64,000 bases of DNA, taken from the IMG/VR virus record IMGVR_UViG_3300034279_000829. One strand, 5' to 3'. This document shows positions 1-64,000 of the stretch, piece after piece; position 1 is the first letter of the stretch, and the number at the start of each line of letters is the position of its first letter. The notes under the pieces are model-generated. The model was not told the origin of the DNA. It saw only the letters and a program-made list of their open reading frames with translations, and did no database searches. The stretch comes from an uncultured virus (IMG/VR IMGVR_UViG_3300034279_000829) (taxonomy: Duplodnaviria; Heunggongvirae; Uroviricota; Caudoviricetes). A program made the translations under genes and the position numbers.

Positions 1-361
1 ATGCGGCAAGTGCATCGGCTCGCTCCTCATCGGGCATGGTGCCCCAGACACAGACGGCTGGGATTCCGTAGTTCCTGGTCAGGTACTCAGTCGCACCCTT
101 GGCTGCGAACACACTGCCCGTGAACAGGACGGTCTGTCCCATCATCTCCTCGGCGGTGATCATGCAGGCGCGGTGCAGATTGGCTTCCTTGTTCAGTTCC
201 GCGGCGAGCTTCGTCTGGTTGAAGTCGCCGCCGACAATGTTGACCTTGCTTAGATCCAGCGACTCCACCCGGCTCAGCTTGCAAACAGGCGGCACTGCCC
301 AGCCGTTGGCGATGGCCCACTGGAGGTCGTAGTTACAGACTGACTCTTGATAGAACTGCAT
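1..361 (-). CDS. SF2 helicase C-terminal (RecA2) subunit, copy A, truncated by window edge
   Basis: Reads MQFYQESVCNYDLQWAIANGWAVPPVCKL..., matching 59878..60936. Preceded by TAAGGAG. Confidence 0.85.
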   Translation of the reverse strand, partial: MQFYQESVCNYDLQWAIANGWAVPPVCKLSRVESLDLSKVNIVGGDFNQTKLAAELNKEANLHRACMITAEEMMGQTVLFTGSVFAAKGATEYLTRNYGIPAVCVWGTMPDEERADALAA

Positions 362-864
362 GCGTCACTCCTTAGCATGGGCTTGCCGTCCATCCGAAAC
401 GGCGTGGCCGTGAATCCTGCGACCATCGCGCCTTGGTCTTGAAAGAACTTCAACATCTCAATTACCGGCTCGCTGCACTGCATGTGCGCCTCGTCCACAA
501 TGACGAGAGAGAACCCATTGAATCTGCGGTATCGCTTCTCGCCTTGGCGGCTGGACAGCAGCGTCTGCTTCGATGCGACCACCACCTTTGCCGGCCAGTA
601 GTCGCGCTCGGCAACGTAATCGGCCATCTCTATGTCGGGGTCAGAGTCTGTGACCTGACGAACCTTGTCAGCTGCCTGCCAGACAAGCTCACGCATCGGG
701 GCGATGATCAGCGTGCGTCCTTCGATGCGATCCGCGAGTGCAGTGAAGATCACGGTTTTGCCGGCGCCGGTGAAAAGCCCAACGAGCGTGGACTTCACAC
801 CGCGGCGCATTGCGTCCAGCAGCGATTCGATCACTTCCGTTTGGTAGTCGCGCAGTCTGAGCAT
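274..864 (-). CDS. SF2 DExH helicase N-terminal (RecA1) subunit, copy A
   Basis: LRDYQ Q-motif, TGAGKT Walker A, DEAH, TAT motif III. Start taken at MLRLRDYQ. Confidence 0.9.
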   Translation of the reverse strand: MLRLRDYQTEVIESLLDAMRRGVKSTLVGLFTGAGKTVIFTALADRIEGRTLIIAPMRELVWQAADKVRQVTDSDPDIEMADYVAERDYWPAKVVVASKQTLLSSRQGEKRYRRFNGFSLVIVDEAHMQCSEPVIEMLKFFQDQGAMVAGFTATPFRMDGKPMLRSDACSSIKSQSVTTTSSGPSPTAGQCRLFAS

Positions 865-888
865 GAAAACATCCTTGTTTTGAAGAAG

Positions 889-931
889 CCCGGGGGAGGG
901 CCGGTCGGAGGGTCCGGCCCTCAACCCCGGG
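889..931 (-). terminator. Long GC-rich hairpin between SSB and helicase (terminator/attenuator-like)
   Basis: CCCGGGG-GAGGGCCGG...CCGGCCCTC-AA-CCCCGGG, followed by a pyrimidine run on the minus strand. Nearly identical at 61465-61506. Confidence 0.55.
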
Positions 932-955
932 CGGCGCGTGTAACCGCGCCAGCAA

Positions 956-1315
956 TCAACGGAACTCAGCGAACTCTTCTTCCTCCGCCTGCGCCTCCTG
1001 CCGCTTGCCGCCAAGCAGCTGGACACGCTGAACCTGAAGGACAACCTTCGACCGCTTCTGGCCGTCTTTCTCCCAGTGCTGCTGCTCAAGCTCACCTTCC
1101 ACCAGCACCGTGGTGCCGCGGGTGAGGTAGCTCAGCACATTGCCGACACGCCAGTGGTCGCAGTCCAGGAACATCACATCCTGACTGCCGTCCTTCCGCT
1201 TGCGGCCGTTGATGGCGACCGCATACCGGGCAACTTCCGACTCGCCAACCATGCGAGACTCAGCGTCTCGGGTGAGGTTGCCAACACCGATGAACTTGTT
1301 AAACGAACTAGCCAT
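956..1315 (-). CDS. ssb: Single-stranded DNA-binding protein
   Basis: GNLTRD, GTTVLVEGEL, WEKDGQKRSK, acidic C-tail ending EEEFAEFR. Confidence 0.92.
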   Translation of the reverse strand: MASSFNKFIGVGNLTRDAESRMVGESEVARYAVAINGRKRKDGSQDVMFLDCDHWRVGNVLSYLTRGTTVLVEGELEQQHWEKDGQKRSKVVLQVQRVQLLGGKRQEAQAEEEEFAEFR

Positions 1316-1955
1316 GAGCAACGGCCTCCTTCTGCCAGTGGCGGACGAATTCCGCCTTGCACCTATCGAACACGCTGCGGTCGATGGCCTTCTCGCGAAG
1401 ACGCAACTCAACCTCAGACATCACCTTCCTCGCCGCAGCCTCGTCGGCCGCTTCAGCGATCTTGGTCTTCCATCCCTGCTCTCGCTGCAGCCCTGCAGCG
1501 GAGTTCGCCGGTGCCGGCCGACTGGTGGCCTGCACGCGGTTGTCCTCGCCATCGTCATCGGGTTCCCCACTGAACCCGCCAGTCAGGCTCATCAGCAGAG
1601 TTCGCTTGGCGTAAGTCACCGCCGATCCGAACCCCTGCATGTCACCCTTGCCGTTCACCAGCGGGGCAATGCCCGTGATGTACTGACCACTGGAGTGACG
1701 CAACGTGCCGACCAGCACCCACTGACTGCCGACCAACCCTGGCCGGAAGTCCGGCAAGGCAAGGCCGTTCTTTGTCAGCGGGCCACGCAACGAATCGCAG
1801 CAAGTCGCATAAGACGAGAACCGGCTTTTGAAATGCGGGTTCGCGGCGTCCAACTCAACGTGCTTATACTCAGCCTGTGCCTTTGCCAGCGCCTTGGTTA
1901 GCTCGCTGGTGTCGGGCGACGATGACGGTCCCAAGATGTTGTTGTTGTCAGTCAT
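1308..1955 (-). CDS. ERF-family ssDNA annealing protein
   Basis: ALAKAQ...NPHFKSRF, QGFGSAVTYAKR, GEPDDDG. Confidence 0.9.
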   Translation of the reverse strand: MTDNNNILGPSSSPDTSELTKALAKAQAEYKHVELDAANPHFKSRFSSYATCCDSLRGPLTKNGLALPDFRPGLVGSQWVLVGTLRHSSGQYITGIAPLVNGKGDMQGFGSAVTYAKRTLLMSLTGGFSGEPDDDGEDNRVQATSRPAPANSAAGLQREQGWKTKIAEAADEAAARKVMSEVELRLREKAIDRSVFDRCKAEFVRHWQKEAVAHG

Positions 1956-2806
1956 ACTGTGATTACCTCCTCCTCCTTCTTGTTCGCCCAATTCGGGAAC
2001 TGGAGTTCCGTGATCTCGCCCGCATCTGCGGACTCATAGACCCCCGTCTCCCGCCTCAGACGAACCTCCTCCATCACGCGGGTCATACGCAGGCCCGCCT
2101 CCTCAACGATCTCTGTCGGCAGATAGAAGACCCGGCATCCAAACGGAGCCATGGTCTGACAAAAGATGAACGGCATGCGGAAGTGATCCATGCCGAGAGC
2201 CATAGCCCCTTGGACATAGAGCCACTCCTGCTCCGCATAGCCGAAATCAATCGCGCTGCGGAACACCTTGTCCCAAGTGGACGAGGTGGACTTCATGTCC
2301 CACCACAGGCTCGGGGTGCAGCCGTCCGGTCGGACCTTGCACAGATGCCCCATCAGCTGGAAGAACACGGACACTTGCGTCTCGGTGGTCTGCTCAATCA
2401 GCTTTCTGGCCGCAGCGTTGGCCATGAGGTGATCCAGCATCATCTCAAACTGCCAGCCCTCTTCAGCGTTGCAGTCGATCAACCCCTTGCGCTCCGCCTG
2501 CTCTTTCCAGGCGTCGTACTTGGCGCCCCTCCGGTGGCCGTTGCTGGCCAGCACATCGGCGGGAGGGATGGCGAGAACGTCAGTCAACTTTTTCCCCTCG
2601 CACACCGCCGTGACGATGGTGTCCCACTTGCTGCCGGTGCGGGTTCCGGCGTTCCCCCCGAAGAGGGAGTAACCAAGATCCAGCCACTGCTGTGCTTCGC
2701 CGCCGTACTTGGCAACCGAGTGCAGGTAGCTGCGACCGAGAGCGTCGGTCTGCGAGTGGTAGTCCGTGTTGGACATGCCAATGATTTTCCGTGGCAAACT
2801 AGTCAT
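1952..2806 (-). CDS. PD-(D/E)XK exonuclease VIII (RecE-like)
   Basis: SNTDYH N-terminus, CKVRPD...WWDMKS, FGYAEQEWLY; next to ERF and SSB. Confidence 0.85.
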   Translation of the reverse strand: MTSLPRKIIGMSNTDYHSQTDALGRSYLHSVAKYGGEAQQWLDLGYSLFGGNAGTRTGSKWDTIVTAVCEGKKLTDVLAIPPADVLASNGHRRGAKYDAWKEQAERKGLIDCNAEEGWQFEMMLDHLMANAAARKLIEQTTETQVSVFFQLMGHLCKVRPDGCTPSLWWDMKSTSSTWDKVFRSAIDFGYAEQEWLYVQGAMALGMDHFRMPFIFCQTMAPFGCRVFYLPTEIVEEAGLRMTRVMEEVRLRRETGVYESADAGEITELQFPNWANKKEEEVITV

Positions 2807-2817
2807 CCGTACACCTC

Positions 2818-3051
2818 CTAGTAAGAAGCCGCCTCCGTGCGGCGAACAGACTCCCTCCGAAGACCGCGGCGGAACAGAACCGCCGCTCGGCCCAACTGTC
2901 CGAGAGCGAGAAGGGTGAGCAGAGTGCCCACACCGTGCAGAAAAATGACGACCACTAGCAAAGCCAGGACCGCCCCCCTTAGAATTCGGGAGAGCCACCC
3001 ACTTGGGGGGCCGCTTCGACCGACTCTATCCAATTGAGCTAGGGGTGCCAT
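2818..3051 (-). CDS. Small membrane protein whose 5' end is a tRNA-like sequence
   Basis: MAPLAQLDRVGRSGPPSGWLSRIL then a long hydrophobic stretch. Conservative substitutions relative to copy B (63401..63637). Confidence 0.6.
   Translation of the reverse strand: MAPLAQLDRVGRSGPPSGWLSRILRGAVLALLVVVIFLHGVGTLLTLLALGQLGRAAVLFRRGLRRESVRRTEAASY
3024..3048 (-). other. tRNA(Arg)-like 5' half (acceptor strand + D-arm); candidate att core
   Basis: GCACCCC-TA-GCTC-AATTGGATA-GAG next to a tyrosine recombinase. 26 bp identical at 63612-63637. Confidence 0.65.
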
Positions 3052-3061
3052 ATGCGAGCCG

Positions 3062-3089
3062 AGTATAGCAGGGGACTTGCGGGATCCAA
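3062..3089 (-). promoter_or_regulatory. sigma70-like promoter
   Basis: TTGGAT-N16-TATACT with a TG extension. Both boxes are conserved in copy B while the spacer varies. Confidence 0.5.
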
Positions 3090-3144
3090 AAGTGGGGGTA
3101 GTCTCACCCCCCTCAACCAGATCCACAAACTTTCCGAAAACAAC

Positions 3145-3960
3145 ATGACTCTCAGAGAGTTCGCGGAGGCTTACGCCCTCCAATCGGGGGCTAGCCCCGG
3201 CTACCGGGAGCAACTCATTGTGCTGACCAAGCGGCTCCCTTGGGGGGTGGCCGACTTGACCGTCAGCAACATTGATGCGTACCTCACGCATGCCCTTGGT
3301 CATCTCGCCGCCTCCACGGTGAACAACCATCGCCGGATGCTTAGCACCCTGCGACGAGCCGCCCTCCGAGACGGCCTTGTGGTGGACGATTGTACACGGC
3401 CGATCCGCCGTGTCAAGCACACCTTGCCGATGGTCCGCGCTTGGACCCATGACGAGATGCGGCACCTGCTTTCGGTAGCCGCGGAGATGCCGGGAAACAC
3501 CCTTCACTGCCCGCTGAAAGTTCTGCTGCCGGCGTGGATTCTGGTCGGCTACTCCAGCGGCTTGCGTCTGGGCGACATGCTGGCCATCACCCATGACTCC
3601 CTGAGAGGAGATAGGCTGGCTCTGATTCTGCGCAAGACCCGGCAACCGCATGTGATCGTCCTTGATCAGCAGGCCCTAGAAGCAATCCGTTCGCTTCCCC
3701 GGCGAGGGCCGAAAATCTTCGGCGGACTCGTCGGAAGGAGCCGGATCATAGTGGCCATGCGCGCGCTCGTCAAACGAGCCGGCCTCACCGGATCGGGCAA
3801 ATACCTGCGTAGAGCGAGTGCGACTTACGCCCAAATGGCTGGGATCGACCCCAGTGGACACTTAGGTCACCTGACCCCGGGCATGAAGCGGCACTACCTA
3901 GATCCGGTCATTCTCTCGGATCTGAAGAGGGCCGTGCCTAGCCTGGCAGGAATGCGCTAG
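3145..3960 (+). CDS. Tyrosine recombinase/integrase
   Basis: SGLR, RKT, KYLR (K in the H position of HxxR), LGH, RHY catalytic pattern. Confidence 0.85.
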   Translation: MTLREFAEAYALQSGASPGYREQLIVLTKRLPWGVADLTVSNIDAYLTHALGHLAASTVNNHRRMLSTLRRAALRDGLVVDDCTRPIRRVKHTLPMVRAWTHDEMRHLLSVAAEMPGNTLHCPLKVLLPAWILVGYSSGLRLGDMLAITHDSLRGDRLALILRKTRQPHVIVLDQQALEAIRSLPRRGPKIFGGLVGRSRIIVAMRALVKRAGLTGSGKYLRRASATYAQMAGIDPSGHLGHLTPGMKRHYLDPVILSDLKRAVPSLAGMR

Positions 3961-6900
3961 AACTGGTTGGTAACGCCCAGCATCTGGAGCGGGTCCATGG
4001 ACAGCTGCGCCTTCTTCTTGTCCCGGGCACGCTTGGCGGCCTCGGCCTGGATGACCTTATAGAGGAGGTACATCTGACGCTGCTCAGCGGGCATGGTCCG
4101 CAGGACATCCTCTGGGACCGTGATGTTTTCGTAGGTGCGGACGCCGGGAGTGGTGGACAGCAGGTCGTTGAGCATCTTCCTGGCGGCCTGCTGCTTAGCC
4201 CGCTCGGCAGAAATGTCGGTCACGCCAGAGCCGGAAACAAAGTTGAACCCGGTCTTCAGATACCGCTCCGCCGGCGAGAGTCTGTCATCCGTAAGCTGGC
4301 GGTACAGCCCCACGGCCCGCGATCCGAACGGCAGGAAGTTGACGGCGGCCTGCTCCAACGGGCGGCCGAACTCACCGAAGTCCCTCTCAAGGACTGAGTA
4401 CAGGTCGCTCATGTCTCGTCCGCTGTACAGCTGCCGATTGGTGATGTACTCAATCGGGGCCTTAATCAGCGGGTTGGTTTGCCCAAGAAGGTTGGAGCCA
4501 GTTTCTTGGAGTGTGTTGGCAAGGCGTGAGCTAGCCGTGGCTCCAACCCCCGGGGTGAAGAGATTGAAGAAGCTCTCCCACGGGAAGTCGATGCGAGTGA
4601 GGTATCGCTGCAAGTCGGAGTTCTTTGGCCCCAGAGCGTCCGGCAGTGGGATCGACGCCGAACGGCGCAGATGCTCGGGGATGAAGTTCTCCTCGGTCGG
4701 CTGCGTGCCGCGCGTCACGGCGCGGATGGCCTGGCCCTGCAGCCCGCCTGGGCGATACAGCAGGTTGTTGAAGATGCTCGGGAGAATGCCCTTCTGGAAA
4801 CTGTAGAACGGCAGCACGCGCTTCGCCCAGTTGCGCTCAAACGATGTAAACGCTTGGGGCGAATAATCGACCTGGCTCATGCGCACCACATCAGCCGCTG
4901 CGCCGGGGTCCACGCCCTTGCGCAGCTGGTTCAGGAACACGCCGCCTCGCAGCGCGTCCTCGGAGGCAGACCCAACTGCATCATTGAGAACAAGCAGCGG
5001 ATTGGTGTTTCGTTTCAGCGGTCGCTGCGTAACCCCTACGCCACGCAATCCGAAGAAGTCGTTGGCAAACTCAGGCCAAGATCGCTCGGAGTCGTAGAAC
5101 GCCTGCCCAACGCTCGGCCCATTGCCGGCCCCAAGCCACGTTCCTCGGATCTCCTGCTCGGGCAGGCCGCGAATGTCATCGAATATCGTACCGCCACCAA
5201 TGCGGTGCGCCCCAGACAGGTCAAGGTACTGCGCCACCCGCTGCTCGGGCGTAAGGCCAGCGAATCCAGGAGCCTGCTCTAGGCGGCGAGCCAGCGCGTC
5301 GTAGTTTCCGCGCGAGGCTTGCAGGGCCGCCCACCAGTCCAGCGGATTGAACGCATTGAACGTAGCTGCGTTGACGGCGCCAGAGTAGGTGTTGCGCGTA
5401 TGGAAGGACGGGCTTGCAAGTGCGCCGACTTTGAAGGCATTGGTGAACTGGTCAAGAGCGTTGACAACACCACGCTCAGCCTCGCCCAGCCGGGACGGGG
5501 ATGCGATGGATCGCAGGTCTTCGACCAGCCTTTCGGGCACAGCAAGGTTGGTTACATCGCCATTGAACCGCTGCCGCCACATCTGCCGGAAGTTGTTGGC
5601 ATCGTACCCAAGGCGGTTGGCTGCGTCGGTCAGCTGCACCATGCCGTCCTGCAGGCCCGCGGCGCCGACCGGCTGAACGGCGTCCTGGAGCCGGCGCGTA
5701 ATCCTGTCGGTATTGGCAAGGATGCGGTTCTGTCCTTGCTCATAACGGCGGAGGTTTGTCCACCCGGATGTGTCGAAGATGCCTGTGTTGTTCTGGGCAA
5801 ACTGCAGGTCCGATCCGCGCAGAAGATTGACAAGCTGATCCTGCCGCGACTGCATGCTCGCTGTTACTGGCTGCAGCAATTCCGCCTGCCGCTCAGGGTC
5901 AGCAGCAAGGAACTCCGGGGACATCTGCAGTTCGTCTAGCTCGCGCCGGAACGGGCGCTGGACGCCGATGGCATCGAACGCTTGATCCAAGAGATCGCGG
6001 GCGGGAAGCTGGTCGGCATTGATGAGAGACTGCTGGAAGGCCGCGGAGTCAAACGTCCTCGCCCCCGTGGCCGGATCGATCACGTTGCCGGTCAGCATCC
6101 GGAACGTGCGCTGGCCACCGGGAATGTCCGTGTAGTCTTGGCGAGTCCGGCCGAAGTTGTCCGTCGTTTCCAGTATCTTGCTGCCGCCGGCCCAAGGCTT
6201 TTCCACACGGCCCACGGCGTTTGGTCGATCTGGGTCAAGTATGCGCTGCCACCACTTCAGCTGTCTGGGGAAGAACTCTGTTCCGGAATCCCCTTGCCAA
6301 GTGGGCAGGCGCAACCCAGCTTGCTCAGCGGCCTCGGCTGCGAGCCGCGGAGAAGTGACATAGAGATCGCGCATATCGCGGAACTCTGGCACATTCTCAA
6401 GCACCCAGTCTGCCACGTTGTCGCCGGACGTTTTGCCAAGGGGCATGCCCGCAAGCGTTGGGCCTTGCAGCTGCGGGGACTCGGCGTAGTCAACCAGGGC
6501 GCGCTGGAGATCGGTGCTTTGGAAACGTCGAAGACCTTCGGGGATGGAGGTCGGCACACCTGCTGCGCCAGCCGCCCTCATTGCCTCTGCGGCCTCTTCC
6601 GCGTTGGCTCCCATCGCGCGCCGAAGCTGGCCAGTGCGAAGCAGTTCCTGCGCTTCGTTGGCACGGTCGGCTGCAGCCTTTGCAATGCGAGAGTCCCACT
6701 GAACGTCGGGGTTGAGAGCATCGCCCGAAGGGCCGTGGAAGAGGGCGTACGCGCGATTGACAATCGGAGCCGTGTAGGGGTTGCGCTTCGACGCCTCGCC
6801 CAGTGTGTCTAGTCCGCCGGCAACAGCATCCCCGAACTCCTGCCCAAGAAAGTCGGTGCTGAAACCAATGTTGGTTCCAGGGATGCGAACGTCCATTAAC

Positions 6901-7607
6901 CGCGCAGCGGGGGCATCTAGGTTATTTGGATCCACACCAAACCGCTCGGCCTGCTGCCGCCACCTGTTCATGGCATCAAGCGGATCGTCGGCTTCGGCTA
7001 TGGCTTGGCGTGGCGTAAGGTTGCGCAGATGGGATCGGATGCCTTGGCCCGCCTCCCGCTGTGCGGCCCCGCGCGCCGCCTGCTGGAACGTAGGCTCAAG
7101 CCCTTCGTACGCCGCCTCGGCAGCATTGCGCAATCTACCGGACGCCTCTAGCGCCTTGCCGGTTGGCGTCAACGCACCGCGGCCAAGAACCGAGAACGGG
7201 TTCATGTATGTCAGCGGATCAAGCAGCACCTCGGCCGCAAGCCCGCCGGCGAAATTCCCCCATGTATCTCGGGCGCCAACAAGGCCATACTGGCGCATCA
7301 AGTCGCGGCCAGTGACGCGCTCGTCGGAAGAACCAAGGAAGCTCAACGGCCGGCCGGCCAAGATGCCGCGGATAAGCGCGCCTGGCGTGTCCAGAAGATA
7401 GCCGGCCGTCGAAAGCCCAGAAGACCCAGCCTCCGCCAAGGAGCGAAGCATCGTCTGCTTCTCTTCCGGCGGCAGCAGGTCTGCGATCTGCGCCTGTCGG
7501 CCAACGCCCGTGAACCCACCGTCCGGCTCCGGAAGCAGGCCGTCTTCCGCCTGCTGCTGCAGGATGCCGTACGGGTCGTAGAGGTCAAATAGCGGAGAGC
7601 GAGACAT
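3957..7607 (-). CDS. Large internal virion/ejection protein (1216 aa)
   Basis: Size, position at the end of the structural operon, helical composition, DYS..FT.FER..KRVLPFYSF-type C-terminal motif. Confidence 0.6.
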   Translation of the reverse strand: MSRSPLFDLYDPYGILQQQAEDGLLPEPDGGFTGVGRQAQIADLLPPEEKQTMLRSLAEAGSSGLSTAGYLLDTPGALIRGILAGRPLSFLGSSDERVTGRDLMRQYGLVGARDTWGNFAGGLAAEVLLDPLTYMNPFSVLGRGALTPTGKALEASGRLRNAAEAAYEGLEPTFQQAARGAAQREAGQGIRSHLRNLTPRQAIAEADDPLDAMNRWRQQAERFGVDPNNLDAPAARLMDVRIPGTNIGFSTDFLGQEFGDAVAGGLDTLGEASKRNPYTAPIVNRAYALFHGPSGDALNPDVQWDSRIAKAAADRANEAQELLRTGQLRRAMGANAEEAAEAMRAAGAAGVPTSIPEGLRRFQSTDLQRALVDYAESPQLQGPTLAGMPLGKTSGDNVADWVLENVPEFRDMRDLYVTSPRLAAEAAEQAGLRLPTWQGDSGTEFFPRQLKWWQRILDPDRPNAVGRVEKPWAGGSKILETTDNFGRTRQDYTDIPGGQRTFRMLTGNVIDPATGARTFDSAAFQQSLINADQLPARDLLDQAFDAIGVQRPFRRELDELQMSPEFLAADPERQAELLQPVTASMQSRQDQLVNLLRGSDLQFAQNNTGIFDTSGWTNLRRYEQGQNRILANTDRITRRLQDAVQPVGAAGLQDGMVQLTDAANRLGYDANNFRQMWRQRFNGDVTNLAVPERLVEDLRSIASPSRLGEAERGVVNALDQFTNAFKVGALASPSFHTRNTYSGAVNAATFNAFNPLDWWAALQASRGNYDALARRLEQAPGFAGLTPEQRVAQYLDLSGAHRIGGGTIFDDIRGLPEQEIRGTWLGAGNGPSVGQAFYDSERSWPEFANDFFGLRGVGVTQRPLKRNTNPLLVLNDAVGSASEDALRGGVFLNQLRKGVDPGAAADVVRMSQVDYSPQAFTSFERNWAKRVLPFYSFQKGILPSIFNNLLYRPGGLQGQAIRAVTRGTQPTEENFIPEHLRRSASIPLPDALGPKNSDLQRYLTRIDFPWESFFNLFTPGVGATASSRLANTLQETGSNLLGQTNPLIKAPIEYITNRQLYSGRDMSDLYSVLERDFGEFGRPLEQAAVNFLPFGSRAVGLYRQLTDDRLSPAERYLKTGFNFVSGSGVTDISAERAKQQAARKMLNDLLSTTPGVRTYENITVPEDVLRTMPAEQRQMYLLYKVIQAEAAKRARDKKKAQLSMDPLQMLGVTNQF

Positions 7608-7610
7608 ACG

Positions 7611-8897
7611 TTACTGCGGAGACAGCGGCGGGTCGTTGGGTATGGGTTGCCAAAAATCTCCAAACCATCCACCCCGCCCACCGGACCAGCCGGACGCATA
7701 GCCGTACCTGCGGATCAACTCCTCGCGGTAGGCGCGGTCGCTAAGCCGAGACTGCACGCCAGCCATCTCAGCCTGCCGCGCCAAGGCAAGCAAGGCGGCG
7801 TTCATGGAGCCAGCCTCGCGGCTGCCAAACCCCCCGCCCGGGAGCCACTGGAAGTTGTCAGCATCCGCAGCGGCGTTCTTCAGATACTCCTCTGCCTCCG
7901 GAGTTTGCAGGCCAACGGCCGCGTGGTAAGCCCCCGGGTTTGTGGTGGCGAAGGTGGTGCGCATGTTGTCCTTACGCCTATCATCCTCTCGCTTCATGTT
8001 CGCAAGAGCAATGGTGGCGGGCGCACCAGCGGCCTCCGCGGCCAGCCGTGCGGCTTCCACCGATGCCTTGTTGTCGCCGCGCCCGCGCTCAAGCATTGCC
8101 TGCGTCTGCGCTAACTGGGCCTTGAGGGAGGCGTCGGCCGCCGTCCGCTCTGATTGAAACTTTTGGTTTGTGGCCTCAAATTGCTGACGCGCCTGCTCCA
8201 TGCGCTCTTCAAACTCTAGCTTCCGCGATTGACGCTCCGTTGCCCACTTCTCTTGGTCCGCAGCGCGCACGGCCTCTCGCTCAAGCCTGGCCTCTTCGCG
8301 GGCAGCGGCCTGGATTTCGGCGGCAGACTTTCGGGCGGCCTCGCCCTCCGATCGGCGGGACTCTGCCTCCATCTGCGCAATAGCCAGCCGCGGATCGTTC
8401 TGCGAGTAACTGCGCCCGCCAGTGAGACGGGCCTCAATGACGCGCTGCTTCTGCTCGTCGCTCAGCATGTCGAATGCGTTGGACATGTTGGCCCGTGAGT
8501 TAGAGCTAGCCAGCATCATCTGCGACTTCCATCGATTCATTCGCTCCGTCTCTGCGGCATCGCGAGCATTTGCTGCGGCGTCGATTAGAGGGGCGAATTG
8601 AGAGGCGCGCTCCGTGGCGGTGAACTGCCCACGCGCGTCCTTTTCTCCGTGAACGGCAGCGCCCGAATCCGACAGCATCTGCTGCGCCTCGGACAGCGAA
8701 ACACCGGCCGCCTTTGCGAGCCGCCTCAACTTCTGCCGAACCACATACGGGTTATTAGCCCAGGCATTTTCGGCAAGCGACGGATCAACAGGCTCCCCTG
8801 CAACAGGCTCCACCTCCAAAGGAGAGTCGGCACCGACTAGGCCGTCAGCCAAGTCCATGGGAAAGCTCGTTGGCGGCGTGCGGCGGTCGTACGGCAT
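7611..8897 (-). CDS. Internal virion protein, coiled-coil
   Basis: A/E/Q/R-rich central coiled coil; context. Confidence 0.5.
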   Translation of the reverse strand: MPYDRRTPPTSFPMDLADGLVGADSPLEVEPVAGEPVDPSLAENAWANNPYVVRQKLRRLAKAAGVSLSEAQQMLSDSGAAVHGEKDARGQFTATERASQFAPLIDAAANARDAAETERMNRWKSQMMLASSNSRANMSNAFDMLSDEQKQRVIEARLTGGRSYSQNDPRLAIAQMEAESRRSEGEAARKSAAEIQAAAREEARLEREAVRAADQEKWATERQSRKLEFEERMEQARQQFEATNQKFQSERTAADASLKAQLAQTQAMLERGRGDNKASVEAARLAAEAAGAPATIALANMKREDDRRKDNMRTTFATTNPGAYHAAVGLQTPEAEEYLKNAAADADNFQWLPGGGFGSREAGSMNAALLALARQAEMAGVQSRLSDRAYREELIRRYGYASGWSGGRGGWFGDFWQPIPNDPPLSPQ

Positions 8898-8907
8898 GGG
8901 TCGGCTC

Positions 8908-10077
8908 CTATCGGGTCTGTGCGGCGTTGCGGCGCTGATCGCCCAGGGCTTGGAGCCTCCGGACTTCGCCCATGATCTGCTGGGCCTGCGGCACTTCGCC
9001 GCCAGCCTGCCGCCGCATGTCGTTCAGCTTGGCGATAAGGGCCTGCGCCTGAACGTGCGGGTCGGACGATCCCTGCGCCTGCTGCGGGGTCATGGCGTTG
9101 CGGCGCTGGTTGCTCAAGGCCATAAGGCGATTGATTTCCTGCATCATTGCAGCCGCCTCTGGTACTTCGCCACCAGCCTGTCGCCGCATCTGATTCAACT
9201 GCGCGATGAGAGCCTGCGCCCGCTCGCGCGGATCGTCTTCAGTCTGCACGGCAGGTACAGGCCGGGACTCTTCCGCAAGGTCGGCCGTGCCATCGGTGCT
9301 AGTCAGCCCTTCTTCGGGGGCTGGGGCGGCGGCCGACTTGTCTGGCTTCGGCTGATTGAGAGCGTTGTATGCGGCTGCGCCGGCCACAAGACCGCCGCCC
9401 ACAAGCAACGGGTTGATCCAAGATCGCGGGTCAGTGCTGCCTCCAGGCATCGGCTGCGCCGCCCCGCCGGCCTGCGCACCACCGCCTGCACCGCGGCCTC
9501 CGCCGCCAGCAGGAGCGCCGCGCGACAGCGTACGGTCGAACTGACCAGCGATGCTGTCTACGGCCTGTTGGTCGCGCATCGCAGTGCTGCTAGGGGCGCT
9601 CAGCGCAGCTTGCGATGGAGCCGGAAGGCCGCGCGGAGCCGGGGCCGGCAGGGCTAGACGGGATGGAGCCGGAAGGCCAGCGCGACCCGGATTCATTTCC
9701 AAGCGAAGCGGTTCTGGAGCCGGCAGGCCGCGCAGCCCCGATGGCACCAAGTCAGTAGAAAGCCGCGGGCCAAGCGCCGGGGTAGTGGTTGCGTTAGGCC
9801 CAAGCACAAACCCTCGTTCGCGCGTGTACGGAACCAAGCCCGTTGGCGGGAGCAGTTGACGCACCGCATCGCCTGCGTTGTCTCCTGACAAGGGCAGGCT
9901 CATTTGCTTGGCGGGGCCCTTGGTAGCCATTTCAGCCACCGCCTTATACACGGCATCGGGCTGCATGTCGGGGGTAATCACGCCGGCCTGGAGGGCCTTG
10001 TTGAGCCAATGAGAATTGACGCCAGTGGCGGCGGTGATCGAATTGACCCAGTCAGCAAGACGGGCGGGATTGGCCAT
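8908..10077 (-). CDS. Putative internal virion protein with duplicated C-terminal helical repeat
   Basis: Two copies of DP..AQALIA.LN.MRRQAGGEVP.A..M.E..RL.AL..QRRNA; Pro-rich LPAP repeats. Confidence 0.55.
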   Translation of the reverse strand: MANPARLADWVNSITAATGVNSHWLNKALQAGVITPDMQPDAVYKAVAEMATKGPAKQMSLPLSGDNAGDAVRQLLPPTGLVPYTRERGFVLGPNATTTPALGPRLSTDLVPSGLRGLPAPEPLRLEMNPGRAGLPAPSRLALPAPAPRGLPAPSQAALSAPSSTAMRDQQAVDSIAGQFDRTLSRGAPAGGGGRGAGGGAQAGGAAQPMPGGSTDPRSWINPLLVGGGLVAGAAAYNALNQPKPDKSAAAPAPEEGLTSTDGTADLAEESRPVPAVQTEDDPRERAQALIAQLNQMRRQAGGEVPEAAAMMQEINRLMALSNQRRNAMTPQQAQGSSDPHVQAQALIAKLNDMRRQAGGEVPQAQQIMGEVRRLQALGDQRRNAAQTR

Positions 10078-10352
10078 TACTTGGAACCTTTCTTCTTCGG
10101 AAGCTCGGGCATCTCTTCGCCGTCCCGGGGGCCGTCATCGTCCTCAACCAGCGGCGTGTTGGGCTTGCCGTGCATCTCTTCGTCCAGGTCGGCCAAGTCG
10201 TTCTTCGGACGCTTCTCAGCCTTCTCTTCGGAGCGGCCCAGCTTGGCGATAATCTTCTTTTCCTCTTCGTCGCTGGCGGCGAGCAGCTGTTTCACCAGCC
10301 GCTTCAGGCCCGCCTGCGTGAGATCATCCAGGTCAAAGTCGATGCGGGCCAT
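10077..10352 (-). CDS. Hypothetical charged protein
   Basis: Coupled by TAATG overlaps on both sides. Confidence 0.6.
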   Translation of the reverse strand: MARIDFDLDDLTQAGLKRLVKQLLAASDEEEKKIIAKLGRSEEKAEKRPKNDLADLDEEMHGKPNTPLVEDDDGPRDGEEMPELPKKKGSK

Positions 10353-10729
10353 TAGTTGAGTAACCCCCCAAGGATCGAAGTCGCGAAATTAAGCGCCGAG
10401 TTCTGGCGTTGCTGGGCAGACAGTAGGTTGTTGTATTGCTGCTGCTGAAGAAGCCCCTGAAGCGCCAGCTGCTGGGTGGCGTCGGACTGCTGGTCCTGCA
10501 TTGCGAATGCGTTGTTGTAGTCCTGCCCCTGCTGGCGATTGCTGTACGCCTGGGCAATGCCTTGGGCCATCTTCTGCGCGCCCTGCATGCCGGCGTTGCT
10601 CGCCTGTCCGGCGCCTCGCGACATGCCACCGCGGTCCATCTGTTTCATCTGCATCCGCGGATCGCCCATGGCCACGGCGCTGGCGTAGTCGTTGTTGAAG
10701 CCGGCCAGGATCTTGCTGTTAGGGATCAT
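10352..10729 (-). CDS. Gln/Ala-rich putative internal virion protein
   Basis: Ends ...ILGGLLN; coupled operon. Confidence 0.55.
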   Translation of the reverse strand: MIPNSKILAGFNNDYASAVAMGDPRMQMKQMDRGGMSRGAGQASNAGMQGAQKMAQGIAQAYSNRQQGQDYNNAFAMQDQQSDATQQLALQGLLQQQQYNNLLSAQQRQNSALNFATSILGGLLN

Positions 10730-10992
10730 TCAAACAGCCCCCGGAGAATGTTGCCCGCCGGCCCGAACACGCCATCCAAGCGGCTCTGCATGAGGTTGTT
10801 GTTCTGGCTCTGCGATTCAATCTGGTTCTGCAGGCCCTGCAGCGCATAGCGCTGGGAGAACTCCTTGGCCTGCTTGCCAAGCTCAGACTGCCGCCTAGCT
10901 GTAGCGAGGTCGTTGGTGGCCTGCGCGCCTTGCAGCAAGGATCCGAACACATCTTGGTGGCCGGCAGGGTATTGCGAATATGGGGACTGCAC
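10726..10992 (-). CDS. Gln-rich putative internal virion protein
   Basis: Ends ...ILRGLFE, similar to its neighbour; ATGA overlap. Confidence 0.5.
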   Translation of the reverse strand: MQSPYSQYPAGHQDVFGSLLQGAQATNDLATARRQSELGKQAKEFSQRYALQGLQNQIESQSQNNNLMQSRLDGVFGPAGNILRGLFE

Positions 10993-11014
10993 GCTCAGGT
11001 TCCGTAAGGTTTGG

Positions 11015-12283
11015 TCAAACCCTTCTCCACTGACCCATCGCCGGCTGCGGTCGGGAAGCCTCGCGCTGCAGCGAGCGCACCATGGCGGCGTAATACGGGT
11101 CGTTCTCCATCATGGACTGGTGGCGCGAGCTACGCTCTTGAGCGGCCTGCGCCTCCTGCTGCTTCCGGCGCGCGGCAGCAGCGTCCTCCATCGCCCATTG
11201 CTCCTGCTGCATCTGGGGGCGACTGCGGTAAAAAGTCCCCGCGGTGCGGTTGAACAGGTCATTCACGCCAGCAGTCGAAGCGGTGTAGTTCTGCTTGGCA
11301 TCACCCCAGCCGCTGTTCAGGTCGCTTTGAACCGTGCCGATGCGCGAGGCCGAATCCGAGTAGCCACCAGCCAAGGCGTCCAGAAGCGAGCCGGTCGGGA
11401 TGGGCTGTCCGGGGCGGTAAGTGCCCGCCATCGATTGTCGGTTGTTGTCGTAGAACTGATCCATTCCCGCCGCGGACGCGCCAAGGTTCATCTGATTGAA
11501 GTTCATCAGCGCGTTGTACGCATCACCGACCATGGTGCGAGGCGTATTGCGGGCGATTTCCTGGTCGGCGTTGAGCGAGTTCAACCCGGAGGAGTAGTTG
11601 CTGTTGAGTGAGTTGAGTTCAGCGCCGTTGTTGATGTCGCCGCGCAGGCTCTCAAGCATGCTGAAGCCGGAACCACCGCCGGACGGCATGCTGCCACCTT
11701 GCGATGGAGTGCCGGTCGCTCCGCCCACCAACCCAGGAAGCGCAGCAGACACATCCCGTCCGACCTGCATCGCAGCGCCAGACTTACCCAGCCCCGCCAG
11801 AGCGTTGTACCGCCCCACCCCCAGCTGGCTCACGGCGCTCTGGTTGGCTCCGGTCATGTCGGCCAGGGACTTCTGGTAGCCGTTCTGGTTCTGCGCCCAC
11901 GCCTGCAGGCCCTGCCCGGCCACGTTGCCATAGTTGGCCATGGCGGCAGTGCCAAGATTGGAGACAGCGGCCTGCCGGGCGGCTTCGGCAGCGGACGCCG
12001 ATTGGTTCATGGCCTGCGCGTTGTTCCATGTGTTGCCTAGTGCGTTGGCAACTCCGCCGATTCCGCTGGCCATGGCCGCGTAGTTCTGCGCGTAGCTGTT
12101 CCCAAGCCCCTGAAGAGCCTGGTTGTAGGAGCCATAGCCCTGATTGTATGACCCGTACATGTTTGCCAGCGCCCCGGCAAACTGACTTGGGGCGCTGGCA
12201 ACCTGGGTGCCAACTCCAGTGGCAAAGGGAATGGCGGTGTTCGCGCCCCACGGGGCAATCAGCGTGCCGTTGAATGCAGACAT
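11015..12283 (-). CDS. Gly/Ala/Gln-rich putative ejection/pilot protein
   Basis: Composition, AGGAG RBS, context. Confidence 0.55.
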   Translation of the reverse strand: MSAFNGTLIAPWGANTAIPFATGVGTQVASAPSQFAGALANMYGSYNQGYGSYNQALQGLGNSYAQNYAAMASGIGGVANALGNTWNNAQAMNQSASAAEAARQAAVSNLGTAAMANYGNVAGQGLQAWAQNQNGYQKSLADMTGANQSAVSQLGVGRYNALAGLGKSGAAMQVGRDVSAALPGLVGGATGTPSQGGSMPSGGGSGFSMLESLRGDINNGAELNSLNSNYSSGLNSLNADQEIARNTPRTMVGDAYNALMNFNQMNLGASAAGMDQFYDNNRQSMAGTYRPGQPIPTGSLLDALAGGYSDSASRIGTVQSDLNSGWGDAKQNYTASTAGVNDLFNRTAGTFYRSRPQMQQEQWAMEDAAAARRKQQEAQAAQERSSRHQSMMENDPYYAAMVRSLQREASRPQPAMGQWRRV

Positions 12284-12292
12284 GCGTGTCTC

Positions 12293-13513
12293 CTACCTGT
12301 TAATGCCCCGGAACGGGCGTTTCAGTGCCGACAGCGAAATCGCCGCCAAAATCAGCACTGCGCCGGCGGGCAGGGGACACCACAACTCCCGCTTCCCTGC
12401 CTCCTCCTTGAGCCAGCCGCAGATTTCGGGCAGGCGCTTCAGGCACTCCCACCCGCCCCACTGGTCCATCTGCAAGGCCCGGGCGTTGCAACTGCAGGTC
12501 GGGGAGGCGACGATCCCCACCAGACTCAGGAGCCATTTGAGTTCAGCCCCCGGCCCCGGAGGCGGCGGTTCCTCCCCGGCCGCATAAACGATTGGCTCCC
12601 CAACGGATGCTGGAGTGTAGCCGGGGCAGGGGTCCACAGAGATGGTGCCCGTGAACACGCCGAGATTGTCGCCAATCACCGTGTCGTTCTGTCGCAGGTA
12701 CAAACGGCCCGCCCCGGGCGTGTTGGTGTAGCTAGATCCGACCAAGAATGGGATGCCGCCGACTCCGATCCTGCCGATCAGCGCCATGTGGCACGGACCC
12801 GATACAACGTCTGCCGCAGGACAGCAGTTGCACGCCCCAGAGGTCACGCCGTTGGGGGTAGCTGTGCTTCCTGCCCCAGCCCAGCGAACCGTGCCCGCCA
12901 CATCGCCGCCGCTGGCGGAGGCCGTGATTGTGACGGCCTGCCCTGTCGTAAGGGTGACGCCTGTGTCCACCCAGGCGTTAACTTGGACATCGACAGTGAA
13001 GTTTGCAGTGGTGGCAGCAAGGCATCCGCTGGCCCCGCAGCATTTATATCCCGCAGGGCAGCAGTCATACACCAAGTAGTAAGGGTTGTTGCCGTAGCAA
13101 AAGGTGAAACCGTCCTCGCACAGATTGCGGCATAGGCCGTAGTCGCAATACTGGCTGACCGGGCAGCATGTGCCTGAGCAGCACTCCCGCTGCCCGGTGC
13201 ATGTGCTAACGCACGCTCCAGTGGACGTGTTGCATGCCTCGCACAGCAGCGTAGCGCACCCGCCGCTTGCAATGCCAGCCGCCTTAATGGCGTTGCAATT
13301 GCAAGACGCAGCAGCGACAGTCTGCCCGCCGCCGTGCGCGCACTGGCAAGGATCCACCACTTGGCAGGCAGCGGACAATGATATGCATGGCTGAGCACCA
13401 CACCCGGCACCGGTAGTGAATCCGCCCTGCCTGTAGGCGCACTCAGATTCGGTGGTCGCTATGCAGGTGGATCCGTCGCAGCATCGCCCCGCCTCACAAC
13501 ACGCGCAGGGCAT
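12293..13513 (-). CDS. Cys-rich protein with LecA/PA-IL-like lectin domain (receptor-binding candidate)
   Basis: Many CC/CxxC motifs; WVDTGV.L..GQAVTITA...ALIGRIG...F.VG...GRLYL..ND...DN.G.F. Confidence 0.6.
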   Translation of the reverse strand: MPCACCEAGRCCDGSTCIATTESECAYRQGGFTTGAGCGAQPCISLSAACQVVDPCQCAHGGGQTVAAASCNCNAIKAAGIASGGCATLLCEACNTSTGACVSTCTGQRECCSGTCCPVSQYCDYGLCRNLCEDGFTFCYGNNPYYLVYDCCPAGYKCCGASGCLAATTANFTVDVQVNAWVDTGVTLTTGQAVTITASASGGDVAGTVRWAGAGSTATPNGVTSGACNCCPAADVVSGPCHMALIGRIGVGGIPFLVGSSYTNTPGAGRLYLRQNDTVIGDNLGVFTGTISVDPCPGYTPASVGEPIVYAAGEEPPPPGPGAELKWLLSLVGIVASPTCSCNARALQMDQWGGWECLKRLPEICGWLKEEAGKRELWCPLPAGAVLILAAISLSALKRPFRGINR

Positions 13514-14979
13514 TAGATTCTCGGCCTCAAGTAGATGATGAAGTCCGACTTCTTGCCGACCGTGAGATTGAGCGTTTTGGTTACCGCTCCGGATTTGATG
13601 GTGACGGCGTTGTCGCGAAGGGCGGCGGTTTCAGCCTCCTTCACAAGAATTGATCCAGTGGCTTCAAACGGCGGCGAGGTTGTGCCTGCCTTAATAGTCA
13701 GCGTGGCATCTGCCTTGGTGATGGTGACCGCCGCATTGGTGCTGCCGGTGGTCGGGGAGAACGCGATCCCAGCAACCGACAGCGTCGGGGTGACGGACGC
13801 CGTGGAACTCGTCAGTGAGACGCTGGGAGTGGAGATGGTCACCGGCACCGTGGTGGTTCCCGTGAGCGTCACAGGCCCAGAGACCTTTCCCTGCGAAGAA
13901 ATGGTCACGCCGGGGGAGCCGGCCATGTTGACCGTGTAGGTCTGGTTAGTAGTGGTGAGAACCAACTTGCAGTTGGCATCCAAATATCCGCCGGTAGGCA
14001 TTGGGATGACTACCGTCCCGGCCAGCGTCCCTATCGTTGCAGCCACTGCGATGCCGGTAGGCGTGACATTAAATGTGCCGCCAGTCGGGCGAGTGACGCT
14101 GCCGGTGATGGCGCCGCAGGTTGCCGTTGGGTGGGTGGTGTAGACGATAGCCCCACTGGCGGTGCCGCCGGATACCGTGCCGCCGGTTAGCGTGGCAAGG
14201 GACGCCGTGCCGCTCGCGGAGAAGGCCGTCAGGCTGACGCTTTCCACGGTGGGCACTGTCACTGTCCCCGTGACGGAGACTGGCGTAGAGACAACCTTGT
14301 TGGTGACATCGACGGTCTTGTTGGTGACCGTGCCGGCCTCATTCACCGATACTGTCCCCCGAACAGTCACATCCTTCAGGAACGTAGAAACCTGCGTGAC
14401 GGCTGGCAGCGGAAAGAAGAATGGGCCGCCACCAAATCCGCCGCCGCCCTCTCCGCCGCCACCCTCGCCTGGCCCCATTCCGCCACCTCCGCCCGGCTCC
14501 ACGGGCTGGGGGGCGGCGGGGTTGTTGATGGTAAGCGTCTCTACCGTCAGGTTGGTGATGCGCGAGTTATCGACGGTCAGGTTGTTATGAAACGAGTTTG
14601 CAAACGTGCTGTTGCCAGCCACGTTGAATGTGTCGCCGCCGAAGTAGTTGCTGTAATTAAACGCCTGGTTGATCGGGAAACTGAACTGGTGCCCGTCGTA
14701 GTTCTGTGTATTGGTGTTGTTGATCGTATTGCCTGCCACGTCCACCGTTACGCTTTGCCCAGCGGACGGCATGAGGCCGGAATAATCGCTTGGGTTCCAG
14801 GTGCCGGGCCGTGCCAAGGCGCCGGCGCCTGTGGAGGTGGGCGGCTGAAGATTGATCGCGCCGCGATGCGTGAGCGGCTGCTGGCAGTTGCCGAGAGCCT
14901 GCATCAACTGCCTGAGAGCCGCTTCTGGCAGCGCCCCAGAGAGAGCCTGCGCGAGGGCCGGCATGCTCTGTGTAAACAC
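13513..14979 (-). CDS. Tail fibre/spike-like protein
   Basis: Thr/Val/Gly-rich beta repeats; follows the tail tubular gene. Confidence 0.5.
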   Translation of the reverse strand: MFTQSMPALAQALSGALPEAALRQLMQALGNCQQPLTHRGAINLQPPTSTGAGALARPGTWNPSDYSGLMPSAGQSVTVDVAGNTINNTNTQNYDGHQFSFPINQAFNYSNYFGGDTFNVAGNSTFANSFHNNLTVDNSRITNLTVETLTINNPAAPQPVEPGGGGGMGPGEGGGGEGGGGFGGGPFFFPLPAVTQVSTFLKDVTVRGTVSVNEAGTVTNKTVDVTNKVVSTPVSVTGTVTVPTVESVSLTAFSASGTASLATLTGGTVSGGTASGAIVYTTHPTATCGAITGSVTRPTGGTFNVTPTGIAVAATIGTLAGTVVIPMPTGGYLDANCKLVLTTTNQTYTVNMAGSPGVTISSQGKVSGPVTLTGTTTVPVTISTPSVSLTSSTASVTPTLSVAGIAFSPTTGSTNAAVTITKADATLTIKAGTTSPPFEATGSILVKEAETAALRDNAVTIKSGAVTKTLNLTVGKKSDFIIYLRPRI

Positions 14980-17570
14980 TACTTCACGCCCTCCACAATC
15001 ACGGCATGGATCACAGGGGTGTTGGCAGACGAAGACTGCGTGCCGGCCATGGCGAGCGCCACATGCCGATCGGCGCCAGCGGAGCGCTCCTCGTTGCCGC
15101 CGTAGTACATGGCGCGCGCCACGCCGCTAGCGTCACCAAGAGCAGAACGCGAACGCTTCATGTTGAGCGTGCTTGAGGAACCAGGCACGGACGCAACAAA
15201 CCCATCCCCACGGTCAGTGGCTACGGCGTTGGCGCGGGGCGTGTCTGAGCCGTTGAAGTGCCGGGAGAGCGAGAGGATCGCATCCCCGGAGGTCGGCGTG
15301 TAAACCACACTGACCCCCTGCCGGCCGTCTTCGTTGACGAGCGGCATGTGTCCGGAGCGGTAGCTGTATTGCACGGCTGTGCCGCCATCCGAATAGCCGG
15401 CCATCCGCACAAACCCACCCGCGGCGGTTCCGTAGGCGATGCCCTGCTGGCCTCCTGTGGCGTACGGGGCCGCCGCGGTCAAGCCGCTGGCGTACTGCTC
15501 CTCCCACCACGCCTTGGTGATGAGGCAATAGCAGAGCGCGCGCGTGGGAGAGGAGTCGGCGGATCGGCAGTAGAAGAAACGAACAGTCTTTGCGGACTGG
15601 TCGGCGCAGACAAAGAACTGCTCGGCCTTGGAGAAATCCACCACACCGTCGCGGAAGTAGTTGTCCACCGGGACCGAGATTGGTTCCTCGCGCTGCCCGT
15701 CGAAAGCATAGATGCCGTAGCTGTCGGCAATGAAAGCCACCCCTCCCAAGACATCCCAGCATCGGCTGTTGAGGACACCGCGATAGGCGGCCAGCATGAT
15801 GCTGGCATCCAAGACAGGCTGGGCCACGTAGGTCAGCTTGTAGAGGTGGCGGGACTGCGCGGCAATCAGCGAGGCGCCAAGAGGAATCAGCGCCACAATC
15901 GCATCGGAGTCGCCGGCGTTTTCCTGAACGACGATCTCGTTTTCTGGTGGGATGGATTCAGGCTCGTCCACCTCGGAAAAGAACAGGCTATTCGGCTTGT
16001 CGCCAGTGGTGTCTACCGCCAGCCAGCACCTGTCTTGGAACATGCAGGCCACGGAGAAGTTCCCTGGAGGGACGCCGAATCGCCGGGCGTTCAGCTGCCC
16101 GCTGGGGAGGGTTACTGGCAAAAGCCCGTAGCCGGCGCGCTCAACGTCGGCCAGCTGTTCGTCGGTGAAGGAGTCCGAGTAGGTGCCGGAAAAGTTGCCT
16201 GCCGTGCGCTGAATAGTGGCCACGCAGAACAGGAGTACGCTTTGGTCTGCAGTGGTTCGCCAGAGTTCCACGGCAGACACGCGGTCATCCAGCCCCGCAT
16301 GGGCTAGGGTCCATGTCAGCGACGAGGCGCCTTCTTGCAGGTCCACTTCCACCAACTCCGAGATGGAAGAGCAGATGGGGCCGCGAAACTTTTCGGGCGT
16401 GGAATCGATATAGCGGATGGCACACTTGTACTTTCCGCGCATCACGTTGGAGATCGTCGCCCGCGCCGTGGCGTTGTAGTCGCCCAAGACAACAGTGGGC
16501 GGAAGTGAGTACCGGCCCCCACTGGACACCGTCACCTTGGTAATGCTGCCACCAGAGACGGTTGCGGTAGCTGCTGCAGCGGAGGAGGTGGTGTCGTTGG
16601 CGTTGGGAAGAAATGTGACGGCTGGGGGCGTAAGAAACCCAGTACCGCCGGTTGTCACGGTAACCGCCGCCACGCCGTACTGCATGCCGACAGACAGACT
16701 TCCGCCAGCGCCGCCGCCGCCCGTGAGCGAGGCCGTCACGGCACCAGTGGCTCCCGTACCACCGCTCAGCAAGTCAACGGACGAGATGGTGCCGGTGTCA
16801 GAAATGGTGACCGTGGCATTAGCCTGCGTCAGACCCTGCGCGCTGGAGAACACCACCGTGGGTGCGGAGGTGTAGCCGGTGCCGCCTGTGGAAATTGTCA
16901 GCGAAGATACGGACCCCAGAACGCCAACGGAGAACGCGGCCCCGGAGGCATTGCTGGCGCTCAGGCTGACGGTCGGCGCAGCTTGATATCCGGTGCCTGG
17001 TTCCGATATGGTGATGCCGACAACCCGTCCGCCGTTCACCTCCGCTCGCGCGACCGCAGACTTTGTCGGAGTGCCGCCCGTAAACGTCACAGTCGGCGCG
17101 GCAGAATAGCCAGCCCCGGGGAACACAACATTCACGGCATCGACATACCCCGCCATCGCAGTGCTGGCGACGGTGACCGCAGGCCCCTTGTAGGGCTTCT
17201 GAAGTCCGATGGGCTGCATCGTCCCGGCAGAGCCATCCCAGCGCAGGCCGCGCCCCATGCCGTCGAACGCATACAAGTCGTTGAACCGCGACCGCACAAA
17301 AGATGCCGGCAAGATTGATTTGGTGTAGACGCTCGCCGTGGCCACTGCGTTGCCCGCAATCGTCACCGTGGGGGCAGAGGCGTAGCCTGTCCCTCCGTTG
17401 GTGATCACCACTGACTCCACCTGCGTGCCGGCCATGTGCGCCACTGCGGAGGCCCCAGAACCGCCGCCACCCGAGAAGCTCACCGCCGGTGGCGCCGTAT
17501 ACCCAGACCCTCCGGTGGTCATGGAGATGGAGACAACTTGGCCGGATCGACGCTGCGCGAGGTAAGTCAT
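14979..17570 (-). CDS. Tail tubular/nozzle-like protein with ~8 GG.GY..AP.V.F repeats
   Basis: FQDRCW, LFFSEVDEPES, GDSDAIVAL beta-propeller-type motifs plus inserted beta repeats. Confidence 0.65.
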   Translation of the reverse strand: MTYLAQRRSGQVVSISMTTGGSGYTAPPAVSFSGGGGSGASAVAHMAGTQVESVVITNGGTGYASAPTVTIAGNAVATASVYTKSILPASFVRSRFNDLYAFDGMGRGLRWDGSAGTMQPIGLQKPYKGPAVTVASTAMAGYVDAVNVVFPGAGYSAAPTVTFTGGTPTKSAVARAEVNGGRVVGITISEPGTGYQAAPTVSLSASNASGAAFSVGVLGSVSSLTISTGGTGYTSAPTVVFSSAQGLTQANATVTISDTGTISSVDLLSGGTGATGAVTASLTGGGGAGGSLSVGMQYGVAAVTVTTGGTGFLTPPAVTFLPNANDTTSSAAAATATVSGGSITKVTVSSGGRYSLPPTVVLGDYNATARATISNVMRGKYKCAIRYIDSTPEKFRGPICSSISELVEVDLQEGASSLTWTLAHAGLDDRVSAVELWRTTADQSVLLFCVATIQRTAGNFSGTYSDSFTDEQLADVERAGYGLLPVTLPSGQLNARRFGVPPGNFSVACMFQDRCWLAVDTTGDKPNSLFFSEVDEPESIPPENEIVVQENAGDSDAIVALIPLGASLIAAQSRHLYKLTYVAQPVLDASIMLAAYRGVLNSRCWDVLGGVAFIADSYGIYAFDGQREEPISVPVDNYFRDGVVDFSKAEQFFVCADQSAKTVRFFYCRSADSSPTRALCYCLITKAWWEEQYASGLTAAAPYATGGQQGIAYGTAAGGFVRMAGYSDGGTAVQYSYRSGHMPLVNEDGRQGVSVVYTPTSGDAILSLSRHFNGSDTPRANAVATDRGDGFVASVPGSSSTLNMKRSRSALGDASGVARAMYYGGNEERSAGADRHVALAMAGTQSSSANTPVIHAVIVEGVK

Positions 17571-17845
17571 TAAGCAGTGCCAGTTCTCACGGAGGAGTAG
17601 ATGCGCCCGGCGGAGTCCTGGTAGACGAGATGCTCAGTGGTTCCGTTTTGGTAGCGGAACGCAGCACGCACAGGCGAGGTGGTGGAGTCGGCCGATGTGA
17701 ACGTGATGGCCTGCGTCCCGGGTCTGGCCGTCAACTGGCCGGGAACCAAGCACTGCAGGTTCACCTGCTCAACCGCTGCGCCTGCCGGGATGGAGTACGG
17801 CGAAGCGTTGGTGACGAGGCCCGGCCATTTGTCGATGACGATCAT
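17570..17845 (-). CDS. Small tail protein resembling the N-terminus of nozzle proteins
   Basis: WPGLVTNASPYSIPAGAA..QVN....GQLTARPG; TAATG-coupled to the next gene. Confidence 0.55.
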   Translation of the reverse strand: MIVIDKWPGLVTNASPYSIPAGAAVEQVNLQCLVPGQLTARPGTQAITFTSADSTTSPVRAAFRYQNGTTEHLVYQDSAGRIYSSVRTGTA

Positions 17846-18978
17846 GGGTTCCCACCGTCGAAGTTGTCGGCTTGCAGCGGAGTCCTCCAGGCCATGGCGT
17901 CGAAGATGACGCGCTGCGGTTGCTGGAACGGCGTCAGAACATCGGACTCCATGGCCAGACGCAGGTCGCGCTGGTACATGGCGAACGCATTGTCTGGCTT
18001 GGTGCCGCGCGTGCGGGCCAGCCAGTAGGAGGCACAGGACAGGAACCCGTTGGTCATGCCCGGGGACATGTCCACAATGTCGGTGACGAGGTACTTGGCC
18101 CCAGTAGCCGTGAGAGAGGTCGCCAGCGTGCAAGAGGTCGCACTGGCTACCGCGGCGATCACCGCCTCGCCTTGGTACGGCGTCAGCGAACCCTCGGCCC
18201 CGGGAGTGTCTGTGGATGTGCCGACCCGAAGCACAGACCCAACCATCGAAGAAGTGAAGGCCGTGCCCGTCCCGGTCACCGCGGTTCCCGAAATGGTGAC
18301 TGTCCCCTGCCGGGAGCTAGCCTCATGCCCAGAGATCCGCAGCCGGCGCGGTAGCCTGCGGTAGGTGAAGTCCAGGTTGGAATTCGCAACCGGATAGCCG
18401 ACCACCTTGATCGCCCAGCCCGTGCCGTTGGGGTCTTTGAGTACCGTCCACGCATGCGGCGGGCCAGCGAGGTTGTTGGCGTTCTCCAGCTTCATCGCCT
18501 GGTCGGCCGACACGTAGATGAACCGCGTCCACGCCACATGGTCGATTGGCGAATCCAGCGACCGAAAGTCACTGGGAAGGGGGAACGTGTCTTGGTACAG
18601 CGTGGCCGCCGTAGCGTTCACAAAGTCGCTGGAGGGCGTCAGCACTGGATCGCAGAGCAGGCGAGTGTTGTTCACGCGCGTGGCGATCTTGGCAACCGTG
18701 TTGTGGACGCGCATGCGACACAGGGTGGCGTTGACGGGGAACGCATCGCCTGACGCCAAGTCGAAGAACCGGGTGTCTTGGCTGTAGGTGACAGACCCGT
18801 ACCAGTTGATGGAGAACCGGATGCGCCCGTGGGTCTGGTAGTAGTTCCAGTCGCGGATCGTAGACAGTTCGCTGTAGGCTCTTTGGATGGAGGTGCGGAT
18901 GTCCGTTTGCTCAGCATCCTGCGGCCCGCCGAAGCTGCTGGTGATCAGATGTTCGACTGCGTCGTAGTAGGTCAGCAT
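17842..18978 (-). CDS. Tail tubular A/adaptor-like protein
   Basis: N-terminal helices (IQRAYSEL...DWNY), FPLPSDF, GPP, YP motif, inserted GTVTISGTAVTGTGT domain. Confidence 0.65.
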   Translation of the reverse strand: MLTYYDAVEHLITSSFGGPQDAEQTDIRTSIQRAYSELSTIRDWNYYQTHGRIRFSINWYGSVTYSQDTRFFDLASGDAFPVNATLCRMRVHNTVAKIATRVNNTRLLCDPVLTPSSDFVNATAATLYQDTFPLPSDFRSLDSPIDHVAWTRFIYVSADQAMKLENANNLAGPPHAWTVLKDPNGTGWAIKVVGYPVANSNLDFTYRRLPRRLRISGHEASSRQGTVTISGTAVTGTGTAFTSSMVGSVLRVGTSTDTPGAEGSLTPYQGEAVIAAVASATSCTLATSLTATGAKYLVTDIVDMSPGMTNGFLSCASYWLARTRGTKPDNAFAMYQRDLRLAMESDVLTPFQQPQRVIFDAMAWRTPLQADNFDGGNP

Positions 18979-19220
18979 CAGCCTTCACCTGCAAGTCTGG
19001 CTTGATAAGCCTGGATTACTTCGGGCGTCCAAACGGTGGTGGCAATAGCGACTACGCGCGCGTCCTGGCCAGCCAAGTCATCGCCCGGCGCAAGTGTGTG
19101 GCGGTGGTAAGAGCGCGCTATCTCCGCGCCGTCCTCCGCAACGACAGTGGCCTCGCGAATAGACAAGACTCCGCGACTGTCAACAGTGATAGAATCGATC
19201 TCAGAGTGTTTAGTGATCAT
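18978..19220 (-). CDS. Fibre-associated small protein
   Basis: EDG.EIARSYHRH.L.PG...VWTPEVI.AY pattern, directly after a fibre gene. Confidence 0.6.
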   Translation of the reverse strand: MITKHSEIDSITVDSRGVLSIREATVVAEDGAEIARSYHRHTLAPGDDLAGQDARVVAIATTVWTPEVIQAYQARLAGEG

Positions 19221-19222
19221 GA

Positions 19223-21631
19223 TTATGTTGAGTACGCCACAGAAAGCGTCAAGGAGACAGTGCCCGCGGACGGCATGAAGGATGGCGAAAAACTAGTGAG
19301 AGCGGTGTTGGATACGCCGTACACAAGAGACACAAAAGCATCGCCGTCATAAACGGCGCAAGCCGTTGGTCGTTGCGTAGTAAACCCGGAAGCACCCGCA
19401 ATTGTTCCCGAGCCAGAATTGACGCCAGCCGCAAACGGCAGCCCAGTCACTCTCATCTGTCCGCTGCCTCCGCTGAAATTGCTTGCTTGGATGGAGCAAT
19501 CCACAAAGACCATGCGCCCAATTTTGGTATACCGCGCACTGAACGCAACGAGCGTGTAGGAAGGGGCAGCGCTTGCAGCCGAGAACGCAGGCGTCCACGT
19601 ACCTTGCTCATAGTCCGACAGCGTATTGGCCGCGGCGGTGTCCGTGCCAAAGAGAATGCCAGTGGACGCGCGAATCGCTCCAGACACATCCAGCCTCATG
19701 GCGGGGCTGGTCGTACCAAGCCCCAAGTTACCGGCGAGGTATGAGTTCGCCGTGGCGTCTGCGTAGAGTGCGTAGTTGTTGGCGCCTGCCGGTGGGCTGA
19801 CAATGCGCACGCCGTAGTTTTCGGCGGCATTGGCGGCGGTGACATATACGCCCGTGTTGGCTCCGCCCGCACCATTGGCCTGCCCCATGAGCGCGTAGTT
19901 GACCGACCCCGCTCCTCCATTGCTAATAGCGTTGATGGCTTGGCCGCCGGCCGCCACTACCTCCAGACGCGAGGCAGGGCTTGGCGTTCCAATGCCGACA
20001 TTGCCGGCCGAAGTGATGCGCATCCCGGCTGCTCCGGTGGCCCACGGCCCGATAGCCAAGGCGCCAGTGTCAATTGTTCCTGCGGAGAATATAAGGGCGC
20101 TGTCGCCAGGCTGAACAAGGCCATTGTTAGCGCCAGAAGAACTGTCTGGACGCAGCCAAGACCACGCGCCAGGCCCGCGAACCATCAGCCCGTCCGTGCC
20201 CTGCGCAGCAGTGGTGACCTCTAGCCTCGCAGCGGGCGCAGTTGTGCCAATGCCGACATTGCCGGCCGAAGTGATGCGCATCCGCTCAGTATTGCCGACC
20301 GTAAACAGCGTGCAGGCGTCCGCATGTGTCTCCTCGTTCATGATCCAAAAGGAGCCGGACTTGTACTTTACAAGGTTTACGTACGTGGTTCCGGTGCCAG
20401 CCACGTTGCTAGTGGCCAATCGGAAGACGGCGCCGCTGAACGCCCCAGAGGCATCCGTGTTCACGCAGTCCACGTAGCGCAGTCCAGCCGCGAGGGTGCT
20501 CCCGAAAGCCGCGCCTGCAGATGTGGTGATCGTAGTAAAAGCACCAGTCGAAGCCGCGGTCGCGCCGATGGCTGTGCCGTTGATTGATCCGCCGGTTACA
20601 GCCACGGACGCCGCAGACTGCGTGGCCAGCGTCCCAAGACCTAGCGTCGTTCGCTGCGCCGCGGCATCGGCGCCAGCGATTAGCGCGCGTCCGGCGGAGG
20701 TGCAGGTGATCTCCTCTACCACGCCGGCGCCCACTCCGGACCTTCCCAGCAGGCGGTCGGTAGCAGAGACGTTCTGGAGCTTGGCGTAGGTGACGGCGCT
20801 GTTCGCTATGTCCGCAGTGATCACGGCGCCGGCATTGATGGTCCACGTGGCACCACTTGCGGAGACTGTGATGTCGCCCTTGTTGCCGTCCGATGGGGCG
20901 CGGGCATCGGAGAGACGCGCATCATCACCCCGGCAGGCCGTTGTAGACGTTGTCCCGTACGACACACTGACCGTGCCGCTGGCTACGCCAAGCCCCGTCC
21001 CAACGATCAGGCCGCCCAAGGTGGTTGTGGTAGCCTGGGGGAGTGTGTACCCGCTGGATGCCGAAATAATCCCGCTCGCATCGATTGAGATGCCCGAGCC
21101 AATGCGCACGCCACCCAGCGTGCTGGCACTTGCCTGCGGGAGCGAGTAGCCGGCTGGGCTACTGCCGGCGGTGATGCGACCCTTACTGTCCACGGTGACG
21201 CTTGTGTAGGTTCCGGCCGTCACTCCAGTGGCTGAGAGAGTCGGGCTGGGGTAGGTGCCTGTGAGATCGCCGCCGGCCGCCCCGGAGGGCGCGCGAGAGT
21301 CGGACAGCCGGGAATCCGTGGCGACCACAACCGCCACCCCGCCCACAGTGAGAGAACCGGAGACATTCCCCCCGGTCAGGCCCACATAGCGCACATCAGC
21401 CGCAGCCTGCGTAAGGGCGCCAATATCCGCCGGGGACAGAGCGTCAGACCCGCCAATAGCGTGGGTGGACTTGTGGGCGGCCACTACAGCGCCGGAAATC
21501 GCGGACACGCCGCCCGCCGCCGTGCGGTAGTACAGCTTGCCGTCGCCTTGGTTAATCGCCACCTCCCCGTCTTCCAGCGAAGCGGGGGCGGCGCCGGGGG
21601 TGTTACTGCGCTTGAGGCGGGGAGGGGGCAT
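19223..21631 (-). CDS. Fibre protein (802 aa)
   Basis: RLKRS...GEVAIN..DGKLYY N-terminus; repeated [22 protein letters not shown]...YTKIGRMV C-terminal head. Confidence 0.75.
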
Positions 21632-21947
21632 GAGCGTCCTGCAAGGGGCCTATAGGGCTATTGTCCACCCAAGTGACAGTCGCCTCGTCTAAGACCCAGC
21701 CATCGCCGGGGCATGGCGGAATGAAGGCATCTAGCGCCTCGTCGTAGCGGAACCCGCTGCCCGCGTAGTTTCCGCGAAATGGCCTGCCCTGCGGATGCTG
21801 GTTCCCTTGGGTCCAGTAGCTCGTCCGCAGACAGCGTTGCCCGCGCACCTCCGCGTAGACCGCCTCCCAGTCTCCCTCACTCTCGTCGCGTCCGACGATC
21901 ACCTCGGTGACGATGTTGTCATCGTTCACAAATGCGTAGTGCGCCAT
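21603..21947 (-). CDS. Conserved phage hypothetical protein
   Basis: MAHYA...[26 protein letters not shown]. Confidence 0.65.
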
Positions 21948-21955
21948 CTGGTTCC

Positions 21956-22822
21956 TCAATTGAATGTCACGGTGCCCGTGCCGGCAGTGATCGTTACGAC
22001 GCTATCCCCGGCAGAGCTAGTCGTTGACGAGGTCAGGCCCGCGCTGACTGTAATTTGCATAGACGAGGCGAACCGCAAAACTACGACCCCAGAGCCTCCA
22101 CCTCCACCTCCACCTCCACCTCCGCCACCGCCACCGCCACCGCCGCCCGTGGACGCAGACCCCGCAGTGCCAACGCCACTACCGACTCGTCCGTTTCCGC
22201 CGCCGCCGGTGCCACCAAGCCCCTGCGACTTGTTTCCAGTGCCGCCGCCACCACCACCGGCATAGGTGACGCTCGTCCCTGTAATGCTGGAGGCAAGCCC
22301 AGCGCCGCCATTGCCAGCCTTCGCGCTGGTGCCAGCCGCACCTGCTGCGCCAGCACCGCCGCCGCCGCCGCCGAGTCTGTAGGTCGCGCCGTCAGTTGAT
22401 CCGGCGCCGCCGCCGAACCCCTGTGTTCCCGCTAGTTGCGCCGAGCCGCCCGATCCGTTAGTCGATGTCACGGTGCCGCCGCCACCGCCTGAGCCTCCGT
22501 CAACGCCAGCGAGAGCCGTAGCCGATGTCGCACCGCCGCCGCCACCGCCAATCGCCACAACCGACAGAGCAATGGAAGGCGAGCCGTTGACGCCTCGCAC
22601 GGCCACGCTGCCCGCACCCCCGGCACCGACTTGAACCGCGTAAGCGACTCCAAGCGTGACGGCCACGGACGTTTCCACAACGCCGCCCCCACCACCGCCG
22701 CCGCCCTGCTCGCCGTTGCCGCCGCCGCCGCCGCCGACCACCAGCACCCTGACGGTGCGGCTAATCTGCGCCCGCAGCCGCGATGCACTAGCGAGAGATG
22801 TGGAAGCGTTGCGGAGCGTCAC
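21956..22822 (-). CDS. Glycine-rich virion protein
   Basis: LVVGGGGGG, YAGGGGGG, GGSGVVVLR. Confidence 0.75.
   Translation of the reverse strand: MTLRNASTSLASASRLRAQISRTVRVLVVGGGGGGNGEQGGGGGGGGVVETSVAVTLGVAYAVQVGAGGAGSVAVRGVNGSPSIALSVVAIGGGGGGATSATALAGVDGGSGGGGGTVTSTNGSGGSAQLAGTQGFGGGAGSTDGATYRLGGGGGGAGAAGAAGTSAKAGNGGAGLASSITGTSVTYAGGGGGGTGNKSQGLGGTGGGGNGRVGSGVGTAGSASTGGGGGGGGGGGGGGGGGGSGVVVLRFASSMQITVSAGLTSSTTSSAGDSVVTITAGTGTVTFN
22095..22147. repeat. CCACCT/CCGCCA hexamer microsatellite encoding poly-Gly
   Basis: Directly visible; encodes an uninterrupted Gly run. Confidence 0.85.
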
Positions 22823-23151
22823 TAGCTGATCTCCACCCCGAAGGCACTGAAGGCTACGCTGGCAGACCCTGCGTACACGCTCACAACGTCAGTCGCCGCC
22901 AGTGTCACGCCAAGCGTGAGAGTCACTGTGTCACTGGCCGGGAGCGGTGCGTCGTAAACCAGATACTGCGAGGTGGCAATCGACGCCCCAGCGGGCCGCA
23001 CCGCGATCCGATAGGTGGTCGCCGTCGCTGCGGTGTTGCACACGGTGATTGTCGAAACAATGGCCTGCGTGGCAGACGGTGCCACATAGAGCGAGACTAG
23101 CGTGGTGGCGGCTGGGTTTGATTGGCCCAGTACCTTGTGTGTCTGCGGCAC
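22822..23151 (-). CDS. Small virion decoration-like protein
   Basis: KVLGQSNP..TT...LY..P...VSTITVCN...FSAFGVEIS. Confidence 0.65.
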   Translation of the reverse strand: MPQTHKVLGQSNPAATTLVSLYVAPSATQAIVSTITVCNTAATATTYRIAVRPAGASIATSQYLVYDAPLPASDTVTLTLGVTLAATDVVSVYAGSASVAFSAFGVEIS

Positions 23152-23154
23152 GTC

Positions 23155-23454
23155 TTAGCCTCCCATGAGAAGAAACGGGTGGAATATCTGGTTGCGAACA
23201 TCGTTCGACAGATCGGCCTCTGTGACGGCACCGGCATTGATGACCCACGTTGCTCCGCTGCCGCTGACCGTGATGTCGCCTTTATTGCCGTCCGACACTC
23301 CGCCGCCGCCGCCCGTGGGCAGCTGCGTCACCACACCTGAGCTATTGCGGTAGTAGAGTTTGCCGTCGCCTTCATTAATGGCGATCTGGCCGCTCACCAA
23401 CGAGGACGGGACGCTGCCCGCCGTTGTCGATCTCAGTATCCGGACGGTAGCCAA
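23155..23454 (-). CDS. Short fibre-anchor-like protein
   Basis: Shares N-terminal anchor and [11 protein letters not shown] module with 19223..21631; ends HPFLLMGG. Confidence 0.65.
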
Positions 23455-24750
23455 CTAGAACGTCCCCCCATCGATATCAGAGCTAGGCGCCAGAAAGTCG
23501 GTGCCGGCCACTGCCACGGAATAGGCAGAGCCGTTTCCTTTGAGGAGTCCATTGACGGCCGATGTAAGTCCGGTGCCGCCATAGCCCACGGCAATCGTTG
23601 TCGCCTGCCACACCCCAGTGCCGATGTCGCCCAACGTGGTAATAGAGGTCTGGCCGGCGTAGTTCCCCGGCACGCCGCCGCCGGCACCGGAGAACTGATT
23701 GAACGAGACGCTGGTCGTTCCGACCGTGATCGTCCCGGTGGTGGAAAGCACCCACGCCGTTCCGCCGCCTAATGTGCCCTGGTCAACGTAGACGAACGAC
23801 CCGGTAGTCAGCGTGGTGCTGGAGTTAGCGTCCGCAGAACGCGCCCACGCCCCGGCCGCGGCAACGTACAGACCGTTCTGGCTGGCAGTGGTCTGATTCT
23901 TCACCAACACCCGGTCGCCGGCCAGCACCGACACGCCGTCGATGGTCTGCGTGCCGGACAGCGTGATGTTCGCCGTGGTCGCAACCTTGACTGACGCTTT
24001 GAACTCCAGGCCAATCGAAGCGTTGTCCACGTACGCCTTCGTCGCAGCATCTTGGGCGTTGGTTGGATTGACTAGATTGGTGAGTCCGAACCCGCCCATG
24101 TTGTAGTTGCCCGTCGCCGTCGCAAGCGTGTTCAGCGGGTTGGTCTGGACCTGCGTGTCGAAGCCCGTGATGTCGCCCGGCACAATGGCCAGGATTGACT
24201 TGGCCTGCGTGGGGGTCAGGTCTTCGGGCGCCCCAGTGCCCGTCGATACGCGCCCCTTGATCGTCGCCGTGCTGACCGTCGCCAGCTTGGCATTGGTCAC
24301 CGTGCCGGACGGGATGGTCACCGAGATGGAAGTGGTGCCAGTGCCGGTCGCGTCTCCCGAGATGGAGATGCTCTGGTTGGTGGTCAGGTAGTTGAGCGAC
24401 TTCACAAAGGCCGTGGTCGCGACCGCGGTTGAGGTGTCGCCTGGCGATTGGGTTGTGGCGGTAGCGGAGCCAAGAGCTACGGTGCTAGTGAACGTGACGC
24501 CGCCGGCGAACGTGTATGTGCCGAATGCGGAGTGCGTGCCAGTGAGCGCCAGAAACGAACCCGGCCCCGAGATCGGCAGGACGGTGGTCGCCGTCCCACC
24601 AGCCCCACCTGTGCCCAAGCCATAGAACAGCGTGCCGGCCGTAGTCGCACTGGCATTAGACTTGTGCGCCTCGGCAAACGCGATCTCTGCATTGGCCAGC
24701 GAGCTTGGTGCCGTTCCGGCTGTGGATCGTTTGACGCGAATTGTCGCCAT
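23455..24750 (-). CDS. Fibre protein
   Basis: KASVKVATTANITLSGTQTIDGV...GDRVLVKNQT..SQNG.Y; ends IDGGTF. Confidence 0.75.
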   Translation of the reverse strand: MATIRVKRSTAGTAPSSLANAEIAFAEAHKSNASATTAGTLFYGLGTGGAGGTATTVLPISGPGSFLALTGTHSAFGTYTFAGGVTFTSTVALGSATATTQSPGDTSTAVATTAFVKSLNYLTTNQSISISGDATGTGTTSISVTIPSGTVTNAKLATVSTATIKGRVSTGTGAPEDLTPTQAKSILAIVPGDITGFDTQVQTNPLNTLATATGNYNMGGFGLTNLVNPTNAQDAATKAYVDNASIGLEFKASVKVATTANITLSGTQTIDGVSVLAGDRVLVKNQTTASQNGLYVAAAGAWARSADANSSTTLTTGSFVYVDQGTLGGGTAWVLSTTGTITVGTTSVSFNQFSGAGGGVPGNYAGQTSITTLGDIGTGVWQATTIAVGYGGTGLTSAVNGLLKGNGSAYSVAVAGTDFLAPSSDIDGGTF

Positions 24751-25106
24751 TAGAAATTACCCCCGTCCAAAAGTTGGTTCTCCGAATAATTGCGCCACTT
24801 GCCGTCCGACCAGCGCAGCACATCCCCAGTCTTTATGTCAGTCATCTCCACATCGCTGGAGGAGGGAAGAGAGAACCGCAGGGAGTTCAGCAGGTACGGC
24901 AGTTCCCTCCATCGCGTCACCCCGTCCCCGATCTTGATCGCTCCCGAGCCGAACGCCGGATCCGAGTAGCTGAACGTGTCCAGCGACACCTCAGTGCCAG
25001 ATGGCACATCCCTCTCATAGCCAATTTCGCCCGCCGCCAGAATCGGGTTAACGGCCAGCCATTCAGCGGCCGTGCCACGGCGGAACTGAACTAGCTGATA
25101 GCTCAA
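24750..25106 (-). CDS. Mtd N-terminal-like fibre anchor protein
   Basis: QFRRGTAAEW..NPILAAGEIGYE...KIGDGVT.W..LPY. Confidence 0.75.
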   Translation of the reverse strand: MSYQLVQFRRGTAAEWLAVNPILAAGEIGYERDVPSGTEVSLDTFSYSDPAFGSGAIKIGDGVTRWRELPYLLNSLRFSLPSSSDVEMTDIKTGDVLRWSDGKWRNYSENQLLDGGNF

Positions 25107-25636
25107 ACGCCCCTCCCCTTGGCGCGGTAGGCGTGCTTCTCAATCACCCTCTCGCGCAGGTCGCTCGCTTTCGCACCAGGATTCTTGCGCTTGGCCTTTG
25201 CCACTTCATCCCGAACAATCGACTCGCTGATGAGCTTCCGCTTCGGATCGGCCGGACCCGGGTCGTAGTTCACGGTCCCAGACACCGCCAGCCGGCGAGC
25301 ATGAGCGACCTTCAGCACCTCGTCGTTGTTGGACACCCACGCTGCGGGGTCTTGCCAGCCACGCTTATCCGCCAAGCCGCCCACGTAATACTTGCCCGAG
25401 ATGTTGATGCCCGCCTTCTTGGCTTCGGCGGCCACGTACTTCGCTTGGCGCACCGGCATGTCATCTAGCTGCTGGTTGTTCATGCGGCCCTCCATGAACG
25501 CCCGGTCTGTGCCAGACGTTCCCGGGGGAGTCTGCGTGGCAACCATCGCCGCCCACTTCTCACCGTAGGGCAGGGCACGCTTGTAGCTCTCAATGGCCTC
25601 ACGGCCGGCTCGTTGGACTTCAACTGGGATTTGCAT
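25103..25636 (-). CDS. Hypothetical protein after portal
   Basis: Clean ORF in the coupled operon. Confidence 0.6.
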   Translation of the reverse strand: MQIPVEVQRAGREAIESYKRALPYGEKWAAMVATQTPPGTSGTDRAFMEGRMNNQQLDDMPVRQAKYVAAEAKKAGINISGKYYVGGLADKRGWQDPAAWVSNNDEVLKVAHARRLAVSGTVNYDPGPADPKRKLISESIVRDEVAKAKRKNPGAKASDLRERVIEKHAYRAKGRGV

Positions 25637-27611
25637 CGGGCGGTCCTTGCTGGGGTGCTTCGGGGGGCGGGCCTGGAGGAGGCGGCGGGGGAGGGGGCAC
25701 CATGTAGCGTGAAACGTCCACGTTCATTGCCTTGCCCCAATCCTCCAAGAGGGCGTTGAACAGTTCTGGGCGACCGGCCTGGAGGAGGCCCTGACTGACC
25801 GGCGCGAGGATCTGCATCGCGTTGGTGATGTTCTCAATGCGAGTGGCGTTGTTGGGCTTCTTCACGGAGCCGGCTTCAACGCGGTACGAATACTCGCGGA
25901 CGATGGAATCCGGGTCTTCGTTCTGAACGTGCATCTGCCACGCCTGCGCCGCCATCGGCCCAAGGAGCGGGGCAACGTCCTGCGGTGCGATCAACCACCG
26001 CGCAAGCAAAGCCTCCTTGCGGGCTACCAAGGACAGGGCGTCCTCAAGAATCGAAGCGTAATCGTCCGGCCTGACCGAAATCTGCTCAGCCTTGACCTGC
26101 GCCTCTGCAGCTGACCTGAACTGGTTCCGGGTCATTCCATAAATGAGTTCTGTCAAACCCACTCGCCGGTCGAAGAGTGCGGTGACCTCGGAGATGATCT
26201 GGTACATGTCCGATGTCACGCCCGGCATCTGGAACACCGAGATCACATCGTTGACAGACCGGCCGATGGCTTCGGAAATCTCTACGATCTTGAACCCGCC
26301 CTCGTCCTTCTCCAGGATCTTGGCCTTCAGATCCGGGTCGGCAGACTTCGCCACGCCGATGAGAACCTGGGCGCTCGTCGCAATGCGAGTGGCCAAGAAG
26401 GACATGGCCCAGTTGATGAACCGAAGCTCACCGATGCCGGGACGAATGATGCTGATGGGCCAGCTGTACCCGGGCTTGCCGTGCCAAGACAGGACGGTGA
26501 ACGGCCAGCCGCCCGGCTCCGCCCAGAAGGGGATCGGCCACTGAGCGGCCATGAACATTGACGGCGCCACGCCGGTTTCGTCCACCTCCTCCTGAAGCAT
26601 TGCCTCTGGCATGTTCAGGGGGAAGTCGATTCCTTCCGCGACAACGATGTAGCAGTTGGGGCCGAACGCATCGAACTTGCCGCGCAGGTCTTGGTCGGCG
26701 TTCTTGAGCCGGTCACCGAAGCCAGTCTTTGAGTAAATCTCCCAGTAGCAGATCAGATCGTTGCTTAGGCCCAGCTTCTTCTTGTACTCAAAGCCGCGCT
26801 CGTTGTTGTCGGCGCGGGATGAGTAGCTCTCCATGTGCCCCTTCAGGGCGTCACGGGACAGCCCAAACTTGGCCGCGACCTCATCGACCGGCTGCACGCG
26901 CTTGCGGGCGGCCCAGCGGATGTCCTCAAACTCGTCCGCGTCCGGATCCCAGACGAGGTTGTCGATGGTGTCGTAGAAGCTCCCAGCCATCTTCAGCTGC
27001 GAGCCTGGCGGGGAGTAAAGCTCATGCCACCACACCCCGGCACCCTTAATGAACGCTTCCTCCACCACCTTGCGGGAGTGGCGCTTCAGGTCCAGTTCGT
27101 TGGGGGTGTAGTTCAGGTAGTCTTCCAGAAGCCGGGAGACGAGCTTCCGCTTCTCAAGCATCATCTGCTGCTGCTGCAAGCCCTGCTGGTACATCTGCAG
27201 GCCGGGGTCCGGCATCATCACAGGCTGGCCATCGGGGCCGATGATTGGCTGGCCGTCCGGCCCCATGGCAGGGATGGGGGGCTGGGGCTGGATGCCAAGG
27301 AGTGCTGGCCCGATGATCGGGTACTCCTTCGGGGTGACGGCCCGGTTGGGGTTGCGGTGGTGAATGACGGCCGTGAACAGACGCACCGCCTCCCAAACAC
27401 GGTTGACCTGCATCCGGAAGGCCGGCGGGGTCATGCCCTTGTTGTAGCCGCGTTCCCCGCGCGCGTACCCGTCCTTCCACATGAAGTCCGGGTCGCCCGC
27501 GAAGAAGTTCATCGCCTCATCGGCGTCCTCGCTGAAAGGGCGCTTGTGCTTGGTGGCCTGCTTGATGCACTCAAGCCAGCGGGTGACGATAGGGCGAAGC
27601 GGCTTGTCCAT
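25620..27611 (-). CDS. Portal protein
   Basis: 663 aa near TerL; WDPDA, R.SAAEAQ, YRVEAGS..KPN; Pro-rich tail. Confidence 0.8.
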   Translation of the reverse strand: MDKPLRPIVTRWLECIKQATKHKRPFSEDADEAMNFFAGDPDFMWKDGYARGERGYNKGMTPPAFRMQVNRVWEAVRLFTAVIHHRNPNRAVTPKEYPIIGPALLGIQPQPPIPAMGPDGQPIIGPDGQPVMMPDPGLQMYQQGLQQQQMMLEKRKLVSRLLEDYLNYTPNELDLKRHSRKVVEEAFIKGAGVWWHELYSPPGSQLKMAGSFYDTIDNLVWDPDADEFEDIRWAARKRVQPVDEVAAKFGLSRDALKGHMESYSSRADNNERGFEYKKKLGLSNDLICYWEIYSKTGFGDRLKNADQDLRGKFDAFGPNCYIVVAEGIDFPLNMPEAMLQEEVDETGVAPSMFMAAQWPIPFWAEPGGWPFTVLSWHGKPGYSWPISIIRPGIGELRFINWAMSFLATRIATSAQVLIGVAKSADPDLKAKILEKDEGGFKIVEISEAIGRSVNDVISVFQMPGVTSDMYQIISEVTALFDRRVGLTELIYGMTRNQFRSAAEAQVKAEQISVRPDDYASILEDALSLVARKEALLARWLIAPQDVAPLLGPMAAQAWQMHVQNEDPDSIVREYSYRVEAGSVKKPNNATRIENITNAMQILAPVSQGLLQAGRPELFNALLEDWGKAMNVDVSRYMVPPPPPPPPGPPPEAPQQGPPDANPS

Positions 27612-27620
27612 GGAGACTCC

Positions 27621-27636
27621 TATAGGTCAGTGTCCT
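27621..27636 (-). promoter_or_regulatory. Putative late promoter motif AGGACACTGACCTATA
   Basis: Related motif upstream of the scaffold gene (36171) and of ORF 40070 (40081). Confidence 0.55.
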
Positions 27637-27953
27637 CACTTGGCCTTTCGGGCCTCCAAGTCAGCCACTTTCCGCTCCAAGAGCGCCACTTTCTCCGCGA
27701 GAATCGCGTTCTTCTGGGGCTTGTGTTCCCAGAATCCGTACTCCTTCCAGGCCGGGAACTCGTTCACCCCGGGGTCGGTGGTGTGGTGGACGCTGTGCTT
27801 CTCGTTCCCGCCGTAGCCCGGGGCAATGGCCCAGAGCGTGAGCGTGCGGGACGAGGCCCGCGTCACCATGGCCGGCACAGCCTCGGCTCCCTCATGGGCA
27901 CGGAACAGTACCCAATCCCCAACTTCCGCAGACGGCATCACAAAATCGCTCAT
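27636..27953 (-). CDS. Hypothetical protein
   Basis: P..GDWV.F...VPAMVT pattern; short C-terminal coiled coil. Confidence 0.6.
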   Translation of the reverse strand: MSDFVMPSAEVGDWVLFRAHEGAEAVPAMVTRASSRTLTLWAIAPGYGGNEKHSVHHTTDPGVNEFPAWKEYGFWEHKPQKNAILAEKVALLERKVADLEARKAK

Positions 27954-29635
27954 TGTCTTCGACTCCCCATTGGACCCAGGACGATGCAGGAGTCTTCGGA
28001 CCCCTGCTGACGGCGGCGCTTGTCCGCCAGGTACTTAACCCACCACGGATCCGGCCCGTAGGTTTTGGGCGGTGCGTGGTATTTCGGTTCATAGGCACAG
28101 AGATACTCCACCGACTGGATGGCGTGGACCTCACCCCGGCTCTGGGGTTCGTCGGTGACATAGACCTGACCATTGACGGTGGTTGTCTTTTTGCGGTAGC
28201 GGCGAATCTCGCGCATGAGATTCGGGCACGCCCCCTCCAGGAACTTGAGCTTGGTGGTTCCATCTCCACGGATGTGAAGCATCTGCCGGACGAGAGCCGT
28301 GCGGGCCGGGATGTCATCCGAGCCGGGTATGAACCCGAACCCGCTCATCTGGGCCTTGATGTTCTTTTTGCGTAGCTCTTCCGAATACAGTTCATGCGGC
28401 AACCGGCCCGAGCCGAGATCGCGCAGCATGCCGCCGTGCATGTCGATGATGAACGTGCGGAACGACTGGCCCTCCGCCTTCTGGGCAAACTGCTCGCCAA
28501 AGATCAGCGCATTGGCCTGACGGATGTACAGTTCGTCGTAGATCAGCAGGAACTTTTCGTCCGGGGGAACCGCGCCGAATACGCACGCGAGGACTGTATG
28601 GCCAGGGTCGATCGCCACATACCGCGTCCATTCAGCGGGCACCACGCCACCGGGTAGATCCTCGCGCCGCAGTACATGCACCGCAGGATTGAAGGACGGG
28701 TACATGAGCGTCGATTCGGTAGTGAACTCGCCCTCCGCCCGCATGCGAAGCTCGTCCATTCCCAAGGCCGACCAGCGTTCGATGTTTTTCTTTTTCTCTT
28801 CCTGGTCGATGTGGGCGTTATCCAAGAACCGCAGCGTGAACTTCTTAATGATCGGATTTGTCTGCCCCTCTTCCTCCGCCTTGTCCGCACGTTCACACAG
28901 CCCCAGCAGCGCATCGTTCTTACTGTGCGGCATGGCCGACCAGACGAACCGCCCCTTGCGGTCGGCAAGGCGAGCCTGCATCTCGCCAACCCACCTTTCA
29001 TTATTAATATCCTCATCAATGTGAACTAAGTCTGCCTGAAAGCCCTGCGGCGGTTCGCCCTCTGACGAGAAGCAGTTAATCGTCCAGCCATTTGTTAGCT
29101 CAGCCTTGTTCAGGTAGCCGGCGTTCTTCAGCACCCAACTCATCTCTTTGATCATTCGCGGCGGGATGAGCGGTGGCGCCGGTTTGGCTTTGGTGGGATC
29201 GTCCACTCCTGGCTTGAAGGCCCTCCACTGGCCGGTCTTCTCGTCCTTGATCATCTTGAACGCACCCGCGCGGAACAGCATCGGCACCACCACCAGGCCG
29301 ATGTGGGGCCAGTTCCGGCCGATGATTACCAGATTCCCGCCCTCTTTCGGGTACTTCCCGTACGGGTCTTGTCCGGTGGCCGCGCGAGCGTCCTCTATGA
29401 AACTTGCTGCGCTCTTGCCGCTTCGGTTGCCACCGATCAGCAGGCGCTCGCTCGCCATGCACTTGTGGAACTCCTCCTGCTTTTCCATGGGGACATAGAG
29501 ACGCAGGGCTTCGATCCGGCGTTCCGCCAGTTCAATCTGCACATCGCGCAGCTGGTTGAGAGCGTGCTGCGTGATGCCTTGGACCGCCGGCTCATCAGGC
29601 GCCGGAGGCGGCGGGATCGGTGGGTGCTTGCGCAT
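27950..29635 (-). CDS. terL: Terminase large subunit
   Basis: GGNRSGKS Walker A, HIDED Walker B, AIDPG RNase H-like nuclease. Confidence 0.92.
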   Translation of the reverse strand: MRKHPPIPPPPAPDEPAVQGITQHALNQLRDVQIELAERRIEALRLYVPMEKQEEFHKCMASERLLIGGNRSGKSAASFIEDARAATGQDPYGKYPKEGGNLVIIGRNWPHIGLVVVPMLFRAGAFKMIKDEKTGQWRAFKPGVDDPTKAKPAPPLIPPRMIKEMSWVLKNAGYLNKAELTNGWTINCFSSEGEPPQGFQADLVHIDEDINNERWVGEMQARLADRKGRFVWSAMPHSKNDALLGLCERADKAEEEGQTNPIIKKFTLRFLDNAHIDQEEKKKNIERWSALGMDELRMRAEGEFTTESTLMYPSFNPAVHVLRREDLPGGVVPAEWTRYVAIDPGHTVLACVFGAVPPDEKFLLIYDELYIRQANALIFGEQFAQKAEGQSFRTFIIDMHGGMLRDLGSGRLPHELYSEELRKKNIKAQMSGFGFIPGSDDIPARTALVRQMLHIRGDGTTKLKFLEGACPNLMREIRRYRKKTTTVNGQVYVTDEPQSRGEVHAIQSVEYLCAYEPKYHAPPKTYGPDPWWVKYLADKRRRQQGSEDSCIVLGPMGSRRQ

Positions 29636-29777
29636 ATTCTCCGCAGTAGTCGGACGCCGCCGTCACCGGCTGGACATCCTCATCCGGCGTCACCTGTGGG
29701 GGGTATCTCCGACACTTGCCGAACGCCGGGCTGGCCTTCTTGTACTGGTCCCACCACCGGCACGTTTGACACTTCAT
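29595..29777 (-). CDS. Small Cys-rich protein
   Basis: C..C.WW...GKCRRYPP...DYCGEY; AAGGAG RBS. Confidence 0.55.
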   Translation of the reverse strand: MKCQTCRWWDQYKKASPAFGKCRRYPPQVTPDEDVQPVTAASDYCGEYAQAPTDPAASGA

Positions 29778-30288
29778 GCTGCATCTCCTTCAAAGGTATC
29801 CCCTGAACAGTGATCGTCGTTGCGGCCTCAAGGATTCGCTCCCGCAACTCATCTTCCAGTTCCTCTTCAGTCCACGCGGTGAGTGGTTTCTTGGCCCCGC
29901 CCATGGCGGTGTTGGCGGAGACGAGGCGCACCACCGTATCCAGCATCTTGGTGCGAAACGCTCCGCCGGATGGGGAGTCGAACAGCTGCTTCATGTAGCA
30001 GTTTGCGAACCCCCGAACGCCGCCGAAGTATTCCATCAGAACTTCCAAGAGTTCCGATGAGTGCGGGATGTTCGCGCCGCCGATGCGGGCGGATGCGACG
30101 AACAGATCGACAGCACCCTTCTCAATCTCCGCTAGTTTCTTGTTGGTCTTCTTCTTGCGGGCCTTCTTCTCATGGGAATTGCGGCACTTGCGACACCGCG
30201 CGTGAAACCCATCCTTCGACTTGTGCCAGTTGGCGGGGGTCAACTCATAGGAGTTCCCGCACTGGATGCACGCTTTATAGTCTGACAT
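29680..30288 (-). CDS. Zn-finger protein, candidate terminase small subunit
   Basis: CxxC...CxxC plus basic helix; LTAWTEEELE tail; upstream of TerL. Confidence 0.5.
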   Translation of the reverse strand: MSDYKACIQCGNSYELTPANWHKSKDGFHARCRKCRNSHEKKARKKKTNKKLAEIEKGAVDLFVASARIGGANIPHSSELLEVLMEYFGGVRGFANCYMKQLFDSPSGGAFRTKMLDTVVRLVSANTAMGGAKKPLTAWTEEELEDELRERILEAATTITVQGIPLKEMQHEVSNVPVVGPVQEGQPGVRQVSEIPPTGDAG

Positions 30289-31693
30289 GCCACACGTTGC
30301 CGTTGACCTCCGGGGTGTACCCGGAGTCCGCGACAGCCTTGCGCACCCCTTCAAACAGGAGGTAGTCATGCCCTGCCAAGATGTGCTTGGCCTTGGGCCT
30401 CCACGCGGCGATGTCCGCCATCACCGAGTCGTAGTCATGCTCCGCGTCGATGTAGACGATGTCGGCGCAGCCGTCCTCAATCTCCTTCGCCACATCCGGT
30501 GATCGGCCCACCTTCCAGCTGACCGGATGGTTGGCGGTATTGCGGCGGAACACCTCCAGCGGAGTGCCGCGCGAACCGTCGTACGCGGAAGTGCCTTCGT
30601 CGTACTTGTTGCCCTCCCACGTATCCACGCACTTCACCAGCTGGGCGCCGGCGTTGCACATCTCAATGGCGCTCCTGCCGGCCCATGAGCCAACCTCCAA
30701 GACAACAGGCGCGCGTCCGTGCTGCTGGATGAAGGACTGAATGAGGGAGTGAATGGCCTTCACATCGCGATCTGGGAGGCCTATACCCATGTCATCAAAG
30801 ACAGAGACTGAGGTCTGGCGGTTGCGGATGTAGTTCTCCAGCAAGCCTGACGGGCGCACGCTCATCACCTTGACGCCGCCGTCATAGTTCGCCTGCCAGC
30901 ACTGCTTCAGCTTGGAACTGACATCGATGGCTTGGATGACCTGCGGCTTGCCGACACACTTGGGCTTCCAGTGACCGGCCCAGGCATCCCAGTTGCAGAA
31001 CACCGGGTTGTAGCCCAGCTTCTGCGTGCCGGCGAGAGATAGGTCGCGGGTCATCGTCACATCCTCAGTCGAAGCCTTCTCCGACTGATACTTGTCCGGG
31101 TACTCATAGTAGAACCACGGGTTGTCGCCAACGTCCTGCGGCTCAGTGACCTCAAACGCCCGCATGTCGTACATGATCAGCCCGGTCGGAAGGGCAGCGC
31201 ACTCTTGGATGCCCGCCATCTTGGCCGCGGTGTCCCGGTCGTACATCTCCAGCTTGAAGTCTGGGTTGGCGTTCTCCGACTGGTGGGCCTGCCAGCGGAA
31301 CACGTAGACGTTCTCATTGGGCGGCGGGCCGCAGTAAGGCGCACCGATGACCACCGGCCCCTTGGGGTAGTGGTCGGCAAGGAACTCAAAGGACGAGTCG
31401 ATGAACGACTTGGCGCCCGGCTGGTTGACATACATGTCGGGCTTCATGTCGGAATCGACCATAACCAGCACATCGATCCCGTACTGCCGAGCCATCAGCA
31501 CGGCGCGGTTGCGGGTCATGGTGATTGGCGTGTCCGACAGGTTCCACACCTGCACGGCGGACACCCGTGGATTCTGAGAAAGGCCAGAGATGGCCGGGAT
31601 CATCCACTCGCGGATGTCAGGCACCTCGGACGAGATGCCACCGTTACCGCCGTACGAAAACGTGCAGAAGCCGATGCTGAATTTCTGTTGCAT
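30275..31693 (-). CDS. GT-A glycosyltransferase fused to class I SAM methyltransferase
   Basis: RN..V, VMVDSD, TEDV; LEVGSWAGRS, YIDAEHDY, AGHDY. Confidence 0.85.
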   Translation of the reverse strand: MQQKFSIGFCTFSYGGNGGISSEVPDIREWMIPAISGLSQNPRVSAVQVWNLSDTPITMTRNRAVLMARQYGIDVLVMVDSDMKPDMYVNQPGAKSFIDSSFEFLADHYPKGPVVIGAPYCGPPPNENVYVFRWQAHQSENANPDFKLEMYDRDTAAKMAGIQECAALPTGLIMYDMRAFEVTEPQDVGDNPWFYYEYPDKYQSEKASTEDVTMTRDLSLAGTQKLGYNPVFCNWDAWAGHWKPKCVGKPQVIQAIDVSSKLKQCWQANYDGGVKVMSVRPSGLLENYIRNRQTSVSVFDDMGIGLPDRDVKAIHSLIQSFIQQHGRAPVVLEVGSWAGRSAIEMCNAGAQLVKCVDTWEGNKYDEGTSAYDGSRGTPLEVFRRNTANHPVSWKVGRSPDVAKEIEDGCADIVYIDAEHDYDSVMADIAAWRPKAKHILAGHDYLLFEGVRKAVADSGYTPEVNGNVWHVRL

Positions 31694-31754
31694 AACACCC
31701 CCGGGGATAGGTGTACAAGTCTACAGTATCATGACGCAGGCGTCAATTGATTTC

Positions 31755-33137
31755 CTACGACCTCTCGGCCATCCCGCGCGCCACGTATTCCTGCGCCGCA
31801 GCCGGGACGCCGCCAACCCTCCAAGGCCGCGCGACCCGTCCGGATCGGTAGCCCTGGGTGGAGTTGTATTCTCTCAGCAGCTTGTCGCGCAGCACTGCCT
31901 CGGCTCGCGCCGCAGCCTTCTTAGCCTGCTCGTCCTGTTGCGGAGGATACGGTTCGCCTTGGGATACTGGCTCTATCGGGCGCGCGGATCCTGGCCGCGA
32001 GGCAACGGGAATCGGTGCGCCACGCTGCCTGCGCCGCTCCATGTCGGCGTAGTACGACTCTTCGGCATCAGTTGTCTGCCGAGACTCGCGCGTGTGACCG
32101 CCGCCCTGGACCTTCACGCGCCCGTCTTGATCACGGAAATAATAGGGCTTGTGGACCAAGCCCGGATTGCTGTTATTGACGGAGGCAATGTCTTCGTCTG
32201 TCCATGTGGCCGGGTTGCGCTCTAGCGGGCTGATCACCTGCGGGGCGGCGCTGGGCCTGTAACTAGCGCTTGGCCGTGGATCGTAGGACTGTCCCCATGT
32301 GGGCAAGGGATTGTTCGCCTGCCAGCTGTTGCCGAAGGGGTTCTGCCACTGAGTGCCGCGCATGAACTGCGTGGCGTTGTCCATGGCGCCCTGCACGGCG
32401 GGATCGTATCCGCGCGGCGCGACAGGCGACTGTGCCGGCGGGGCGGATGGCGCCTGCTGCGGAGCCGAGAACGGATTGAAGAACGTGCCCTTGGCCAGCT
32501 GATCATCGGCCTGGGACAGGAGTTGGGCGGTGTCGAATGTCACCGGGCCTGTTCGCTGGCCGCTGGTGTACTGGCCCAAGCGGTTCAATAGGTTGCCAAC
32601 GAAAGCCTCGCGTTGACGCATGGCATCCTGCCACTGCATCTGGCTGCCGCCCACCCCGGTGGCCTGCGCCGTGATCGGGCCTGGCCGAGAGTCGATGGCG
32701 TTATAGGCCATATTGCCGTCCCAGCTTTGTCCGCCGGTGGGCTGGCTGTATTGTCCCGTGGAGGGGTTGAACGACTGGGTTGTGTAGCTCCCCGGCATCG
32801 TCCAAGACTGCGCGCGGCTGTTGCCGCCGTACTGCTGCGCAGCCTGGTTGTATGCCTGCGCCCACATTTGATTGGCGGGCACTTGGCCAGACAGGTCGTT
32901 AGCACGCGCGCTCTTCGGGGGCGTCAACCTATAGGCATCCATGCTCACCTGCTGTTGCTGAGCAGGTGCCTGCTGGCTGCGTTGGGCGTAGGCTCCCATG
33001 TCCGTCGCTTGCGGGGCGACGGCAGGCTGACCGCGAGACTGCGCTGGTGCAGGCACGTACCCCTTCCACCGGAGGTTCTCGTACGACTGAGGATTACGAC
33101 CAGCGGCAAACGCCGCCTCCGCGGATGAGTAGTCCAT
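31755..33137 (-). CDS. Gln/Pro/Ala-rich hypothetical protein
   Basis: Long ORF with GAGG RBS in the structural operon. Confidence 0.55.
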   Translation of the reverse strand: MDYSSAEAAFAAGRNPQSYENLRWKGYVPAPAQSRGQPAVAPQATDMGAYAQRSQQAPAQQQQVSMDAYRLTPPKSARANDLSGQVPANQMWAQAYNQAAQQYGGNSRAQSWTMPGSYTTQSFNPSTGQYSQPTGGQSWDGNMAYNAIDSRPGPITAQATGVGGSQMQWQDAMRQREAFVGNLLNRLGQYTSGQRTGPVTFDTAQLLSQADDQLAKGTFFNPFSAPQQAPSAPPAQSPVAPRGYDPAVQGAMDNATQFMRGTQWQNPFGNSWQANNPLPTWGQSYDPRPSASYRPSAAPQVISPLERNPATWTDEDIASVNNSNPGLVHKPYYFRDQDGRVKVQGGGHTRESRQTTDAEESYYADMERRRQRGAPIPVASRPGSARPIEPVSQGEPYPPQQDEQAKKAAARAEAVLRDKLLREYNSTQGYRSGRVARPWRVGGVPAAAQEYVARGMAERS

Positions 33138-33152
33138 TTACAGCCTCTTGTT

Positions 33153-33308
33153 TTATCGATCCGCCCGCTGCGTAGACACACTGTCCGTGCCCACGCCTGA
33201 GCCGTAGAGCATCCGCAGGCGCTCAACGTCATCCTGCGGGAGACTGCGGATCTCAGCGATCAGCTGACGCAGGAAGTCCAAGTTCTGGATTGCCGGTGGT
33301 TGGTCCAT
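33153..33308 (-). CDS. Hypothetical 51-aa protein (below ORF-track cutoff)
   Basis: MDQPPAIQNLDFLRQLIAEIRSLPQDDVERLRMLYG...; fills the intergenic gap. Confidence 0.45.
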   Translation of the reverse strand: MDQPPAIQNLDFLRQLIAEIRSLPQDDVERLRMLYGSGVGTDSVSTQRADR

Positions 33309-33312
33309 ACAG

Positions 33313-33346
33313 AAAACGGGGCCAGGATGTTTCCACCCTGGCCCCG
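33313..33346 (-). terminator. Rho-independent terminator after capsid/cement genes
   Basis: CGGGGCCAGG...CCTGGCCCCG followed by TTTT. Confidence 0.75.
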
Positions 33347-33371
33347 CCCCCGAAAGCCCGTGAAGGGCGTA

Positions 33372-33986
33372 TTACGAAGCCCGGGTCCGGACCAGAGCAA
33401 GAACGGCCGAGCCGGTCGTTGCAGTGGTGGACGCAAAACCGATGACACCCAGGCTGTTGTCGCCGGCACCCGTGGTAGCCGCAGACACCGGAGACACCGT
33501 GACACGGCCGGCAGAGGTCGCACCGCTCGTCGCCGCGGTGATCACCGACAGCCGGTCGCGGACAGCGATGTCCGAGCCGGACAGAGCGACCGCGACCTCA
33601 GTCGGGCCTTCCACCGTCACCCAGAACACATCGTTCGCAGCCACGCCGCTGGCAGGGAGGAACTCGTCCACCACGCCGACCAGCGAGTCGTTGGCCACGG
33701 ACGCATAGCCATCGGCAGCGCCGAACAGCACCTTGCCCGCACCCGTCAACCGAACAACCCGCCTGGGCAGCAGGGCCGCGCCAGAGGTGTTCCGGACAGC
33801 AACGCACACCTTGCGGCGATTGCTGCGGACCTGGCCGTTGATGGGGTTCACATCGGTGAACTCCTTCACAGCGCCCACCCAGTTGTCGCCGTACGATGCA
33901 CCACTGATGCCGTACAGGCTGTCATTCACACTATCGATTCCGAGCGTCTGGCCAAGGCCGAACGGCGGATCAGCTTGCAATCCCAT
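33372..33986 (-). CDS. Capsid cement/decoration protein
   Basis: Follows the capsid gene; VRNTSG.ALLP, GVVDEFLP..GV..ND.FWV. Confidence 0.6.
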   Translation of the reverse strand: MGLQADPPFGLGQTLGIDSVNDSLYGISGASYGDNWVGAVKEFTDVNPINGQVRSNRRKVCVAVRNTSGAALLPRRVVRLTGAGKVLFGAADGYASVANDSLVGVVDEFLPASGVAANDVFWVTVEGPTEVAVALSGSDIAVRDRLSVITAATSGATSAGRVTVSPVSAATTGAGDNSLGVIGFASTTATTGSAVLALVRTRAS

Positions 33987-34004
33987 TTCTGTTTTTATCC
34001 TTTC

Positions 34005-35129
34005 TCAGGCGGTGACGATCTTGAAGAAGTTACGCGGCGACTTGAACTTCAGGTTGCCGAGCGTCGAAACCACATAGCGATATTGCTGCGTGATTTCGTC
34101 GTAGAAAGGCCCTTCGCTGTTCATCAGCTGGCCTTCCATGCACAGCAGTTCGATGTTGCCGACCGACAGGCCGTAGCCGGTGTTGGCGGGAACCGAGTTC
34201 TCGCTGCCGATTTCGACGCCGTCCAGTTCAAACACATCGGTGAAGCCGTAGGACCGCAGGCCGTTGGTCCGGCTGACGATCACGCGCTCCTTGGAGTCCA
34301 GCGTGTTGAGGAAGTCGATGTAGCTGCGCCGGTCAAGGAGCAACATGTCCACTTGATCTTCCTTGCTGTCGTTCCGGCGAGTCTGATGAATCGCCTCGCG
34401 CACCGCCTTCACGCAGTTGTTCGCCCAAGTGTTGTTGGGGTTGGCGTTGAAGTAGGTGCTGACTCCGTTGACAATCACCGGCGTGAAGAAATCGAACTCA
34501 GGATCGGCCGAGCCGTTGGGCCACACGCCCGTGGTCTGCGAGCCGCCGTACGAACCCAGCACCGTCGAAAGACCGGCGTAGGTGTCGTTGGGATAGAGGA
34601 ACGGATCCGCCGCGTCCTTCGTCCGAGCAGCGCCGGTGGTGATGTTGATCGACTGCTGCGTGGTACCGAGTCCCATGAACGACTCAATGCCGTGGAAGCG
34701 AAGCTCGTTGCCGGACGCATAGCCGTCAACCACCCACTCCTTGGCGAGGTACTGCTCCATGCTCGTCAGAAGACGGCTGGCCATCTTGCCGGCGACGTTG
34801 ACCAGAGCCTGAGCGCTCCGATTTTCAAGCATCTCCTTCTTGTAGATGGCATCGCTCGCCTGTGCCCCGCGGAACTCAAGCTCCGCTCGCTTCCACAGGT
34901 TCTGCCGAGCGAACACGCGAGGCGTCTCGCCGTTGTTGCCCGAAGGCGTGTGATTCCTGTACTGGATTTCCCAGTCGAAACCTCGGCCGCTCATGTTGGT
35001 CCGGATCTGGCCGGCACCCTCAAGCGCAGCAAACAGCTTGTACTTACGAAGCGATGCAATCTCCTCCTCGCGGAGGTGGTTGACAATCGTCGTTGCAATA
35101 GACCTCGCCCAGTCGGTCGAACTAGCCAT
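34005..35129 (-). CDS. Major capsid protein
   Basis: 374 aa after the scaffold gene; SGRGF, HGIES, GNL...PR. Confidence 0.8.
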   Translation of the reverse strand: MASSTDWARSIATTIVNHLREEEIASLRKYKLFAALEGAGQIRTNMSGRGFDWEIQYRNHTPSGNNGETPRVFARQNLWKRAELEFRGAQASDAIYKKEMLENRSAQALVNVAGKMASRLLTSMEQYLAKEWVVDGYASGNELRFHGIESFMGLGTTQQSINITTGAARTKDAADPFLYPNDTYAGLSTVLGSYGGSQTTGVWPNGSADPEFDFFTPVIVNGVSTYFNANPNNTWANNCVKAVREAIHQTRRNDSKEDQVDMLLLDRRSYIDFLNTLDSKERVIVSRTNGLRSYGFTDVFELDGVEIGSENSVPANTGYGLSVGNIELLCMEGQLMNSEGPFYDEITQQYRYVVSTLGNLKFKSPRNFFKIVTA

Positions 35130-36145
35130 CAGATAACTCCATCGTTAACGAGTTGGCTTTTCAGCCTGTCCTCAAAACTCATCCGCGCGCGCGGTGCCCG
35201 CGGTTCCGTAGTTCCAGCACTTCGATTCGGGGTGCGTGTTGCGCGGTCCCGAAGGAACTGCATGTTCTGTTGTGCCACTGGGTCCGCAGGTGCCGCTGGC
35301 GCTGGCACCCCTGCGAAACCCTGCGCCGGTTGTGCCTGCTGCATCTGCTGGTAGCGCATGTTCAGGAGATCGCGCTGCAGCATGCCGGTGGCGTACTTCC
35401 ACCGGGCCTCGGGGGTCTGGATGCCAAGCTCCTGGGCCTGGGCGATGTACTGACTGATCGCCTGGCCTTCACGGGTCGGCTGGCCGTTCTGGTCATAGAG
35501 CCAGTCGGCGTTCTGCCGCTCAAGATCCGAAACGTAGTTCTGGGTCTTGTACTGGTTGAGATGGTTCGCGACCATCTCCTGCGCCTTCTGGATCGCGACC
35601 TGCTCAACGAAGGGCTTGAGCGTGTTTTCGGGGTCAGTCACCAGCTTGCGGGCGAAGTCAGCGGTATAGCTCTGGTATTCCCTGAGAGCCTGCTGGGCCT
35701 CAAAGGGGGCATCGGGGGCGATGACTTCCTTGCCCGTCTGCGGGTCGCGGACGATGAAGCTCCGCCAAGTGTCTTTGACCTGGGGAGGGTTCCACCACTT
35801 CGGAGCCTCTGGCTCCTTCGGCTTGGCCGCTTCGGCCTGCGAACGCTTCCAAGTCTCAAACTCGCGCTGGTTGCGCAGGTACTCTTGGGCGTAGGGAACG
35901 ACCGACTGGTACTGCTGCAGCTGACGCTGGGTTTCCCCGTAGCCGTTGTAGGCTTTGTAGAGATTCTGGGCGATAGCCAGATCGTCCTGCCCCTGGAAGT
36001 CGGGCAGATGGCGGAACGCTTCGTACGGCGTTGAAAAGTCACTGCCCGTAGAACTTGGGGCAGAGGGTTGCGCATCACCCTGAACTGGGGTGTCGGCAAC
36101 GGGTGCCTCTGATACCGGCGCGTCGTTAAGCTGTTCGTCTGACAT
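35129..36145 (-). CDS. Capsid scaffolding protein
   Basis: Acidic N-terminus, helical core, MSFEDRLK C-terminus; precedes the capsid gene. Confidence 0.7.
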   Translation of the reverse strand: MSDEQLNDAPVSEAPVADTPVQGDAQPSAPSSTGSDFSTPYEAFRHLPDFQGQDDLAIAQNLYKAYNGYGETQRQLQQYQSVVPYAQEYLRNQREFETWKRSQAEAAKPKEPEAPKWWNPPQVKDTWRSFIVRDPQTGKEVIAPDAPFEAQQALREYQSYTADFARKLVTDPENTLKPFVEQVAIQKAQEMVANHLNQYKTQNYVSDLERQNADWLYDQNGQPTREGQAISQYIAQAQELGIQTPEARWKYATGMLQRDLLNMRYQQMQQAQPAQGFAGVPAPAAPADPVAQQNMQFLRDRATRTPNRSAGTTEPRAPRARMSFEDRLKSQLVNDGVI

Positions 36146-36170
36146 GTATTTCCTTTCGGGGGAAGGGTCT

Positions 36171-36186
36171 ACATAGTCAGTGTCCT
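36171..36186 (-). promoter_or_regulatory. Putative late promoter motif AGGACACTGACTATGT
   Basis: Matches 27621 and 40081. Confidence 0.55.
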
Positions 36187-36211
36187 ATTCCTCGTATTTT
36201 GTTACGGGGCG

Positions 36212-37651
36212 TTACTGATTGAGCCTTTCGATGAGATCGTCCTGCGACAACACGCCCCCGGCAACCGCTGCTCCTACGCCTTGTTGTATGAGGCGCCGGC
36301 GCATTTCATCGGAGAGGAGGTAGCGCCGGGATGGGGCGCGAACTGGAGGCTCTAGCTTGTCCATGGCCGCAAGGTGGCGAAGGTTGCTGTGCTGATTCTG
36401 GAGCGATGTAACATCGTCAGCCTGCCTCATTAGGCGAGGCATGAACTGATCCACCAGAGTGTTGGCGGCCTGTGTCGGATAGCCGTTTTCGATTGCCTGC
36501 GTCACTAAGTGATTGCGCAGCCGAACGGCGTGCTGAGTCGGATCCATGCCGACCTGCAACGCATGAACAACATCCTCAACCAGGCCCGCAGATGAAAGCT
36601 GGTCTTTGCCCCAGCCGCTACCAACATATCCGTCAGCATGCGCTATCATGTCGTTCATAGCATCGTTGGCCGCCTGCTGCGCCTCGGGGAGCCTATACCC
36701 TTTTCGCACTACATCTTGGCCAACGGAGTCTTGCGCCAAGCCCCCCATCTTCCTGCCCAGCCGCTCAAGCGCACCCGGAACAACCTTGCCGTAGAAGTGT
36801 TCGTAGTTGTCGATGCTCCCGCCGACCTTGTCGGCTATCGCCCGCGGAGATGCAACTTCGATTGCCCGGTGTCCTTTGCGCGCGGCCTCTAGTGCAAGCC
36901 GTTTGACGAGGAGGTCTGCCCAGGCGTCTTCTAGAGGGAAGGGGAGTTCATTGCGTGGGGCGTAGTCCGGCCCTCCTCCGCCAGCCACAAACTCCTGAGT
37001 TGCCTCCCTCGCCTTCCGGTTGTGAATCCCAAGGTCAGACTGGAGTTCATTGATCCGCAGGGCATCGCCGTGGGCGTCGAAGCGGGCATGAGCTACGGCG
37101 TTGGCTGCCCCTGGCGCCGCGTTCACATCGTTCCAGTGCGAACCAAACATTTTGAAACCGGCCTCGGGCTGCGTCAGCAACAACTCAGTGTATTCTTCCC
37201 CCCCCTGGCCGTACGGCTCGTACGCAGGCCGTCCGTGGCTGACGCCCGCTCCAATCTTTGACGGCGCCGCCTGCCTGTCGATGCCTGCCACCTTTAAAAA
37301 ATCGCCACCTTCAGCCTCAATCATCTCAGATGACACTTGCGGACGGCCGCCCAGCACAATCTCTTTGTGCGTGTACACAGGACTGCGTTCGCGCACGGCA
37401 CCAAGAAGTTCTTCTCTTGGAACCACATCTCGCCCAGCAATAGCGGACTCTAGGTCAACCGCCTTAAGCTCCCAGCCAGGGACTCCATCCTTGTATCGCT
37501 TGAGGAGGCCGGGGAGTTCTTGGACGCGGACGTTCTCTGGCATCGCCTCAACGGCGCGCTCCAGTCGGGAGTAGATCCCGGGGCCGGGGTTGTAGGTCAG
37601 AAGTCCTGCAATCTGCCGACCGGCGTTGTCAATCTGGCTTGGATTGGGCAT
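36212..37651 (-). CDS. Polyvalent-protein-like domain protein
   Basis: YSRLERAVEAMP...GV...EL, GGEEYTELLL, SHW, AHARF, INELQSD, FYGKVVP. Confidence 0.6.
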   Translation of the reverse strand: MPNPSQIDNAGRQIAGLLTYNPGPGIYSRLERAVEAMPENVRVQELPGLLKRYKDGVPGWELKAVDLESAIAGRDVVPREELLGAVRERSPVYTHKEIVLGGRPQVSSEMIEAEGGDFLKVAGIDRQAAPSKIGAGVSHGRPAYEPYGQGGEEYTELLLTQPEAGFKMFGSHWNDVNAAPGAANAVAHARFDAHGDALRINELQSDLGIHNRKAREATQEFVAGGGGPDYAPRNELPFPLEDAWADLLVKRLALEAARKGHRAIEVASPRAIADKVGGSIDNYEHFYGKVVPGALERLGRKMGGLAQDSVGQDVVRKGYRLPEAQQAANDAMNDMIAHADGYVGSGWGKDQLSSAGLVEDVVHALQVGMDPTQHAVRLRNHLVTQAIENGYPTQAANTLVDQFMPRLMRQADDVTSLQNQHSNLRHLAAMDKLEPPVRAPSRRYLLSDEMRRRLIQQGVGAAVAGGVLSQDDLIERLNQ

Positions 37652-38358
37652 TACTCGCCTCCCTGTGCTGCGCCAGCCGCCACAGGTGCTGTGAATCCGT
37701 ATTGGCGCAGCAAACGGACTGCGTCTTCTGGGCTAATGCTTGCGCGTGCCGGCAGCGGGTCGCTGGCATCGCGCGCATAAATCGCGCCATCCAGCACAGC
37801 CATGTTTTCGTCTGGCATAATGCCGATATTGCCAGCGTGCGGGTCTGTCCATTCCATGCCGCGAGCAGCCAACGATCTTTGGACTGTGTCGGCCATCTGG
37901 CTCCACTTTGATTCTTCAGCGATGCCTCCCCAACGCGCCCGAACGTCCGGCGACAACACGCGGCTGGCTTTGGCCTGCAGAGCAACAAGAGGACCAGATC
38001 CTATGCGATCTTTCGCCCAGTAGCCCGCTACTCCCGGCACATCCGTTGGCAACGTAAAGCCACGCCCCGAGCCAGGAGATTGCAGCTTTAGGACATTGCT
38101 GTTGCGCCCTTCATTGTCTACGGCATTGAACACCAAGCTCTCGCGCCCTCGGCTGATTGGATGACCTATGCGCATGCCGTTCGCTCGCAAAAAATCGTCC
38201 ACTCCTTCCAAAGATGCTGCCGCGCGCGGTGCCGTCAAAAGCTCTTGCGCGTAGCCTGCCATCGGGCCTTTTGCGTCAGCGACATGGGCTAATACATTCC
38301 AAGATGTAGCTTTGCCAACACGCCGAATCAGATCATCCAATTGGCTAGGCGTGGGCAT
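37651..38358 (-). CDS. Protein kinase-like protein
   Basis: SRGRESLVF (Gly-loop-like), VLK, DPHAGN catalytic loop, VLDG. Confidence 0.7.
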   Translation of the reverse strand: MPTPSQLDDLIRRVGKATSWNVLAHVADAKGPMAGYAQELLTAPRAAASLEGVDDFLRANGMRIGHPISRGRESLVFNAVDNEGRNSNVLKLQSPGSGRGFTLPTDVPGVAGYWAKDRIGSGPLVALQAKASRVLSPDVRARWGGIAEESKWSQMADTVQRSLAARGMEWTDPHAGNIGIMPDENMAVLDGAIYARDASDPLPARASISPEDAVRLLRQYGFTAPVAAGAAQGGE

Positions 38359-39233
38359 CAGTATCGCCTTATGTAGTCGCCGGGGCTGGTTTTGTAGTCG
38401 GCCTGCGGTGACGGAGCGAGTTCTGGGATCAGATTCGATAGCAGGGGGATGCCGTAGGCAGGCGAGATCAGTGCTTGGCCAGTACCGAACTCACCGATCA
38501 ATGCCCCGAGAGCGCGCTGGCCTGCACGGGCCGCTTTGACGGCATGGCCCAGCCCGTTCCAAGGATCCAACACAGAATCCATCGCCGTGCCTGCGATCAA
38601 TGCGGCGGTCTTCGGGACACCGGCAGCATGGAGAGAATCCGAAGCTGACAGCTGGAGATCCGCGGCCTGCTGCTGGGAAACACCTGAGACGATTTCATCC
38701 CAAGCGCCGGGGGCGATGTTTGCAGGTCGCTGGCCGCGCATCTGCCTCGCCTGTTCAGCCACATCTACAACCGTGGGCGTTCCCTTGGGAACCCAGCCGC
38801 GCTCCTCGGCTCCATATAGGGTGGCGGTATTCAGGGCACTATCGAACTGCTTCTTGGCATTGGGGTAGGGGGCGGCCTCGGGATCGACCCAGTTGGCCAG
38901 ACGTTGACTGCCCGCCACGGCCATCTGCGGGACGGACGAGAACACAGCCATGGCGTTGTACACTGGAGCGCCCGGGGCGAAGACACCGCGCCAATGGTAG
39001 GGAGACTTGAGCGAATCCAACTCGCCCCGCTGATAGCTGTCGATTTCGGAGGCGATGCGAGGGTCGATCTTTGCTCGCTCAGTCGGCGTCGGATGCAGTG
39101 CTGCCAGCCGCTGCAGGAGCTTTTCCTGCCGTTGCTTGTTGTCCCACTCCTTCTGCGAGTCCATTTCGTAGCCCAGTATGCTACGCGCCAGACGGCCGGG
39201 GAGATTGTGTTGGGAGTCTAGCGGCTCAGCCAT
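38358..39233 (-). CDS. Hypothetical virion-associated protein
   Basis: Coupled ORF; ALIAG..DSVLDPWN hydrophobic segment. Confidence 0.55.
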   Translation of the reverse strand: MAEPLDSQHNLPGRLARSILGYEMDSQKEWDNKQRQEKLLQRLAALHPTPTERAKIDPRIASEIDSYQRGELDSLKSPYHWRGVFAPGAPVYNAMAVFSSVPQMAVAGSQRLANWVDPEAAPYPNAKKQFDSALNTATLYGAEERGWVPKGTPTVVDVAEQARQMRGQRPANIAPGAWDEIVSGVSQQQAADLQLSASDSLHAAGVPKTAALIAGTAMDSVLDPWNGLGHAVKAARAGQRALGALIGEFGTGQALISPAYGIPLLSNLIPELAPSPQADYKTSPGDYIRRY

Positions 39234-39242
39234 TCGTATCCT

Positions 39243-39497
39243 TTACCACTTAATTTTGTCGGCCCAATACGCCGCGGACATCTTGCCCTTGGCGATGTTA
39301 CTAGCGTGGCGCGCCTTGAACGCCTCGTTCCTGGCACTGCCGTCCGGGGAACCCTCAACCCCCTGCTGGCCGAAGCGTATTAACTTCTCCTCGTCGCCAG
39401 ACTTGGCTAGTACCATGTGCGACTTCTCCGGATGATTGGGAGTTCGCACCGGCCGGTTTGGTATTAACCGCCGAACTGCATCGCCGTCGCCGTCCAT
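39243..39497 (-). CDS. Conserved small basic phage protein
   Basis: KLIRFGQQG...FKARHA...SAAYWADKIKW. Confidence 0.7.
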   Translation of the reverse strand: MDGDGDAVRRLIPNRPVRTPNHPEKSHMVLAKSGDEEKLIRFGQQGVEGSPDGSARNEAFKARHASNIAKGKMSAAYWADKIKW

Positions 39498-39527
39498 TCC
39501 TCGCCCCAGTCTTCGTCAAAGAGAAAG

Positions 39528-40070
39528 TCAAACATCGACCCACCGACCGTTAACTAGCTTCCGGGTAGTAACACCCGTTTGTAACTGCTTCTGGAGAATG
39601 CGATCCTTCTCCCGCTCGCGCTGCTCCATGGCCAGCCGCTGGAGGAGGGCCTCCTGCCGCATGGCCTCCATCTCCTGCTCATGCGCCATCCGCATCTGCT
39701 CGCGCGACTGAGCCACCCGGGAGTCGTTCTCGTCCTGGATGGTCCGCTGAACGTCATCGATCATCCCGCCGAGATGGCGCGCCTGCGCTGCGGGTCCGTA
39801 GTTGTCCATAAAGCTCTGTTGCGCCGAAGGCGCTCCTCCATAGGGCTGCATACTGAACGGCCGTCTAATGGCCTGCTGGGGGCCTTCCTGCGCATCCTGC
39901 GGGTCGTTGTCCGGGTTGTTGTCCGGCACGCCGGCGACTGCCGCGCGCTGCGCCGCCAAGTACCGCGCGCGTTCGGCAGGGGGCAGGGTTGCCAGGTACT
40001 GGCGCAGCTGCTTGTCGGACTGTGACCGCAGCCAGTTCTCGGATCTCTTCTGGTCGTACTCGCTAACCAT
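39528..40070 (-). CDS. Gln-rich hypothetical protein
   Basis: GGAGG RBS; late motif upstream. Confidence 0.6.
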   Translation of the reverse strand: MVSEYDQKRSENWLRSQSDKQLRQYLATLPPAERARYLAAQRAAVAGVPDNNPDNDPQDAQEGPQQAIRRPFSMQPYGGAPSAQQSFMDNYGPAAQARHLGGMIDDVQRTIQDENDSRVAQSREQMRMAHEQEMEAMRQEALLQRLAMEQREREKDRILQKQLQTGVTTRKLVNGRWVDV

Positions 40071-40080
40071 GATGCCCTCC

Positions 40081-40096
40081 TATTGGTCAGTGCCTC
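40081..40096 (-). promoter_or_regulatory. Putative late promoter motif GAGGCACTGACCAATA
   Basis: Matches 27621 and 36171. Confidence 0.5.
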
Positions 40097-40443
40097 GCAG
40101 CGACAGCGGACACGCAGATGGCTGGAAAACTAGGGCAAGCCGGCTGGCGACACGCGGGCGTTCTCGGTTCTGGGAAATGGAATAGGGCGGGAAAAGCGAC
40201 ATATGGGGGCCAGAGGGTGGAAAAAATCCAGGGGTGGATATGACATGAATCCGTCTTCGCTCTGGGGGCGGGAGGGGGTGGGTGGGCGTGTTGCCTGCCT
40301 TCCCCCTCCTGCCCTAAGTCATTGCCCTGCCTACACTTACGTCACCCGCCCCGCAATCGGGCCGGGTTCGCCGGAATCCTTACAATGTTGGTCAACATTG
40401 TTTTCCCCGCGTGCCTGGCCTGCGTGCATGCCCCCCCCAAACG

Positions 40444-40483
40444 AGACCGGCCCCGCGACCATTGAAGGAAGCGGGGCCGGTCT
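40444..40483 (-). terminator. 13-bp hairpin downstream of ORF 40505..41263
   Basis: AGACCGGCCCCGC/GCGGGGCCGGTCT; weak U-tract. Confidence 0.45.
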
Positions 40484-40504
40484 GCTGCCGTTGTCGGGCT
40501 TGGC

Positions 40505-41263
40505 TCAGTCCACCTTAGCCCGCCATGTCGTACGGTTGGCTAGCTCTGCCACCGTCCATGGGCTGGCCGTCACCGGCTTCCGGCTTGGGACAAACCGGCC
40601 CCGTTCATCACGGCCCAGCATAGCCCAGCCCGCCAGACCTTCCGGCACGGCTGCCGTCCGGCTCTTGCCAATCTGACGGTTCGGCACGGTTCCCTTATAG
40701 GACACTCCGTAAATCTTGGCTTCCTCCCAACGGATGGCCGTATGGGTTTCATATCGACCCTCTACCACCAGCCACCGTTCGATTCTGTTACGGCCCCGGA
40801 TGGCTTTCCTGCGGGCCTTCCTTTGACGGTCTGAAACGTATCGCAGTCCCTTCCCGGCCTCTTCTTTGGCTATAAGAATCGCCAGTGGGGTAGGGGTCTG
40901 AGAGTCTTCGCTTGTGCCGGTTGACGGAGTTGCATCCCAGCCCTCCGCCTGCCGCTGCTTGGCTAGCTTGGCTTCGAACCGCCGCAGGGCCTGTTCGTCT
41001 GCCGTGTTGCCATGCCAGCCCCGGAGCCGCCAACGGCGGCCATGGGACGCCGCCGCGTGCTGATGGCTTTCGGGCGTCCATTCGGAATAATCGGCCGTCT
41101 GCCAGTCGTAGATAATTCTCGCCGCAACTTCCTCCCGGGCTTCCGGGGAGAGCGGGGAATGACAGTCCGGTTGAGAGTGTTTGGCGACATACCGTCGAAT
41201 GAAAAGCATCGCTTGGCGGGCTTCGATGTTAGAGATGGTAAGGGGGTTGTAGGTCATGGTCAT
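40505..41263 (-). CDS. Hypothetical protein, possibly sigma-like
   Basis: GGAGG RBS and own promoter motif; weak similarity by eye to sigma region 2 and linker. Confidence 0.6.
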   Translation of the reverse strand: MTMTYNPLTISNIEARQAMLFIRRYVAKHSQPDCHSPLSPEAREEVAARIIYDWQTADYSEWTPESHQHAAASHGRRWRLRGWHGNTADEQALRRFEAKLAKQRQAEGWDATPSTGTSEDSQTPTPLAILIAKEEAGKGLRYVSDRQRKARRKAIRGRNRIERWLVVEGRYETHTAIRWEEAKIYGVSYKGTVPNRQIGKSRTAAVPEGLAGWAMLGRDERGRFVPSRKPVTASPWTVAELANRTTWRAKVD

Positions 41264-41275
41264 GTCCTCCGTTAT

Positions 41276-41301
41276 TACTATTCACTGGGCCGGAACAATT
41301 C
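41276..41301 (-). promoter_or_regulatory. Promoter-like motif GAATTGTTCC-N6-GTGAATAGTA
   Basis: One of four near-identical intergenic copies. Confidence 0.7.
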
Positions 41302-41369
41302 CGGCCGCGCGTTCATATTTCTATCGGCTATCTATAGCCTAGTCAAGAAAAATCTTTTGCCGTTCCCAA

Positions 41370-41394
41370 GATTTGTTCCGGGCTTGTGAATAGT
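41370..41394 (+). promoter_or_regulatory. Promoter-like motif GATTTGTTCC-N6-GTGAATAGTA
   Basis: Divergent partner of the copy at 41276. Confidence 0.7.
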
Positions 41395-41541
41395 AATAGC
41401 GTCAACGAAAAACACTCCCCAACGGAGTGAATACGACGCAAACGCAGTGCGGGCTTCATGCCCGTTGCTGTGTGCGACCAGCGTTCGGGGCATGGTTGCT
41501 CTGAATACTGCGGGCAGTGAACATTCCGAAAAATCTTTCGG

Positions 41542-41567
41542 GATTTGTTCCTGACCAGTGAATAGTG
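41542..41567 (+). promoter_or_regulatory. Promoter-like motif GATTTGTTCC-N6-GTGAATAGTG
   Basis: Directly upstream of the structured non-coding region. Confidence 0.7.
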
Positions 41568-41594
41568 CATACGTTCACTCAACGGCCCTTCCGA

Positions 41595-42040
41595 CATGGG
41601 CAGTAGACGTATGACTACTGCGCATGCGGGCAGCACAAGGATGTGACTATGGCCTGGCAATACAACATGTGGACGGTGATTATTGCGGCCAGTATGGCTC
41701 TGCAGTTTGCGGCCAGCTGGAACGCTTGGTGACGGGATTCGATCCCGGGCAGGATGTGGCACCAGTAGTCTGCTGGAGCGTGGTGCCGCAGTAGTCCAGC
41801 CCTGCCCGGGTTCGGTTGCCGTTTGACGGGAACTGAATAGCCCCATATGGGCTGACTGTGCTGCCAATTCATTGCCGCTAGTGGCGATGAAGGCGCGGCT
41901 GCGTGGATTACGGACGGCGAGGGCCTTGGTCATGCCTATCAGCGGCGTGGAAGGCTAACCCTCAACAACGCCCCCGGATAGTTCGGCCCGGGGGTCCATG
42001 CAGCAAACGCACAGCATATGGGGCTATTCGGTTGCCGTTT
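41595..42040 (+). ncRNA. Candidate large structured RNA
   Basis: Many nested helices; most imperfect pairs are G-U on the + strand. Confidence 0.55.
41649..41732 (+). CDS. 27-aa hydrophobic peptide
   Basis: MAWQYNMWTVIIAASMALQFAASWNAW with AAGGA upstream. Confidence 0.4.
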   Translation: MAWQYNMWTVIIAASMALQFAASWNAW

Positions 42041-42072
42041 CTGGTAGCCGGCTTCTTTTCATGGAGGTGCAT

Positions 42073-42813
42073 ATGGCTCTACGCTATGCACCGGCCAACG
42101 CTAAGCTCTCCAATCTGGAGAAGCGGTTGGGCGTCAAGGTCTACTCCTTTGACATGCTGTCAGGGGTGACCTGCCCGTTTGCAAACGACTGCCATTCCAA
42201 AGTGGTTGTCGTTGACGGCAAGCGGACAATCGTTGACGGTCCCAACACGTTGTTCCGGTGTTTCTCCGCCTCGCAAGAGGTGGCGTATACGAACGTGTTT
42301 CTGGCCCGTCAGGCCAACACCGATGCGATCCTGCCGATTGCGGCTGATTCGGTGCTGGGGGCAGCCGATGCCCTGGCGGATGCCCTGCCGGACGATGCGG
42401 GCTGTGTCCGCATCCATGTGGCTGGGGATTTCAAGCTCCTCAACTACTTCGATGCATGGCTGGAGTTGGCGTATCGCAGGCCGGATGTCCGGTTCTACGC
42501 ATACACCAAGAGCCTGCCATTCTGGATCAAGCGTCGGGCGATCCTGCCTGACAACTTCCTGCTGACTGCGAGCAGGGGTGGCAAGGCGGACCATCTCATC
42601 GATGAGCATGGCCTGCGGGAAGCCCGCGTGGTGTTCTCTGAGCAGGAGGCAGATGACTTGGGACTGGAGATCGACCATGACGATAGTCATGCCGCTCTCC
42701 CCGGCCCGTCATTCGCCCTGCTGATCCATGGGGTTCAGCCCAAGGGATCAGAGGCCGGCAAGGCCGTGCGTGCCTTGCGGGGTGTGGGTTCTTACTCAAG
42801 GCAGAAGGTGTGA
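42073..42813 (+). CDS. Phage gp88-like (radical-SAM-related) protein
   Basis: GVTCPFA..C, CFSAS, RIHVAGDF, FYAYTKS. Confidence 0.75.
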   Translation: MALRYAPANAKLSNLEKRLGVKVYSFDMLSGVTCPFANDCHSKVVVVDGKRTIVDGPNTLFRCFSASQEVAYTNVFLARQANTDAILPIAADSVLGAADALADALPDDAGCVRIHVAGDFKLLNYFDAWLELAYRRPDVRFYAYTKSLPFWIKRRAILPDNFLLTASRGGKADHLIDEHGLREARVVFSEQEADDLGLEIDHDDSHAALPGPSFALLIHGVQPKGSEAGKAVRALRGVGSYSRQKV

Positions 42814-43463
42814 CATGCTGCGAACTAGCACGCTGATGGTGAAGATCACTTGGGATGACAGCGAGGTTGATCGCCCCGGTCGCTGGGACTGGGCAAGCCT
42901 CATCGATGTGGAGCGCGGCCATGTGGAAATCGTTGCGGACAGCGATGACCGCAGGCCGCTGGAAAACCTGGAGGAGGTGTGACATGTGGGCCGTGCGTAC
43001 AACTCGCAAGTATCTGGCGGTGTTCGATCACCGCTGGGAAGCCGAGCAGTGGTTGCGCGATTGGGTGTCCATCCATGGGTACCGCGCATACCTCGCAAGA
43101 ACGGAGAGGTGACATGGATTCCACGCGGCTCATGCGGTCGTATCGCCTGCTCTCGCTCACCAACGACAACTGGGAGGCGCTCAATCTAGCTTTCATGCTG
43201 GAGGGGATAGAGGAGCAGCAGTCCACGCCCCACTGGCCCGATGCCAGCACGGCGTGCGTGGATCGGGGCATCGCTTGGTGGAGCTGGATCGACTCGGAGT
43301 TGTACTACGGAGGTTGCGATGGCCGCAGCGCATAACTAGGAGGATCGCGATGAGGAAAACACCGGGCGCTAGCAAGGCCCATGGTAGCTGCGGCTACTGC
43401 AAACATCTCCGGAAGTTCGGCAAGCGGCTCGCCAACAAGGCGGGCCGTAAGTTTTTCCGGAAA

Positions 43464-43489
43464 GAATTGTCCCACGGTTGTGAGTAGTA
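43464..43489 (+). promoter_or_regulatory. Promoter-like motif GAATTGTCCC-N6-GTGAGTAGTA
   Basis: Upstream of the acidic protein/GATase/amidoligase operon. Confidence 0.65.
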
Positions 43490-43517
43490 ACAGTGTCAAC
43501 CAACCAACGAGGTTCAA

Positions 43518-43943
43518 ATGAAACTGAAGGAACGGTTCGATGCGTGGGTGCAAGGCATGGTGGATGCTGCGGTGGCGCGGCACATGCCGGATCGCGAGAC
43601 GGTGATTATCAATGCCATCCGCGGTATCGACCGCAAGGACTTGGCGTGGCATGTGGACACCCCTGACTTTCGCCAGAACGTGGCGCAGTTTGTGAAGGAG
43701 GGGCTGGAGGATGACATCGACACCGACGAGATCATTCGCAAGGTGGTCAGTCAGATCGATGCGTCCGATGTCGCATCGCACATCGACACTAGCGATGTCG
43801 CGTGCTACCTGGACATCGACACATCCGAAATAGCCGACCGGGTCATGGATGACCTGGACATGGATTCGTTGGCCGAGGAACTGGACTACGACAAGCTGGC
43901 AGTGGCGCTGGTTTGCAAGCTGAAGGAAGCGTGGACTAACTAA
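43518..43943 (+). CDS. Acidic repeat protein
   Basis: Repeated (I/L)D.(S/D)(D/E/K)(V/I/L)A units. Confidence 0.75.
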   Translation: MKLKERFDAWVQGMVDAAVARHMPDRETVIINAIRGIDRKDLAWHVDTPDFRQNVAQFVKEGLEDDIDTDEIIRKVVSQIDASDVASHIDTSDVACYLDIDTSEIADRVMDDLDMDSLAEELDYDKLAVALVCKLKEAWTN

Positions 43944-43961
43944 CCAGAAGGGGTAACAAGC

Positions 43962-44744
43962 ATGTGTCTAGCGGTTTACAAGCCTTCCACGGTACTCCCA
44001 GACTGGGATGCCTTGGAGGAGGGGTTCAAGTGCAACTCCCACGGAGCAGGCTTTGCCGTGGCGACTGCCGGGTCCATCCAGGTTCACAAGGGATTCTTCA
44101 CGTTCGATGAGTTTGCCCGGGCGTATGAGCCGTTTGCCGACAAGCAGGCGCTCATCCACTTCCGACTGGCAACGCATGGCAATCGCGGGCCGGACATGTG
44201 CCACCCGTTCATGGTGACAGACGAAATCGCCATGATCCACAACGGCATCCTGCCCATCGATACCTCTGATGACAAGGACAAGTCGGACACATGGCACTAC
44301 GTGGAGTACATCCTCAAGCCATTGGCCGAGCGTGATCGGGACTTCTATTCCGACAACGCAATCAAGTTCCTTGGTGAAGCTGCGATCAGCGGGTCCAAGT
44401 TTGCCTTCCTGCGTGCAGATGGCGACTGGACTATCTGGAACAGCGAGGACGGCCACTGGAGTGGCGACATCTGGTACTCCAACCGGAGCTACGTCAAAAG
44501 CCACATCGGTTTCTCGCGGTGGCCGAAAGCGGAAACGCCGCCGGTGATCGATGTCCCCGCGTTCGATGACCCGGGGGAGAGTCGGTACTACGACTCGCTC
44601 TGCAAGTCCGACCAGTGGGAGTACGAGGATCTGCTGGAGGATGGGTTCTCTGCCGAGGAACTGGATGAGTACATCGCGATGGATGGTCGCTCAGCGCTGA
44701 AGTATCTGAAACGGATGCACAAGTACGACGAGGAGAACGTATGA
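43962..44744 (+). CDS. Class II (Ntn) glutamine amidotransferase
   Basis: N-terminal MC, N.HGAG, HFRLATHG, CHPF, HNG, SDT. Confidence 0.9.
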   Translation: MCLAVYKPSTVLPDWDALEEGFKCNSHGAGFAVATAGSIQVHKGFFTFDEFARAYEPFADKQALIHFRLATHGNRGPDMCHPFMVTDEIAMIHNGILPIDTSDDKDKSDTWHYVEYILKPLAERDRDFYSDNAIKFLGEAAISGSKFAFLRADGDWTIWNSEDGHWSGDIWYSNRSYVKSHIGFSRWPKAETPPVIDVPAFDDPGESRYYDSLCKSDQWEYEDLLEDGFSAEELDEYIAMDGRSALKYLKRMHKYDEENV

Positions 44745-45913
44745 CCACAACAAATACCGAGGCGGGAGTCCTTTGCGAGGACGGGGAAACCCGTCCTCTT
44801 TCTGTTTGTAGGCAGGATGTCGATGGGCGGTGGTGGGACGAGGATGACTGCGTTGAGGTGGACGGCAGCTACTACCGCACCTCCGACTCTCGCGTCTGCT
44901 ATGTGGAGTCGCGAGACGAGTGGCACCTGACCGACGATTGCCTCCTCGTTCGCGGCTCTTGGGAGCATGAGAATGACGCTAGCTACTGCCCCATCTGCAG
45001 TCGCGGGACGCTGGACGATGACCTGGTTAGCGATCCCAACGGGGATAGCATCTGCGAGCGGTGCTACGACAATCACTGCACAAGCTGCTGCAACTGCGGC
45101 GATGTTCAGTGGGATGACGATTGCAACCTGGACGAGGACGGGTATTGCCCCGAGTGTTCAGACGCGCCGCCGCGTTCTCTTGTCTCTAGCTACAGCGACA
45201 AGTCTGCCAACCGACTGCGTTCCGAAACCAAGGACAAGCTGCGGTTCGGGATTGAGTTGGAGGTGGAGGGGTATGAGTCCACCACGCAGGCCGCCGAGTA
45301 CATCCGGCAGTTCCTGCCCGATACCTACTGCACCCTCAAGCGGGACGGCAGTCTGGGTGATTCGGGCGTGGAGATTGTGACTCGTCCGGACAGCATGGCC
45401 GTTCACAAGCGGATGTTCGGCACGCTGTTCAAAGATTCTCCGGGGCGTGCGTTGTCTAGCTGGAACACGGGGCGCTGCGGCATGCACGTTCACATCTCCC
45501 GGGCTGCGCTCTCGCAGTTGCAGATCGGCAAGATGATGTGCTTCCTCAATGAGCCTGCGGCAGTGAACTTCATCAGCAAAGTCGCAGGCCGCAAGCCGTG
45601 CAACTGGTGCAAGGTACACAAGAAAAAGATCGGTGACTTCAAGCGGGACCATGATCGGTACACCGCACTGAATACCACCGGCTCACACACCGTGGAGGTG
45701 CGCATCTTCAAGGGGACACTGGCGGAGGCCGGGTTCATGAAGAACCTGGAGTTTGTTCAGGCACTGGTGGAGTTCACCGCTCCTGCCAATCGGTCAATCG
45801 CACAGGCTACCTCGCACCGTGCCTTCTGCGAGTGGCTCCCCAAGAAAGCCTACCCCCACCTGCATGCGTTCCTGGTTTCCAAGGGTTTTATTCGTCGCCG
45901 CAATGCGGCCTAA
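44741..45913 (+). CDS. Phage amidoligase (COOH-NH2 ligase) with N-terminal Cys-rich repeats
   Basis: FGIELEVE, KRDGSL, EIVT, CGMHVH, RYTALN, TVEVRIF. Confidence 0.9.
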   Translation: MTTTNTEAGVLCEDGETRPLSVCRQDVDGRWWDEDDCVEVDGSYYRTSDSRVCYVESRDEWHLTDDCLLVRGSWEHENDASYCPICSRGTLDDDLVSDPNGDSICERCYDNHCTSCCNCGDVQWDDDCNLDEDGYCPECSDAPPRSLVSSYSDKSANRLRSETKDKLRFGIELEVEGYESTTQAAEYIRQFLPDTYCTLKRDGSLGDSGVEIVTRPDSMAVHKRMFGTLFKDSPGRALSSWNTGRCGMHVHISRAALSQLQIGKMMCFLNEPAAVNFISKVAGRKPCNWCKVHKKKIGDFKRDHDRYTALNTTGSHTVEVRIFKGTLAEAGFMKNLEFVQALVEFTAPANRSIAQATSHRAFCEWLPKKAYPHLHAFLVSKGFIRRRNAA

Positions 45914-45928
45914 GCAAGGAGGTTGATT

Positions 45929-46219
45929 ATGGGCAAGGTAAATGAAAAGCAGTTTCTCCGCACCATCACCCGTCACTGGATGGCGGGTAGTACCCTCACC
46001 GCCGCCGCCGCGGACCTGAACATCACCGTGGCGTCCGCAAGTTCACGGCTCAAGCATCTCAGGATGCGAGGCGTGGCTAACGTCAGCGGCTGGGGTATCC
46101 CTCGCCGGCAGCGAAAGGTGGCGGCACGCAAGTCCGTCGCCAAGGTGGACGTTGCCAAGGCAGCTAGGCCGTCCGCTAATGGGTGGGTGTTCTATGTGGG
46201 GCATCCGGCGGCAGTGTAA
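45929..46219 (+). CDS. HTH-like DNA-binding protein
   Basis: TLTAAAADLNITVASASSRLKHLR. Confidence 0.55.
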   Translation: MGKVNEKQFLRTITRHWMAGSTLTAAAADLNITVASASSRLKHLRMRGVANVSGWGIPRRQRKVAARKSVAKVDVAKAARPSANGWVFYVGHPAAV

Positions 46220-46269
46220 TTCTGTACACTCTTACATCTGAGGTGAGCAATGCGACTGGGATCTGAGAC

Positions 46270-49200
46270 TGGCAGCGCGATGAACCATGTGTACACAACC
46301 AGCACCCAGCCTGACCCAGAGGTTGGCATGGGGGCGACGATGTGTTCTTGGACTGACCGTCACGCCGGGACGATTGTCAAAGTCACGCCGTGTCAGGTGC
46401 ATGTGCAAGAGGACACGGCCAAGCGAACGGATAAGAACGGCATGAGCGAGTGTCAGCGGTACGAGTACACGCCTAACCCGCATGCGCCGATCATTATCTT
46501 CCGCCATACCAAGCGAGGGTGGCGCAGCAAGTGCGGGACGGGGCTGATGATTGGCGTGCGCATGGAATACTACGACTACTCTTTCTGAGAGGTGAGCGAT
46601 GAGCAAGGAAGCAGCGTTCTGGTTTCACTACAACAAACCCGAAGCCAGCAGGCGCGGACATCCGGTGATGACGGTTCATTACCGGGGTGCGTGTCACATG
46701 GTCAGGAGTATTCAGTGTGCCGTGCCAATCACTACCCGTGAGCGCACCAGTCAACCGCGGGTAGTGATGGCCGGCAAGGGGGCGATTGAGTTTGCCGATG
46801 ACACGGCTTACATACGAAACGGAGGTGAGTGATGCGGATGGGCAAGGCGTTGGCTGAGAAGTTCTGCGATTACGTTTGCAGCGAGGATGCCGAGTTCTAC
46901 TACGACGCTTTCTGCAGCTGGTTGGCAACCAACTGCGAGCGCGTGGGGACGCAAGGCTTTTCCGATCTTGCGTTTTATGTTCGGGAGTGCGGCCACAAGA
47001 GCAGCACGCATGCGCTCTACCGATTGGTGAGCGTGATGGACGGAGAGATGAGCCGAGACAAGGAGTTCATCGGCCGCGTGAGCCGGGCGTTTGAGGCGTG
47101 CGCCGAGCGGTTCGGCGTGCAAGAGGCTGACATCATTCGGAGGTGAGAGATGGCACATACACCGGGACCGTGGGACTATCAGAACGACACCATCGCCAGC
47201 ACGCATGGTGACATAGCACGGGTTCACTACCAGAGTAGCCGTGCCAAGAAGGGGTGGGATGATCGACCACTCATTGCCGCTGCACCGGATCTACTGTCTG
47301 CACTGAAGGCTCATCTCCCATGGGATGAGGACTACGGGCCAGTGCAGGGGTGGGGGATCTGGCAGGATGCCATCGATGCAATCCACAAGGCAGAAGGGAG
47401 GGGCCATGAGTGACATCAAGTTCAGCGGTGTCTTGGAGGACTTTCACACAGGCGACAATACCAAAGTGCCTTTCACTGTGGTGCTGGCAGAGGGCGGCAC
47501 CCTTTGGTTTGGTGCCGAAGGTTACGGGGACTGCGGTTCTCAAGATGGCTGCGGCCTGCCCGTCAAGGTTGAGTGGTATGAGGGCCAGCTTTGGGTGGTG
47601 GTGTGGGCGGACATCAACAGCGAAGACCCCACCCACAAGATTTCACTGAATGGCGCCAAGGAATCAGGCAGGAGGTGTGACTGATGGCTATCTACCGGGT
47701 GCTTGGGTACTACCGGGACAACGGACAAATCTACGACGGCGAGGTGGAGGGCAAGGATGTGGACGAGGCTGTCGCTGGCCTGCGGGAAGCGATATACGAC
47801 ACCGACCGAGATAATCTGATGGTGATAGCCGTGCTTGATGACGCAGGCGACAACCTGCACGGCAGCGACAAGGCGTTCCCGATCACGGAGTGGGAGCAGG
47901 TTCCTTAACAAGGAGGACAGGGATGTCTATGCTGGATGTCTGGAGTGACGAGACGATTGAGACTGCCATTCGCCTGCTGGTCTGCGCCGAGCGGTTATTG
48001 GAACCGTTCCGTGACCAGGAGGGCGACTGGGGTGGGGTGCATGAGCAGATCACTAGGTTCTTAAAGGAGGAGTGCTGATGGCTGACATTGCGGAAGTGCG
48101 GGCCGACATATCCGAGATGGTGCGGGCGATCCGCATCAATGGGTGCGTGCCTCTTATGCGAGAGGCTTTGCTGTGGTGGAGGGAGTACCTCCTCGCAAAC
48201 CAGGAGTACGGCTTGTCGGCCGCAGACAAGCAGGCATATGAGACTACCTACAAGCAGTTGTTTTTTCTGTTGACTGAAGTGTTCCCCGAGGAGGCTGTTA
48301 ATGACTGACGCACAGATTCTGCAAGAGTTCTTTGACGTTCCCGGTATCGGCAAGAAGATGGGGTGCCCCATCTCAGTTGACGATCTCGTCATGTCGGCAT
48401 CAGGTCTGCGCGATCTAGGCGCTCAGCCTGGGACCAGCCCTCGCGACATCATCAGCTGCCTAAACAGACTGTTGCTGGCCATCGGCCCGCACAACCTGCT
48501 CGTTCTCGCTGACGTTCCAGCGCGGTGCGATGACCACTGGGCCAGCTGGTGCCCCTCTCCTGCTGGCGTGCATCTACACCAGGCAGAATGCCCGGCCGGC
48601 ACTACCCCGCTGTGGTCTAACGGCACGGCCACTGTGTTCTATCGCTTGACCAAAGACAAGCATGGCAACGATGTCATGGACTTTGGCGTTCACCCTGCGT
48701 AAAGGATTGCACCATGTACAAGGATGTACTTCAGGTCTTGCATGTGCTGGCTACCGCTATACTCATGTTGTTGGTGGGCCAGCTGAAGGAGATGTGTCTC
48801 AAGATAATGGGAGGTGAGTGATGGCTAAGACGAGGGAGGTTTACCCAACGGTTGGCGAACTGCTGACTTGGATCGAACAGGAGTCTGTGCCAGCCAGTTG
48901 GTCGATGCGCCGCGTGGAGTATGGCATTGAGTTTCGTAGCCCAGATGGGGCGAGCTTGGGCTTTTCATTGGTGCCCGAAGACGAGGAGGTGAGTGATGGC
49001 ATTCGCTAAGCACAGATACATTGCGTTCGACTACGCAGAGGGGCATGCCTACCCGTATGTCTGCACTGCATGGCGCATGGTGGGCGGGATGAATGTCGGG
49101 GATCGGTTCACTGAGCAGGTCGGAGAGGTGATCATCGAAGCACTGCGAGAGGATGGCATTACGATTGATGTCACGCAGTCAAAGCCACAGGAGGTTAAGT

Positions 49201-49579
49201 GATGGCTAAGCGCAAGGCACGGCCCAGGCTCACAATGCTGGGCACCATGAGGATTAACCTGACTTTTCATGTAGCGCAAGTGCAAGATGCGGCGGGCGAT
49301 AGCGTCTACGTTATGTCGCGTGCTGTGCTGGATTATCTGGGCATCCGCAAGCCACGGCGATGCGCGTGGTTCTCCGGGTCTGGGCATTTGTGTTTTTTGA
49401 CTGAGGATGAATGGGAACTTGTTGATGGCCTGGCGACTGATGCCAATGTAGATCTGATCCCGTTCGATGGCGTTTGGGAACTGGCGGATGATCCGGAGTG
49501 CGAGGCCATGGATGTGTACGAATGGGCGGCGGCTTGCTGCAAAGTCAAGCATCCGCGCGGCAAGACCAAGATCCAATAG
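46270..49579 (+). other. Cluster of about a dozen small early hypothetical ORFs
   Basis: Tightly packed ORFs, most with GAGG/GGAGGT RBS (e.g. 46599, 47150 MAHTPGPW, 47684, 48301, 48818, 49199). Confidence 0.7.
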
Positions 49580-49678
49580 GGAGGTGACTGATGTTTGCAA
49601 TGAGTGAGACGATGGACTTTCTGTTGGGCGGCGCCAGTGTGCTGCTCATTCTGTGGTGGTCCTCCTTGGAGTAGTGCC

Positions 49679-50452
49679 ATGTTGTATGGATATGCCCGAG
49701 TCTCTACGGACAAGCAGGAGAACTCAGCCGAAGCGCAGGCCGCCCGGCTTATGGCGTACGCCCAGCAGTCGGGCCTGGAGTTTGGCGAGTTGTTCGTTGA
49801 CGAGGATCAGTCGGCCAGCAAGATCCCGTTCCAGCACCGCAAGCGGGGGCGTGTGTTGTGGGACAGGCTCCAGCCCGGGGATGTCGTAGCCTTCACCAAG
49901 ATCGACCGCGTGTTCCGGTCAATGGCAGATGCGGCCACCACCCTGGCGACATGGAAGTCGCTAGGTGTGGGGGTCCGCTTCTTGGACATGGGTATCGATG
50001 TCAACACGCCGGCCGGCGAACTGTTCTTCAACCAGCTAGCTGCGTTCGCCCAGTACGAAAGCCAGATGATCGGCCAGCGGGTGCGGGAGATCGGCGCTCA
50101 CCTGCGTGAGGCAGGGCGCCCGGTCGGTACGCTGCGCCCGTTCGGCTGGGTCAGCGACGGCGAGAAGTTCGTACCGTGCAAGGCCGAGCGTGAGATCGGC
50201 CAGCTGGTGGTGGCCATGCGTGAGGCAGGCCGCTCGTTCTCAGCCATCGCCCTGCATCTCTGCAAGAAGGAGATGCGCAAGCCGCCCAACAAGAAGGGTG
50301 TGCGCGGGTACTACGGCCTGACCGATGTCACCTATCTGCACCGAGCGGCGCTAGCTGGATTCCCAAGGCTTGCGCCAAGGCTTTCGCGAGAGCAGTGGAC
50401 CGCCGGGCTGCAGCGCGCAGAGAAATCTCATGCGACTCAGCCAGCGCTCTGA
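49679..50452 (+). CDS. Serine recombinase
   Basis: YGYARVST..Q, KIDRVFRS, TPAGELF, AQYE; PFGW...SF..IA..L C-terminal domain. Confidence 0.9.
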   Translation: MLYGYARVSTDKQENSAEAQAARLMAYAQQSGLEFGELFVDEDQSASKIPFQHRKRGRVLWDRLQPGDVVAFTKIDRVFRSMADAATTLATWKSLGVGVRFLDMGIDVNTPAGELFFNQLAAFAQYESQMIGQRVREIGAHLREAGRPVGTLRPFGWVSDGEKFVPCKAEREIGQLVVAMREAGRSFSAIALHLCKKEMRKPPNKKGVRGYYGLTDVTYLHRAALAGFPRLAPRLSREQWTAGLQRAEKSHATQPAL

Positions 50453-50867
50453 GTGTCTTGCCGTTGACGAACCTGTCAGTGGCTAGCTCCTGCTCCCATT
50501 CAGGCAGGTCGGCAATCGCCAAGCGGATGTGGTCCAGCTGGTCGAACTCAGGCAGCAACTCAGCCGCCTCTTCCAGCGTGATGCGGATGTCGCCAGGCTG
50601 TCGGTTCACCCGCTTGATCTGCTTGTACATCCCGTTGAGGATGGCCCGGGCGAAGTATGCCTTGGGGTAGGGCAGCTTCTTGGGATCGTAGGTGCGGGCC
50701 GCCTTCACCATGGCGAGGTAGCCCTCGCTTCGCAGGTCTTCGATCAGCACCTGCCGCTGCCAGTGCGGCCTGTTCTGCAGGAAATACTTGGCGAGGATTT
50801 CTGCGAGGGGCAGGTACTCAACGACCAGGGCTTGACGCTTGGCCGAGAGCTTCAATCTTTTTGTCAT
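50328..50867 (-). CDS. Sigma70-family (FliA/WhiG-like) sigma factor
   Basis: LVVEYLPLA, EDLRSEGYLAMVKAARTYDP, LAIADLPE.EQ, TLRALAE. Confidence 0.8.
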   Translation of the reverse strand: MTKRLKLSAKRQALVVEYLPLAEILAKYFLQNRPHWQRQVLIEDLRSEGYLAMVKAARTYDPKKLPYPKAYFARAILNGMYKQIKRVNRQPGDIRITLEEAAELLPEFDQLDHIRLAIADLPEWEQELATDRFVNGKTLRALAESHEISLRAAARRSTALAKALAQALGIQLAPLGADR

Positions 50868-51045
50868 GCTGGTTGAGGCGGTCTTCATGTTCTTCCAGGG
50901 TTTCTCGCAGTTCATCCAGCATGCGGGGCAGGGACTCCACGCTGCTTGCAATCACTGCCACCTTTGCGTGAAGCGAGAACGCCCACGGCACCACTGCTGC
51001 GGCAACCGAAATGCCGAGCATCCAAAGCTCTGTTTCCGGACTCAT
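50818..51045 (-). CDS. Small TM + coiled-coil protein (holin-like candidate)
   Basis: N-terminal hydrophobic helix then LEEHEDRLNQHDKKIEAL. Confidence 0.5.
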   Translation of the reverse strand: MSPETELWMLGISVAAAVVPWAFSLHAKVAVIASSVESLPRMLDELRETLEEHEDRLNQHDKKIEALGQASSPGR

Positions 51046-51187
51046 TTACCCCTCACCATTGAGATCAACATCAGCCCTGCATAGGGATGTAACTGCCCTT
51101 CTTCAACGTGCAGTTTGATCATGCGCGTTGCTTTGCCGGCTTCGCTTTCGGGGTAGCGGTACATATGGGTGTGCCCGTCATAGGTGG

Positions 51188-51439
51188 CTAGGACTTCAAA
51201 GCGGAGATCGCTTCCATCCGCATGTGATCCAGGCTGGTGGGATGCTCTTTGAAAATCCATCGGGCTAGCCATGCTGAGACGAGGTTGATAATGAGTGGGA
51301 GCAGGATCATGAGAAGCACCGACCCGTACTCAGGGTGGCGGGCACGGAACTCAGAGCGGATCGTCCGCCTCCAGGCTTTCATGTCTGGGTTCGCATGGGC
51401 GATGGCGATGAGAGCCACCTCCTCGCTGTGCTTCGACAT
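51188..51439 (-). CDS. Small membrane protein
   Basis: SVLLMILLPLIINLVSAWLARW. Confidence 0.55.
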   Translation of the reverse strand: MSKHSEEVALIAIAHANPDMKAWRRTIRSEFRARHPEYGSVLLMILLPLIINLVSAWLARWIFKEHPTSLDHMRMEAISALKS

Positions 51440-51474
51440 GCGTCCGGCGCCAGTCTCTTGGGCGCAGCGCTCAG

Positions 51475-51708
51475 CTATCTGGCGGGCAAGCATGTCTTGC
51501 ATTCCTTCTTGGACTTGCATGCACAGCCGGCCGGGCAGAGGCAGTCGGTGACATGCCCATCCCCGTGAACCACCTTGCCGTTCTTGCACAGGCCGCAGCA
51601 CTTGGCCTTAGGTGGGGTGTAAGTCATCACCACGTAGGCGGCTTCGACTGCAACCCGCTCTGTGTATGTGGGCAGGGGAAAGAGCAGGGAGAAGATGAGG
51701 CTGATCAT
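51475..51708 (-). CDS. Small Cys-rich protein with signal-like N-terminus
   Basis: MISLIFSLLFP...CCGLC..G.V.HGDGH..DC.CP..C.C. Confidence 0.55.
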   Translation of the reverse strand: MISLIFSLLFPLPTYTERVAVEAAYVVMTYTPPKAKCCGLCKNGKVVHGDGHVTDCLCPAGCACKSKKECKTCLPAR

Positions 51709-52637
51709 GTTTGCAGTAACCCCACTGCGCCGTAGTCGGGCAGCTTCTGAGGAGGGAATCCATCCACGTTTCCATACGCCCAGCAGTCACCGTCAGTGAC
51801 ACACACTGCCCAGTCCTGCGCCGTGGTGACGATCATGCCGGGCACTTGTTCTGGGAATGAGGACGGCCAGTCTTTCACTGGCTGATTCCACGGCCCCCAA
51901 GAATTCTGGATAAAGAAAACCGTGAACGGCCAGAACTCTTTCGTATCGTCGTAGCCTACGGTGGCCATGTCATGCGCCCAGCCACCGGGCAGGCGAGCGT
52001 GGATGTTCTGCGAGTTGGGTGACCCAGCCCACTTGGCGTACTGGCCTGAGTGGATTCCATACCCATTGGCCAGCGCATCGATGGCATCACGCACAGTGGT
52101 GATCTGTCGGATGATGCCGACCTTGTTCTCACGGCAGAGGTCCGCCACATCGCGCGGCACACCGCCGGCACCCCACTTGGCGCCGATGGACCCGTCGTAC
52201 TTCATAAGATTAACGGGGTCGTATTTCTTACGGATGAGGAACCCTACCTCATGCTCAAAGGCTGATGCACTGGCCGGCACCATGCCTTCGCCGCTGTGAC
52301 CACGCGCCCCGTACGTTGGCTCCGTTGCGCCGCGCGTGATGAAAGACTCTGGCTTCTGCTGTAGCAGCACCTGCACAGCACGGGTGCAATCGCGGGCGTT
52401 CCGACTACCGTGTGAGACGCAGTCGCCAGTGGTCTGCACTTCGGTAAACGAAAGCGGGTCCAGCTTGCGCACGTACTGCCAGAGCAGGGCACGCTTGCCC
52501 TCGCCGCTGCCCATGTGGTTCGGCTCAGAGTAGATGGGCTTGCGCTGCGATTCCTGCCAGCGAACCCTGTCCCTGGGGCTGTCGATCCAGCCCGTCAGTC
52601 CCTCGTCGTATGCCTTGAGCGGGATGAAGTCACTCAC
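51705..52637 (-). CDS. Papain-like (C1) cysteine peptidase
   Basis: QTTGDC, AHDMATVGYDD, IQNSWG. Confidence 0.85.
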   Translation of the reverse strand: MSDFIPLKAYDEGLTGWIDSPRDRVRWQESQRKPIYSEPNHMGSGEGKRALLWQYVRKLDPLSFTEVQTTGDCVSHGSRNARDCTRAVQVLLQQKPESFITRGATEPTYGARGHSGEGMVPASASAFEHEVGFLIRKKYDPVNLMKYDGSIGAKWGAGGVPRDVADLCRENKVGIIRQITTVRDAIDALANGYGIHSGQYAKWAGSPNSQNIHARLPGGWAHDMATVGYDDTKEFWPFTVFFIQNSWGPWNQPVKDWPSSFPEQVPGMIVTTAQDWAVCVTDGDCWAYGNVDGFPPQKLPDYGAVGLLQT

Positions 52638-53019
52638 TTTGCTTTGCGACCTCCCGGCAGGCGGCGTCGATCTTCTGCGCCAGCTGCCCGCTCATGGCCA
52701 CATCGTCCAGCGAGAAGTGATCGGCCAGGACTTTCTCAACAGCAAGGTCAAGGCCCGGGTATTTCCCGCGCATGTCCTTTGCCGCCCAGCGCAGGCACTC
52801 GCTGTGCCACTCCCGCCACTTGCCAACGGTGCTGATCTTCGCGCCGTTGTCTTCACTGGTCTTGTCGGCCAGTGCGGTGTAGGTGCCACGCAGGGTGGCC
52901 CGATCAGAGCGGGATGCCTTGGCCATCGCTTCGGCCACCGGGCCAGTGCCGGCCTGCTTGACGGGCACAAACGTCAGGGCCGCCACCACCACGGCCAGTG
53001 CAACTGGGAGATGCTTCAT
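52630..53019 (-). CDS. Exported or membrane-anchored helical protein
   Basis: MKHLPVALAVVVAALTFVP signal-like N-terminus. Confidence 0.6.
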   Translation of the reverse strand: MKHLPVALAVVVAALTFVPVKQAGTGPVAEAMAKASRSDRATLRGTYTALADKTSEDNGAKISTVGKWREWHSECLRWAAKDMRGKYPGLDLAVEKVLADHFSLDDVAMSGQLAQKIDAACREVAKQSE

Positions 53020-53237
53020 GGCTTCACCTGCAGCAGGGCTTGGAGGAGGGTGTTGCATGCGGAGATGATGGCCGCATCGGTGTATGCCTCTCGCACAGCG
53101 ACCACGGCTTCGATCTGCTTGAGGACCGGGGGCTTGGGCTTGCCAGAGACAGGGAGCTTGAGTGCATGGAGGGGGAGGTAGGTGAGAGCGACTGCTGCCA
53201 GTACAGCGGCAAGTGCCAGCATCTGAACGGTTGTCAT
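53016..53237 (-). CDS. Small membrane protein
   Basis: MLALAAVLAAVALTYLP. Confidence 0.55.
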   Translation of the reverse strand: MTTVQMLALAAVLAAVALTYLPLHALKLPVSGKPKPPVLKQIEAVVAVREAYTDAAIISACNTLLQALLQVKP

Positions 53238-54175
53238 AGGATCTTGGCTCCGGGGATGAAGATGGTGACGCCACCAATGTTTGCCTGCATGGTGAAGTTC
53301 ATCAGCTTGTGCGGATCGACCAGACCCCAGCCGTAGACGTTGTCCCGGCCTTGCTCGCCAACGTCCTTGCATGTGGTGGCCAGTGCCTGCATCACATCGG
53401 AGTGGTTGACCGAGCGGTCCAGCTTGTGCTGGGCGCTGATGTACAAAGCCAGCACACCGCTGACGAACGGGGCGGCCATGCTCGTCCCGCTCACCGTGGC
53501 GTAGCCACCTGACAACCAGCAGCTGGTGATGTCCTGGCCGGGGGCGGCGACCGCGATCTCCTTGCCGCGGCTGGAGAACTCGCACGCACTGCCGTGGCTA
53601 TCGACCGCACCAACCGCCACGGTTTCTTTGTAGGCAGCAGGGTAGTTCACGGCGCCGCCGTCGTTGCCGGCTGCGCACACCACCACAATTCCCGCTTCGT
53701 ACGCCTCGCGGATGGCGCTGTGAACGCCATCGTCTGTGCGGCTGGAGCCAAGGGACATGGAGATGACCTGCACCTTGGCTTCGATGGCATGACGCACGGC
53801 GCTGGCCACCCACTCGTTGGACCCCATGCCGCTATGGCCCAAGACTTTCAGCGACAGGATCTTGGAGGCCGGGGCTATGCCCTTCGCCAAGCCCTTGCGG
53901 GCGGCGATGATGCCGCTCACATGGGTGCCATGGCCCAGCGTGTCATGCGCGTCGGAGTCGGAGGTGAAGTTGCGGTAGTCCACCACCGCTTCATCTAGGG
54001 CAGGGTGCTTGGCAACCCCGCTGTCGATGACCGCTACCGTGACCCCTTCACCCTCCGACTTCTGCCACAGAGAGGGGATCCCGTATGAGCAGACTCCCCA
54101 ATCCACTCCGTGCTGGAGGGCGCGCGGGGCGTCAAGATTGACCCGGTAGGGTGGGAGGTGGACGAATCCGCTCAC
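53234..54175 (-). CDS. Subtilisin-like (S8) serine peptidase
   Basis: VAVIDSG, HGTHVSG, AAGN, GTSMAAP catalytic motifs. Confidence 0.95.
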   Translation of the reverse strand: MSGFVHLPPYRVNLDAPRALQHGVDWGVCSYGIPSLWQKSEGEGVTVAVIDSGVAKHPALDEAVVDYRNFTSDSDAHDTLGHGTHVSGIIAARKGLAKGIAPASKILSLKVLGHSGMGSNEWVASAVRHAIEAKVQVISMSLGSSRTDDGVHSAIREAYEAGIVVVCAAGNDGGAVNYPAAYKETVAVGAVDSHGSACEFSSRGKEIAVAAPGQDITSCWLSGGYATVSGTSMAAPFVSGVLALYISAQHKLDRSVNHSDVMQALATTCKDVGEQGRDNVYGWGLVDPHKLMNFTMQANIGGVTIFIPGAKIL

Positions 54176-54528
54176 GCATCCTTCCCGGCAGCAAGGGCCT
54201 TGAGGATGCTGATGACGATGGGCAGGACCACTTCGACCAGCAGCTTCCAGTCCACTCCCAGCGCAGAGACTTCAGCGCCGGCCTGAAATGCAAGGGCTTC
54301 GTAGTCCTGCTCCTCAAAGTCCGCGTCTCGGAATCTGCTGACAGTCAGAGCCTTGGGGCCAACGGCCTGCGACTCAAGGATCGGGATGATAATTCGCGCG
54401 ATGGAATCCACCAGCGCCCACTGCTCCACGTAGGGCAGGTCTTTCCGCCAGGATTTGGCGATCTCCACCACCTTGAGCAGCGCCGCCTGGTTGGCGAGCA
54501 GAAACTTAACGACCTTCAGGTTCACCAT
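54172..54528 (-). CDS. Membrane-associated hypothetical protein
   Basis: C-terminal DWKLLVEVVLPIVISILKAL. Confidence 0.55.
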   Translation of the reverse strand: MVNLKVVKFLLANQAALLKVVEIAKSWRKDLPYVEQWALVDSIARIIIPILESQAVGPKALTVSRFRDADFEEQDYEALAFQAGAEVSALGVDWKLLVEVVLPIVISILKALAAGKDA

Positions 54529-54907
54529 GAGCTTCTCCCAGTGCGTCATTGAGGGCGATGGCCACAATGGCGTGGCCGGCGATGTCAGCAAGCGTCTCTC
54601 TAATAGCTAGTGTCCGATCCGAGCCGATCATCCCCCGGAGCCGGCGGCACTTCTCCCCGATCCTGGCCAGCTGGTAGACCCACGGCTCAATCCCCTCATC
54701 CTGGACGCCTAGCGCGTTCTCTAACGGGCTTTCTTCGGCGCACCCGTAGTACCCCCGCTTCCGGCTCAGGAGCCGCCAGAGCGCAAGGCAGACGGGGAAA
54801 TAGGGATCGTCGGCCAGCAGGTTCTGCGCCTCACCAAGTGCGCTCTCGGCACGCCTTGACGAGTCTTCCGTATTCGGCCCAGAAACTAGGGTGGTGGTAG
54901 GGGTCAT
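54506..54907 (-). CDS. DUF1599/Nmad1-like (all-alpha NTP-PPase fold) protein
   Basis: RKRGYYG...PLEN...RIGEKCRRL...ETLADIAGHAI. Confidence 0.7.
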   Translation of the reverse strand: MTPTTTLVSGPNTEDSSRRAESALGEAQNLLADDPYFPVCLALWRLLSRKRGYYGCAEESPLENALGVQDEGIEPWVYQLARIGEKCRRLRGMIGSDRTLAIRETLADIAGHAIVAIALNDALGEAHGEPEGR

Positions 54908-55184
54908 CGTTGTCCAGTTCCTCCTCGTCGCAAAGAAATGCAGTACGGGCATGCGCCCACTCCTCACAGAAAGTCTCAACAATTGCGTCCCGGTCCAGGC
55001 TGTCGCGCAGGGCAATCACCCCGCGGTCGGCATCGTCGTTGAGCAGGAAGTAGCCCAGGTGTTCCGGCATCTTGCTGGCTGGCCGGATGCACACCCGAAT
55101 CGGGAACATCAGCGGGAACCGATCCTCCGCCCACCGCTTCAGCTTGCGGGCCAGCTTGCGCCTCCAGCAGGAATCTCGGGGCAT
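54831..55184 (-). CDS. SprT/zincin-like protein with EEWAH variant motif
   Basis: ETFCEEWAHA...HHPSFW. Confidence 0.5.
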   Translation of the reverse strand: MPRDSCWRRKLARKLKRWAEDRFPLMFPIRVCIRPASKMPEHLGYFLLNDDADRGVIALRDSLDRDAIVETFCEEWAHARTAFLCDEEELDNDDPYHHPSFWAEYGRLVKACRERTW

Positions 55185-55470
55185 CGCGCAACTCCATGAT
55201 CAGTAGCCAAGGCTGGTTGTTCCGGCGATGCAGAACGACAGGGCATTTCCCCTGCCCGTCCCGGCTAGCCTGGGCCAGCCATTCGTAGGGGTTGCCGCGC
55301 TCGCACCGCTTCACCTCTAGGTGAATGCCCGGGTAGCTACTGACCACATCCGGGGAGTCGTTTCCCCCGGCGAATTGCTGGCCGCGTCTTGCCTGGCCGC
55401 CCATGATCTCGGCCCACGCCTTGGCGGCTTCCCGTTCCCCGCGGCATCCCTTGGCTCTGCTCTGGGTCAT
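54976..55470 (-). CDS. Holliday junction resolvase-like PD-(D/E)XK nuclease
   Basis: SRAKG.RGERE, SPDV, HLEVKR, PVVLHRRN..PWL. Confidence 0.8.
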   Translation of the reverse strand: MTQSRAKGCRGEREAAKAWAEIMGGQARRGQQFAGGNDSPDVVSSYPGIHLEVKRCERGNPYEWLAQASRDGQGKCPVVLHRRNNQPWLLIMELRDAPRFLLEAQAGPQAEAVGGGSVPADVPDSGVHPASQQDAGTPGLLPAQRRCRPRGDCPARQPGPGRNC

Positions 55471-55711
55471 TCCTCCCACCTCGCGATTAGGCCATTGGAA
55501 TGGCGGGCCTCAACCAATGAGAGTGAGGGGAACTGTTCGACCAGTAGCTTGATCGCGTCCATGGCGATCCGCTGCTTGTCGATGGACCGTTCGTTCTGGT
55601 TCACCCACCGGCCGAGCCGGCCGCCCATGTTCAGGTCGGTGTTCGACCCAAGGGGTTTCCAGTAAATCAAAAAAGTGTAGCTGCTCGTCCTGAGCATGGT
55701 TCCGGTCAGCA

Positions 55712-56083
55712 TCATCGCGGCTCCGGTGCGTGCATCATGGCTTCGATAACATCGCAGTAGTGGTACGGGTCATCTTCCGCAGACCCCACCTCAATCAGAT
55801 AGTCGCTCAGCCTCTCGCCCGTGCTGATGTCGCCCAAGTCTCCAAGCAGGCGGCCGTACTGATCGCGGACCCAGTCGAACGCAATGAGGTGCAGTCGGTC
55901 GGCGTCGGCGTGAAGCTCCACCCAGTCGATGATGTCTGTGACCGCGCGCTTCTTGCAGCGCACGCCGCACAGCCGCACGTACACAGCGACCATGCTGGCC
56001 AGCTGCGGGGCGGAGCAGCGGATCAGAATAGTATCACCCCTAGTAACGCGGATGACTTTGGCTACGGTGATCGGGCAGTCCAT
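55712..56083 (-). CDS. Staphylococcal nuclease-like protein
   Basis: RV..GDTI, VRLCGV, DQYGRLLG. Confidence 0.7.
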   Translation of the reverse strand: MDCPITVAKVIRVTRGDTILIRCSAPQLASMVAVYVRLCGVRCKKRAVTDIIDWVELHADADRLHLIAFDWVRDQYGRLLGDLGDISTGERLSDYLIEVGSAEDDPYHYCDVIEAMMHAPEPR

Positions 56084-56460
56084 GATGTTACGTTGGCCTG
56101 GCGTTCGCGGAGGTAGTAATCCGGCAGCGGTTCCGGGTCGTAGCCCAAGTGCTTCTTGTGCTTTAGAGAGGCGAGGAACTGAGGGTCGTAGTTGTCGGGG
56201 TCGCACTCTTGCTTGACGCCGAGCAGTATACGCTTGTCCAGGTCGGCGCGTCCACTGTAAATCTTGCCGCTGTGGTACACGCCATGGCAGTGTGAGCAGA
56301 GGCGCAGGTAATTGCGGATGTCATGCTTTCGCCCGGCGCCACCGATCAGATGGTGAACCTCCAGGCTGCGGCGACCATCGGACTCAGGCCACCAGCACAC
56401 CGCACAGCAGCGGTGCTGCTCAACCCACGCCAGCAATTCCTTTTGCTCAGCCTTGTTCAT
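56062..56460 (-). CDS. HNH endonuclease
   Basis: CAVC...EVHH...N.LRLCSHCH...H. Confidence 0.8.
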   Translation of the reverse strand: MNKAEQKELLAWVEQHRCCAVCWWPESDGRRSLEVHHLIGGAGRKHDIRNYLRLCSHCHGVYHSGKIYSGRADLDKRILLGVKQECDPDNYDPQFLASLKHKKHLGYDPEPLPDYYLRERQANVTSWTARSP

Positions 56461-56735
56461 TCCGCAGAGTATACGGCTGTGCAGCTTCCAGCGCAACAGC
56501 TTGTCGGATCCACAGGTCCATGTCGTACCGCTCAGGATGGCACAGAGAGCACAGCTGCGTCGGCGGCTCGCTGAAGAACCTGTAGGTCTTGTTGCTCTGC
56601 ACCAGGCTCGTTGACCACATCCGGCACACCGTATCGGCGCCAGTCCACAGGTGCGACTTACCGTTGACCAACCCCAAGCTGTTGACTCGGACCAAGAACC
56701 CCTTGTGCTTTGGCATAGCTCTCATTGAAACCCCC

Positions 56736-56821
56736 AGTCTATTCGGCGCGGTGAGACAGACCGACTCCCTGCAAACGCTGCAGGAAGCCGGCAAAGTCTA
56801 TTCGGCTGGAGCCGACAGACC
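56736..56821 (-). promoter_or_regulatory. Two tandem copies of GGTCTGTC-N7-GCCGAATAGACT
   Basis: 56736-56762 and 56795-56821 in an intergenic gap. Confidence 0.55.
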
Positions 56822-57814
56822 TCTACCCCAAGTGTGACTTTGGTGACGCAGTTCTCTTGGTTCAACCCTGACACTGCGCTGCGATTGGCCTGAGCCTTGG
56901 TTGAGTCGGAGTCGGCAGAACTCAACCGTTACCGCAGAGAATCCCATTCATCCGCTGGATTTCCTTTCGGCGTGTCGCAGCGGGGTTGCCCCCTCTTGTC
57001 TCACCCATTCCATGGGCATGTCGGCGGGGGGCCGATCTTCAGGCCGGTTGCCTTCCAGTGGCTATGTGTGCAGAGTTATTTGCTGGCCATCATCCAGAGT
57101 CCAACATTGGCAGCGGCGTACGCAGCGTAAGTGATTGCCATGCCTACGTTTCCGTGAAGCGATTGCTCAAAGGACACGTACAAGTAAATGACCCCAGTGA
57201 TGATGATCAGTGTGCCGCTCATCGCTTCTCCAGTGCGGCCTTGAGCCGGGCGATGATATTTGATTGAACCTTGGCTCGCCACAGAGTTCGCTCTAGTTCT
57301 CTAGCGGCCTCGCGGATCAGCGGCCGGGCGGCGTCCATCAGTGCGTAGTGCGAGGCTTCTCGCAGCCTGTCGGGTAGGTTGTTCATTTCGTCCTCTCTAG
57401 TAGCGAGCGGAGCGTGGCGGCTGCATTCGCATCGCCTTCTCTCGGTGAACGGTGGAACGCTGCGAAATACTCAAGCGCCTCCCGCTCCTCGTCGGTGAGA
57501 GTGGGTCTGGTAACCTCAACTACCAGCGCAGCGACCAGACACTCAACGTGATCCGTGCGACACCCTTCGTAATGAGTGCGGGCCACACGGCGCGTGGCCA
57601 TGTCCAGCAGAAAATCGTTGGCGTCGGTGATCAGATCGAACGTATTAGAAACACCTCGTTCTGCGGGTGTTTTCTCATATGATTCGGCGGCGTACTCTCG
57701 CGCTTGGGCGTCTCGCTTAGTCATCGTTCCAGATCCAGAAAATAGAAAGCCACCCGGCAGGTGTGGGGCGACACGGTTTATCAGTCCGCTGCCCGCCTGC
57801 CGGGTGGCTGGGTG

Positions 57815-58111
57815 TCACCAGTAGCGAACGCAAGCAAACCAGCCTCGGGCACCGCGGGACACTGCGACTTCCTTCACCTTCCGCTGGCCCCAGTAGCATG
57901 AGGCGCGGCAAGCCGCATCGGCACTGACCGTGGAGAAGCCGATCCCTTCGTAGCCCTGGCCACCCCGGTGTCGGAGGATGCCAGTGCGGGCCATCTCGTT
58001 GGCATCGTCTTGAGCGGAGCGGTAGACGGTGACCGTCCGCGTGCGGTAGCTGCTGTCAGCGTGGGCAGTAGCGGCAGTGAGGAACAGGGCAAGGGCAACA
58101 AAGTAACGCAT
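57815..58111 (-). CDS. Secreted minimal CAP/SCP-like protein
   Basis: Signal peptide; SAQ..A..MA..G.L.H, YEGIG, GWFAC. Confidence 0.6.
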   Translation of the reverse strand: MRYFVALALFLTAATAHADSSYRTRTVTVYRSAQDDANEMARTGILRHRGGQGYEGIGFSTVSADAACRASCYWGQRKVKEVAVSRGARGWFACVRYW

Positions 58112-58168
58112 ACGAATCCTTTCGTTACGAACCATCCATCCATCCGGAACCGCTCCGGAGTGGTTGTA

Positions 58169-58405
58169 CTATTCGGGAGCGCGCTCCGCTTTATCCATGA
58201 TCGCTTTAGCTTCCTCGCGATCAAAGCTGTGAGTCACGTAAATCATGTCAACGACGCTGGGGTAATGCTTCAGCAGGCGCCGCGCCTCATCCCGCACGGG
58301 GCCGGGAATCTTCTTAATGCCGGCCGGCACGTAGGGGTTGGATAGGCGCAGCAGGAACTCCCCGGCATTGACCACCGCACGGGTGCGCTCGCTGGGCAGG
58401 GTCAT
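58169..58405 (-). CDS. BPSL0761-like protein
   Basis: MTLP.ERTRAV...EFL..L...VR.EARRLLKHYP. Confidence 0.75.
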   Translation of the reverse strand: MTLPSERTRAVVNAGEFLLRLSNPYVPAGIKKIPGPVRDEARRLLKHYPSVVDMIYVTHSFDREEAKAIMDKAERAPE

Positions 58406-58701
58406 GTCCACCTCGGGTAAATAATAACACCATTAGTGCGACTGCCATTCATCACTTCCACCGCTACGATTCGGGGGAAGTCCTTGGTCAACATCTCGGC
58501 CGTGTCGATCATCGCTTGGCTATCAATCACCTGCCGGTTGGCCTGCACATAGGTGTTAATAGTCACATAGTCTTCTTGGTCATTCGGCCCGTGCTTGTCC
58601 CGCTCCACCCACGCTCGGATGTTGGTACTCAGCGTGCGGAACGAGAGGATGTTTTCGTACAGGCGCTGCGGCCGGGAGAACATGGGGAGGAAGCTCATGC
58701 C

Positions 58702-59310
58702 TCACCCCACATTCCGATTAGCTTTGCTTGGAGTCTTGCGACCTCGGCCTCTAGCTGACGGATCCGATTTATCAATTGTTTCACTGTCTCCGCCTCCTTG
58801 GGTGAAGAGTCCTGTGTCACCGGCGACCATCTCCAAAAGTGTGTGTGGGTACAGAAGTGTGACGAGTTCGTCCGCGGAGCGCAAATGACTTTTTGGGGCG
58901 ACGAGGGTGGGCACCTCATGCCCTCGCCCGCGATCAAAGACAACCTGCTCAACCCATGTCTCGTCCCGGTCCAGTGCGGAGAGCCACACCCACTTTCCAG
59001 TTGGCTTGCTCTTGTAGACATAGGCAAAGTGCCGCAGGGTTTCTCTGGACAGGCCGTGCATGTCATCAACGAACACCGTGTCGTAGGGGTAGTCCTCTGG
59101 GCAGGTGAACGAGATGCTCCGCTCCTTGATCTCCAGGCTCAGCAGCACCACGGCGTCGGGCGTTTCGCAGTGATCACGGTTCTTGTTGTGCCCCTTGATC
59201 ACCAGCTTGCGCCCGTGCGCCGCCGACCGGCCGGCGGAACGCAGGTCATCGACCCACGCCCGCTCGGCCTTGTGGCCATTAGTCAACGCCGACTTGAACG
59301 AACGATGCAT
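58702..59310 (-). CDS. PD-(D/E)XK nuclease-like protein
   Basis: G..AE, TPD...LEIK. Confidence 0.6.
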   Translation of the reverse strand: MHRSFKSALTNGHKAERAWVDDLRSAGRSAAHGRKLVIKGHNKNRDHCETPDAVVLLSLEIKERSISFTCPEDYPYDTVFVDDMHGLSRETLRHFAYVYKSKPTGKWVWLSALDRDETWVEQVVFDRGRGHEVPTLVAPKSHLRSADELVTLLYPHTLLEMVAGDTGLFTQGGGDSETIDKSDPSARGRGRKTPSKANRNVG

Positions 59311-59877
59311 TGCGACTCCTCCATGAGTAAGCCCGAATCCCAGACGAGAGTTGCCGCGTCCTGCCGTGCGTCACACGCACCTCCAAGGCCCGGCGGTACA
59401 GTTCTTCAGGCGGCGGGTCGGAGGGCTGCAGGCCCTCGTCCAGCCACTCCAGCTGCGCCGGGATGGGTTCCCGCTCCCGCAGCAGGTCGGCGTAACGACG
59501 GACGAACGCGGACCAGTCGGCGTCCTTGCCGAAGATTTCCCCGATGTCCGCGTCGTTCAGCCCGTAGTCCAGCTGGCAGATAACGGCCAGCCGCTCCGCG
59601 CTTGGCACGCGGCCGACCTTCTTCAGGATGCGGACCACACCGGAACACACGCTGTGGTCGAACCCCAGGTCAGCGGCCACCCGCTTCGTCGTTTCCTGGT
59701 TGACGATCACTCGGTGCCAGAACGTGCCGGCGAAAGCCAATGGGTGCTGTAAAGAAACGCCACACCCGCCGCCAAAACCCAACTTTCGGTTGCTCATCTT
59801 TTCCTCCGTGTGTGAATGCATGCTCCGGTGGGAATGCATGCGGAACATCGAACCTCCAAAGAATCTCCGACACCGTG

Positions 59878-60936
59878 TCATCGACTAACAAATCGGTCTT
59901 CTCGTCCATGTCTCCTCCCCAGTTCCTTCCTGAACATAGCCTTGATCCAGCCGTTCAGTTTCTCGTTGTAAGCCGCCCAGTGAACGTAGTGGTCAGGCAG
60001 TTCGCTCAGCTTGTAGCCGGCGAACTTTCCCTTCAGCGGGTTGTTGTAAGTGCCGACTGAGCGCGTGCCCTTCCAAGTGATGTCAACATCCTTACCGTGG
60101 ATGCGACCTTCGCCACGGCCCTGCGTGTTGCGGCGCATCTCTTCGATGAGCTTGGCGCTGGCGATCTTCTCCGCCTTCTTCGCCGCCTCCTCGGCCGCGA
60201 GCGCGTCTATCTCCGCCTGCGTGAGTGGATGCTGCTCCGCCGCCTTGCGGACTTTCTCTTTGACTTCCTCGTCCTGCGCGGTGCAGAACATGTCCACGCT
60301 AGTGACAACCGTGTGATCAAGCGTTCCTGCTGTGCAGTCCACAATCTTGAAGTGAGGCTTTCCAGATCGGGCGATTGCAGCAATGCGGGATGCAGCCGTA
60401 CTCCCCTCAAAGTCAACAACACCGGGGAGGGGGCGAGTGGCTCGGCCGACACACTGAAGCCAGAAACTTCTGGAGCGGGTGGGCCTTGCGAGGATGAGGG
60501 TTGCGGTCGGTGGATAATCGAAGCCCACGGCAACCACTTGGCAGTTGACCAGAACGCGGGCCTGCTTGGATTTGAACGCAGCCAGTGCATCATTCCTCTC
60601 CTCGTCGGGCATGGTGCCCCACACACAGACAGCAGGGATTCCGTAGTTGCGGTTGAGGTATTCGGTCGCGCCCTTGGCGGCGAACACACTGGCGGTAAAG
60701 AGGACGGTCTGCCCCTCCATCTCCTCGGCGGTGATCATGCAGGCGCGGTGCAGATTCGCCTCCTTGTTCAACTCCGCCTGGAGCTTCGCTTGGTGGAAGT
60801 CGCCGCCCACAATGTTCACCTTTGAGAGGTCCAGAGACTCAACCTTGCTCAGCTTGCAGAGAGGCGGAACGGACCATCCGTGTGCGATTGCCCACTGCAG
60901 GTCGTAGTTGCAGACTGACTGTTCGTAGAATTGCAT
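59878..60936 (-). CDS. SF2 helicase C-terminal (RecA2) subunit, copy B
   Basis: TVLFT, VLVNC.V...GFD.P, LARPTRS, QCVGRATR. Confidence 0.9.
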   Translation of the reverse strand: MQFYEQSVCNYDLQWAIAHGWSVPPLCKLSKVESLDLSKVNIVGGDFHQAKLQAELNKEANLHRACMITAEEMEGQTVLFTASVFAAKGATEYLNRNYGIPAVCVWGTMPDEERNDALAAFKSKQARVLVNCQVVAVGFDYPPTATLILARPTRSRSFWLQCVGRATRPLPGVVDFEGSTAASRIAAIARSGKPHFKIVDCTAGTLDHTVVTSVDMFCTAQDEEVKEKVRKAAEQHPLTQAEIDALAAEEAAKKAEKIASAKLIEEMRRNTQGRGEGRIHGKDVDITWKGTRSVGTYNNPLKGKFAGYKLSELPDHYVHWAAYNEKLNGWIKAMFRKELGRRHGREDRFVSR

Positions 60937-61439
60937 GCTTCACTCCTAAGCATTGGCTTGCCGTCCATCCGAAACGGCGTTGCCGTGAAACCCACCACCA
61001 TCGCCCCTTGTTCCTGAAAGAACTTCAGCATCTCAATGACCGGCTCGCTGCACTGCAGATGCGCCTCGTCAACGATCACCAGCTGAAAGCCGTCGAACCT
61101 GCGGTAACGCTTCTCACCACGCCGGCTGGAGAGCAGCGTCTGCTTCGATGCGACGATCACCTTGGCGGGCCAGTAGTCGCGCTCGGCAACGAAGTCGGCC
61201 ATCTCAATGTCGGGATCGGTGTCGGTCGCCTGCCGCACCTTGTCCGCGGCCTGCCAGACAAGCTCACGCATCGGAGCGATGATCAGCGTCCTGCCTTCGA
61301 TGCGGTCGGCCAGCGTGGAGAAGATGACCGTCTTGCCGGCGCCGGTGAACAATCCCACCAGCGCAGACTTCACGCCGCGGCGCATCGCATCCAGCAGGCT
61401 TTCGATCACTTCCGTTTGGTAGTCGCGCAGTCTGAGCAT
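60849..61439 (-). CDS. SF2 DExH helicase N-terminal subunit, copy B
   Basis: LRDYQ, TGAGKT, DEAH, TAT. Confidence 0.9.
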   Translation of the reverse strand: MLRLRDYQTEVIESLLDAMRRGVKSALVGLFTGAGKTVIFSTLADRIEGRTLIIAPMRELVWQAADKVRQATDTDPDIEMADFVAERDYWPAKVIVASKQTLLSSRRGEKRYRRFDGFQLVIVDEAHLQCSEPVIEMLKFFQEQGAMVVGFTATPFRMDGKPMLRSEACNSTNSQSATTTCSGQSHTDGPFRLSAS

Positions 61440-61548
61440 GGAACACATCCTTGTGTAAGAAAGACCCGGGGGAGGGCCGGTCGGAGGTCCGGCCCTCAAC
61501 CCCGGGCAAGGCGCGCGTGTTAACCCGGGACACCGCGCGCCTGGAGGA

Positions 61549-61893
61549 TCAACGGAACTCCGAAGCGAACTCTTCCTCGTCGGCCGTCTCGCGCTTACCG
61601 CCCAGCAGGCGGATGTCGCTGACGTTCAGGATGACCTTGGATCGCTTCTGGCCATCCTTCTCCCAGACCTGCTGGTCCAGTTCGCCTTCGACCAGCACCG
61701 GCGTGCCACGCTGGAGGTACTCCACCACCGCGCCGCCCCGCCAGTATTCGCAGTCCATGAACAGAACCTTGCCCTTCTTAAAGGGCGAGTTCACCGCGAT
61801 GGAGAACTTCGCAACGTCACGCTCACCAGCCTGGCGAACCTCAACGTCGTTGGTCAGGTTGCCGATCAGAATCGAACGGTTGTAACTAGCCAT
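61549..61893 (-). CDS. ssb: Single-stranded DNA-binding protein, copy B
   Basis: GNLT.D, GTPVLVEGEL, acidic tail. Confidence 0.92.
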   Translation of the reverse strand: MASYNRSILIGNLTNDVEVRQAGERDVAKFSIAVNSPFKKGKVLFMDCEYWRGGAVVEYLQRGTPVLVEGELDQQVWEKDGQKRSKVILNVSDIRLLGGKRETADEEEFASEFR

Positions 61894-62545
61894 TTGCAAC
61901 TACCTCCTTGGTGTCCCACTTCTTGGAAAACTCCGCCTTGCAGCGGTCAAACACATCACGCCCAATCGCCTTCTCGCGGAGTCGCAACTCAACGAGCTTC
62001 ATCACCGTCACGGCCTCTGCCCGGTCGGCGGCATTGGCGATGTCCTTCTTCCAGCCCTGCTCAAGCTGCAGGTTCTGGACTGCCTTGGTCGGCTCGGGCC
62101 GGCTGGCCGGGCGATCCGGCACGCGGTTGTCCTCGCCATCGTCATCCGGCTCGCCACTGAAGCCGCCGCACAGCGCCATCAGCAGCGTCCGCTTGGCATA
62201 AGTGCAGGCGCTGCCGAACGACTGCATGTCGCCCTTCGTCATCAGCAACGGAGCGATGCCCGTGATGAACTCGCCGCTCTTGTGGCGAAGGGTGCCGACC
62301 ATGACCCACTGGCCATTCGCCAGCAGGCCGGGCCGAAAGTCCGGCAGGCTGATGCCGTTCTTGGTCAGCGGTCCACGCAGCGAATCGCAGCATGTCGCAT
62401 ATGACGAGAACCTGCTTTTGAAGTGCGGGTTCGCGGCATCCAATGCAACGTGCTGGTACGCGGCTTGGGCAGCTGCGAGGGCCGCAGTCAGCTGGCCCGT
62501 GCTGGGGGACGATGACGGCCCCAAGATGCTGTTGTTGTCTGTCAT
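61886..62545 (-). CDS. ERF-family annealing protein, copy B
   Basis: NPHFKSRF, GSACTYAKR, DDDG. Confidence 0.9.
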   Translation of the reverse strand: MTDNNSILGPSSSPSTGQLTAALAAAQAAYQHVALDAANPHFKSRFSSYATCCDSLRGPLTKNGISLPDFRPGLLANGQWVMVGTLRHKSGEFITGIAPLLMTKGDMQSFGSACTYAKRTLLMALCGGFSGEPDDDGEDNRVPDRPASRPEPTKAVQNLQLEQGWKKDIANAADRAEAVTVMKLVELRLREKAIGRDVFDRCKAEFSKKWDTKEVVANG

Positions 62546-63396
62546 ACGATCACCACCTCCTCCTCCTGGCGCTTCGCCCAGGCGGGGAACTGAAGCTCCG
62601 TGATCTCTCCAGAGTCAGCGGACTCATAGACCCCCGTCTCCCTGCGAAGACGAACCTCCTCCATCACGCGGGTCATTCGCAGACCCGCCTCCTCCACAAT
62701 CTCGGTCGGCAGATAGAACACATGGACACCGTACGGGGCCATGGTCTGGACAAAGACGAACGGCATCCGGAAGTGATCCATGCCCAGAGCCTTGGCGCCC
62801 TGCACATAGAGCCACTCCTGCTCCGCGTATCCGAAGTCAATCGCGCTGCGGTAGACCTTGTCCCACGTTGACGAGGTGGTCTTCAGATCCCACCACAGAG
62901 CCGGCGTGCAGCCGTCCGGTCGCACCTTGCAGCGGTGGCCGTTGAGTTCAAAGAACGCACTGACCTGCGTCTCGTTCGTCTGCTCAATCAGCGCCTTGGC
63001 CGCGGGGTTCTCAAGGAGATGGGTCAGCATCATCTCCAGCTGCCAGCCTTCCTCTTGGTTGCAATCGACCAGACCCTTGCGGTCGGCCTCTTCCTTCCAG
63101 GCGTCGTAGGCCTTGCCCCGGCGGGAGCCGTTGCTGGCCAGCACCTCGGCCGGCGGAATGGCCAGAACGTCAGTCAACTTTTTCCCCTCGCAGACGGCAG
63201 TGACGATGGTGTCGAACTTGCTGCCAGTGCGAGTGCCGGCGTTCCCCCCAAACAGGGAGTAGCCCATGTCCATCCACCGCTGAGCTTCGCCGCCGTACTT
63301 GGCGACGGAGTGCAGGTACGACCTGCCAAGGAAATCATTCTGCGAGTGGTAGTCGGCATTGCTCATGCCGATCACCTTGCATGGGAGCCTGTCCAT
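62542..63396 (-). CDS. PD-(D/E)XK exonuclease VIII-like protein, copy B
   Basis: CKVRPD...WWDLKT. Confidence 0.85.
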   Translation of the reverse strand: MDRLPCKVIGMSNADYHSQNDFLGRSYLHSVAKYGGEAQRWMDMGYSLFGGNAGTRTGSKFDTIVTAVCEGKKLTDVLAIPPAEVLASNGSRRGKAYDAWKEEADRKGLVDCNQEEGWQLEMMLTHLLENPAAKALIEQTNETQVSAFFELNGHRCKVRPDGCTPALWWDLKTTSSTWDKVYRSAIDFGYAEQEWLYVQGAKALGMDHFRMPFVFVQTMAPYGVHVFYLPTEIVEEAGLRMTRVMEEVRLRRETGVYESADSGEITELQFPAWAKRQEEEVVIV

Positions 63397-63400
63397 CAGT

Positions 63401-63637
63401 TCACCTCCGTTGTGAAGAAGCCGCCTCCGTGCGGCGCACCGAATCCCTCCAACGCCGGAACGCAACAAGCGCCCGGCCAAACTGTCCAAGAGCGAGGAAC
63501 ACCATGGCCGTGGCCGTGGCGTGAAAGAAAAGCAGCAAGACCAGAATGGTCATCGCCGCTGCGCCTAGAATTCGGGAGAGCCACCCGCTCGGGGGGCCGC
63601 TTCGACCGATCCTATCCAATTGAGCTAGGGGTGCCAT
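63401..63637 (-). CDS. Small membrane protein with tRNA-like 5' end, copy B
   Basis: MAPLAQLDRIGRSGPPSGWLSRIL plus hydrophobic segment. Confidence 0.6.
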   Translation of the reverse strand: MAPLAQLDRIGRSGPPSGWLSRILGAAAMTILVLLLFFHATATAMVFLALGQFGRALVAFRRWRDSVRRTEAASSQRR

Positions 63638-63730
63638 GTGGTTCGCCAGTATAGCAGGGGCCTTGATAGATCCAAAAGTGGGGGTAGTCTCACCCCCCTC
63701 AACCAGATCCACAGATTTTCCGAAAACAAC

Positions 63731-64000
63731 ATGACTCTCAGAGAGTTCGCGGAGGCTTACGCCCTCCGGGTAGGGGCTAGCCCAGGCTACAGGGAGCAAC
63801 TCGTTGTGCTGGCCAAGCGCCTCCCTTGGGGGGTGGCAGACTTGACCGTCGATAGCATCGATGCTTACCTGACGCAGGCCCTCGGTCATCTTGCCGCCTC
63901 CACGGTTCATAACCATCGCCGGATGCTCAGCACCCTGCGAAAGGCCGCCCTCCAAGACGGCCTGTTGGTGGACGATTGTACACGGCCTATCCGGCGTGTC
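63731..64000 (+). CDS. Tyrosine recombinase, copy B (truncated by window edge)
   Basis: MTLREFAEAYAL..., homologous to 3145..3960. Confidence 0.85.
   Translation, partial: MTLREFAEAYALRVGASPGYREQLVVLAKRLPWGVADLTVDSIDAYLTQALGHLAASTVHNHRRMLSTLRKAALQDGLLVDDCTRPIRRV

Follow-up and report, generated by a model that had tools for sequence, protein, structure and literature searches.

A tRNA-Arg 5'-end block beside the tyrosine integrase of a lake phage: a probable attP in the rare "reversed" orientation

The locus described here belongs to a lake phage whose host is probably a member of the Planctomycetota. The window, by which we mean the whole 64,000-nt stretch of DNA analyzed (IMG/VR record IMGVR_UViG_3300034279_000829), carries a tyrosine integrase gene and, about 95 nt away and divergently oriented, a block of tRNA sequence (Table 1). 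On the minus strand, an ATG (3051-3049) runs straight into GCACCCCTAGCTCAATTGGATAG (3048-3026), and a small ORF continues through this block toward a nuclease gene that opens a recombination and replication module, in which ERF, SSB and helicase genes come next (Pfam). The arrangement occurs at both ends of the window. It is not a duplication: the "two copies" represent alternative alleles of a single locus in a circular genome of ~60.6 kb.

Table 1. Features of the integrase-tRNA block locus and of its second allele
Feature	Coordinates	Strand	Remarks
PD-(D/E)XK nuclease (DUF3799) gene	1952..2806	-	Pfam; SD AGGAGG 7 nt ahead of ATG
Small ORF, 77 aa + stop	2818..3051	-	Reads through tRNA block
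Hairpin GCCGC-ACGGAG-GCGGC, then TTCTT	2828..2843	-	Spans the last codons of the ORF, precedes SD of next gene
Conserved in-ORF hairpin, 7 pairs + one C.T mismatch	2993..3012	-	12 nt past block
Exact copy, nt 1-23 of Planctomycetota tRNA-Arg(ACG)	3026..3048	-	Proposed attP core
Inverted arms (tRNA nt 5-11; tRNA nt 19-25)	3038..3044; 3024..3030	-	Flank TCAATTG
TCAATTG, tRNA nt 12-18 (D-loop)	3031..3037	-	Proposed 7-bp overlap/crossover region
ATG abutting tRNA block	3049..3051	-	Possible near-leaderless start of small ORF
Extended -10-like box TGcTATACT	3062..3070	-	13 nt between box end and tRNA nt 1
Terminator-like G+C hairpin, then ACTTTT	3094..3111	-	Directly upstream of -10 box, tRNA-sense strand
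Tyrosine integrase, allele A, 271 aa	3145..3957	+	phrog_1 match; runs away from att core
Small ORF, allele B, 78 aa + stop	63401..63637	-	Counterpart of 2818..3051
tRNA block, allele B, exact 23-mer	63612..63634	-	ATG just before, 63637-63635
Integrase, allele B, 5' part only (cut by window end)	63731..64000	+	Repeat spacing 60,586

The block is an exact copy of the 5' end of a tRNA gene. The 23-mer is present twice in the window (3026-3048 and 63612-63634) against an expectation of 0 from 100 shuffles, and its identity to tRNA-Arg(ACG) is 23/23 from nt 1 in both alleles, reaching nt 25 in allele A. At least 120 genome matches to the 23-mer were obtained, and Planctomycetota accounted for 77 of the 80 titled rows among the matches listed. 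ARAGORN called tRNA-Arg at 39 of the 40 host loci scanned (anticodon acg in 38, tcg in 1), the remaining locus being cut by a contig end, and the start of the predicted tRNA fell within 1 nt of the start of the match wherever coordinates were comparable. A sequence-only reading of this DNA had described an ATG fused to the acceptor strand and D-arm of a tRNA, had guessed tRNA-Arg, and had proposed matching the block against bacterial tRNAs; the description and the guess were correct, and the matching, carried out with the 23-mer, found tRNA-Arg of the Planctomycetota. In the relatives, tRNA identity begins exactly at +1 and the preceding triplet is variable (ATG, AAG, AGC, CGG, AAC, AGA or CAC). 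An attP is expected to hold a block identical to a host tRNA and bounded by one of the gene's ends, and such a block is found here (23/23, from nt 1). An element that replaces the tRNA 3' end would carry the 3' portion; this block consists of nt 1-23, and the phage carries the 5' portion that the reversed orientation calls for.

One of two explanations offered in the same reading was that a tRNA had decayed and had come to serve as coding sequence. ARAGORN found 0 tRNA genes in the window, Rfam at gathering thresholds found no tRNA in it, and the relaxed search that had been suggested, run with Rfam on 2850-3150 at E <= 10, gave no tRNA (RF00005); nor did a search of four relatives at E <= 1. 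Only chance-level matches to unrelated families were returned, and the 94-nt fold has a z of +0.33. The letters that had been taken for tRNA remnants in copy A, GGGGGGC and CCCGAAT, are indeed present: the former (GGGGTGC in some relatives) is complementary to GCACCCC, and CGAAT stands at about T-loop distance. Likeness to the 3' part of a tRNA past nt 25 does not, however, exceed chance, with a local-alignment P of 0.29 for allele A and 0.16 for allele B against 2000 shuffles; in relatives, the same test gave P = 0.03 for lineage L002, as a remnant would predict, and 0.86 for L190, where the likeness is absent. CCCGAAT falls in the protein motif S-R-I-L-R, which relatives keep with different codons, and GGGG(T/G)GC and CGAAT encode the conserved R-G-A and S-R-I-L, for which other lineages likewise use other codons. 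Exactness of 23/23 across integrases that are 54-57% identical to that of the window is also unlike the decay of a pseudogene. We therefore consider it extremely improbable that the block is a decayed phage-borne tRNA-Arg gene, recruited as first codons and having no present role in integration.

As expected of an attP, a tyrosine recombinase gene lies beside the site: the product of 3145..3957 matches the phrog_1 integrase (E 5.6e-16) and Pfam Phage_integrase (PF00589; E 4.3e-4, under the curated cut-off), and the conserved R, H and Y positions are visible by eye in the alignment. A first set of relatives was gathered with the 23-mer itself. Further relatives were collected via the integrase, such that their ascertainment was independent of the tRNA block; 35 were found in viral contigs, 34 at 49-95% amino acid identity and one at 30%. 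A tRNA 5'-end block was found near the integrase in 14/14 close relatives and in all 34 at 49-95% identity, always on the opposite strand and 49-108 nt from the integrase start. The exact 23-mer is present in 19 of these 34, a match only to nt 18-19 in 4, a second Arg type (GCGCCCGT...) in 3, and a tRNA-Val-like 5' end in 8 (18/19 match). The Val-like block comes closest to tRNA-Val 5' ends, from which it differs by 1 mismatch, and no exact tRNA was found for it in 5 genomes, in 201 Planctomycetota genomes or in viral contigs. The flanks of the block are unrecognizably different between lineages. The blocks seen with this integrase family are of three kinds: Arg, the second Arg type and Val-like. 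Two long viral records (G1184 and G1186) were also examined for host flanks; no tRNA was seen in either, and G1184 consists of two different phage units in tandem.

The symmetry of the site provides a further line of evidence. A 7-7-7 dyad is centered on tRNA nt 15, with inverted arms at nt 5-11 and nt 19-25 and a 7-bp spacer at nt 12-18, and the right arm, which is phage-specific, repeats tRNA nt 5-11 in inverted form. Over 16 lineages, complementarity of the arms was 79/112 at the nt 15 center as opposed to 8-43 at 21 other centers. The right arm varies together with the left (7/7 in lineage L198 and 9/11 in L197), and identity between block and tRNA always extends to nt 18 in the relatives. 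Inverted binding arms around an overlap of 6-8 bp are a known property of attP sites, and this geometry would place the crossover within nt 12-18.

Ahead of the block lies a candidate promoter. Of 16 unique close relatives, 14 retain TATACT (3067-3062), the TG two bases ahead of it is kept in 15 of 16, and in the lineages read by eye a -10-like box is found 9-16 nt ahead of tRNA +1; the best -10-like box of host tRNA-Arg genes is mostly 7-14 nt ahead of +1. The conserved TTGGAT/TATACT promoter that had been proposed from the sequence is thus upheld in its TATACT half, whereas TTGGAT is not conserved in close relatives and a simple sigma-70 scan called no promoter at the locus (promoter rules in the Planctomycetota are poorly known), the -10-like box being missed because the -35 element is weak. 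The hairpin at 3094..3111 is conserved in close relatives and stable (fold -14.2 kcal/mol, z -3.0, 1/200 shuffles equally stable), and may act as a terminator-like insulator.

Two additional hairpins lie within the small ORF. In the alignment, 112/112 cells are paired at 2993..3012, with a G-C to U-A compensatory change in 6/16, and 80/80 at 2828..2843, with a G-C to C-G change in 6/16; together this makes 192/192 paired cells and one compensatory pair each, counts that are not independent events because the lineages are related. Their combined score was reached by 0/500 shuffles, and slid controls were 40-59% paired. Thermodynamically both are unremarkable, with a fold of -16.7 kcal/mol (z -1.6) at 2993..3012 and of only -9.9 kcal/mol (z -0.9) at 2828..2843. 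The motif CCCCA(C/A/T)GGA(N)GGGG recurs in 14 of the 19 lineages examined, in varied reading frames or past the stop codon. The hairpin at 2828..2843 may be terminator-like or regulatory.

Lying a few bases past a -10-like box, the block would form the 5' end of an RNA, and a conserved hairpin follows it. It might accordingly mimic a tRNA at the RNA level, as the 5' end of an early transcript, and be no recombination site, serving as a processing signal, as a decoy for tRNA-directed host defense, or as a regulator resembling a tRNA fragment. We regard this as very unlikely: a mimic would leave unexplained the inverted copy of nt 5-11 across the 7-bp spacer, the stop of identity at nt 18 in some lineages, and the constant position beside the integrase start, and no tRNA-like fold or stability is present.

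The sequence-only reading had also noted a hydrophobic frame of ~77 aa in both copies, and this was borne out. The alleles encode 77 aa (2818-3051) and 78 aa (63401-63637), are 67% identical with one in-frame 6-nt indel, and contain hydrophobic stretches with KD19 values of 2.6 and 2.4, respectively. The 77-aa protein has a basic N-terminus, one hydrophobic stretch (residues 27-45), ILR and LGQL motifs and a basic C-terminus. It has no Pfam, PHROG or Atlas family (the best Protein Atlas score, 0.80, is uninformative), and there is no SD ahead of either the ATG or an in-frame TTG formed by tRNA nt 16-18. Among 30 unique relatives, 14 have an ATG at -3 or -10, and the others have AAG, AGC, CGG or other triplets.

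It could be argued from these features that the attP is real but that no gene underlies the small open frame, which would be open through G+C-richness and conserved as a P' arm made up of binding sites for integrase, excisionase or host factors together with the hairpins. An open frame of 77 codons has, by a rough estimate, a ~9% chance per frame at the composition of the window, the ATG is not conserved, and a nucleic-acid hairpin that is read in different frames has clearly shaped the codons at the C-terminus. Against this, the dN/dS that had been called for is 0.47 in the ORF frame only (1.00 and 2.37 in the other frames), indels are in-frame, and a Ser codon switches family between AGT and TCG among close relatives. 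Moreover, the ORF is maintained, with its hydrophobic core and the ILR and LG(Q/H)(L/F) motifs, in 30 of 30 unique integrase-linked loci despite nucleotide divergence and despite a frame that alternates between 0 and 2 relative to the block. The non-coding interpretation is unlikely on this evidence, and codon-level comparison indicates that the small ORF is a real, conserved gene. Its translation may start at the ATG or at the TTG, and the role we attach to the protein below is conjectural. Integration had been expected to split the ORF; this holds where the ATG is the start, but the ATG is absent in 16/30 relatives and the in-frame TTG would survive in the 22 loci whose reading frame through the block is 0.

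Integrated copies were sought in genomes and metagenomes, as the sequence-only reading had proposed, and no prophage junction was found; these collections contain few copies of such phages and may lack the host genome. The integrase protein was found in none of 5 named genomes and, at E <= 1e-15, in 0/401 Planctomycetota genomes. Profile scans, in which 6 candidates were scored per genome, gave distant homologues at E <= 1e-25 in 19/401 genomes of Pirellulales (20 loci) and none at E <= 1e-40 in 398 genomes of Planctomycetales. A tRNA was present at 2 of the 20 Pirellulales loci, at neither in the predicted manner, and the D-arm motif or tRNA block, or a divergent tRNA, lay beside the integrase at none. 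The predicted attR junction (phage -10 box and block followed by the remaining tRNA sequence) was found on 0 contigs of a metagenome collection that contains only 7 attP-type copies; a scan of it for the block with its phage side returned 7 loci, all of attP type. Part of the stretch was detected in 24 public runs from lake water, and contigs of 4 were examined; no host-joined end was seen at the core in pieces of 97-628 nt, which cannot show absence, and the loose contig ends were phage strain variants. One joint of 3048 to 3319, on the 23-letter side, occurred in one run at a low depth of 3.3 and is probably a repeat artefact.

The 5'-replacing mode of integration itself exists in the Planctomycetota. 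In chromosome G007, a 40.6-kb island lies between a 39-nt tRNA-Phe 5' fragment and an intact tRNA-Phe, with the island's integrase 62 nt from the intact gene; the island is unrelated to the phage. In genomes G002 and G003, fragments of 23 nt from the tRNA-Arg 5' end were also observed, either upstream of the intact gene or separate from it. An ORF beside the intact tRNA-Arg of G003 appeared integrase-like by eye and was discarded, having no Pfam match and no similarity to the integrase of the window.

We propose, with a probability of about 0.7, that the site is the attP of a temperate ~60.6-kb phage of the Planctomycetota and is used in the rare "reversed" orientation. Because no integrated copy was found, we infer integration from the free phage sequences. 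The other explanation offered at the outset, an attP directed at a host tRNA's 5' half together with an exchange of promoters, is thus the best supported, through the start of identity at +1, the block in 34/34 relatives and the dyad, although the junction it predicts was not seen. Under this model, the phage would carry nt 1-23 of tRNA-Arg(ACG) directly behind its own extended -10 box and beside the divergent integrase. The integrase would bind the two inverted 7-bp arms, one being tRNA nt 5-11 and the other the phage-specified copy at nt 19-25, and strand exchange would occur in the D-loop spacer TCAATTG (nt 12-18). With a 5'-end block and a crossover at this position, the tRNA would receive the phage promoter and 5' end, and the small ORF would receive the host tRNA promoter. 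The junction on the integrase side would thus consist of the phage terminator-like hairpin, the phage -10 box, phage nt 1-18 and host nt 19-76, leaving tRNA-Arg intact and driven by the phage promoter. At the opposite junction, the host tRNA promoter and nt 1-18 would stand ahead of the phage small membrane-protein ORF, which would lose the abutting ATG and its own promoter and retain the in-frame TTG (nt 16-18). The two conserved hairpins would probably curb transcription that runs on from the tRNA promoter into the genes of the early operon.

A more elaborate version, which we put forward tentatively and consider doubtful as a whole, is that the locus acts as a switch on integration state. 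In the circular genome, the phage promoter together with the abutting ATG would give the small membrane protein a near-leaderless mRNA. Integration would hand the phage promoter to tRNA-Arg(ACG) of the host, the block's partner gene being present there in a single copy, and would leave the membrane-protein gene with no start codon, downstream of the host's tRNA promoter and of two hairpins that attenuate. If this were the case, the protein, or at least its full-length form, would be a sign that the phage is excised or infecting, and the tRNA-Arg supply of the lysogen would be under a phage-owned promoter. On this view, one integrase family would have carried the cassette to other tRNA 5' ends, the second Arg type and the Val-like type.

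When an element integrates into a tRNA gene, it is nearly always the 3' end that is replaced, and the gene's own promoter is therefore retained. Where a phage family replaces the 5' end instead, it has to supply a working tRNA promoter. If our proposal is correct, the prophage would control an essential tRNA, and the host's strong tRNA promoter would pass to a phage gene. The family also gives a clean comparative view of the block, the 7-bp D-loop spacer, the right arm that co-varies and the shift to other tRNA targets. Planctomycetota are hard to manipulate genetically. The integrase is compact (271 aa) and its attB would be a sequence conserved across the phylum, making it a possible genetic tool for the Planctomycetota.

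Classical tRNA-targeting attP sites were reportedly surveyed by Williams in 2002 (NAR 30:866). Parts of two later sources (10.1101/2020.11.02.365908 and PMC1635311) summarize such sites as lying at the anticodon loop, at the T-loop or at the 3' end. The site described here resembles them in its adjoining tyrosine integrase, in an identity block whose limit coincides exactly with an end of the tRNA gene, and in a 7-bp loop with symmetric arms. It differs in that the phage supplies the 5' and not the 3' end, and must therefore also bring a promoter, and in that the symmetric site is the D-arm region at nt 15 rather than the anticodon or T arm.

Integration on the 5' side of tRNA genes and at the D-loop is rare and has already been described, and the idea itself is not new. 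Integrative elements with a "reversed" target orientation, using the 5'-distal part of the tRNA, were reportedly described by Zhao and Williams in 2002 (J Bacteriol 184:859). Passages of PMC6563490 call recombination with the 5'-distal part "considerably less frequent" than with the 3' part and list later archaeal cases of "reversed" elements, and an excerpt of PMC4383910 states that the Islander algorithm permits upstream 5' fragments. Like these elements, the phage carries the tRNA 5' portion, with a displaced 5' fragment upstream and the integrase beside the regenerated gene as the predicted outcome; unlike them, its attP is known from free phage genomes, its probable host belongs to the Planctomycetota and a conserved ORF spans the core. 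In Klebsiella, part of a preprint (10.1101/2020.11.02.365908) reports genomic islands that have a D-loop sublocation and lie integrated upstream of arg2. These share with our phage the tRNA-Arg target and an element upstream of the tRNA gene, and differ in having hosts of another phylum and in having been seen integrated, whereas here the attP alone is seen; that account mentions neither an element-borne promoter nor a gene spanning the core. Published automatic predictions, in the portion consulted, also propose the tRNA D-loop region as an integrase target, give no core anatomy and, according to their author, await testing.

In mycobacteriophage BPs, integration is said to remove the 3' end of the repressor. 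For BPs and its relatives, PMC4557955 describes integration-dependent immunity, in which attP is inside a phage gene and integration alters the product. The core studied here likewise lies within a phage ORF (3026-3048 in 2818-3051). That ORF encodes a small membrane protein instead of a repressor (77 aa, hydrophobic, of no family, no DNA-binding domain detected), and it is the 5' end and promoter that are predicted to be exchanged. In ICEKp1, according to an extract of PMC13023037, the integrated form uses the host tRNA promoter and the excised form its own, and stem-loops attenuate read-through. That element lies on the 3' side of tRNA-Asn and switches int, whereas in the present phage the predicted switch, drawn from sequence, would concern the tRNA itself and the small ORF.

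A 23-nt block (the 23-mer), proposed to be the attP core beside the integrase gene, lies directly behind an ATG in the window and occurs there twice, both times on the minus strand (0 copies expected from 100 shuffles). In a genome collection with one representative for each prokaryotic species, the block matched at least 120 times; among the matches listed, 80 rows have titles, and these name Planctomycetota in 77 cases, an Opitutales MAG and an Acidobacteriota MAG in one case each, and one further bacterium in the last. ARAGORN was run on 40 of these genome loci and called tRNA-Arg in 39 (anticodon acg in 38, tcg in one), the 40th locus being cut by its contig end, and the predicted tRNA began within 1 nt of the match wherever coordinates were comparable. 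By these matches and calls, the block is nt 1-23 of the Planctomycetota tRNA-Arg(ACG) gene; in allele A, the copy near the window start, identity extends to nt 25. The sequence-only reading, which had described an ATG fused to a tRNA-Arg-like 25-mer and suggested its comparison with bacterial tRNAs, was borne out on this point.

Features of the proposed attachment site, in window coordinates (allele A near the window start, allele B near its end)
Feature	Position	Strand	Basis or remark
-10-like box TGCTATACT	3070-3062	minus	read from sequence; ten bases, then ATG
ATG adjoining tRNA block	3051-3049	minus	read from sequence
tRNA block GCACCCCTAGCTCAATTGGATAG, allele A	3048-3026	minus	exact 23-mer
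tRNA block, allele B	63612-63634	minus	exact 23-mer
Small ORF, allele A, 77 aa	from ATG (3051-3049) to 2818	minus	open frame through block
Tyrosine integrase gene	3145-3957	plus, divergent from small ORF	phrog_1 E 5.6e-16
Overlap TCA(A/G)TTG, tRNA nt 12-18	3037-3031	minus	dyad layout, proposed exchange region
Upstream hairpin, then ACTTTT	3111-3094	minus	-14.2 kcal/mol, z = -3.0
In-ORF hairpin, starting 13 nt after block	3012-2993	minus	paired in 16-sequence alignment A2
Hairpin over last codons of ORF, then TTCTT	2843-2828	minus	paired in A2; directly before nuclease gene SD

The alternative that the block is a tRNA, or a detectably decayed tRNA recruited as coding sequence, is not supported. 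ARAGORN found no tRNA in the window, and Rfam gave no match at gathering thresholds, no tRNA at E <= 10 in window 2850-3150 and no tRNA at E <= 1 in four relatives. When the 60 nt after the block were locally aligned with tRNA nt 24-75 and compared with shuffles, likeness was no better than shuffled in allele A (P = 0.29) and allele B (P = 0.16), absent in the relative L190 (P = 0.86) and marginal, at different places, in L002 and L196 (P = 0.03). The putative RNA likewise folded no better than shuffles over its initial 94 nt (z = +0.33). CCCGAAT and GGGGGGC, previously noted near the T-loop position and at the end of a tRNA-sized segment, encode part of S-R-I-L-R-G-A and are accounted for by protein constraint, because other lineages keep I-L-R with different codons.

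The exact 23-mer is present in 22 viral contigs, of which 15 are window-like, two have other downstream sequence but retain ATG and block, three lack the ATG and two carry true tRNA genes. This set was selected by the block itself, so relatives were also sought by integrase. All 14 close relatives found by the integrase protein alone have the exact block. A profile of six integrases, 54-84% identical to that of the window (alignment A1), retrieved 35 loci, and all 34 loci at 49-95% integrase identity have, on the strand opposite the integrase and 49-108 nt from its start, a block that resembles a tRNA 5' end; at the 35th locus (30% identity) the upstream DNA is too short for a judgement. The block is the exact 23-mer in 19 of the 34 loci, agrees with the tRNA no further than nt 18 or 19 in four (L191-L194), is another Arg-type 5' end, GCGCCCGT(A/G)GCTCAATTGG, in three, and reads GGGCA(G/A)CTAGCTCAGTTG in eight. 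For this last type the nearest genome matches are tRNA-Val 5' ends with one mismatch, and an exact match was absent from 201 Planctomycetota genomes and from viral contigs. The flanks of the block cannot be aligned between lineages, while tRNA identity starts at nt 1 and in every case extends to nt 18. An attP on the 5' half of a host tRNA-Arg gene, with exchange of promoters, had been one of the two earlier proposals. It is well supported by this comparison, if not proven, and we place the probability of the model as stated, a reversed 5'-side tRNA-Arg site, at roughly 0.7.

With the core written for each lineage as nt 1-11, 12-18 and 19-29, the phage-specific bases past nt 18 repeat nt 5-11 in inverted form, and in several lineages the inverted repeat takes in all of nt 1-11. 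Over the inner seven positions, complementarity is 7/7 in L198, 6/7 in L196, L197 and L200, and 5/7 in both window alleles and the host tRNA; across eleven positions it reaches 9/11 in L197. Summed over 16 lineages, 7-nt arms around a 7-nt spacer score 79/112 at centre nt 15 and 8-43 at each of 21 other centres, and the right arm changes together with the left (Arg, second Arg and Val-like types). A tyrosine-recombinase core site is laid out in this way, here with tRNA nt 12-18 as the overlap; the layout also accounts for identity being required over nt 1-18 and optional beyond. Strand exchange would occur inside the overlap. The integrase matches Pfam PF00589 under the cut-off (E 4.3e-4), and the small ORF is followed by genes for a PD-(D/E)XK nuclease, ERF, SSB and helicase (Pfam).

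The two ends of the window are about 80% alike and form direct repeats (1-3420 versus 60576-64000) spaced 60,575-60,592 bases, both of which hold helicase, SSB, ERF, nuclease, small ORF, attP and integrase start. In G001, the nearest virus record, the allele B attP region is followed by window 3002-22000 at about 100% identity, which is the DNA that comes after allele A in the window; the alleles also occur singly in other viral contigs (A in L020, B in L012). Duplication of the attP region in one genome was rejected. Because G001 joins allele B to the DNA following allele A, the window looks like an assembly path across two mosaic variants of a single circular genome with identical late genes. 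It is best read as a walk round one ~60.6 kb circular genome in which the early-gene/attP/integrase region is passed in two alleles that occur together. In a viral record of 117.8 kb (G1184, the record of L201), two different integrase units of the same family lie 56.9 kb apart (19632-20444 and 76541-77356), with an GCGCCCGTGG block beside one unit only and no tRNA in the record; like the window, the record has two different phage genomes head to tail, which may reflect either a real heteroconcatemer or the path of the assembly. In one contig of run X2 (depth 3.3), the 23-mer (3026-3048) is joined to window 3319 with 270 bases skipped, probably a repeat or chimera artefact since one side has 23 letters only.

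The TTGGAT/TATACT promoter that had been called conserved stood in its second half: among 16 unique close relatives, TATACT is found in 14, with TG two bases upstream in 15 and a constant 13 nt from the -10 box to the block, and TTGGAT is not conserved. In other lineages, read by eye, the box is TACAAT, TATAAT, TAAAAT or a weaker sequence and stands 9-16 nt ahead of nt 1. Of 115 host tRNA-Arg genes, 41 have their best -10-like box 7-14 nt ahead of +1 (ties counted), and 31 lack one within 60 nt. In its position the phage box thus matches host tRNA-Arg promoters. A simple sigma-70 scan of the window predicted no promoter here because the -35 is weak. The stable upstream hairpin may keep transcription that arrives from upstream out of the candidate promoter and the rebuilt tRNA.

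We take the small ORF to encode a real small membrane protein. The two products (77 aa in allele A, 78 aa in allele B) are 67% identical, each with one strongly hydrophobic stretch between basic ends (19-residue Kyte-Doolittle maxima 2.63 and 2.36), and have no family in Pfam, PHROG or Atlas. From the block to the terminal hairpin, dN/dS pooled over 120 pairs of the 16 unique close relatives is 0.47 in the ATG/block frame and 1.00 and 2.37 in the other two, and the only indel is of 6 nt. Loss of the ORF in further relatives would have counted against the sequence-only reading; behind the block, 30 of 30 unique integrase-linked loci have an ORF of 59-89 aa that contains I-L-R, LG(Q/H)(L/F) and a hydrophobic stretch, a count that includes L198 (translated by hand) and one ORF cut by a contig end. 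That tRNA-like sequence supplies the first codons holds for the window alleles and fails as a conserved feature: an in-frame ATG precedes the block in 14 of 30 loci (3 nt before in 12, 10 nt before in two), and the ORF reads the block in frame 0 at 22 loci, in frame 2 at eight and never in frame 1. Frame 1 contains TAG at nt 8-10, and in frame 0 a TTG at nt 16-18 is always available. In the window, where the A of the ATG lies 11 nt after the -10 box, a near-leaderless start is plausible; the family as a whole is independent of this ATG, since 16 loci lack it. L197 and L206 have nearly the same small protein (…FIFLRWSGFA.T.L.LGQF.QAAVEYRRVYGR…) with the block read in frames 0 and 2, owing to indels between block and hydrophobic stretch; the block-encoded N-terminal residues are therefore not conserved as protein. 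The bolder reading, in which the ATG/promoter arrangement truly switches the membrane protein according to integration state, seems unlikely to us.

The two hairpins within the ORF are paired in 192 of 192 cells in A2, and one compensatory pair per helix (G-C to U-A in the first, G-C to C-G in the second) occurs in 6 of 16 sequences. The covariation score was reached by 0 of 500 shuffles, and sliding the partner left 40-59% paired. This evidence is modest, because the sequences are related to each other and both hairpins are thermodynamically ordinary (z = -1.6 for the first and -0.9 for the second). The second is a nucleic-acid element, since 14 of the 19 lineages that were examined have its motif CCCCA(C/A/T)GGA(N)GGGG ahead of the nuclease gene, in varying reading frames or past the stop codon. 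The in-ORF hairpins could attenuate read-through into the early operon, which would count once the host tRNA promoter faces that operon. In the second hairpin and its counterparts in relatives, GGA lies in the loop (A-N-GGA-N) and another GGA in the nuclease gene SD, an arrangement that may resemble CsrA/RsmA binding sites.

The search for prophage junctions suggested by the sequence-only reading gave no integrated copy in the genomes, metagenomes or lake-run contigs examined. The integrase protein had no match at E <= 1e-15 in 401 Planctomycetota genomes. Its profile found distant homologues in 19 of 401 Pirellulales genomes (best 6.8e-42) and none at E <= 1e-40 in 398 Planctomycetales genomes; of 20 Pirellulales homologue loci, two have a tRNA, neither arranged as predicted, and none has a D-arm motif. 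Metagenome scans returned no predicted junction (phage box, block, rest of tRNA) and seven loci with block and phage side, all attP-type, and contigs of four lake-water runs over 2300-3800 were short pieces and strain variants only. Because these collections hold few copies of the phages and perhaps not their host, we regard this as absence of evidence, and integration stays an inference. Some MAG contigs (L024, L026, L037, L042, L058, L084, L103) end in, or a few bases past, tRNA-Arg(ACG), which suggests that the DNA downstream varies in natural populations (either ordinary 3'-side islands or assembly breaks).

Replacement from the 5' side does exist in the phylum: a complete planctomycete chromosome (G007) shows it clearly, at the anticodon loop, in a pair of direct repeats (L210 and L213; C1:4934397 and 4975018). 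A 39-nt 5' fragment of tRNA-Phe(GAA) is preceded by DNA that resembles the original upstream region, and the intact tRNA-Phe lies 40.6 kb downstream; 62 nt from the intact gene, a 320-aa tyrosine integrase starts on the opposite strand. The gene content in between (TrwC relaxase, ParB, methylase, helicases, KAP NTPase and a kinase-WD40 protein; L242, L243) marks a mobilisable island, whose integrase is remote from that of the window (24% over 139 aa). Three among 120 listed genome matches to the 23-mer lack the rest of the tRNA. In G002 (L150, C31:102800-111300), 5.9 kb separate the 23-nt tRNA-Arg 5' fragment (993-1015) from the intact gene downstream (6946-7020), and the interval has three RAMP-family genes (type III CRISPR-like), a DUF7689 gene and no integrase, with a transposase after the tRNA. 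In G003, the 23-nt fragment, behind a promoter-like TTGCGA...TAAGCT region and followed by a sulfatase gene, and the intact gene are on separate contigs (L152 C184, L151 C90). In G004 (L149, L153), a fragment of ~45 nt shares its upstream region with the intact gene on another contig. Such fragments are what decayed 5'-replacing elements would leave; none is tied to the window phage family.

Keyword searches of the open-access literature, which are not proof of absence, found no Planctomycetota phage family with such a 5'-tRNA site, no 7-7-7 core centred on nt 15 and no conserved ORF through such a core. Recombination at the 5'-distal part of tRNA genes is called 'considerably less frequent' than at the 3' part in a passage citing Zhao & Williams 2002 and archaeal cases (PMC6563490), and the Islander filters, as outlined in PMC4383910, allow for upstream 5' fragments. 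According to a Klebsiella survey, islands upstream of arg2 use the 5' acceptor half, D-stem and D-loop, and the D-loop is named a novel sublocation (10.1101/2020.11.02.365908). Integrated ICEKp1 is shown to use the host tRNA promoter, with attenuating stem-loops (PMC13023037), and integration-dependent immunity offers a known example of an attP within a phage gene (PMC4557955). The window site would be a variant of a rare, already known kind of integration site.

What the first reader, a model, noticed from the sequence alone, without database searches (positions are those of the whole stretch)
41595..42040. Candidate large structured RNA driven by a phage promoter
Seen: right after the promoter motif at 41542 lies a ~450-nt stretch with no long plus-strand ORF and dense nested helices. 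They are 41595-606/41615-626; 41744-753/41801-810 enclosing 41755-764/41781-790; and a closing ~24-bp helix 41826-849/42015-038. That last helix encloses CTGTG/CACAG, 41868-876/41883-891, 41898-907/41995-42004, an inner GGCG-AGGG-CCTT-TCATGCC arm and CCCCCGG/CCGGGGG. Most imperfect pairs are G-U on the + strand, as expected for selection on a + strand RNA rather than a DNA palindrome. Inference: an ncRNA (decoy, 6S-like or scaffold) or a long regulatory leader of the early operon. I do not recognise the family.
Basis: partly seen in the sequence, partly recalled or inferred. Interest (0 to 1): 0.78.

Follow-up and report, generated by a model that had tools for sequence, protein, structure and literature searches.

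The report
Modular hairpin leader of phage operon
This stretch is not a stand-alone RNA gene but the structured front part of a lake phage's messenger RNA (a tiny gene, two long hairpins and a small competing hairpin), an arrangement conserved in related phages that probably sets how much of the next gene is made.

Summary
The + strand folds at z = -5.45, with 0 of 100 shuffles as good. No Rfam family matches. The 446 nt are not one RNA unit, though.

Comparison with 30+ variants from related uncultured phages shows a conserved modular mRNA leader, in this order:
- a promoter-like repeat;
- a 5' hairpin whose 3' strand is the invariant GCATGCGGGCAG;
- a Shine-Dalgarno (SD) site and a swappable first ORF (27 aa here; 7 unrelated families in relatives) whose stop codon overlaps strand "a";
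- hairpin H1 (a1:b1, 41731-41823);
- an optional hairpin H2 (a2:b2, 41826-42038);
- strand "c", which pairs with the last "b" to form a small hairpin H3 (42028-42051), followed by a U-rich tract;
- the SD site and a GP88-family gene (42073).

The lower stems are conserved, while the tops are hypervariable and exchanged like cassettes. Both a:b and b:c keep pairing through compensatory changes, yet they exclude each other. G-U pairs favour the + strand.

My best reading is a cis-acting three-strand switch that senses a ribosome at the first ORF's stop codon and decides whether the terminator-like H3 forms. The main rival is RNase III processing and stability hairpins.

A 6S-like or decoy ncRNA, a MITE, an inverton and an attC site were each tested and not supported. 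No expression data exist.

The parts
41277..41301 (-). Leftward copy of the 25-nt promoter-like repeat (GAATTGTTCC..GTGAATAGT)
   Evidence: 1 mismatch; I2, I3
41370..41394 (+). First rightward copy of the promoter-like repeat
   Evidence: (exact), D1
41542..41566 (+). Second rightward copy of the promoter-like repeat. Its role as a promoter or operator is inferred.
   Evidence: The sigma-70 scan found no consensus match. Relatives carry their own duplicated motif at the same place.
41595..41626 (+). 5' leader hairpin (CATGGGCAGTAG / CTACTGCGCATG). Its 3' strand runs into the invariant GCATGCGGGCAG (41622-41633).
   Evidence: the hairpin is present in relatives with different stem sequences. 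The invariant motif has 0-1 mismatches in 20 of 21 variants and is a single copy in the window.
41637..41641 (+). SD-like AAGGA, 7 nt before the ATG of the small ORF
41649..41732 (+). Small ORF of 27 aa (MAWQYNMWTVIIAASMALQFAASWNAW), or 29 aa from the GTG at 41643. Its TGA stop (41730-41732) overlaps the first two bases of strand a1. It occupies the swappable first-gene slot.
   Evidence: It has no homologue or family. Translation is not shown.
41731..41823 (+). Hairpin module H1. Strand a1 is 41731-41752 and strand b1 is 41802-41823. They form a 22-position stem with 3 conserved mismatches. The top, 41753-41801, is lineage-specific.
   Evidence: (I5). Other strains swap the top exactly at 41752|41802.
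41826..42038 (+). Hairpin module H2. It has a ~24-bp stem (a2 from 41826; b2 = 42027-42038 plus the mid stem) and a 159-nt branched top unique to this lineage.
   Evidence: I1; z = -4.28, 0 of 100 shuffles; the top is not found elsewhere; compensatory changes against relatives.
42028..42051 (+). Hairpin H3 (b2:c): TCGGTTGCC / GGTAGCCGG. It shares strand b2 with H2, so the two exclude each other.
42052..42061 (+). U-rich tract CTTCTTTTCA after H3. With H3 it is terminator-like.
   Evidence: 19 of 33 variants have >=5 T in the first 8 nt.
42063..42067 (+). SD site GGAGG of the GP88-family gene
42073..42813 (+). GP88-family gene (PF17338), the first conserved gene of the rightward operon
   Evidence: (E = 4.2e-33)

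Best explanation
The region is the 5' part of a rightward phage mRNA, not an RNA gene.

The transcript starts after the repeat at 41542. It begins with a 5' hairpin, is translated through a small exchangeable first ORF, and then passes one or more long hairpin modules. Each module has a conserved lower stem a:b and a free top. After the last module, a short strand c can pair with the same b strand to form a small hairpin H3. H3 sits directly before a U-rich tract and the SD site of the GP88-family gene.

Proposed mechanism (inferred). Helices a:b and b:c exclude each other and have nearly equal energy. A ribosome that reaches the ORF's stop codon, which overlaps a1, keeps a1 single-stranded. 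Then b1 is free. Either it pairs with the adjacent a2, so that b2 is handed on to c, or b1 pairs with c directly. Either way the terminator-like helix with c forms and transcription is attenuated before the GP88-family gene. Without a ribosome on a1, the long hairpins close, c stays free and RNA polymerase reads through.

Shown here: the anatomy, its conservation, the compensatory changes in both competing helices, the stop-codon overlap and the + strand bias. Not shown: the transcript itself, termination, and any effect of translation.

My confidence that this is a cis-acting modular mRNA leader is about 0.85. My confidence in the ribosome-sensing attenuator mechanism is about 0.4, which is the figure given in the confidence field.
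For: Architecture. The layout is conserved in the clade whose GP88-family protein is >=64% identical. 37 of 70 sequences scanned carried an a-to-ATG segment, giving 21 unique variants. Metagenome and genome contigs added 10 more. The layout is absent from the more distant clade: there were no motif hits in L017-L046, and the 8 sources that gave no hit to the H3 model were 7 distant-clade loci plus L094.

a1:b1. 84.8% of 441 cells pair, against 28-57% when the partner is slid. L009 and L076 repair the conserved mismatches by changes on either strand.

a2:b2. The ~24-position stem is kept through blocks of double changes. The window has ..CCCCATATGG.. where relatives have ..CCCCCTCTGG.., and L057 differs entirely.

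b:c. H3 is predicted in 21 of 21 variants. With a covariance model it was found in 35 of 35 clade loci and once in the window. 88.1% of 294 cells pair, the covariation score is 0.192 against 0.130 for shuffles, 0 of 500 shuffles reach it, and slid controls give 10-56%.

Three-way compensation. A change in b is matched in both a and c in the L001/L002 group, the L009/L084 group and L076. The match is partial in L050 and the window.

Energetics. Blocking a1 or blocking c costs about the same. For the window the values are -177.8 and -176.8 kcal/mol against -178.1 when free.

Stop codon. A stop triplet overlaps a1 in 20 of 21 variants, although the ORFs fall into 7 unrelated families.

Terminator likeness. 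H3 plus CTTCTTTTCA is called terminator-like in the window. 19 of 33 variants have >=5 T in the 8 nt after H3.

Strand. G-U pairs number 145 of 1209 on + against 52 of 1116 on -, and the + strand is more stable in 20 of 21 variants.

Literature. Ribosomes at a stop codon repress hairpin-dependent termination a few bp downstream in E. coli (PMC4824070, abstract and outline read).
Against: There are no expression data. No RNA run holds the sequence, so the transcript, its start and any termination are unproven.

14 of 33 variants lack a good U-run after H3.

The model gives no role to tops of 12-159 nt.

In L009 and L076 no stop codon overlaps a1 and the H1 stem is perfect. In L012 b1 abuts a2, and in L005 an insert of about 130 nt lies between b1 and a2. 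The b1:a2 relay cannot be universal.

In L084, H3 carries a large insert and would always win.

Predicted SD accessibility does not change consistently between the two states.

Covariation in the conserved stems is modest because they hardly vary: 2 pairs with double changes in each. The alignment used was fitted to the model, which biases it towards pairing.

The host, and so its rules for terminators, is unknown.
Confidence: 0.4

Rival explanations
1. RNase III processing and mRNA-stability hairpins, as between the early genes of T7-type phages. H1 and H2 are double-stranded substrates cut by the host RNase III. The cut separates the first ORF's mRNA, which keeps a protective 3' hairpin ending just after its stop codon, from the GP88-family gene's mRNA. 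The new 5' end of that mRNA then folds into the b:c hairpin as a 5' stabiliser. This can coexist with the switch model.
For: The stems are about two helical turns long. H1 has 22 positions with 3 conserved mismatches. H2 has ~24 nearly perfect pairs.

The RNase III review gives 22 bp as the ideal substrate. [quoted passage not shown]

This model explains best why only the lower stems are conserved while the tops vary freely in length and sequence. It also explains why modules can be added in tandem.

The position between cistrons fits. The comparison with the T7 early sites R0.3-R1.3 is recalled, not checked here.
Against: No cleavage data exist. The host and its RNase III specificity are unknown.

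The model does not need the stop codon to overlap a1 in 20 of 21 variants. It does not need the near-equal energies of a:b and b:c, or the U-rich tract after H3.

Strong sequence conservation of 22-nt stems goes beyond what E. coli RNase III is known to require.
Confidence: 0.3
2. A DNA-level element. The conserved a, b and leader sequences are mainly recombination 'linkers' (boundary sequences) that let co-infecting phages exchange the first gene and the hairpin tops. Alternatively the hairpins are single-stranded DNA sites for replication or site-specific recombination. On either view the RNA folding is a by-product.
For: The ORF family, the H1 top type and the presence of H2 are reassorted in nearly every combination.

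Co-occurring strains in the same lakes replace the H1 top exactly at the stem boundary 41752|41802.

b1 and b2 form a 14-nt direct repeat that could add or delete H2.

The locus lies in a divergent control region, and the phage encodes tyrosine and serine recombinases and Erf.

A strand bias in G-T pairs would also fit a folded + DNA strand.
Against: Linkers need no internal complementarity. Here a:b and b:c keep pairing through compensatory and three-way changes.

The element is tied to translation signals: the stop codon sits at a1 and the SD site lies 5-15 nt after H3.

There are no attC core sites in 41700-42080.

The tops never appear inverted: 0 of 77 related pairs.

The motif is single-copy per genome.
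Confidence: 0.1
3. A stand-alone structured ncRNA. The ~450 nt, or H2 alone, would be released and act in trans as a decoy, a 6S-like RNA or a scaffold.
For: The predicted structure is strong: z = -5.45 for the whole stretch and z = -4.28 for the H2 insert. The window's H2 top is a large branched fold. There is no Rfam match, so it would be new.
Against: The stretch contains an ORF slot with an SD site.

The tops, which would carry the specific function, are unrelated between close relatives.

H2 is absent in 11 of 21 variants.

The window's H2 top was found in no other viral contig: 0 hits for a 21-mer.

Only the stem bases are conserved, which is the opposite of what a trans-acting RNA with a conserved core would show.
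Confidence: 0.05
4. A mobile or switchable DNA element: a MITE-like insertion (H2 flanked by the 14-nt direct repeat and inverted ends) or an invertible promoter segment flipped by the phage's serine recombinase.
For: H2 has 39-nt imperfect inverted ends and lies between two copies of TTCGGTTGCCGTTT. It is present or absent among relatives. A DNA-invertase-like gene lies at 49604-50452.
Against: The a-motif occurs once per viral contig in all 23 hits, and the b motif occurs only at these two places in the window.

The 'direct repeat' is simply the shared b strand of two homologous modules.

No inverted copy was seen among 77 related top pairs.

H1 tops of 12-18 nt are too short to invert.

Only skipping joints were seen in the four metagenome runs, which were contigs only, and none changed strand.
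Confidence: 0.03

Closest known systems
Ribosome-mediated transcription attenuators (trp, his, pheL leaders)
   Same: One RNA strand (b) can pair with an upstream strand (a, the antiterminator) or a downstream strand (c) to form a hairpin followed by a U-rich tract, just ahead of the regulated gene. An upstream ORF ends where a ribosome would cover the antiterminator strand.
   Different: The upstream ORF is not a dedicated leader peptide with regulatory codons. It is a swappable gene of 27-164 aa from 7 unrelated families. The antiterminator is the base of a long hairpin with a free top. Modules occur in tandem, so the signal would have to be relayed. The U-tract is weak in 14 of 33 variants. 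None of this has been tested experimentally.
RNase III processing signals between early genes of phage T7 and its relatives (recalled; general RNase III rules from PMC3867540)
   Same: Long imperfect hairpins lie between cistrons of a phage operon. They share a conserved lower stem with internal mismatches. Several paralogous copies occur per transcript.
   Different: There is no sequence similarity and no cleavage evidence. Here the 3' strand of the stem also forms a conserved alternative hairpin, and the stop codon of the upstream gene is built into the stem.
Translation-dependent opening of long-range RNA pairing in RNA phage MS2 (coat gene / replicase start; recalled)
   Same: A ribosome translating an upstream gene remodels a downstream structure that controls the next gene.
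   Different: MS2 controls translation initiation by unmasking a start site. Here predicted SD accessibility does not change, and the competing hairpin looks like a terminator.
Boundary or 'linker' sequences of mosaic temperate phages (recalled)
   Same: Short conserved sequences flank exchangeable gene modules, and the neighbouring parts are reassorted among relatives.
   Different: These conserved sequences are mutually complementary and keep their pairing through compensatory change, which linkers do not need.
Candidate structured RNAs of IMG/VR phages (PMC10690425)
   Same: It has the same kind of origin: a conserved structure upstream of a phage gene in uncultured viral contigs.
   Different: No candidate upstream of a GP88 (PF17338) gene is listed in the supplementary table of candidates within 25 bp of genes. 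Supplementary files 1, 2 and 4 could not be searched and may bear on this.

Membership tests
Any Rfam family (including 6S RNA) | Match to the family covariance model at its gathering score | tested here: not met
   There were 0 hits in the whole window. The best sub-threshold hit in 41250-42150 was Chloroflexi-1 at 20.1 bits against a gathering score of 80. In 20 related loci there were only 2 tRNAs, located elsewhere.
6S-like / trans-acting ncRNA | One conserved RNA unit whose core (central bubble and flanking helices) is kept among relatives | tested here: not met
   The stretch splits into an ORF slot plus separate modules. The tops are unrelated in close relatives and H2 is absent in 11 of 21 variants.
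Leader-ORF transcription attenuator | Two mutually exclusive helices sharing one strand, both maintained in evolution | tested here: met
   a:b is shown. b:c is shown. Three-way compensations appear.
Leader-ORF transcription attenuator | Terminator: a G+C-rich hairpin directly followed by a U-run | tested here: inconclusive
   The window's H3 plus CTTCTTTTCA passes the simple scan. 19 of 33 variants have >=5 T in the 8 nt after H3 and 14 do not.
Leader-ORF transcription attenuator | Upstream ORF positioned so that the ribosome covers the antiterminator strand | tested here: met
   A stop codon overlaps the first bases of a1 in 20 of 21 variants (19 TGA and 1 TAA whose ORF is doubtful). L009 is the exception.
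Leader-ORF transcription attenuator | Dedicated short leader peptide with regulatory codons | tested here: not met
   The ORFs belong to 7 unrelated families of 27-164 aa.
Leader-ORF transcription attenuator | Conditional termination shown on RNA | not testable with these tools
   No RNA run is listed.
RNase III processing signal | Helix of about two turns (~22 bp), often with an internal loop or mismatch at the target site | tested here: met
   H1 has 22 positions with 3 conserved mismatches. H2 has ~24 pairs. The criterion comes from PMC3867540.
RNase III processing signal | Specific cleavage by RNase III | not testable with these tools
   This needs enzyme assays or RNA-end mapping.
MITE / small transposable element | Many dispersed copies with target-site duplications | tested here: not met
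   There is one a-motif per viral contig in 23 of 23 hits. The b motif occurs only at the two module ends in the window. The window's H2 top has 0 hits in viral contigs. Of the 3 genome-contig hits, 1 is a phage-like contig and 2 are chance matches in coding sequence.
Invertible DNA switch (inverton) | Segment between inverted repeats found in both orientations | tested here: not met
   77 related top pairs share orientation and 0 are opposite. No strand-changing joints were seen in 4 runs, which were contigs only.
Integron attC site | Core sites RYYYAAC and GTTRRRY at the ends of the imperfect palindrome | tested here: not met
   Neither pattern occurs in 41700-42080.
Riboswitch | Conserved ligand-binding core | tested here: not met
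   Only the stem bases are conserved and the interiors are hypervariable. There is no Rfam hit.

The most novel reading that the evidence does not exclude
A modular 'domino' attenuator. Tandem hairpin modules share the same lower-stem strands (a1, b1, a2, b2, c). Because of this, ribosome occupancy at the stop codon of an exchangeable first gene is passed on by register-shifting of pairings (b1:a2, then b2:c) over up to ~350 nt. The end point is a terminator hairpin in front of the next gene. The conserved joints also let phages swap the first gene and the hairpin tops without breaking the switch. This would be a new design principle for coupling a hypervariable early gene, possibly for counter-defence, to the rest of an operon.
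Probability: 0.2. Interest if true: 0.75.

Novelty: new variant of a known kind. Interest (0 to 1): 0.5.

Why it matters
If the three-strand switch is real, it gives a compact, testable example of how a phage couples expression of a conserved operon to translation of a freely exchangeable first gene. It would also show how RNA structure can be built from plug-in modules.

It also marks a hypervariable first-gene slot, with 7 unrelated small proteins of no known family. In other phages that position often holds host-takeover or anti-defence genes.

If instead the hairpins are only RNase III or stability elements, the finding is an ordinary, though previously uncatalogued, leader motif of an uncultured lake phage clade.

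Tried and rejected
- Rfam at gathering and at E <= 10 gave nothing usable. ARAGORN found no tRNA or tmRNA.
- blastn of the region against cultured phages found no match. The portal protein also had no match there. The GP88-family protein matched only at <60% identity, to Synechococcus and other phages. The clade therefore has no cultured relative in that collection.
- RNA evidence: no RNA holder is listed. All 24 runs are lake-water DNA metagenomes. The four runs laid were contigs only.
- Translational switch: predicted SD accessibility with a1 blocked against free shows no consistent direction over 21 variants.
- The 196-aa minus-strand ORF 41343-41933 and the other overlapping ORFs have no Pfam or PHROG hit and are not conserved in relatives. 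I treat them as spurious.
- The 27-aa peptide has no tblastn match in phages at E <= 1 and no family. The other first-ORF families have no Pfam hit and only one weak PHROG of unknown function.
- The GP88-family protein has no PDB relative at E <= 1.
- MITE, inverton and attC readings were tested and rejected.
- Host: one 55-kb contig with the full architecture is binned in a Pirellulaceae MAG. That is too weak to name a host.
- Earlier notes of this scan: nothing on this genome or on look-alikes.
- Literature: three full-text searches turned up no description of this element. I make no claim of absence beyond those searches.

Full report
**What is in the sequence.**
The window comes from a virus record of about 60% G+C. 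It carries phage structural, recombination and replication genes.

The finding lies in a divergent control region. A 25-nt motif (GATTTGTTCC-N6-GTGAATAGT) occurs at 41277-41301 on the minus strand and at 41370 and 41542 on the plus strand, 3 matches against 0 expected. A weaker copy lies at 43464. The first conserved rightward gene starts at 42073 and belongs to Pfam GP88, E = 4.2e-33.

That fold is -220.1 kcal/mol, z = -5.45, with 0 of 100 shuffles as good. The reverse complement folds just as far from its own shuffles, z = -5.42. Folding energy therefore shows an unusual inverted-repeat content but does not pick a strand.

No Rfam family matches the window at gathering score. None matches 41250-42150 at E <= 10 in a meaningful way; the best is 20.1 bits against a threshold of 80. 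No tRNA or tmRNA is predicted.

**Relatives.**
The GP88-family protein retrieved 46 viral loci and 80 metagenome loci, out of 317 confirmed relatives. A 22-nt motif from the finding retrieved 23 viral stretches, one per stretch, and 3 genome contigs.

Two loci whose GP88-family protein is 96-98% identical share only the last ~75 nt of the region with the window. So most of the 446 nt is not conserved as sequence.

What is conserved is an architecture. I scanned 70 sequences for strand "a" (<=6 mismatches) followed within 600 nt by the gene's start. 37 qualified, giving 21 distinct variants. L003 and L015, whose strand a is deleted or diverged, and all distant-clade loci dropped out at this step. 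L003 and L015 were added back for the H3 analysis.

The distant clade (<=62% identity) has ordinary TTGACA/TATAAT-like promoters directly before the gene and none of these elements.

**The architecture, in window coordinates.**

(1) A 5' hairpin at 41595-41626. Its stem differs between relatives but always forms, and its 3' strand is the invariant GCATGCGGGCAG. That motif occurs once in the window.

(2) An SD site and a first ORF. In the window this is 27 codons, 41649-41732. In relatives the slot holds 56-164-aa proteins. Together they fall into 7 BLASTP-unrelated families among 20 variants, with no Pfam family. In 20 of 21 variants a stop triplet overlaps the first bases of strand a1 (..TGACGGGA..). 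Of these, 19 are TGA and 1 is TAA with a doubtful ORF. L009 is the exception. Among the later variants a stop triplet sits there in 7 of 9 by inspection; I did not check their reading frames.

(3) Module H1, 41731-41823. Strands a1 and b1 form a 22-position stem with three conserved mismatches (G.G, U.Y, U.U). The top ranges from 12 to 68 nt.

(4) An optional module H2, 41826-42038. Its lower stem uses the same b sequence and an a-like partner. It has a further conserved mid stem and a top that is 159 nt in the window. H2 is present in 10 of the 21 variants. One contig has three modules.

(5) Strand c. It pairs with the last b strand to form hairpin H3 (42028-42051). A pyrimidine-rich spacer of 5-15 nt follows, then the SD site.

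**Is the structure selected, and on which strand?**

H1 stem. 84.8% of 441 cells pair, against 28-57% when partners are slid by 1-3 columns. Only 2 pairs show double changes, because the stem hardly varies. The frequent one-sided changes are all U.G<->C-G or G-C->G.U, which keep pairing only on the + strand. L009 and L076 turn the conserved mismatches into Watson-Crick pairs by changes on either side.

H2 stem. It holds through blocks of compensating changes. The window has CCCCATATGG/..CATATGGGG where relatives have CCCCCTCTGG/..CAGAGGGKG, and L057 differs entirely yet is fully paired.

H3. It is predicted in 21 of 21 variants. A covariance model found it in 35 of 43 sources searched. Those 35 were every clade member, with one hit in the window. 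It found none in 7 distant-clade loci or in L094. On the model-fitted alignment 88.1% of 294 cells pair, the covariation score is 0.192 against 0.130, 0 of 500 shuffles reach it, and slid controls give 10-56%. That alignment leans towards the model. Even so, a few rows (L001, L002, L073, L074, L009) remain in another register and count as unpaired.

Hypervariable tops. All 20 distinct H1 tops have negative z-scores, -0.08 to -2.75. H2 inserts reach -5.25, and the window's is -4.28.

Strand bias. There are 145 G-U pairs among 1209 on + against 52 among 1116 on -, and the + strand is more stable in 20 of 21 variants. For 15 non-redundant tops the counts are 34 of 309 against 17 of 285, and + is more stable in 11 of 15.

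This supports a folded + strand, which is also the coding strand. It would fit single-stranded + DNA as well.

**The key point: two competing helices.**
Strand b pairs either with a (the base of the long hairpin) or with c (H3), and it cannot do both.

Changes in b are matched in both partners:
- L001/L002 group: b is TTCCGGTGCC, with altered a1 and c.
- L009/L084: b is TTCAGG/TTCGGGTGCC, with c CGGTGCCTG and a2 altered in L009.
- L076: b is GGCTATCG, with c GATAGTC and an a2 change.
- L050 and the window: partial matches.

Because c and a differ from each other at several positions, this is not simple copying between repeats.

Constrained folding makes the two states nearly equal in energy. 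For the window they are -177.8 kcal/mol with a1 blocked, -176.8 with c blocked and -178.1 when free.

**How it most likely works.**
I favour a cis-acting switch on the nascent mRNA. A ribosome terminating at the first ORF's stop codon covers a1. Then b is free for c, either directly or by the relay b1:a2 then b2:c. H3, with its U-rich tail, forms just before the GP88-family gene.

H3 plus CTTCTTTTCA is flagged terminator-like in the window. 19 of 33 variants have >=5 T in the first 8 nt after H3. Ribosomes near a stop codon are known to suppress hairpin-dependent termination a few bp downstream (PMC4824070, abstract). That is the same physical effect this model uses on the antiterminator strand.

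**Weak points.**
- 14 of 33 variants lack a good U-run.
- L009 and L076 lack the stop overlap.
- L012 and L005 cannot form b1:a2.
- L084 has an enlarged H3.
- Predicted SD accessibility does not differ between the two states.
- No RNA data exist.

**Main rival.**
The hairpins may be RNase III processing and stability signals, like those between T7 early genes (recalled). The stems are about two helical turns long and carry internal mismatches, which fits the published substrate rules (PMC3867540, passages). This reading explains best why only the stem bases are conserved while the tops drift and are swapped. After a cut, b:c would form a 5' hairpin on the downstream mRNA. The two readings can both be true.

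**Rejected readings.**
- A single 6S-like or decoy RNA: the tops are not conserved, H2 is optional and an ORF lies inside the stretch.
- A MITE: one copy per genome.
- An inverton: 0 of 77 related tops are inverted.
- An attC site: no core sites.
- A riboswitch: no conserved core.

**Mosaicism.**
ORF family, H1 top type and H2 presence are reassorted freely. In four lake metagenome runs, co-occurring strains replace the window's H1 top exactly at 41752|41802 with a 16-nt top. This was seen in 1 contig each in X13 and X19. The conserved joints therefore also act as recombination boundaries.

**Novelty.**
The element matches nothing in Rfam. It has no cultured relative in the phage collection. 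It was not found in three literature searches. It is not in the searchable supplementary table of the IMG/VR structured-RNA survey (PMC10690425; files 1, 2 and 4 were not searched).

It is best filed as a new variant of a known kind, a cis-regulatory structured mRNA leader. The unusual features are its modular tandem hairpins with shared strands and its built-in stop codon.

Noticed in passing
window 23-3414 and 60598-64000: The two ends of the window align at 79.4% identity over about 3.4 kb, covering helicase and exonuclease genes. The window therefore spans two related but non-identical copies. Possible causes are a tandem or concatemer-like assembly of two related phage genomes, or a real duplication.
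   Followed up: partly
window 41395-41541: The 147 nt between the two rightward promoter-like repeats is itself strongly structured (MFE -59.4 kcal/mol). It holds a minus-strand terminator-like hairpin at 41413-41429 followed by TTTTT. Relatives carry short tandem repeats (iteron-like) at the equivalent place.
   Followed up: partly
window 41523-41566, and relatives L005, L008, L013, L014 upstream of the leader: The 5' half of the promoter-like repeat is an A/T-rich inverted repeat (AAAAATC..GATTTKT). It is conserved across relatives with a variable spacer. The 3' half (-10-like) is specific to each phage but duplicated within it, which looks like a promoter plus a phage-specific operator (immunity-region style).
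   Followed up: no
L001, L005, L008, L050, L054, L055, L063, L084, L086, L015 (H1 tops): One H1 top type (..GCGGC-N-CGGGCGNNNGCCC-ANNTAAGTCCGAATGC..) is conserved across many otherwise reassorted variants. It contains GTCCGAAT, identical to part of strand a2, so it could offer b yet another partner. It is absent from the window.
   Followed up: no
L084:1198-1303: In this variant the loop of H3 carries an extra inserted hairpin of about 60 nt. The loops of all three hairpin types therefore accept palindromic insertions.
   Followed up: partly
L070 (55-kb contig binned in a Pirellulaceae MAG): This contig has the full architecture with three modules. It is the only, and weak, hint of a host. The middle module contains a GGGTTCGATCCCC stretch that resembles a tRNA T-arm.
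   Followed up: no
window 43962-45913: The rightward operon continues with a glutamine-amidotransferase-like gene (weak Pfam hit; PHROG 4.9e-17) and an amidoligase-family gene (PHROG 2.1e-23).
   Followed up: no
window 3052-3960 and 49604-50452: A tyrosine integrase-like gene and a serine recombinase / DNA-invertase-like gene are present, together with Erf-like and exonuclease VIII-like genes. This suggests a temperate or recombination-proficient phage.
   Followed up: no
L031:2715-2786, L020:6638-6709: Distant-clade relatives carry tRNA genes near their GP88-family gene and have canonical TTGACA/TATAAT-like promoters directly upstream of it.
   Followed up: no
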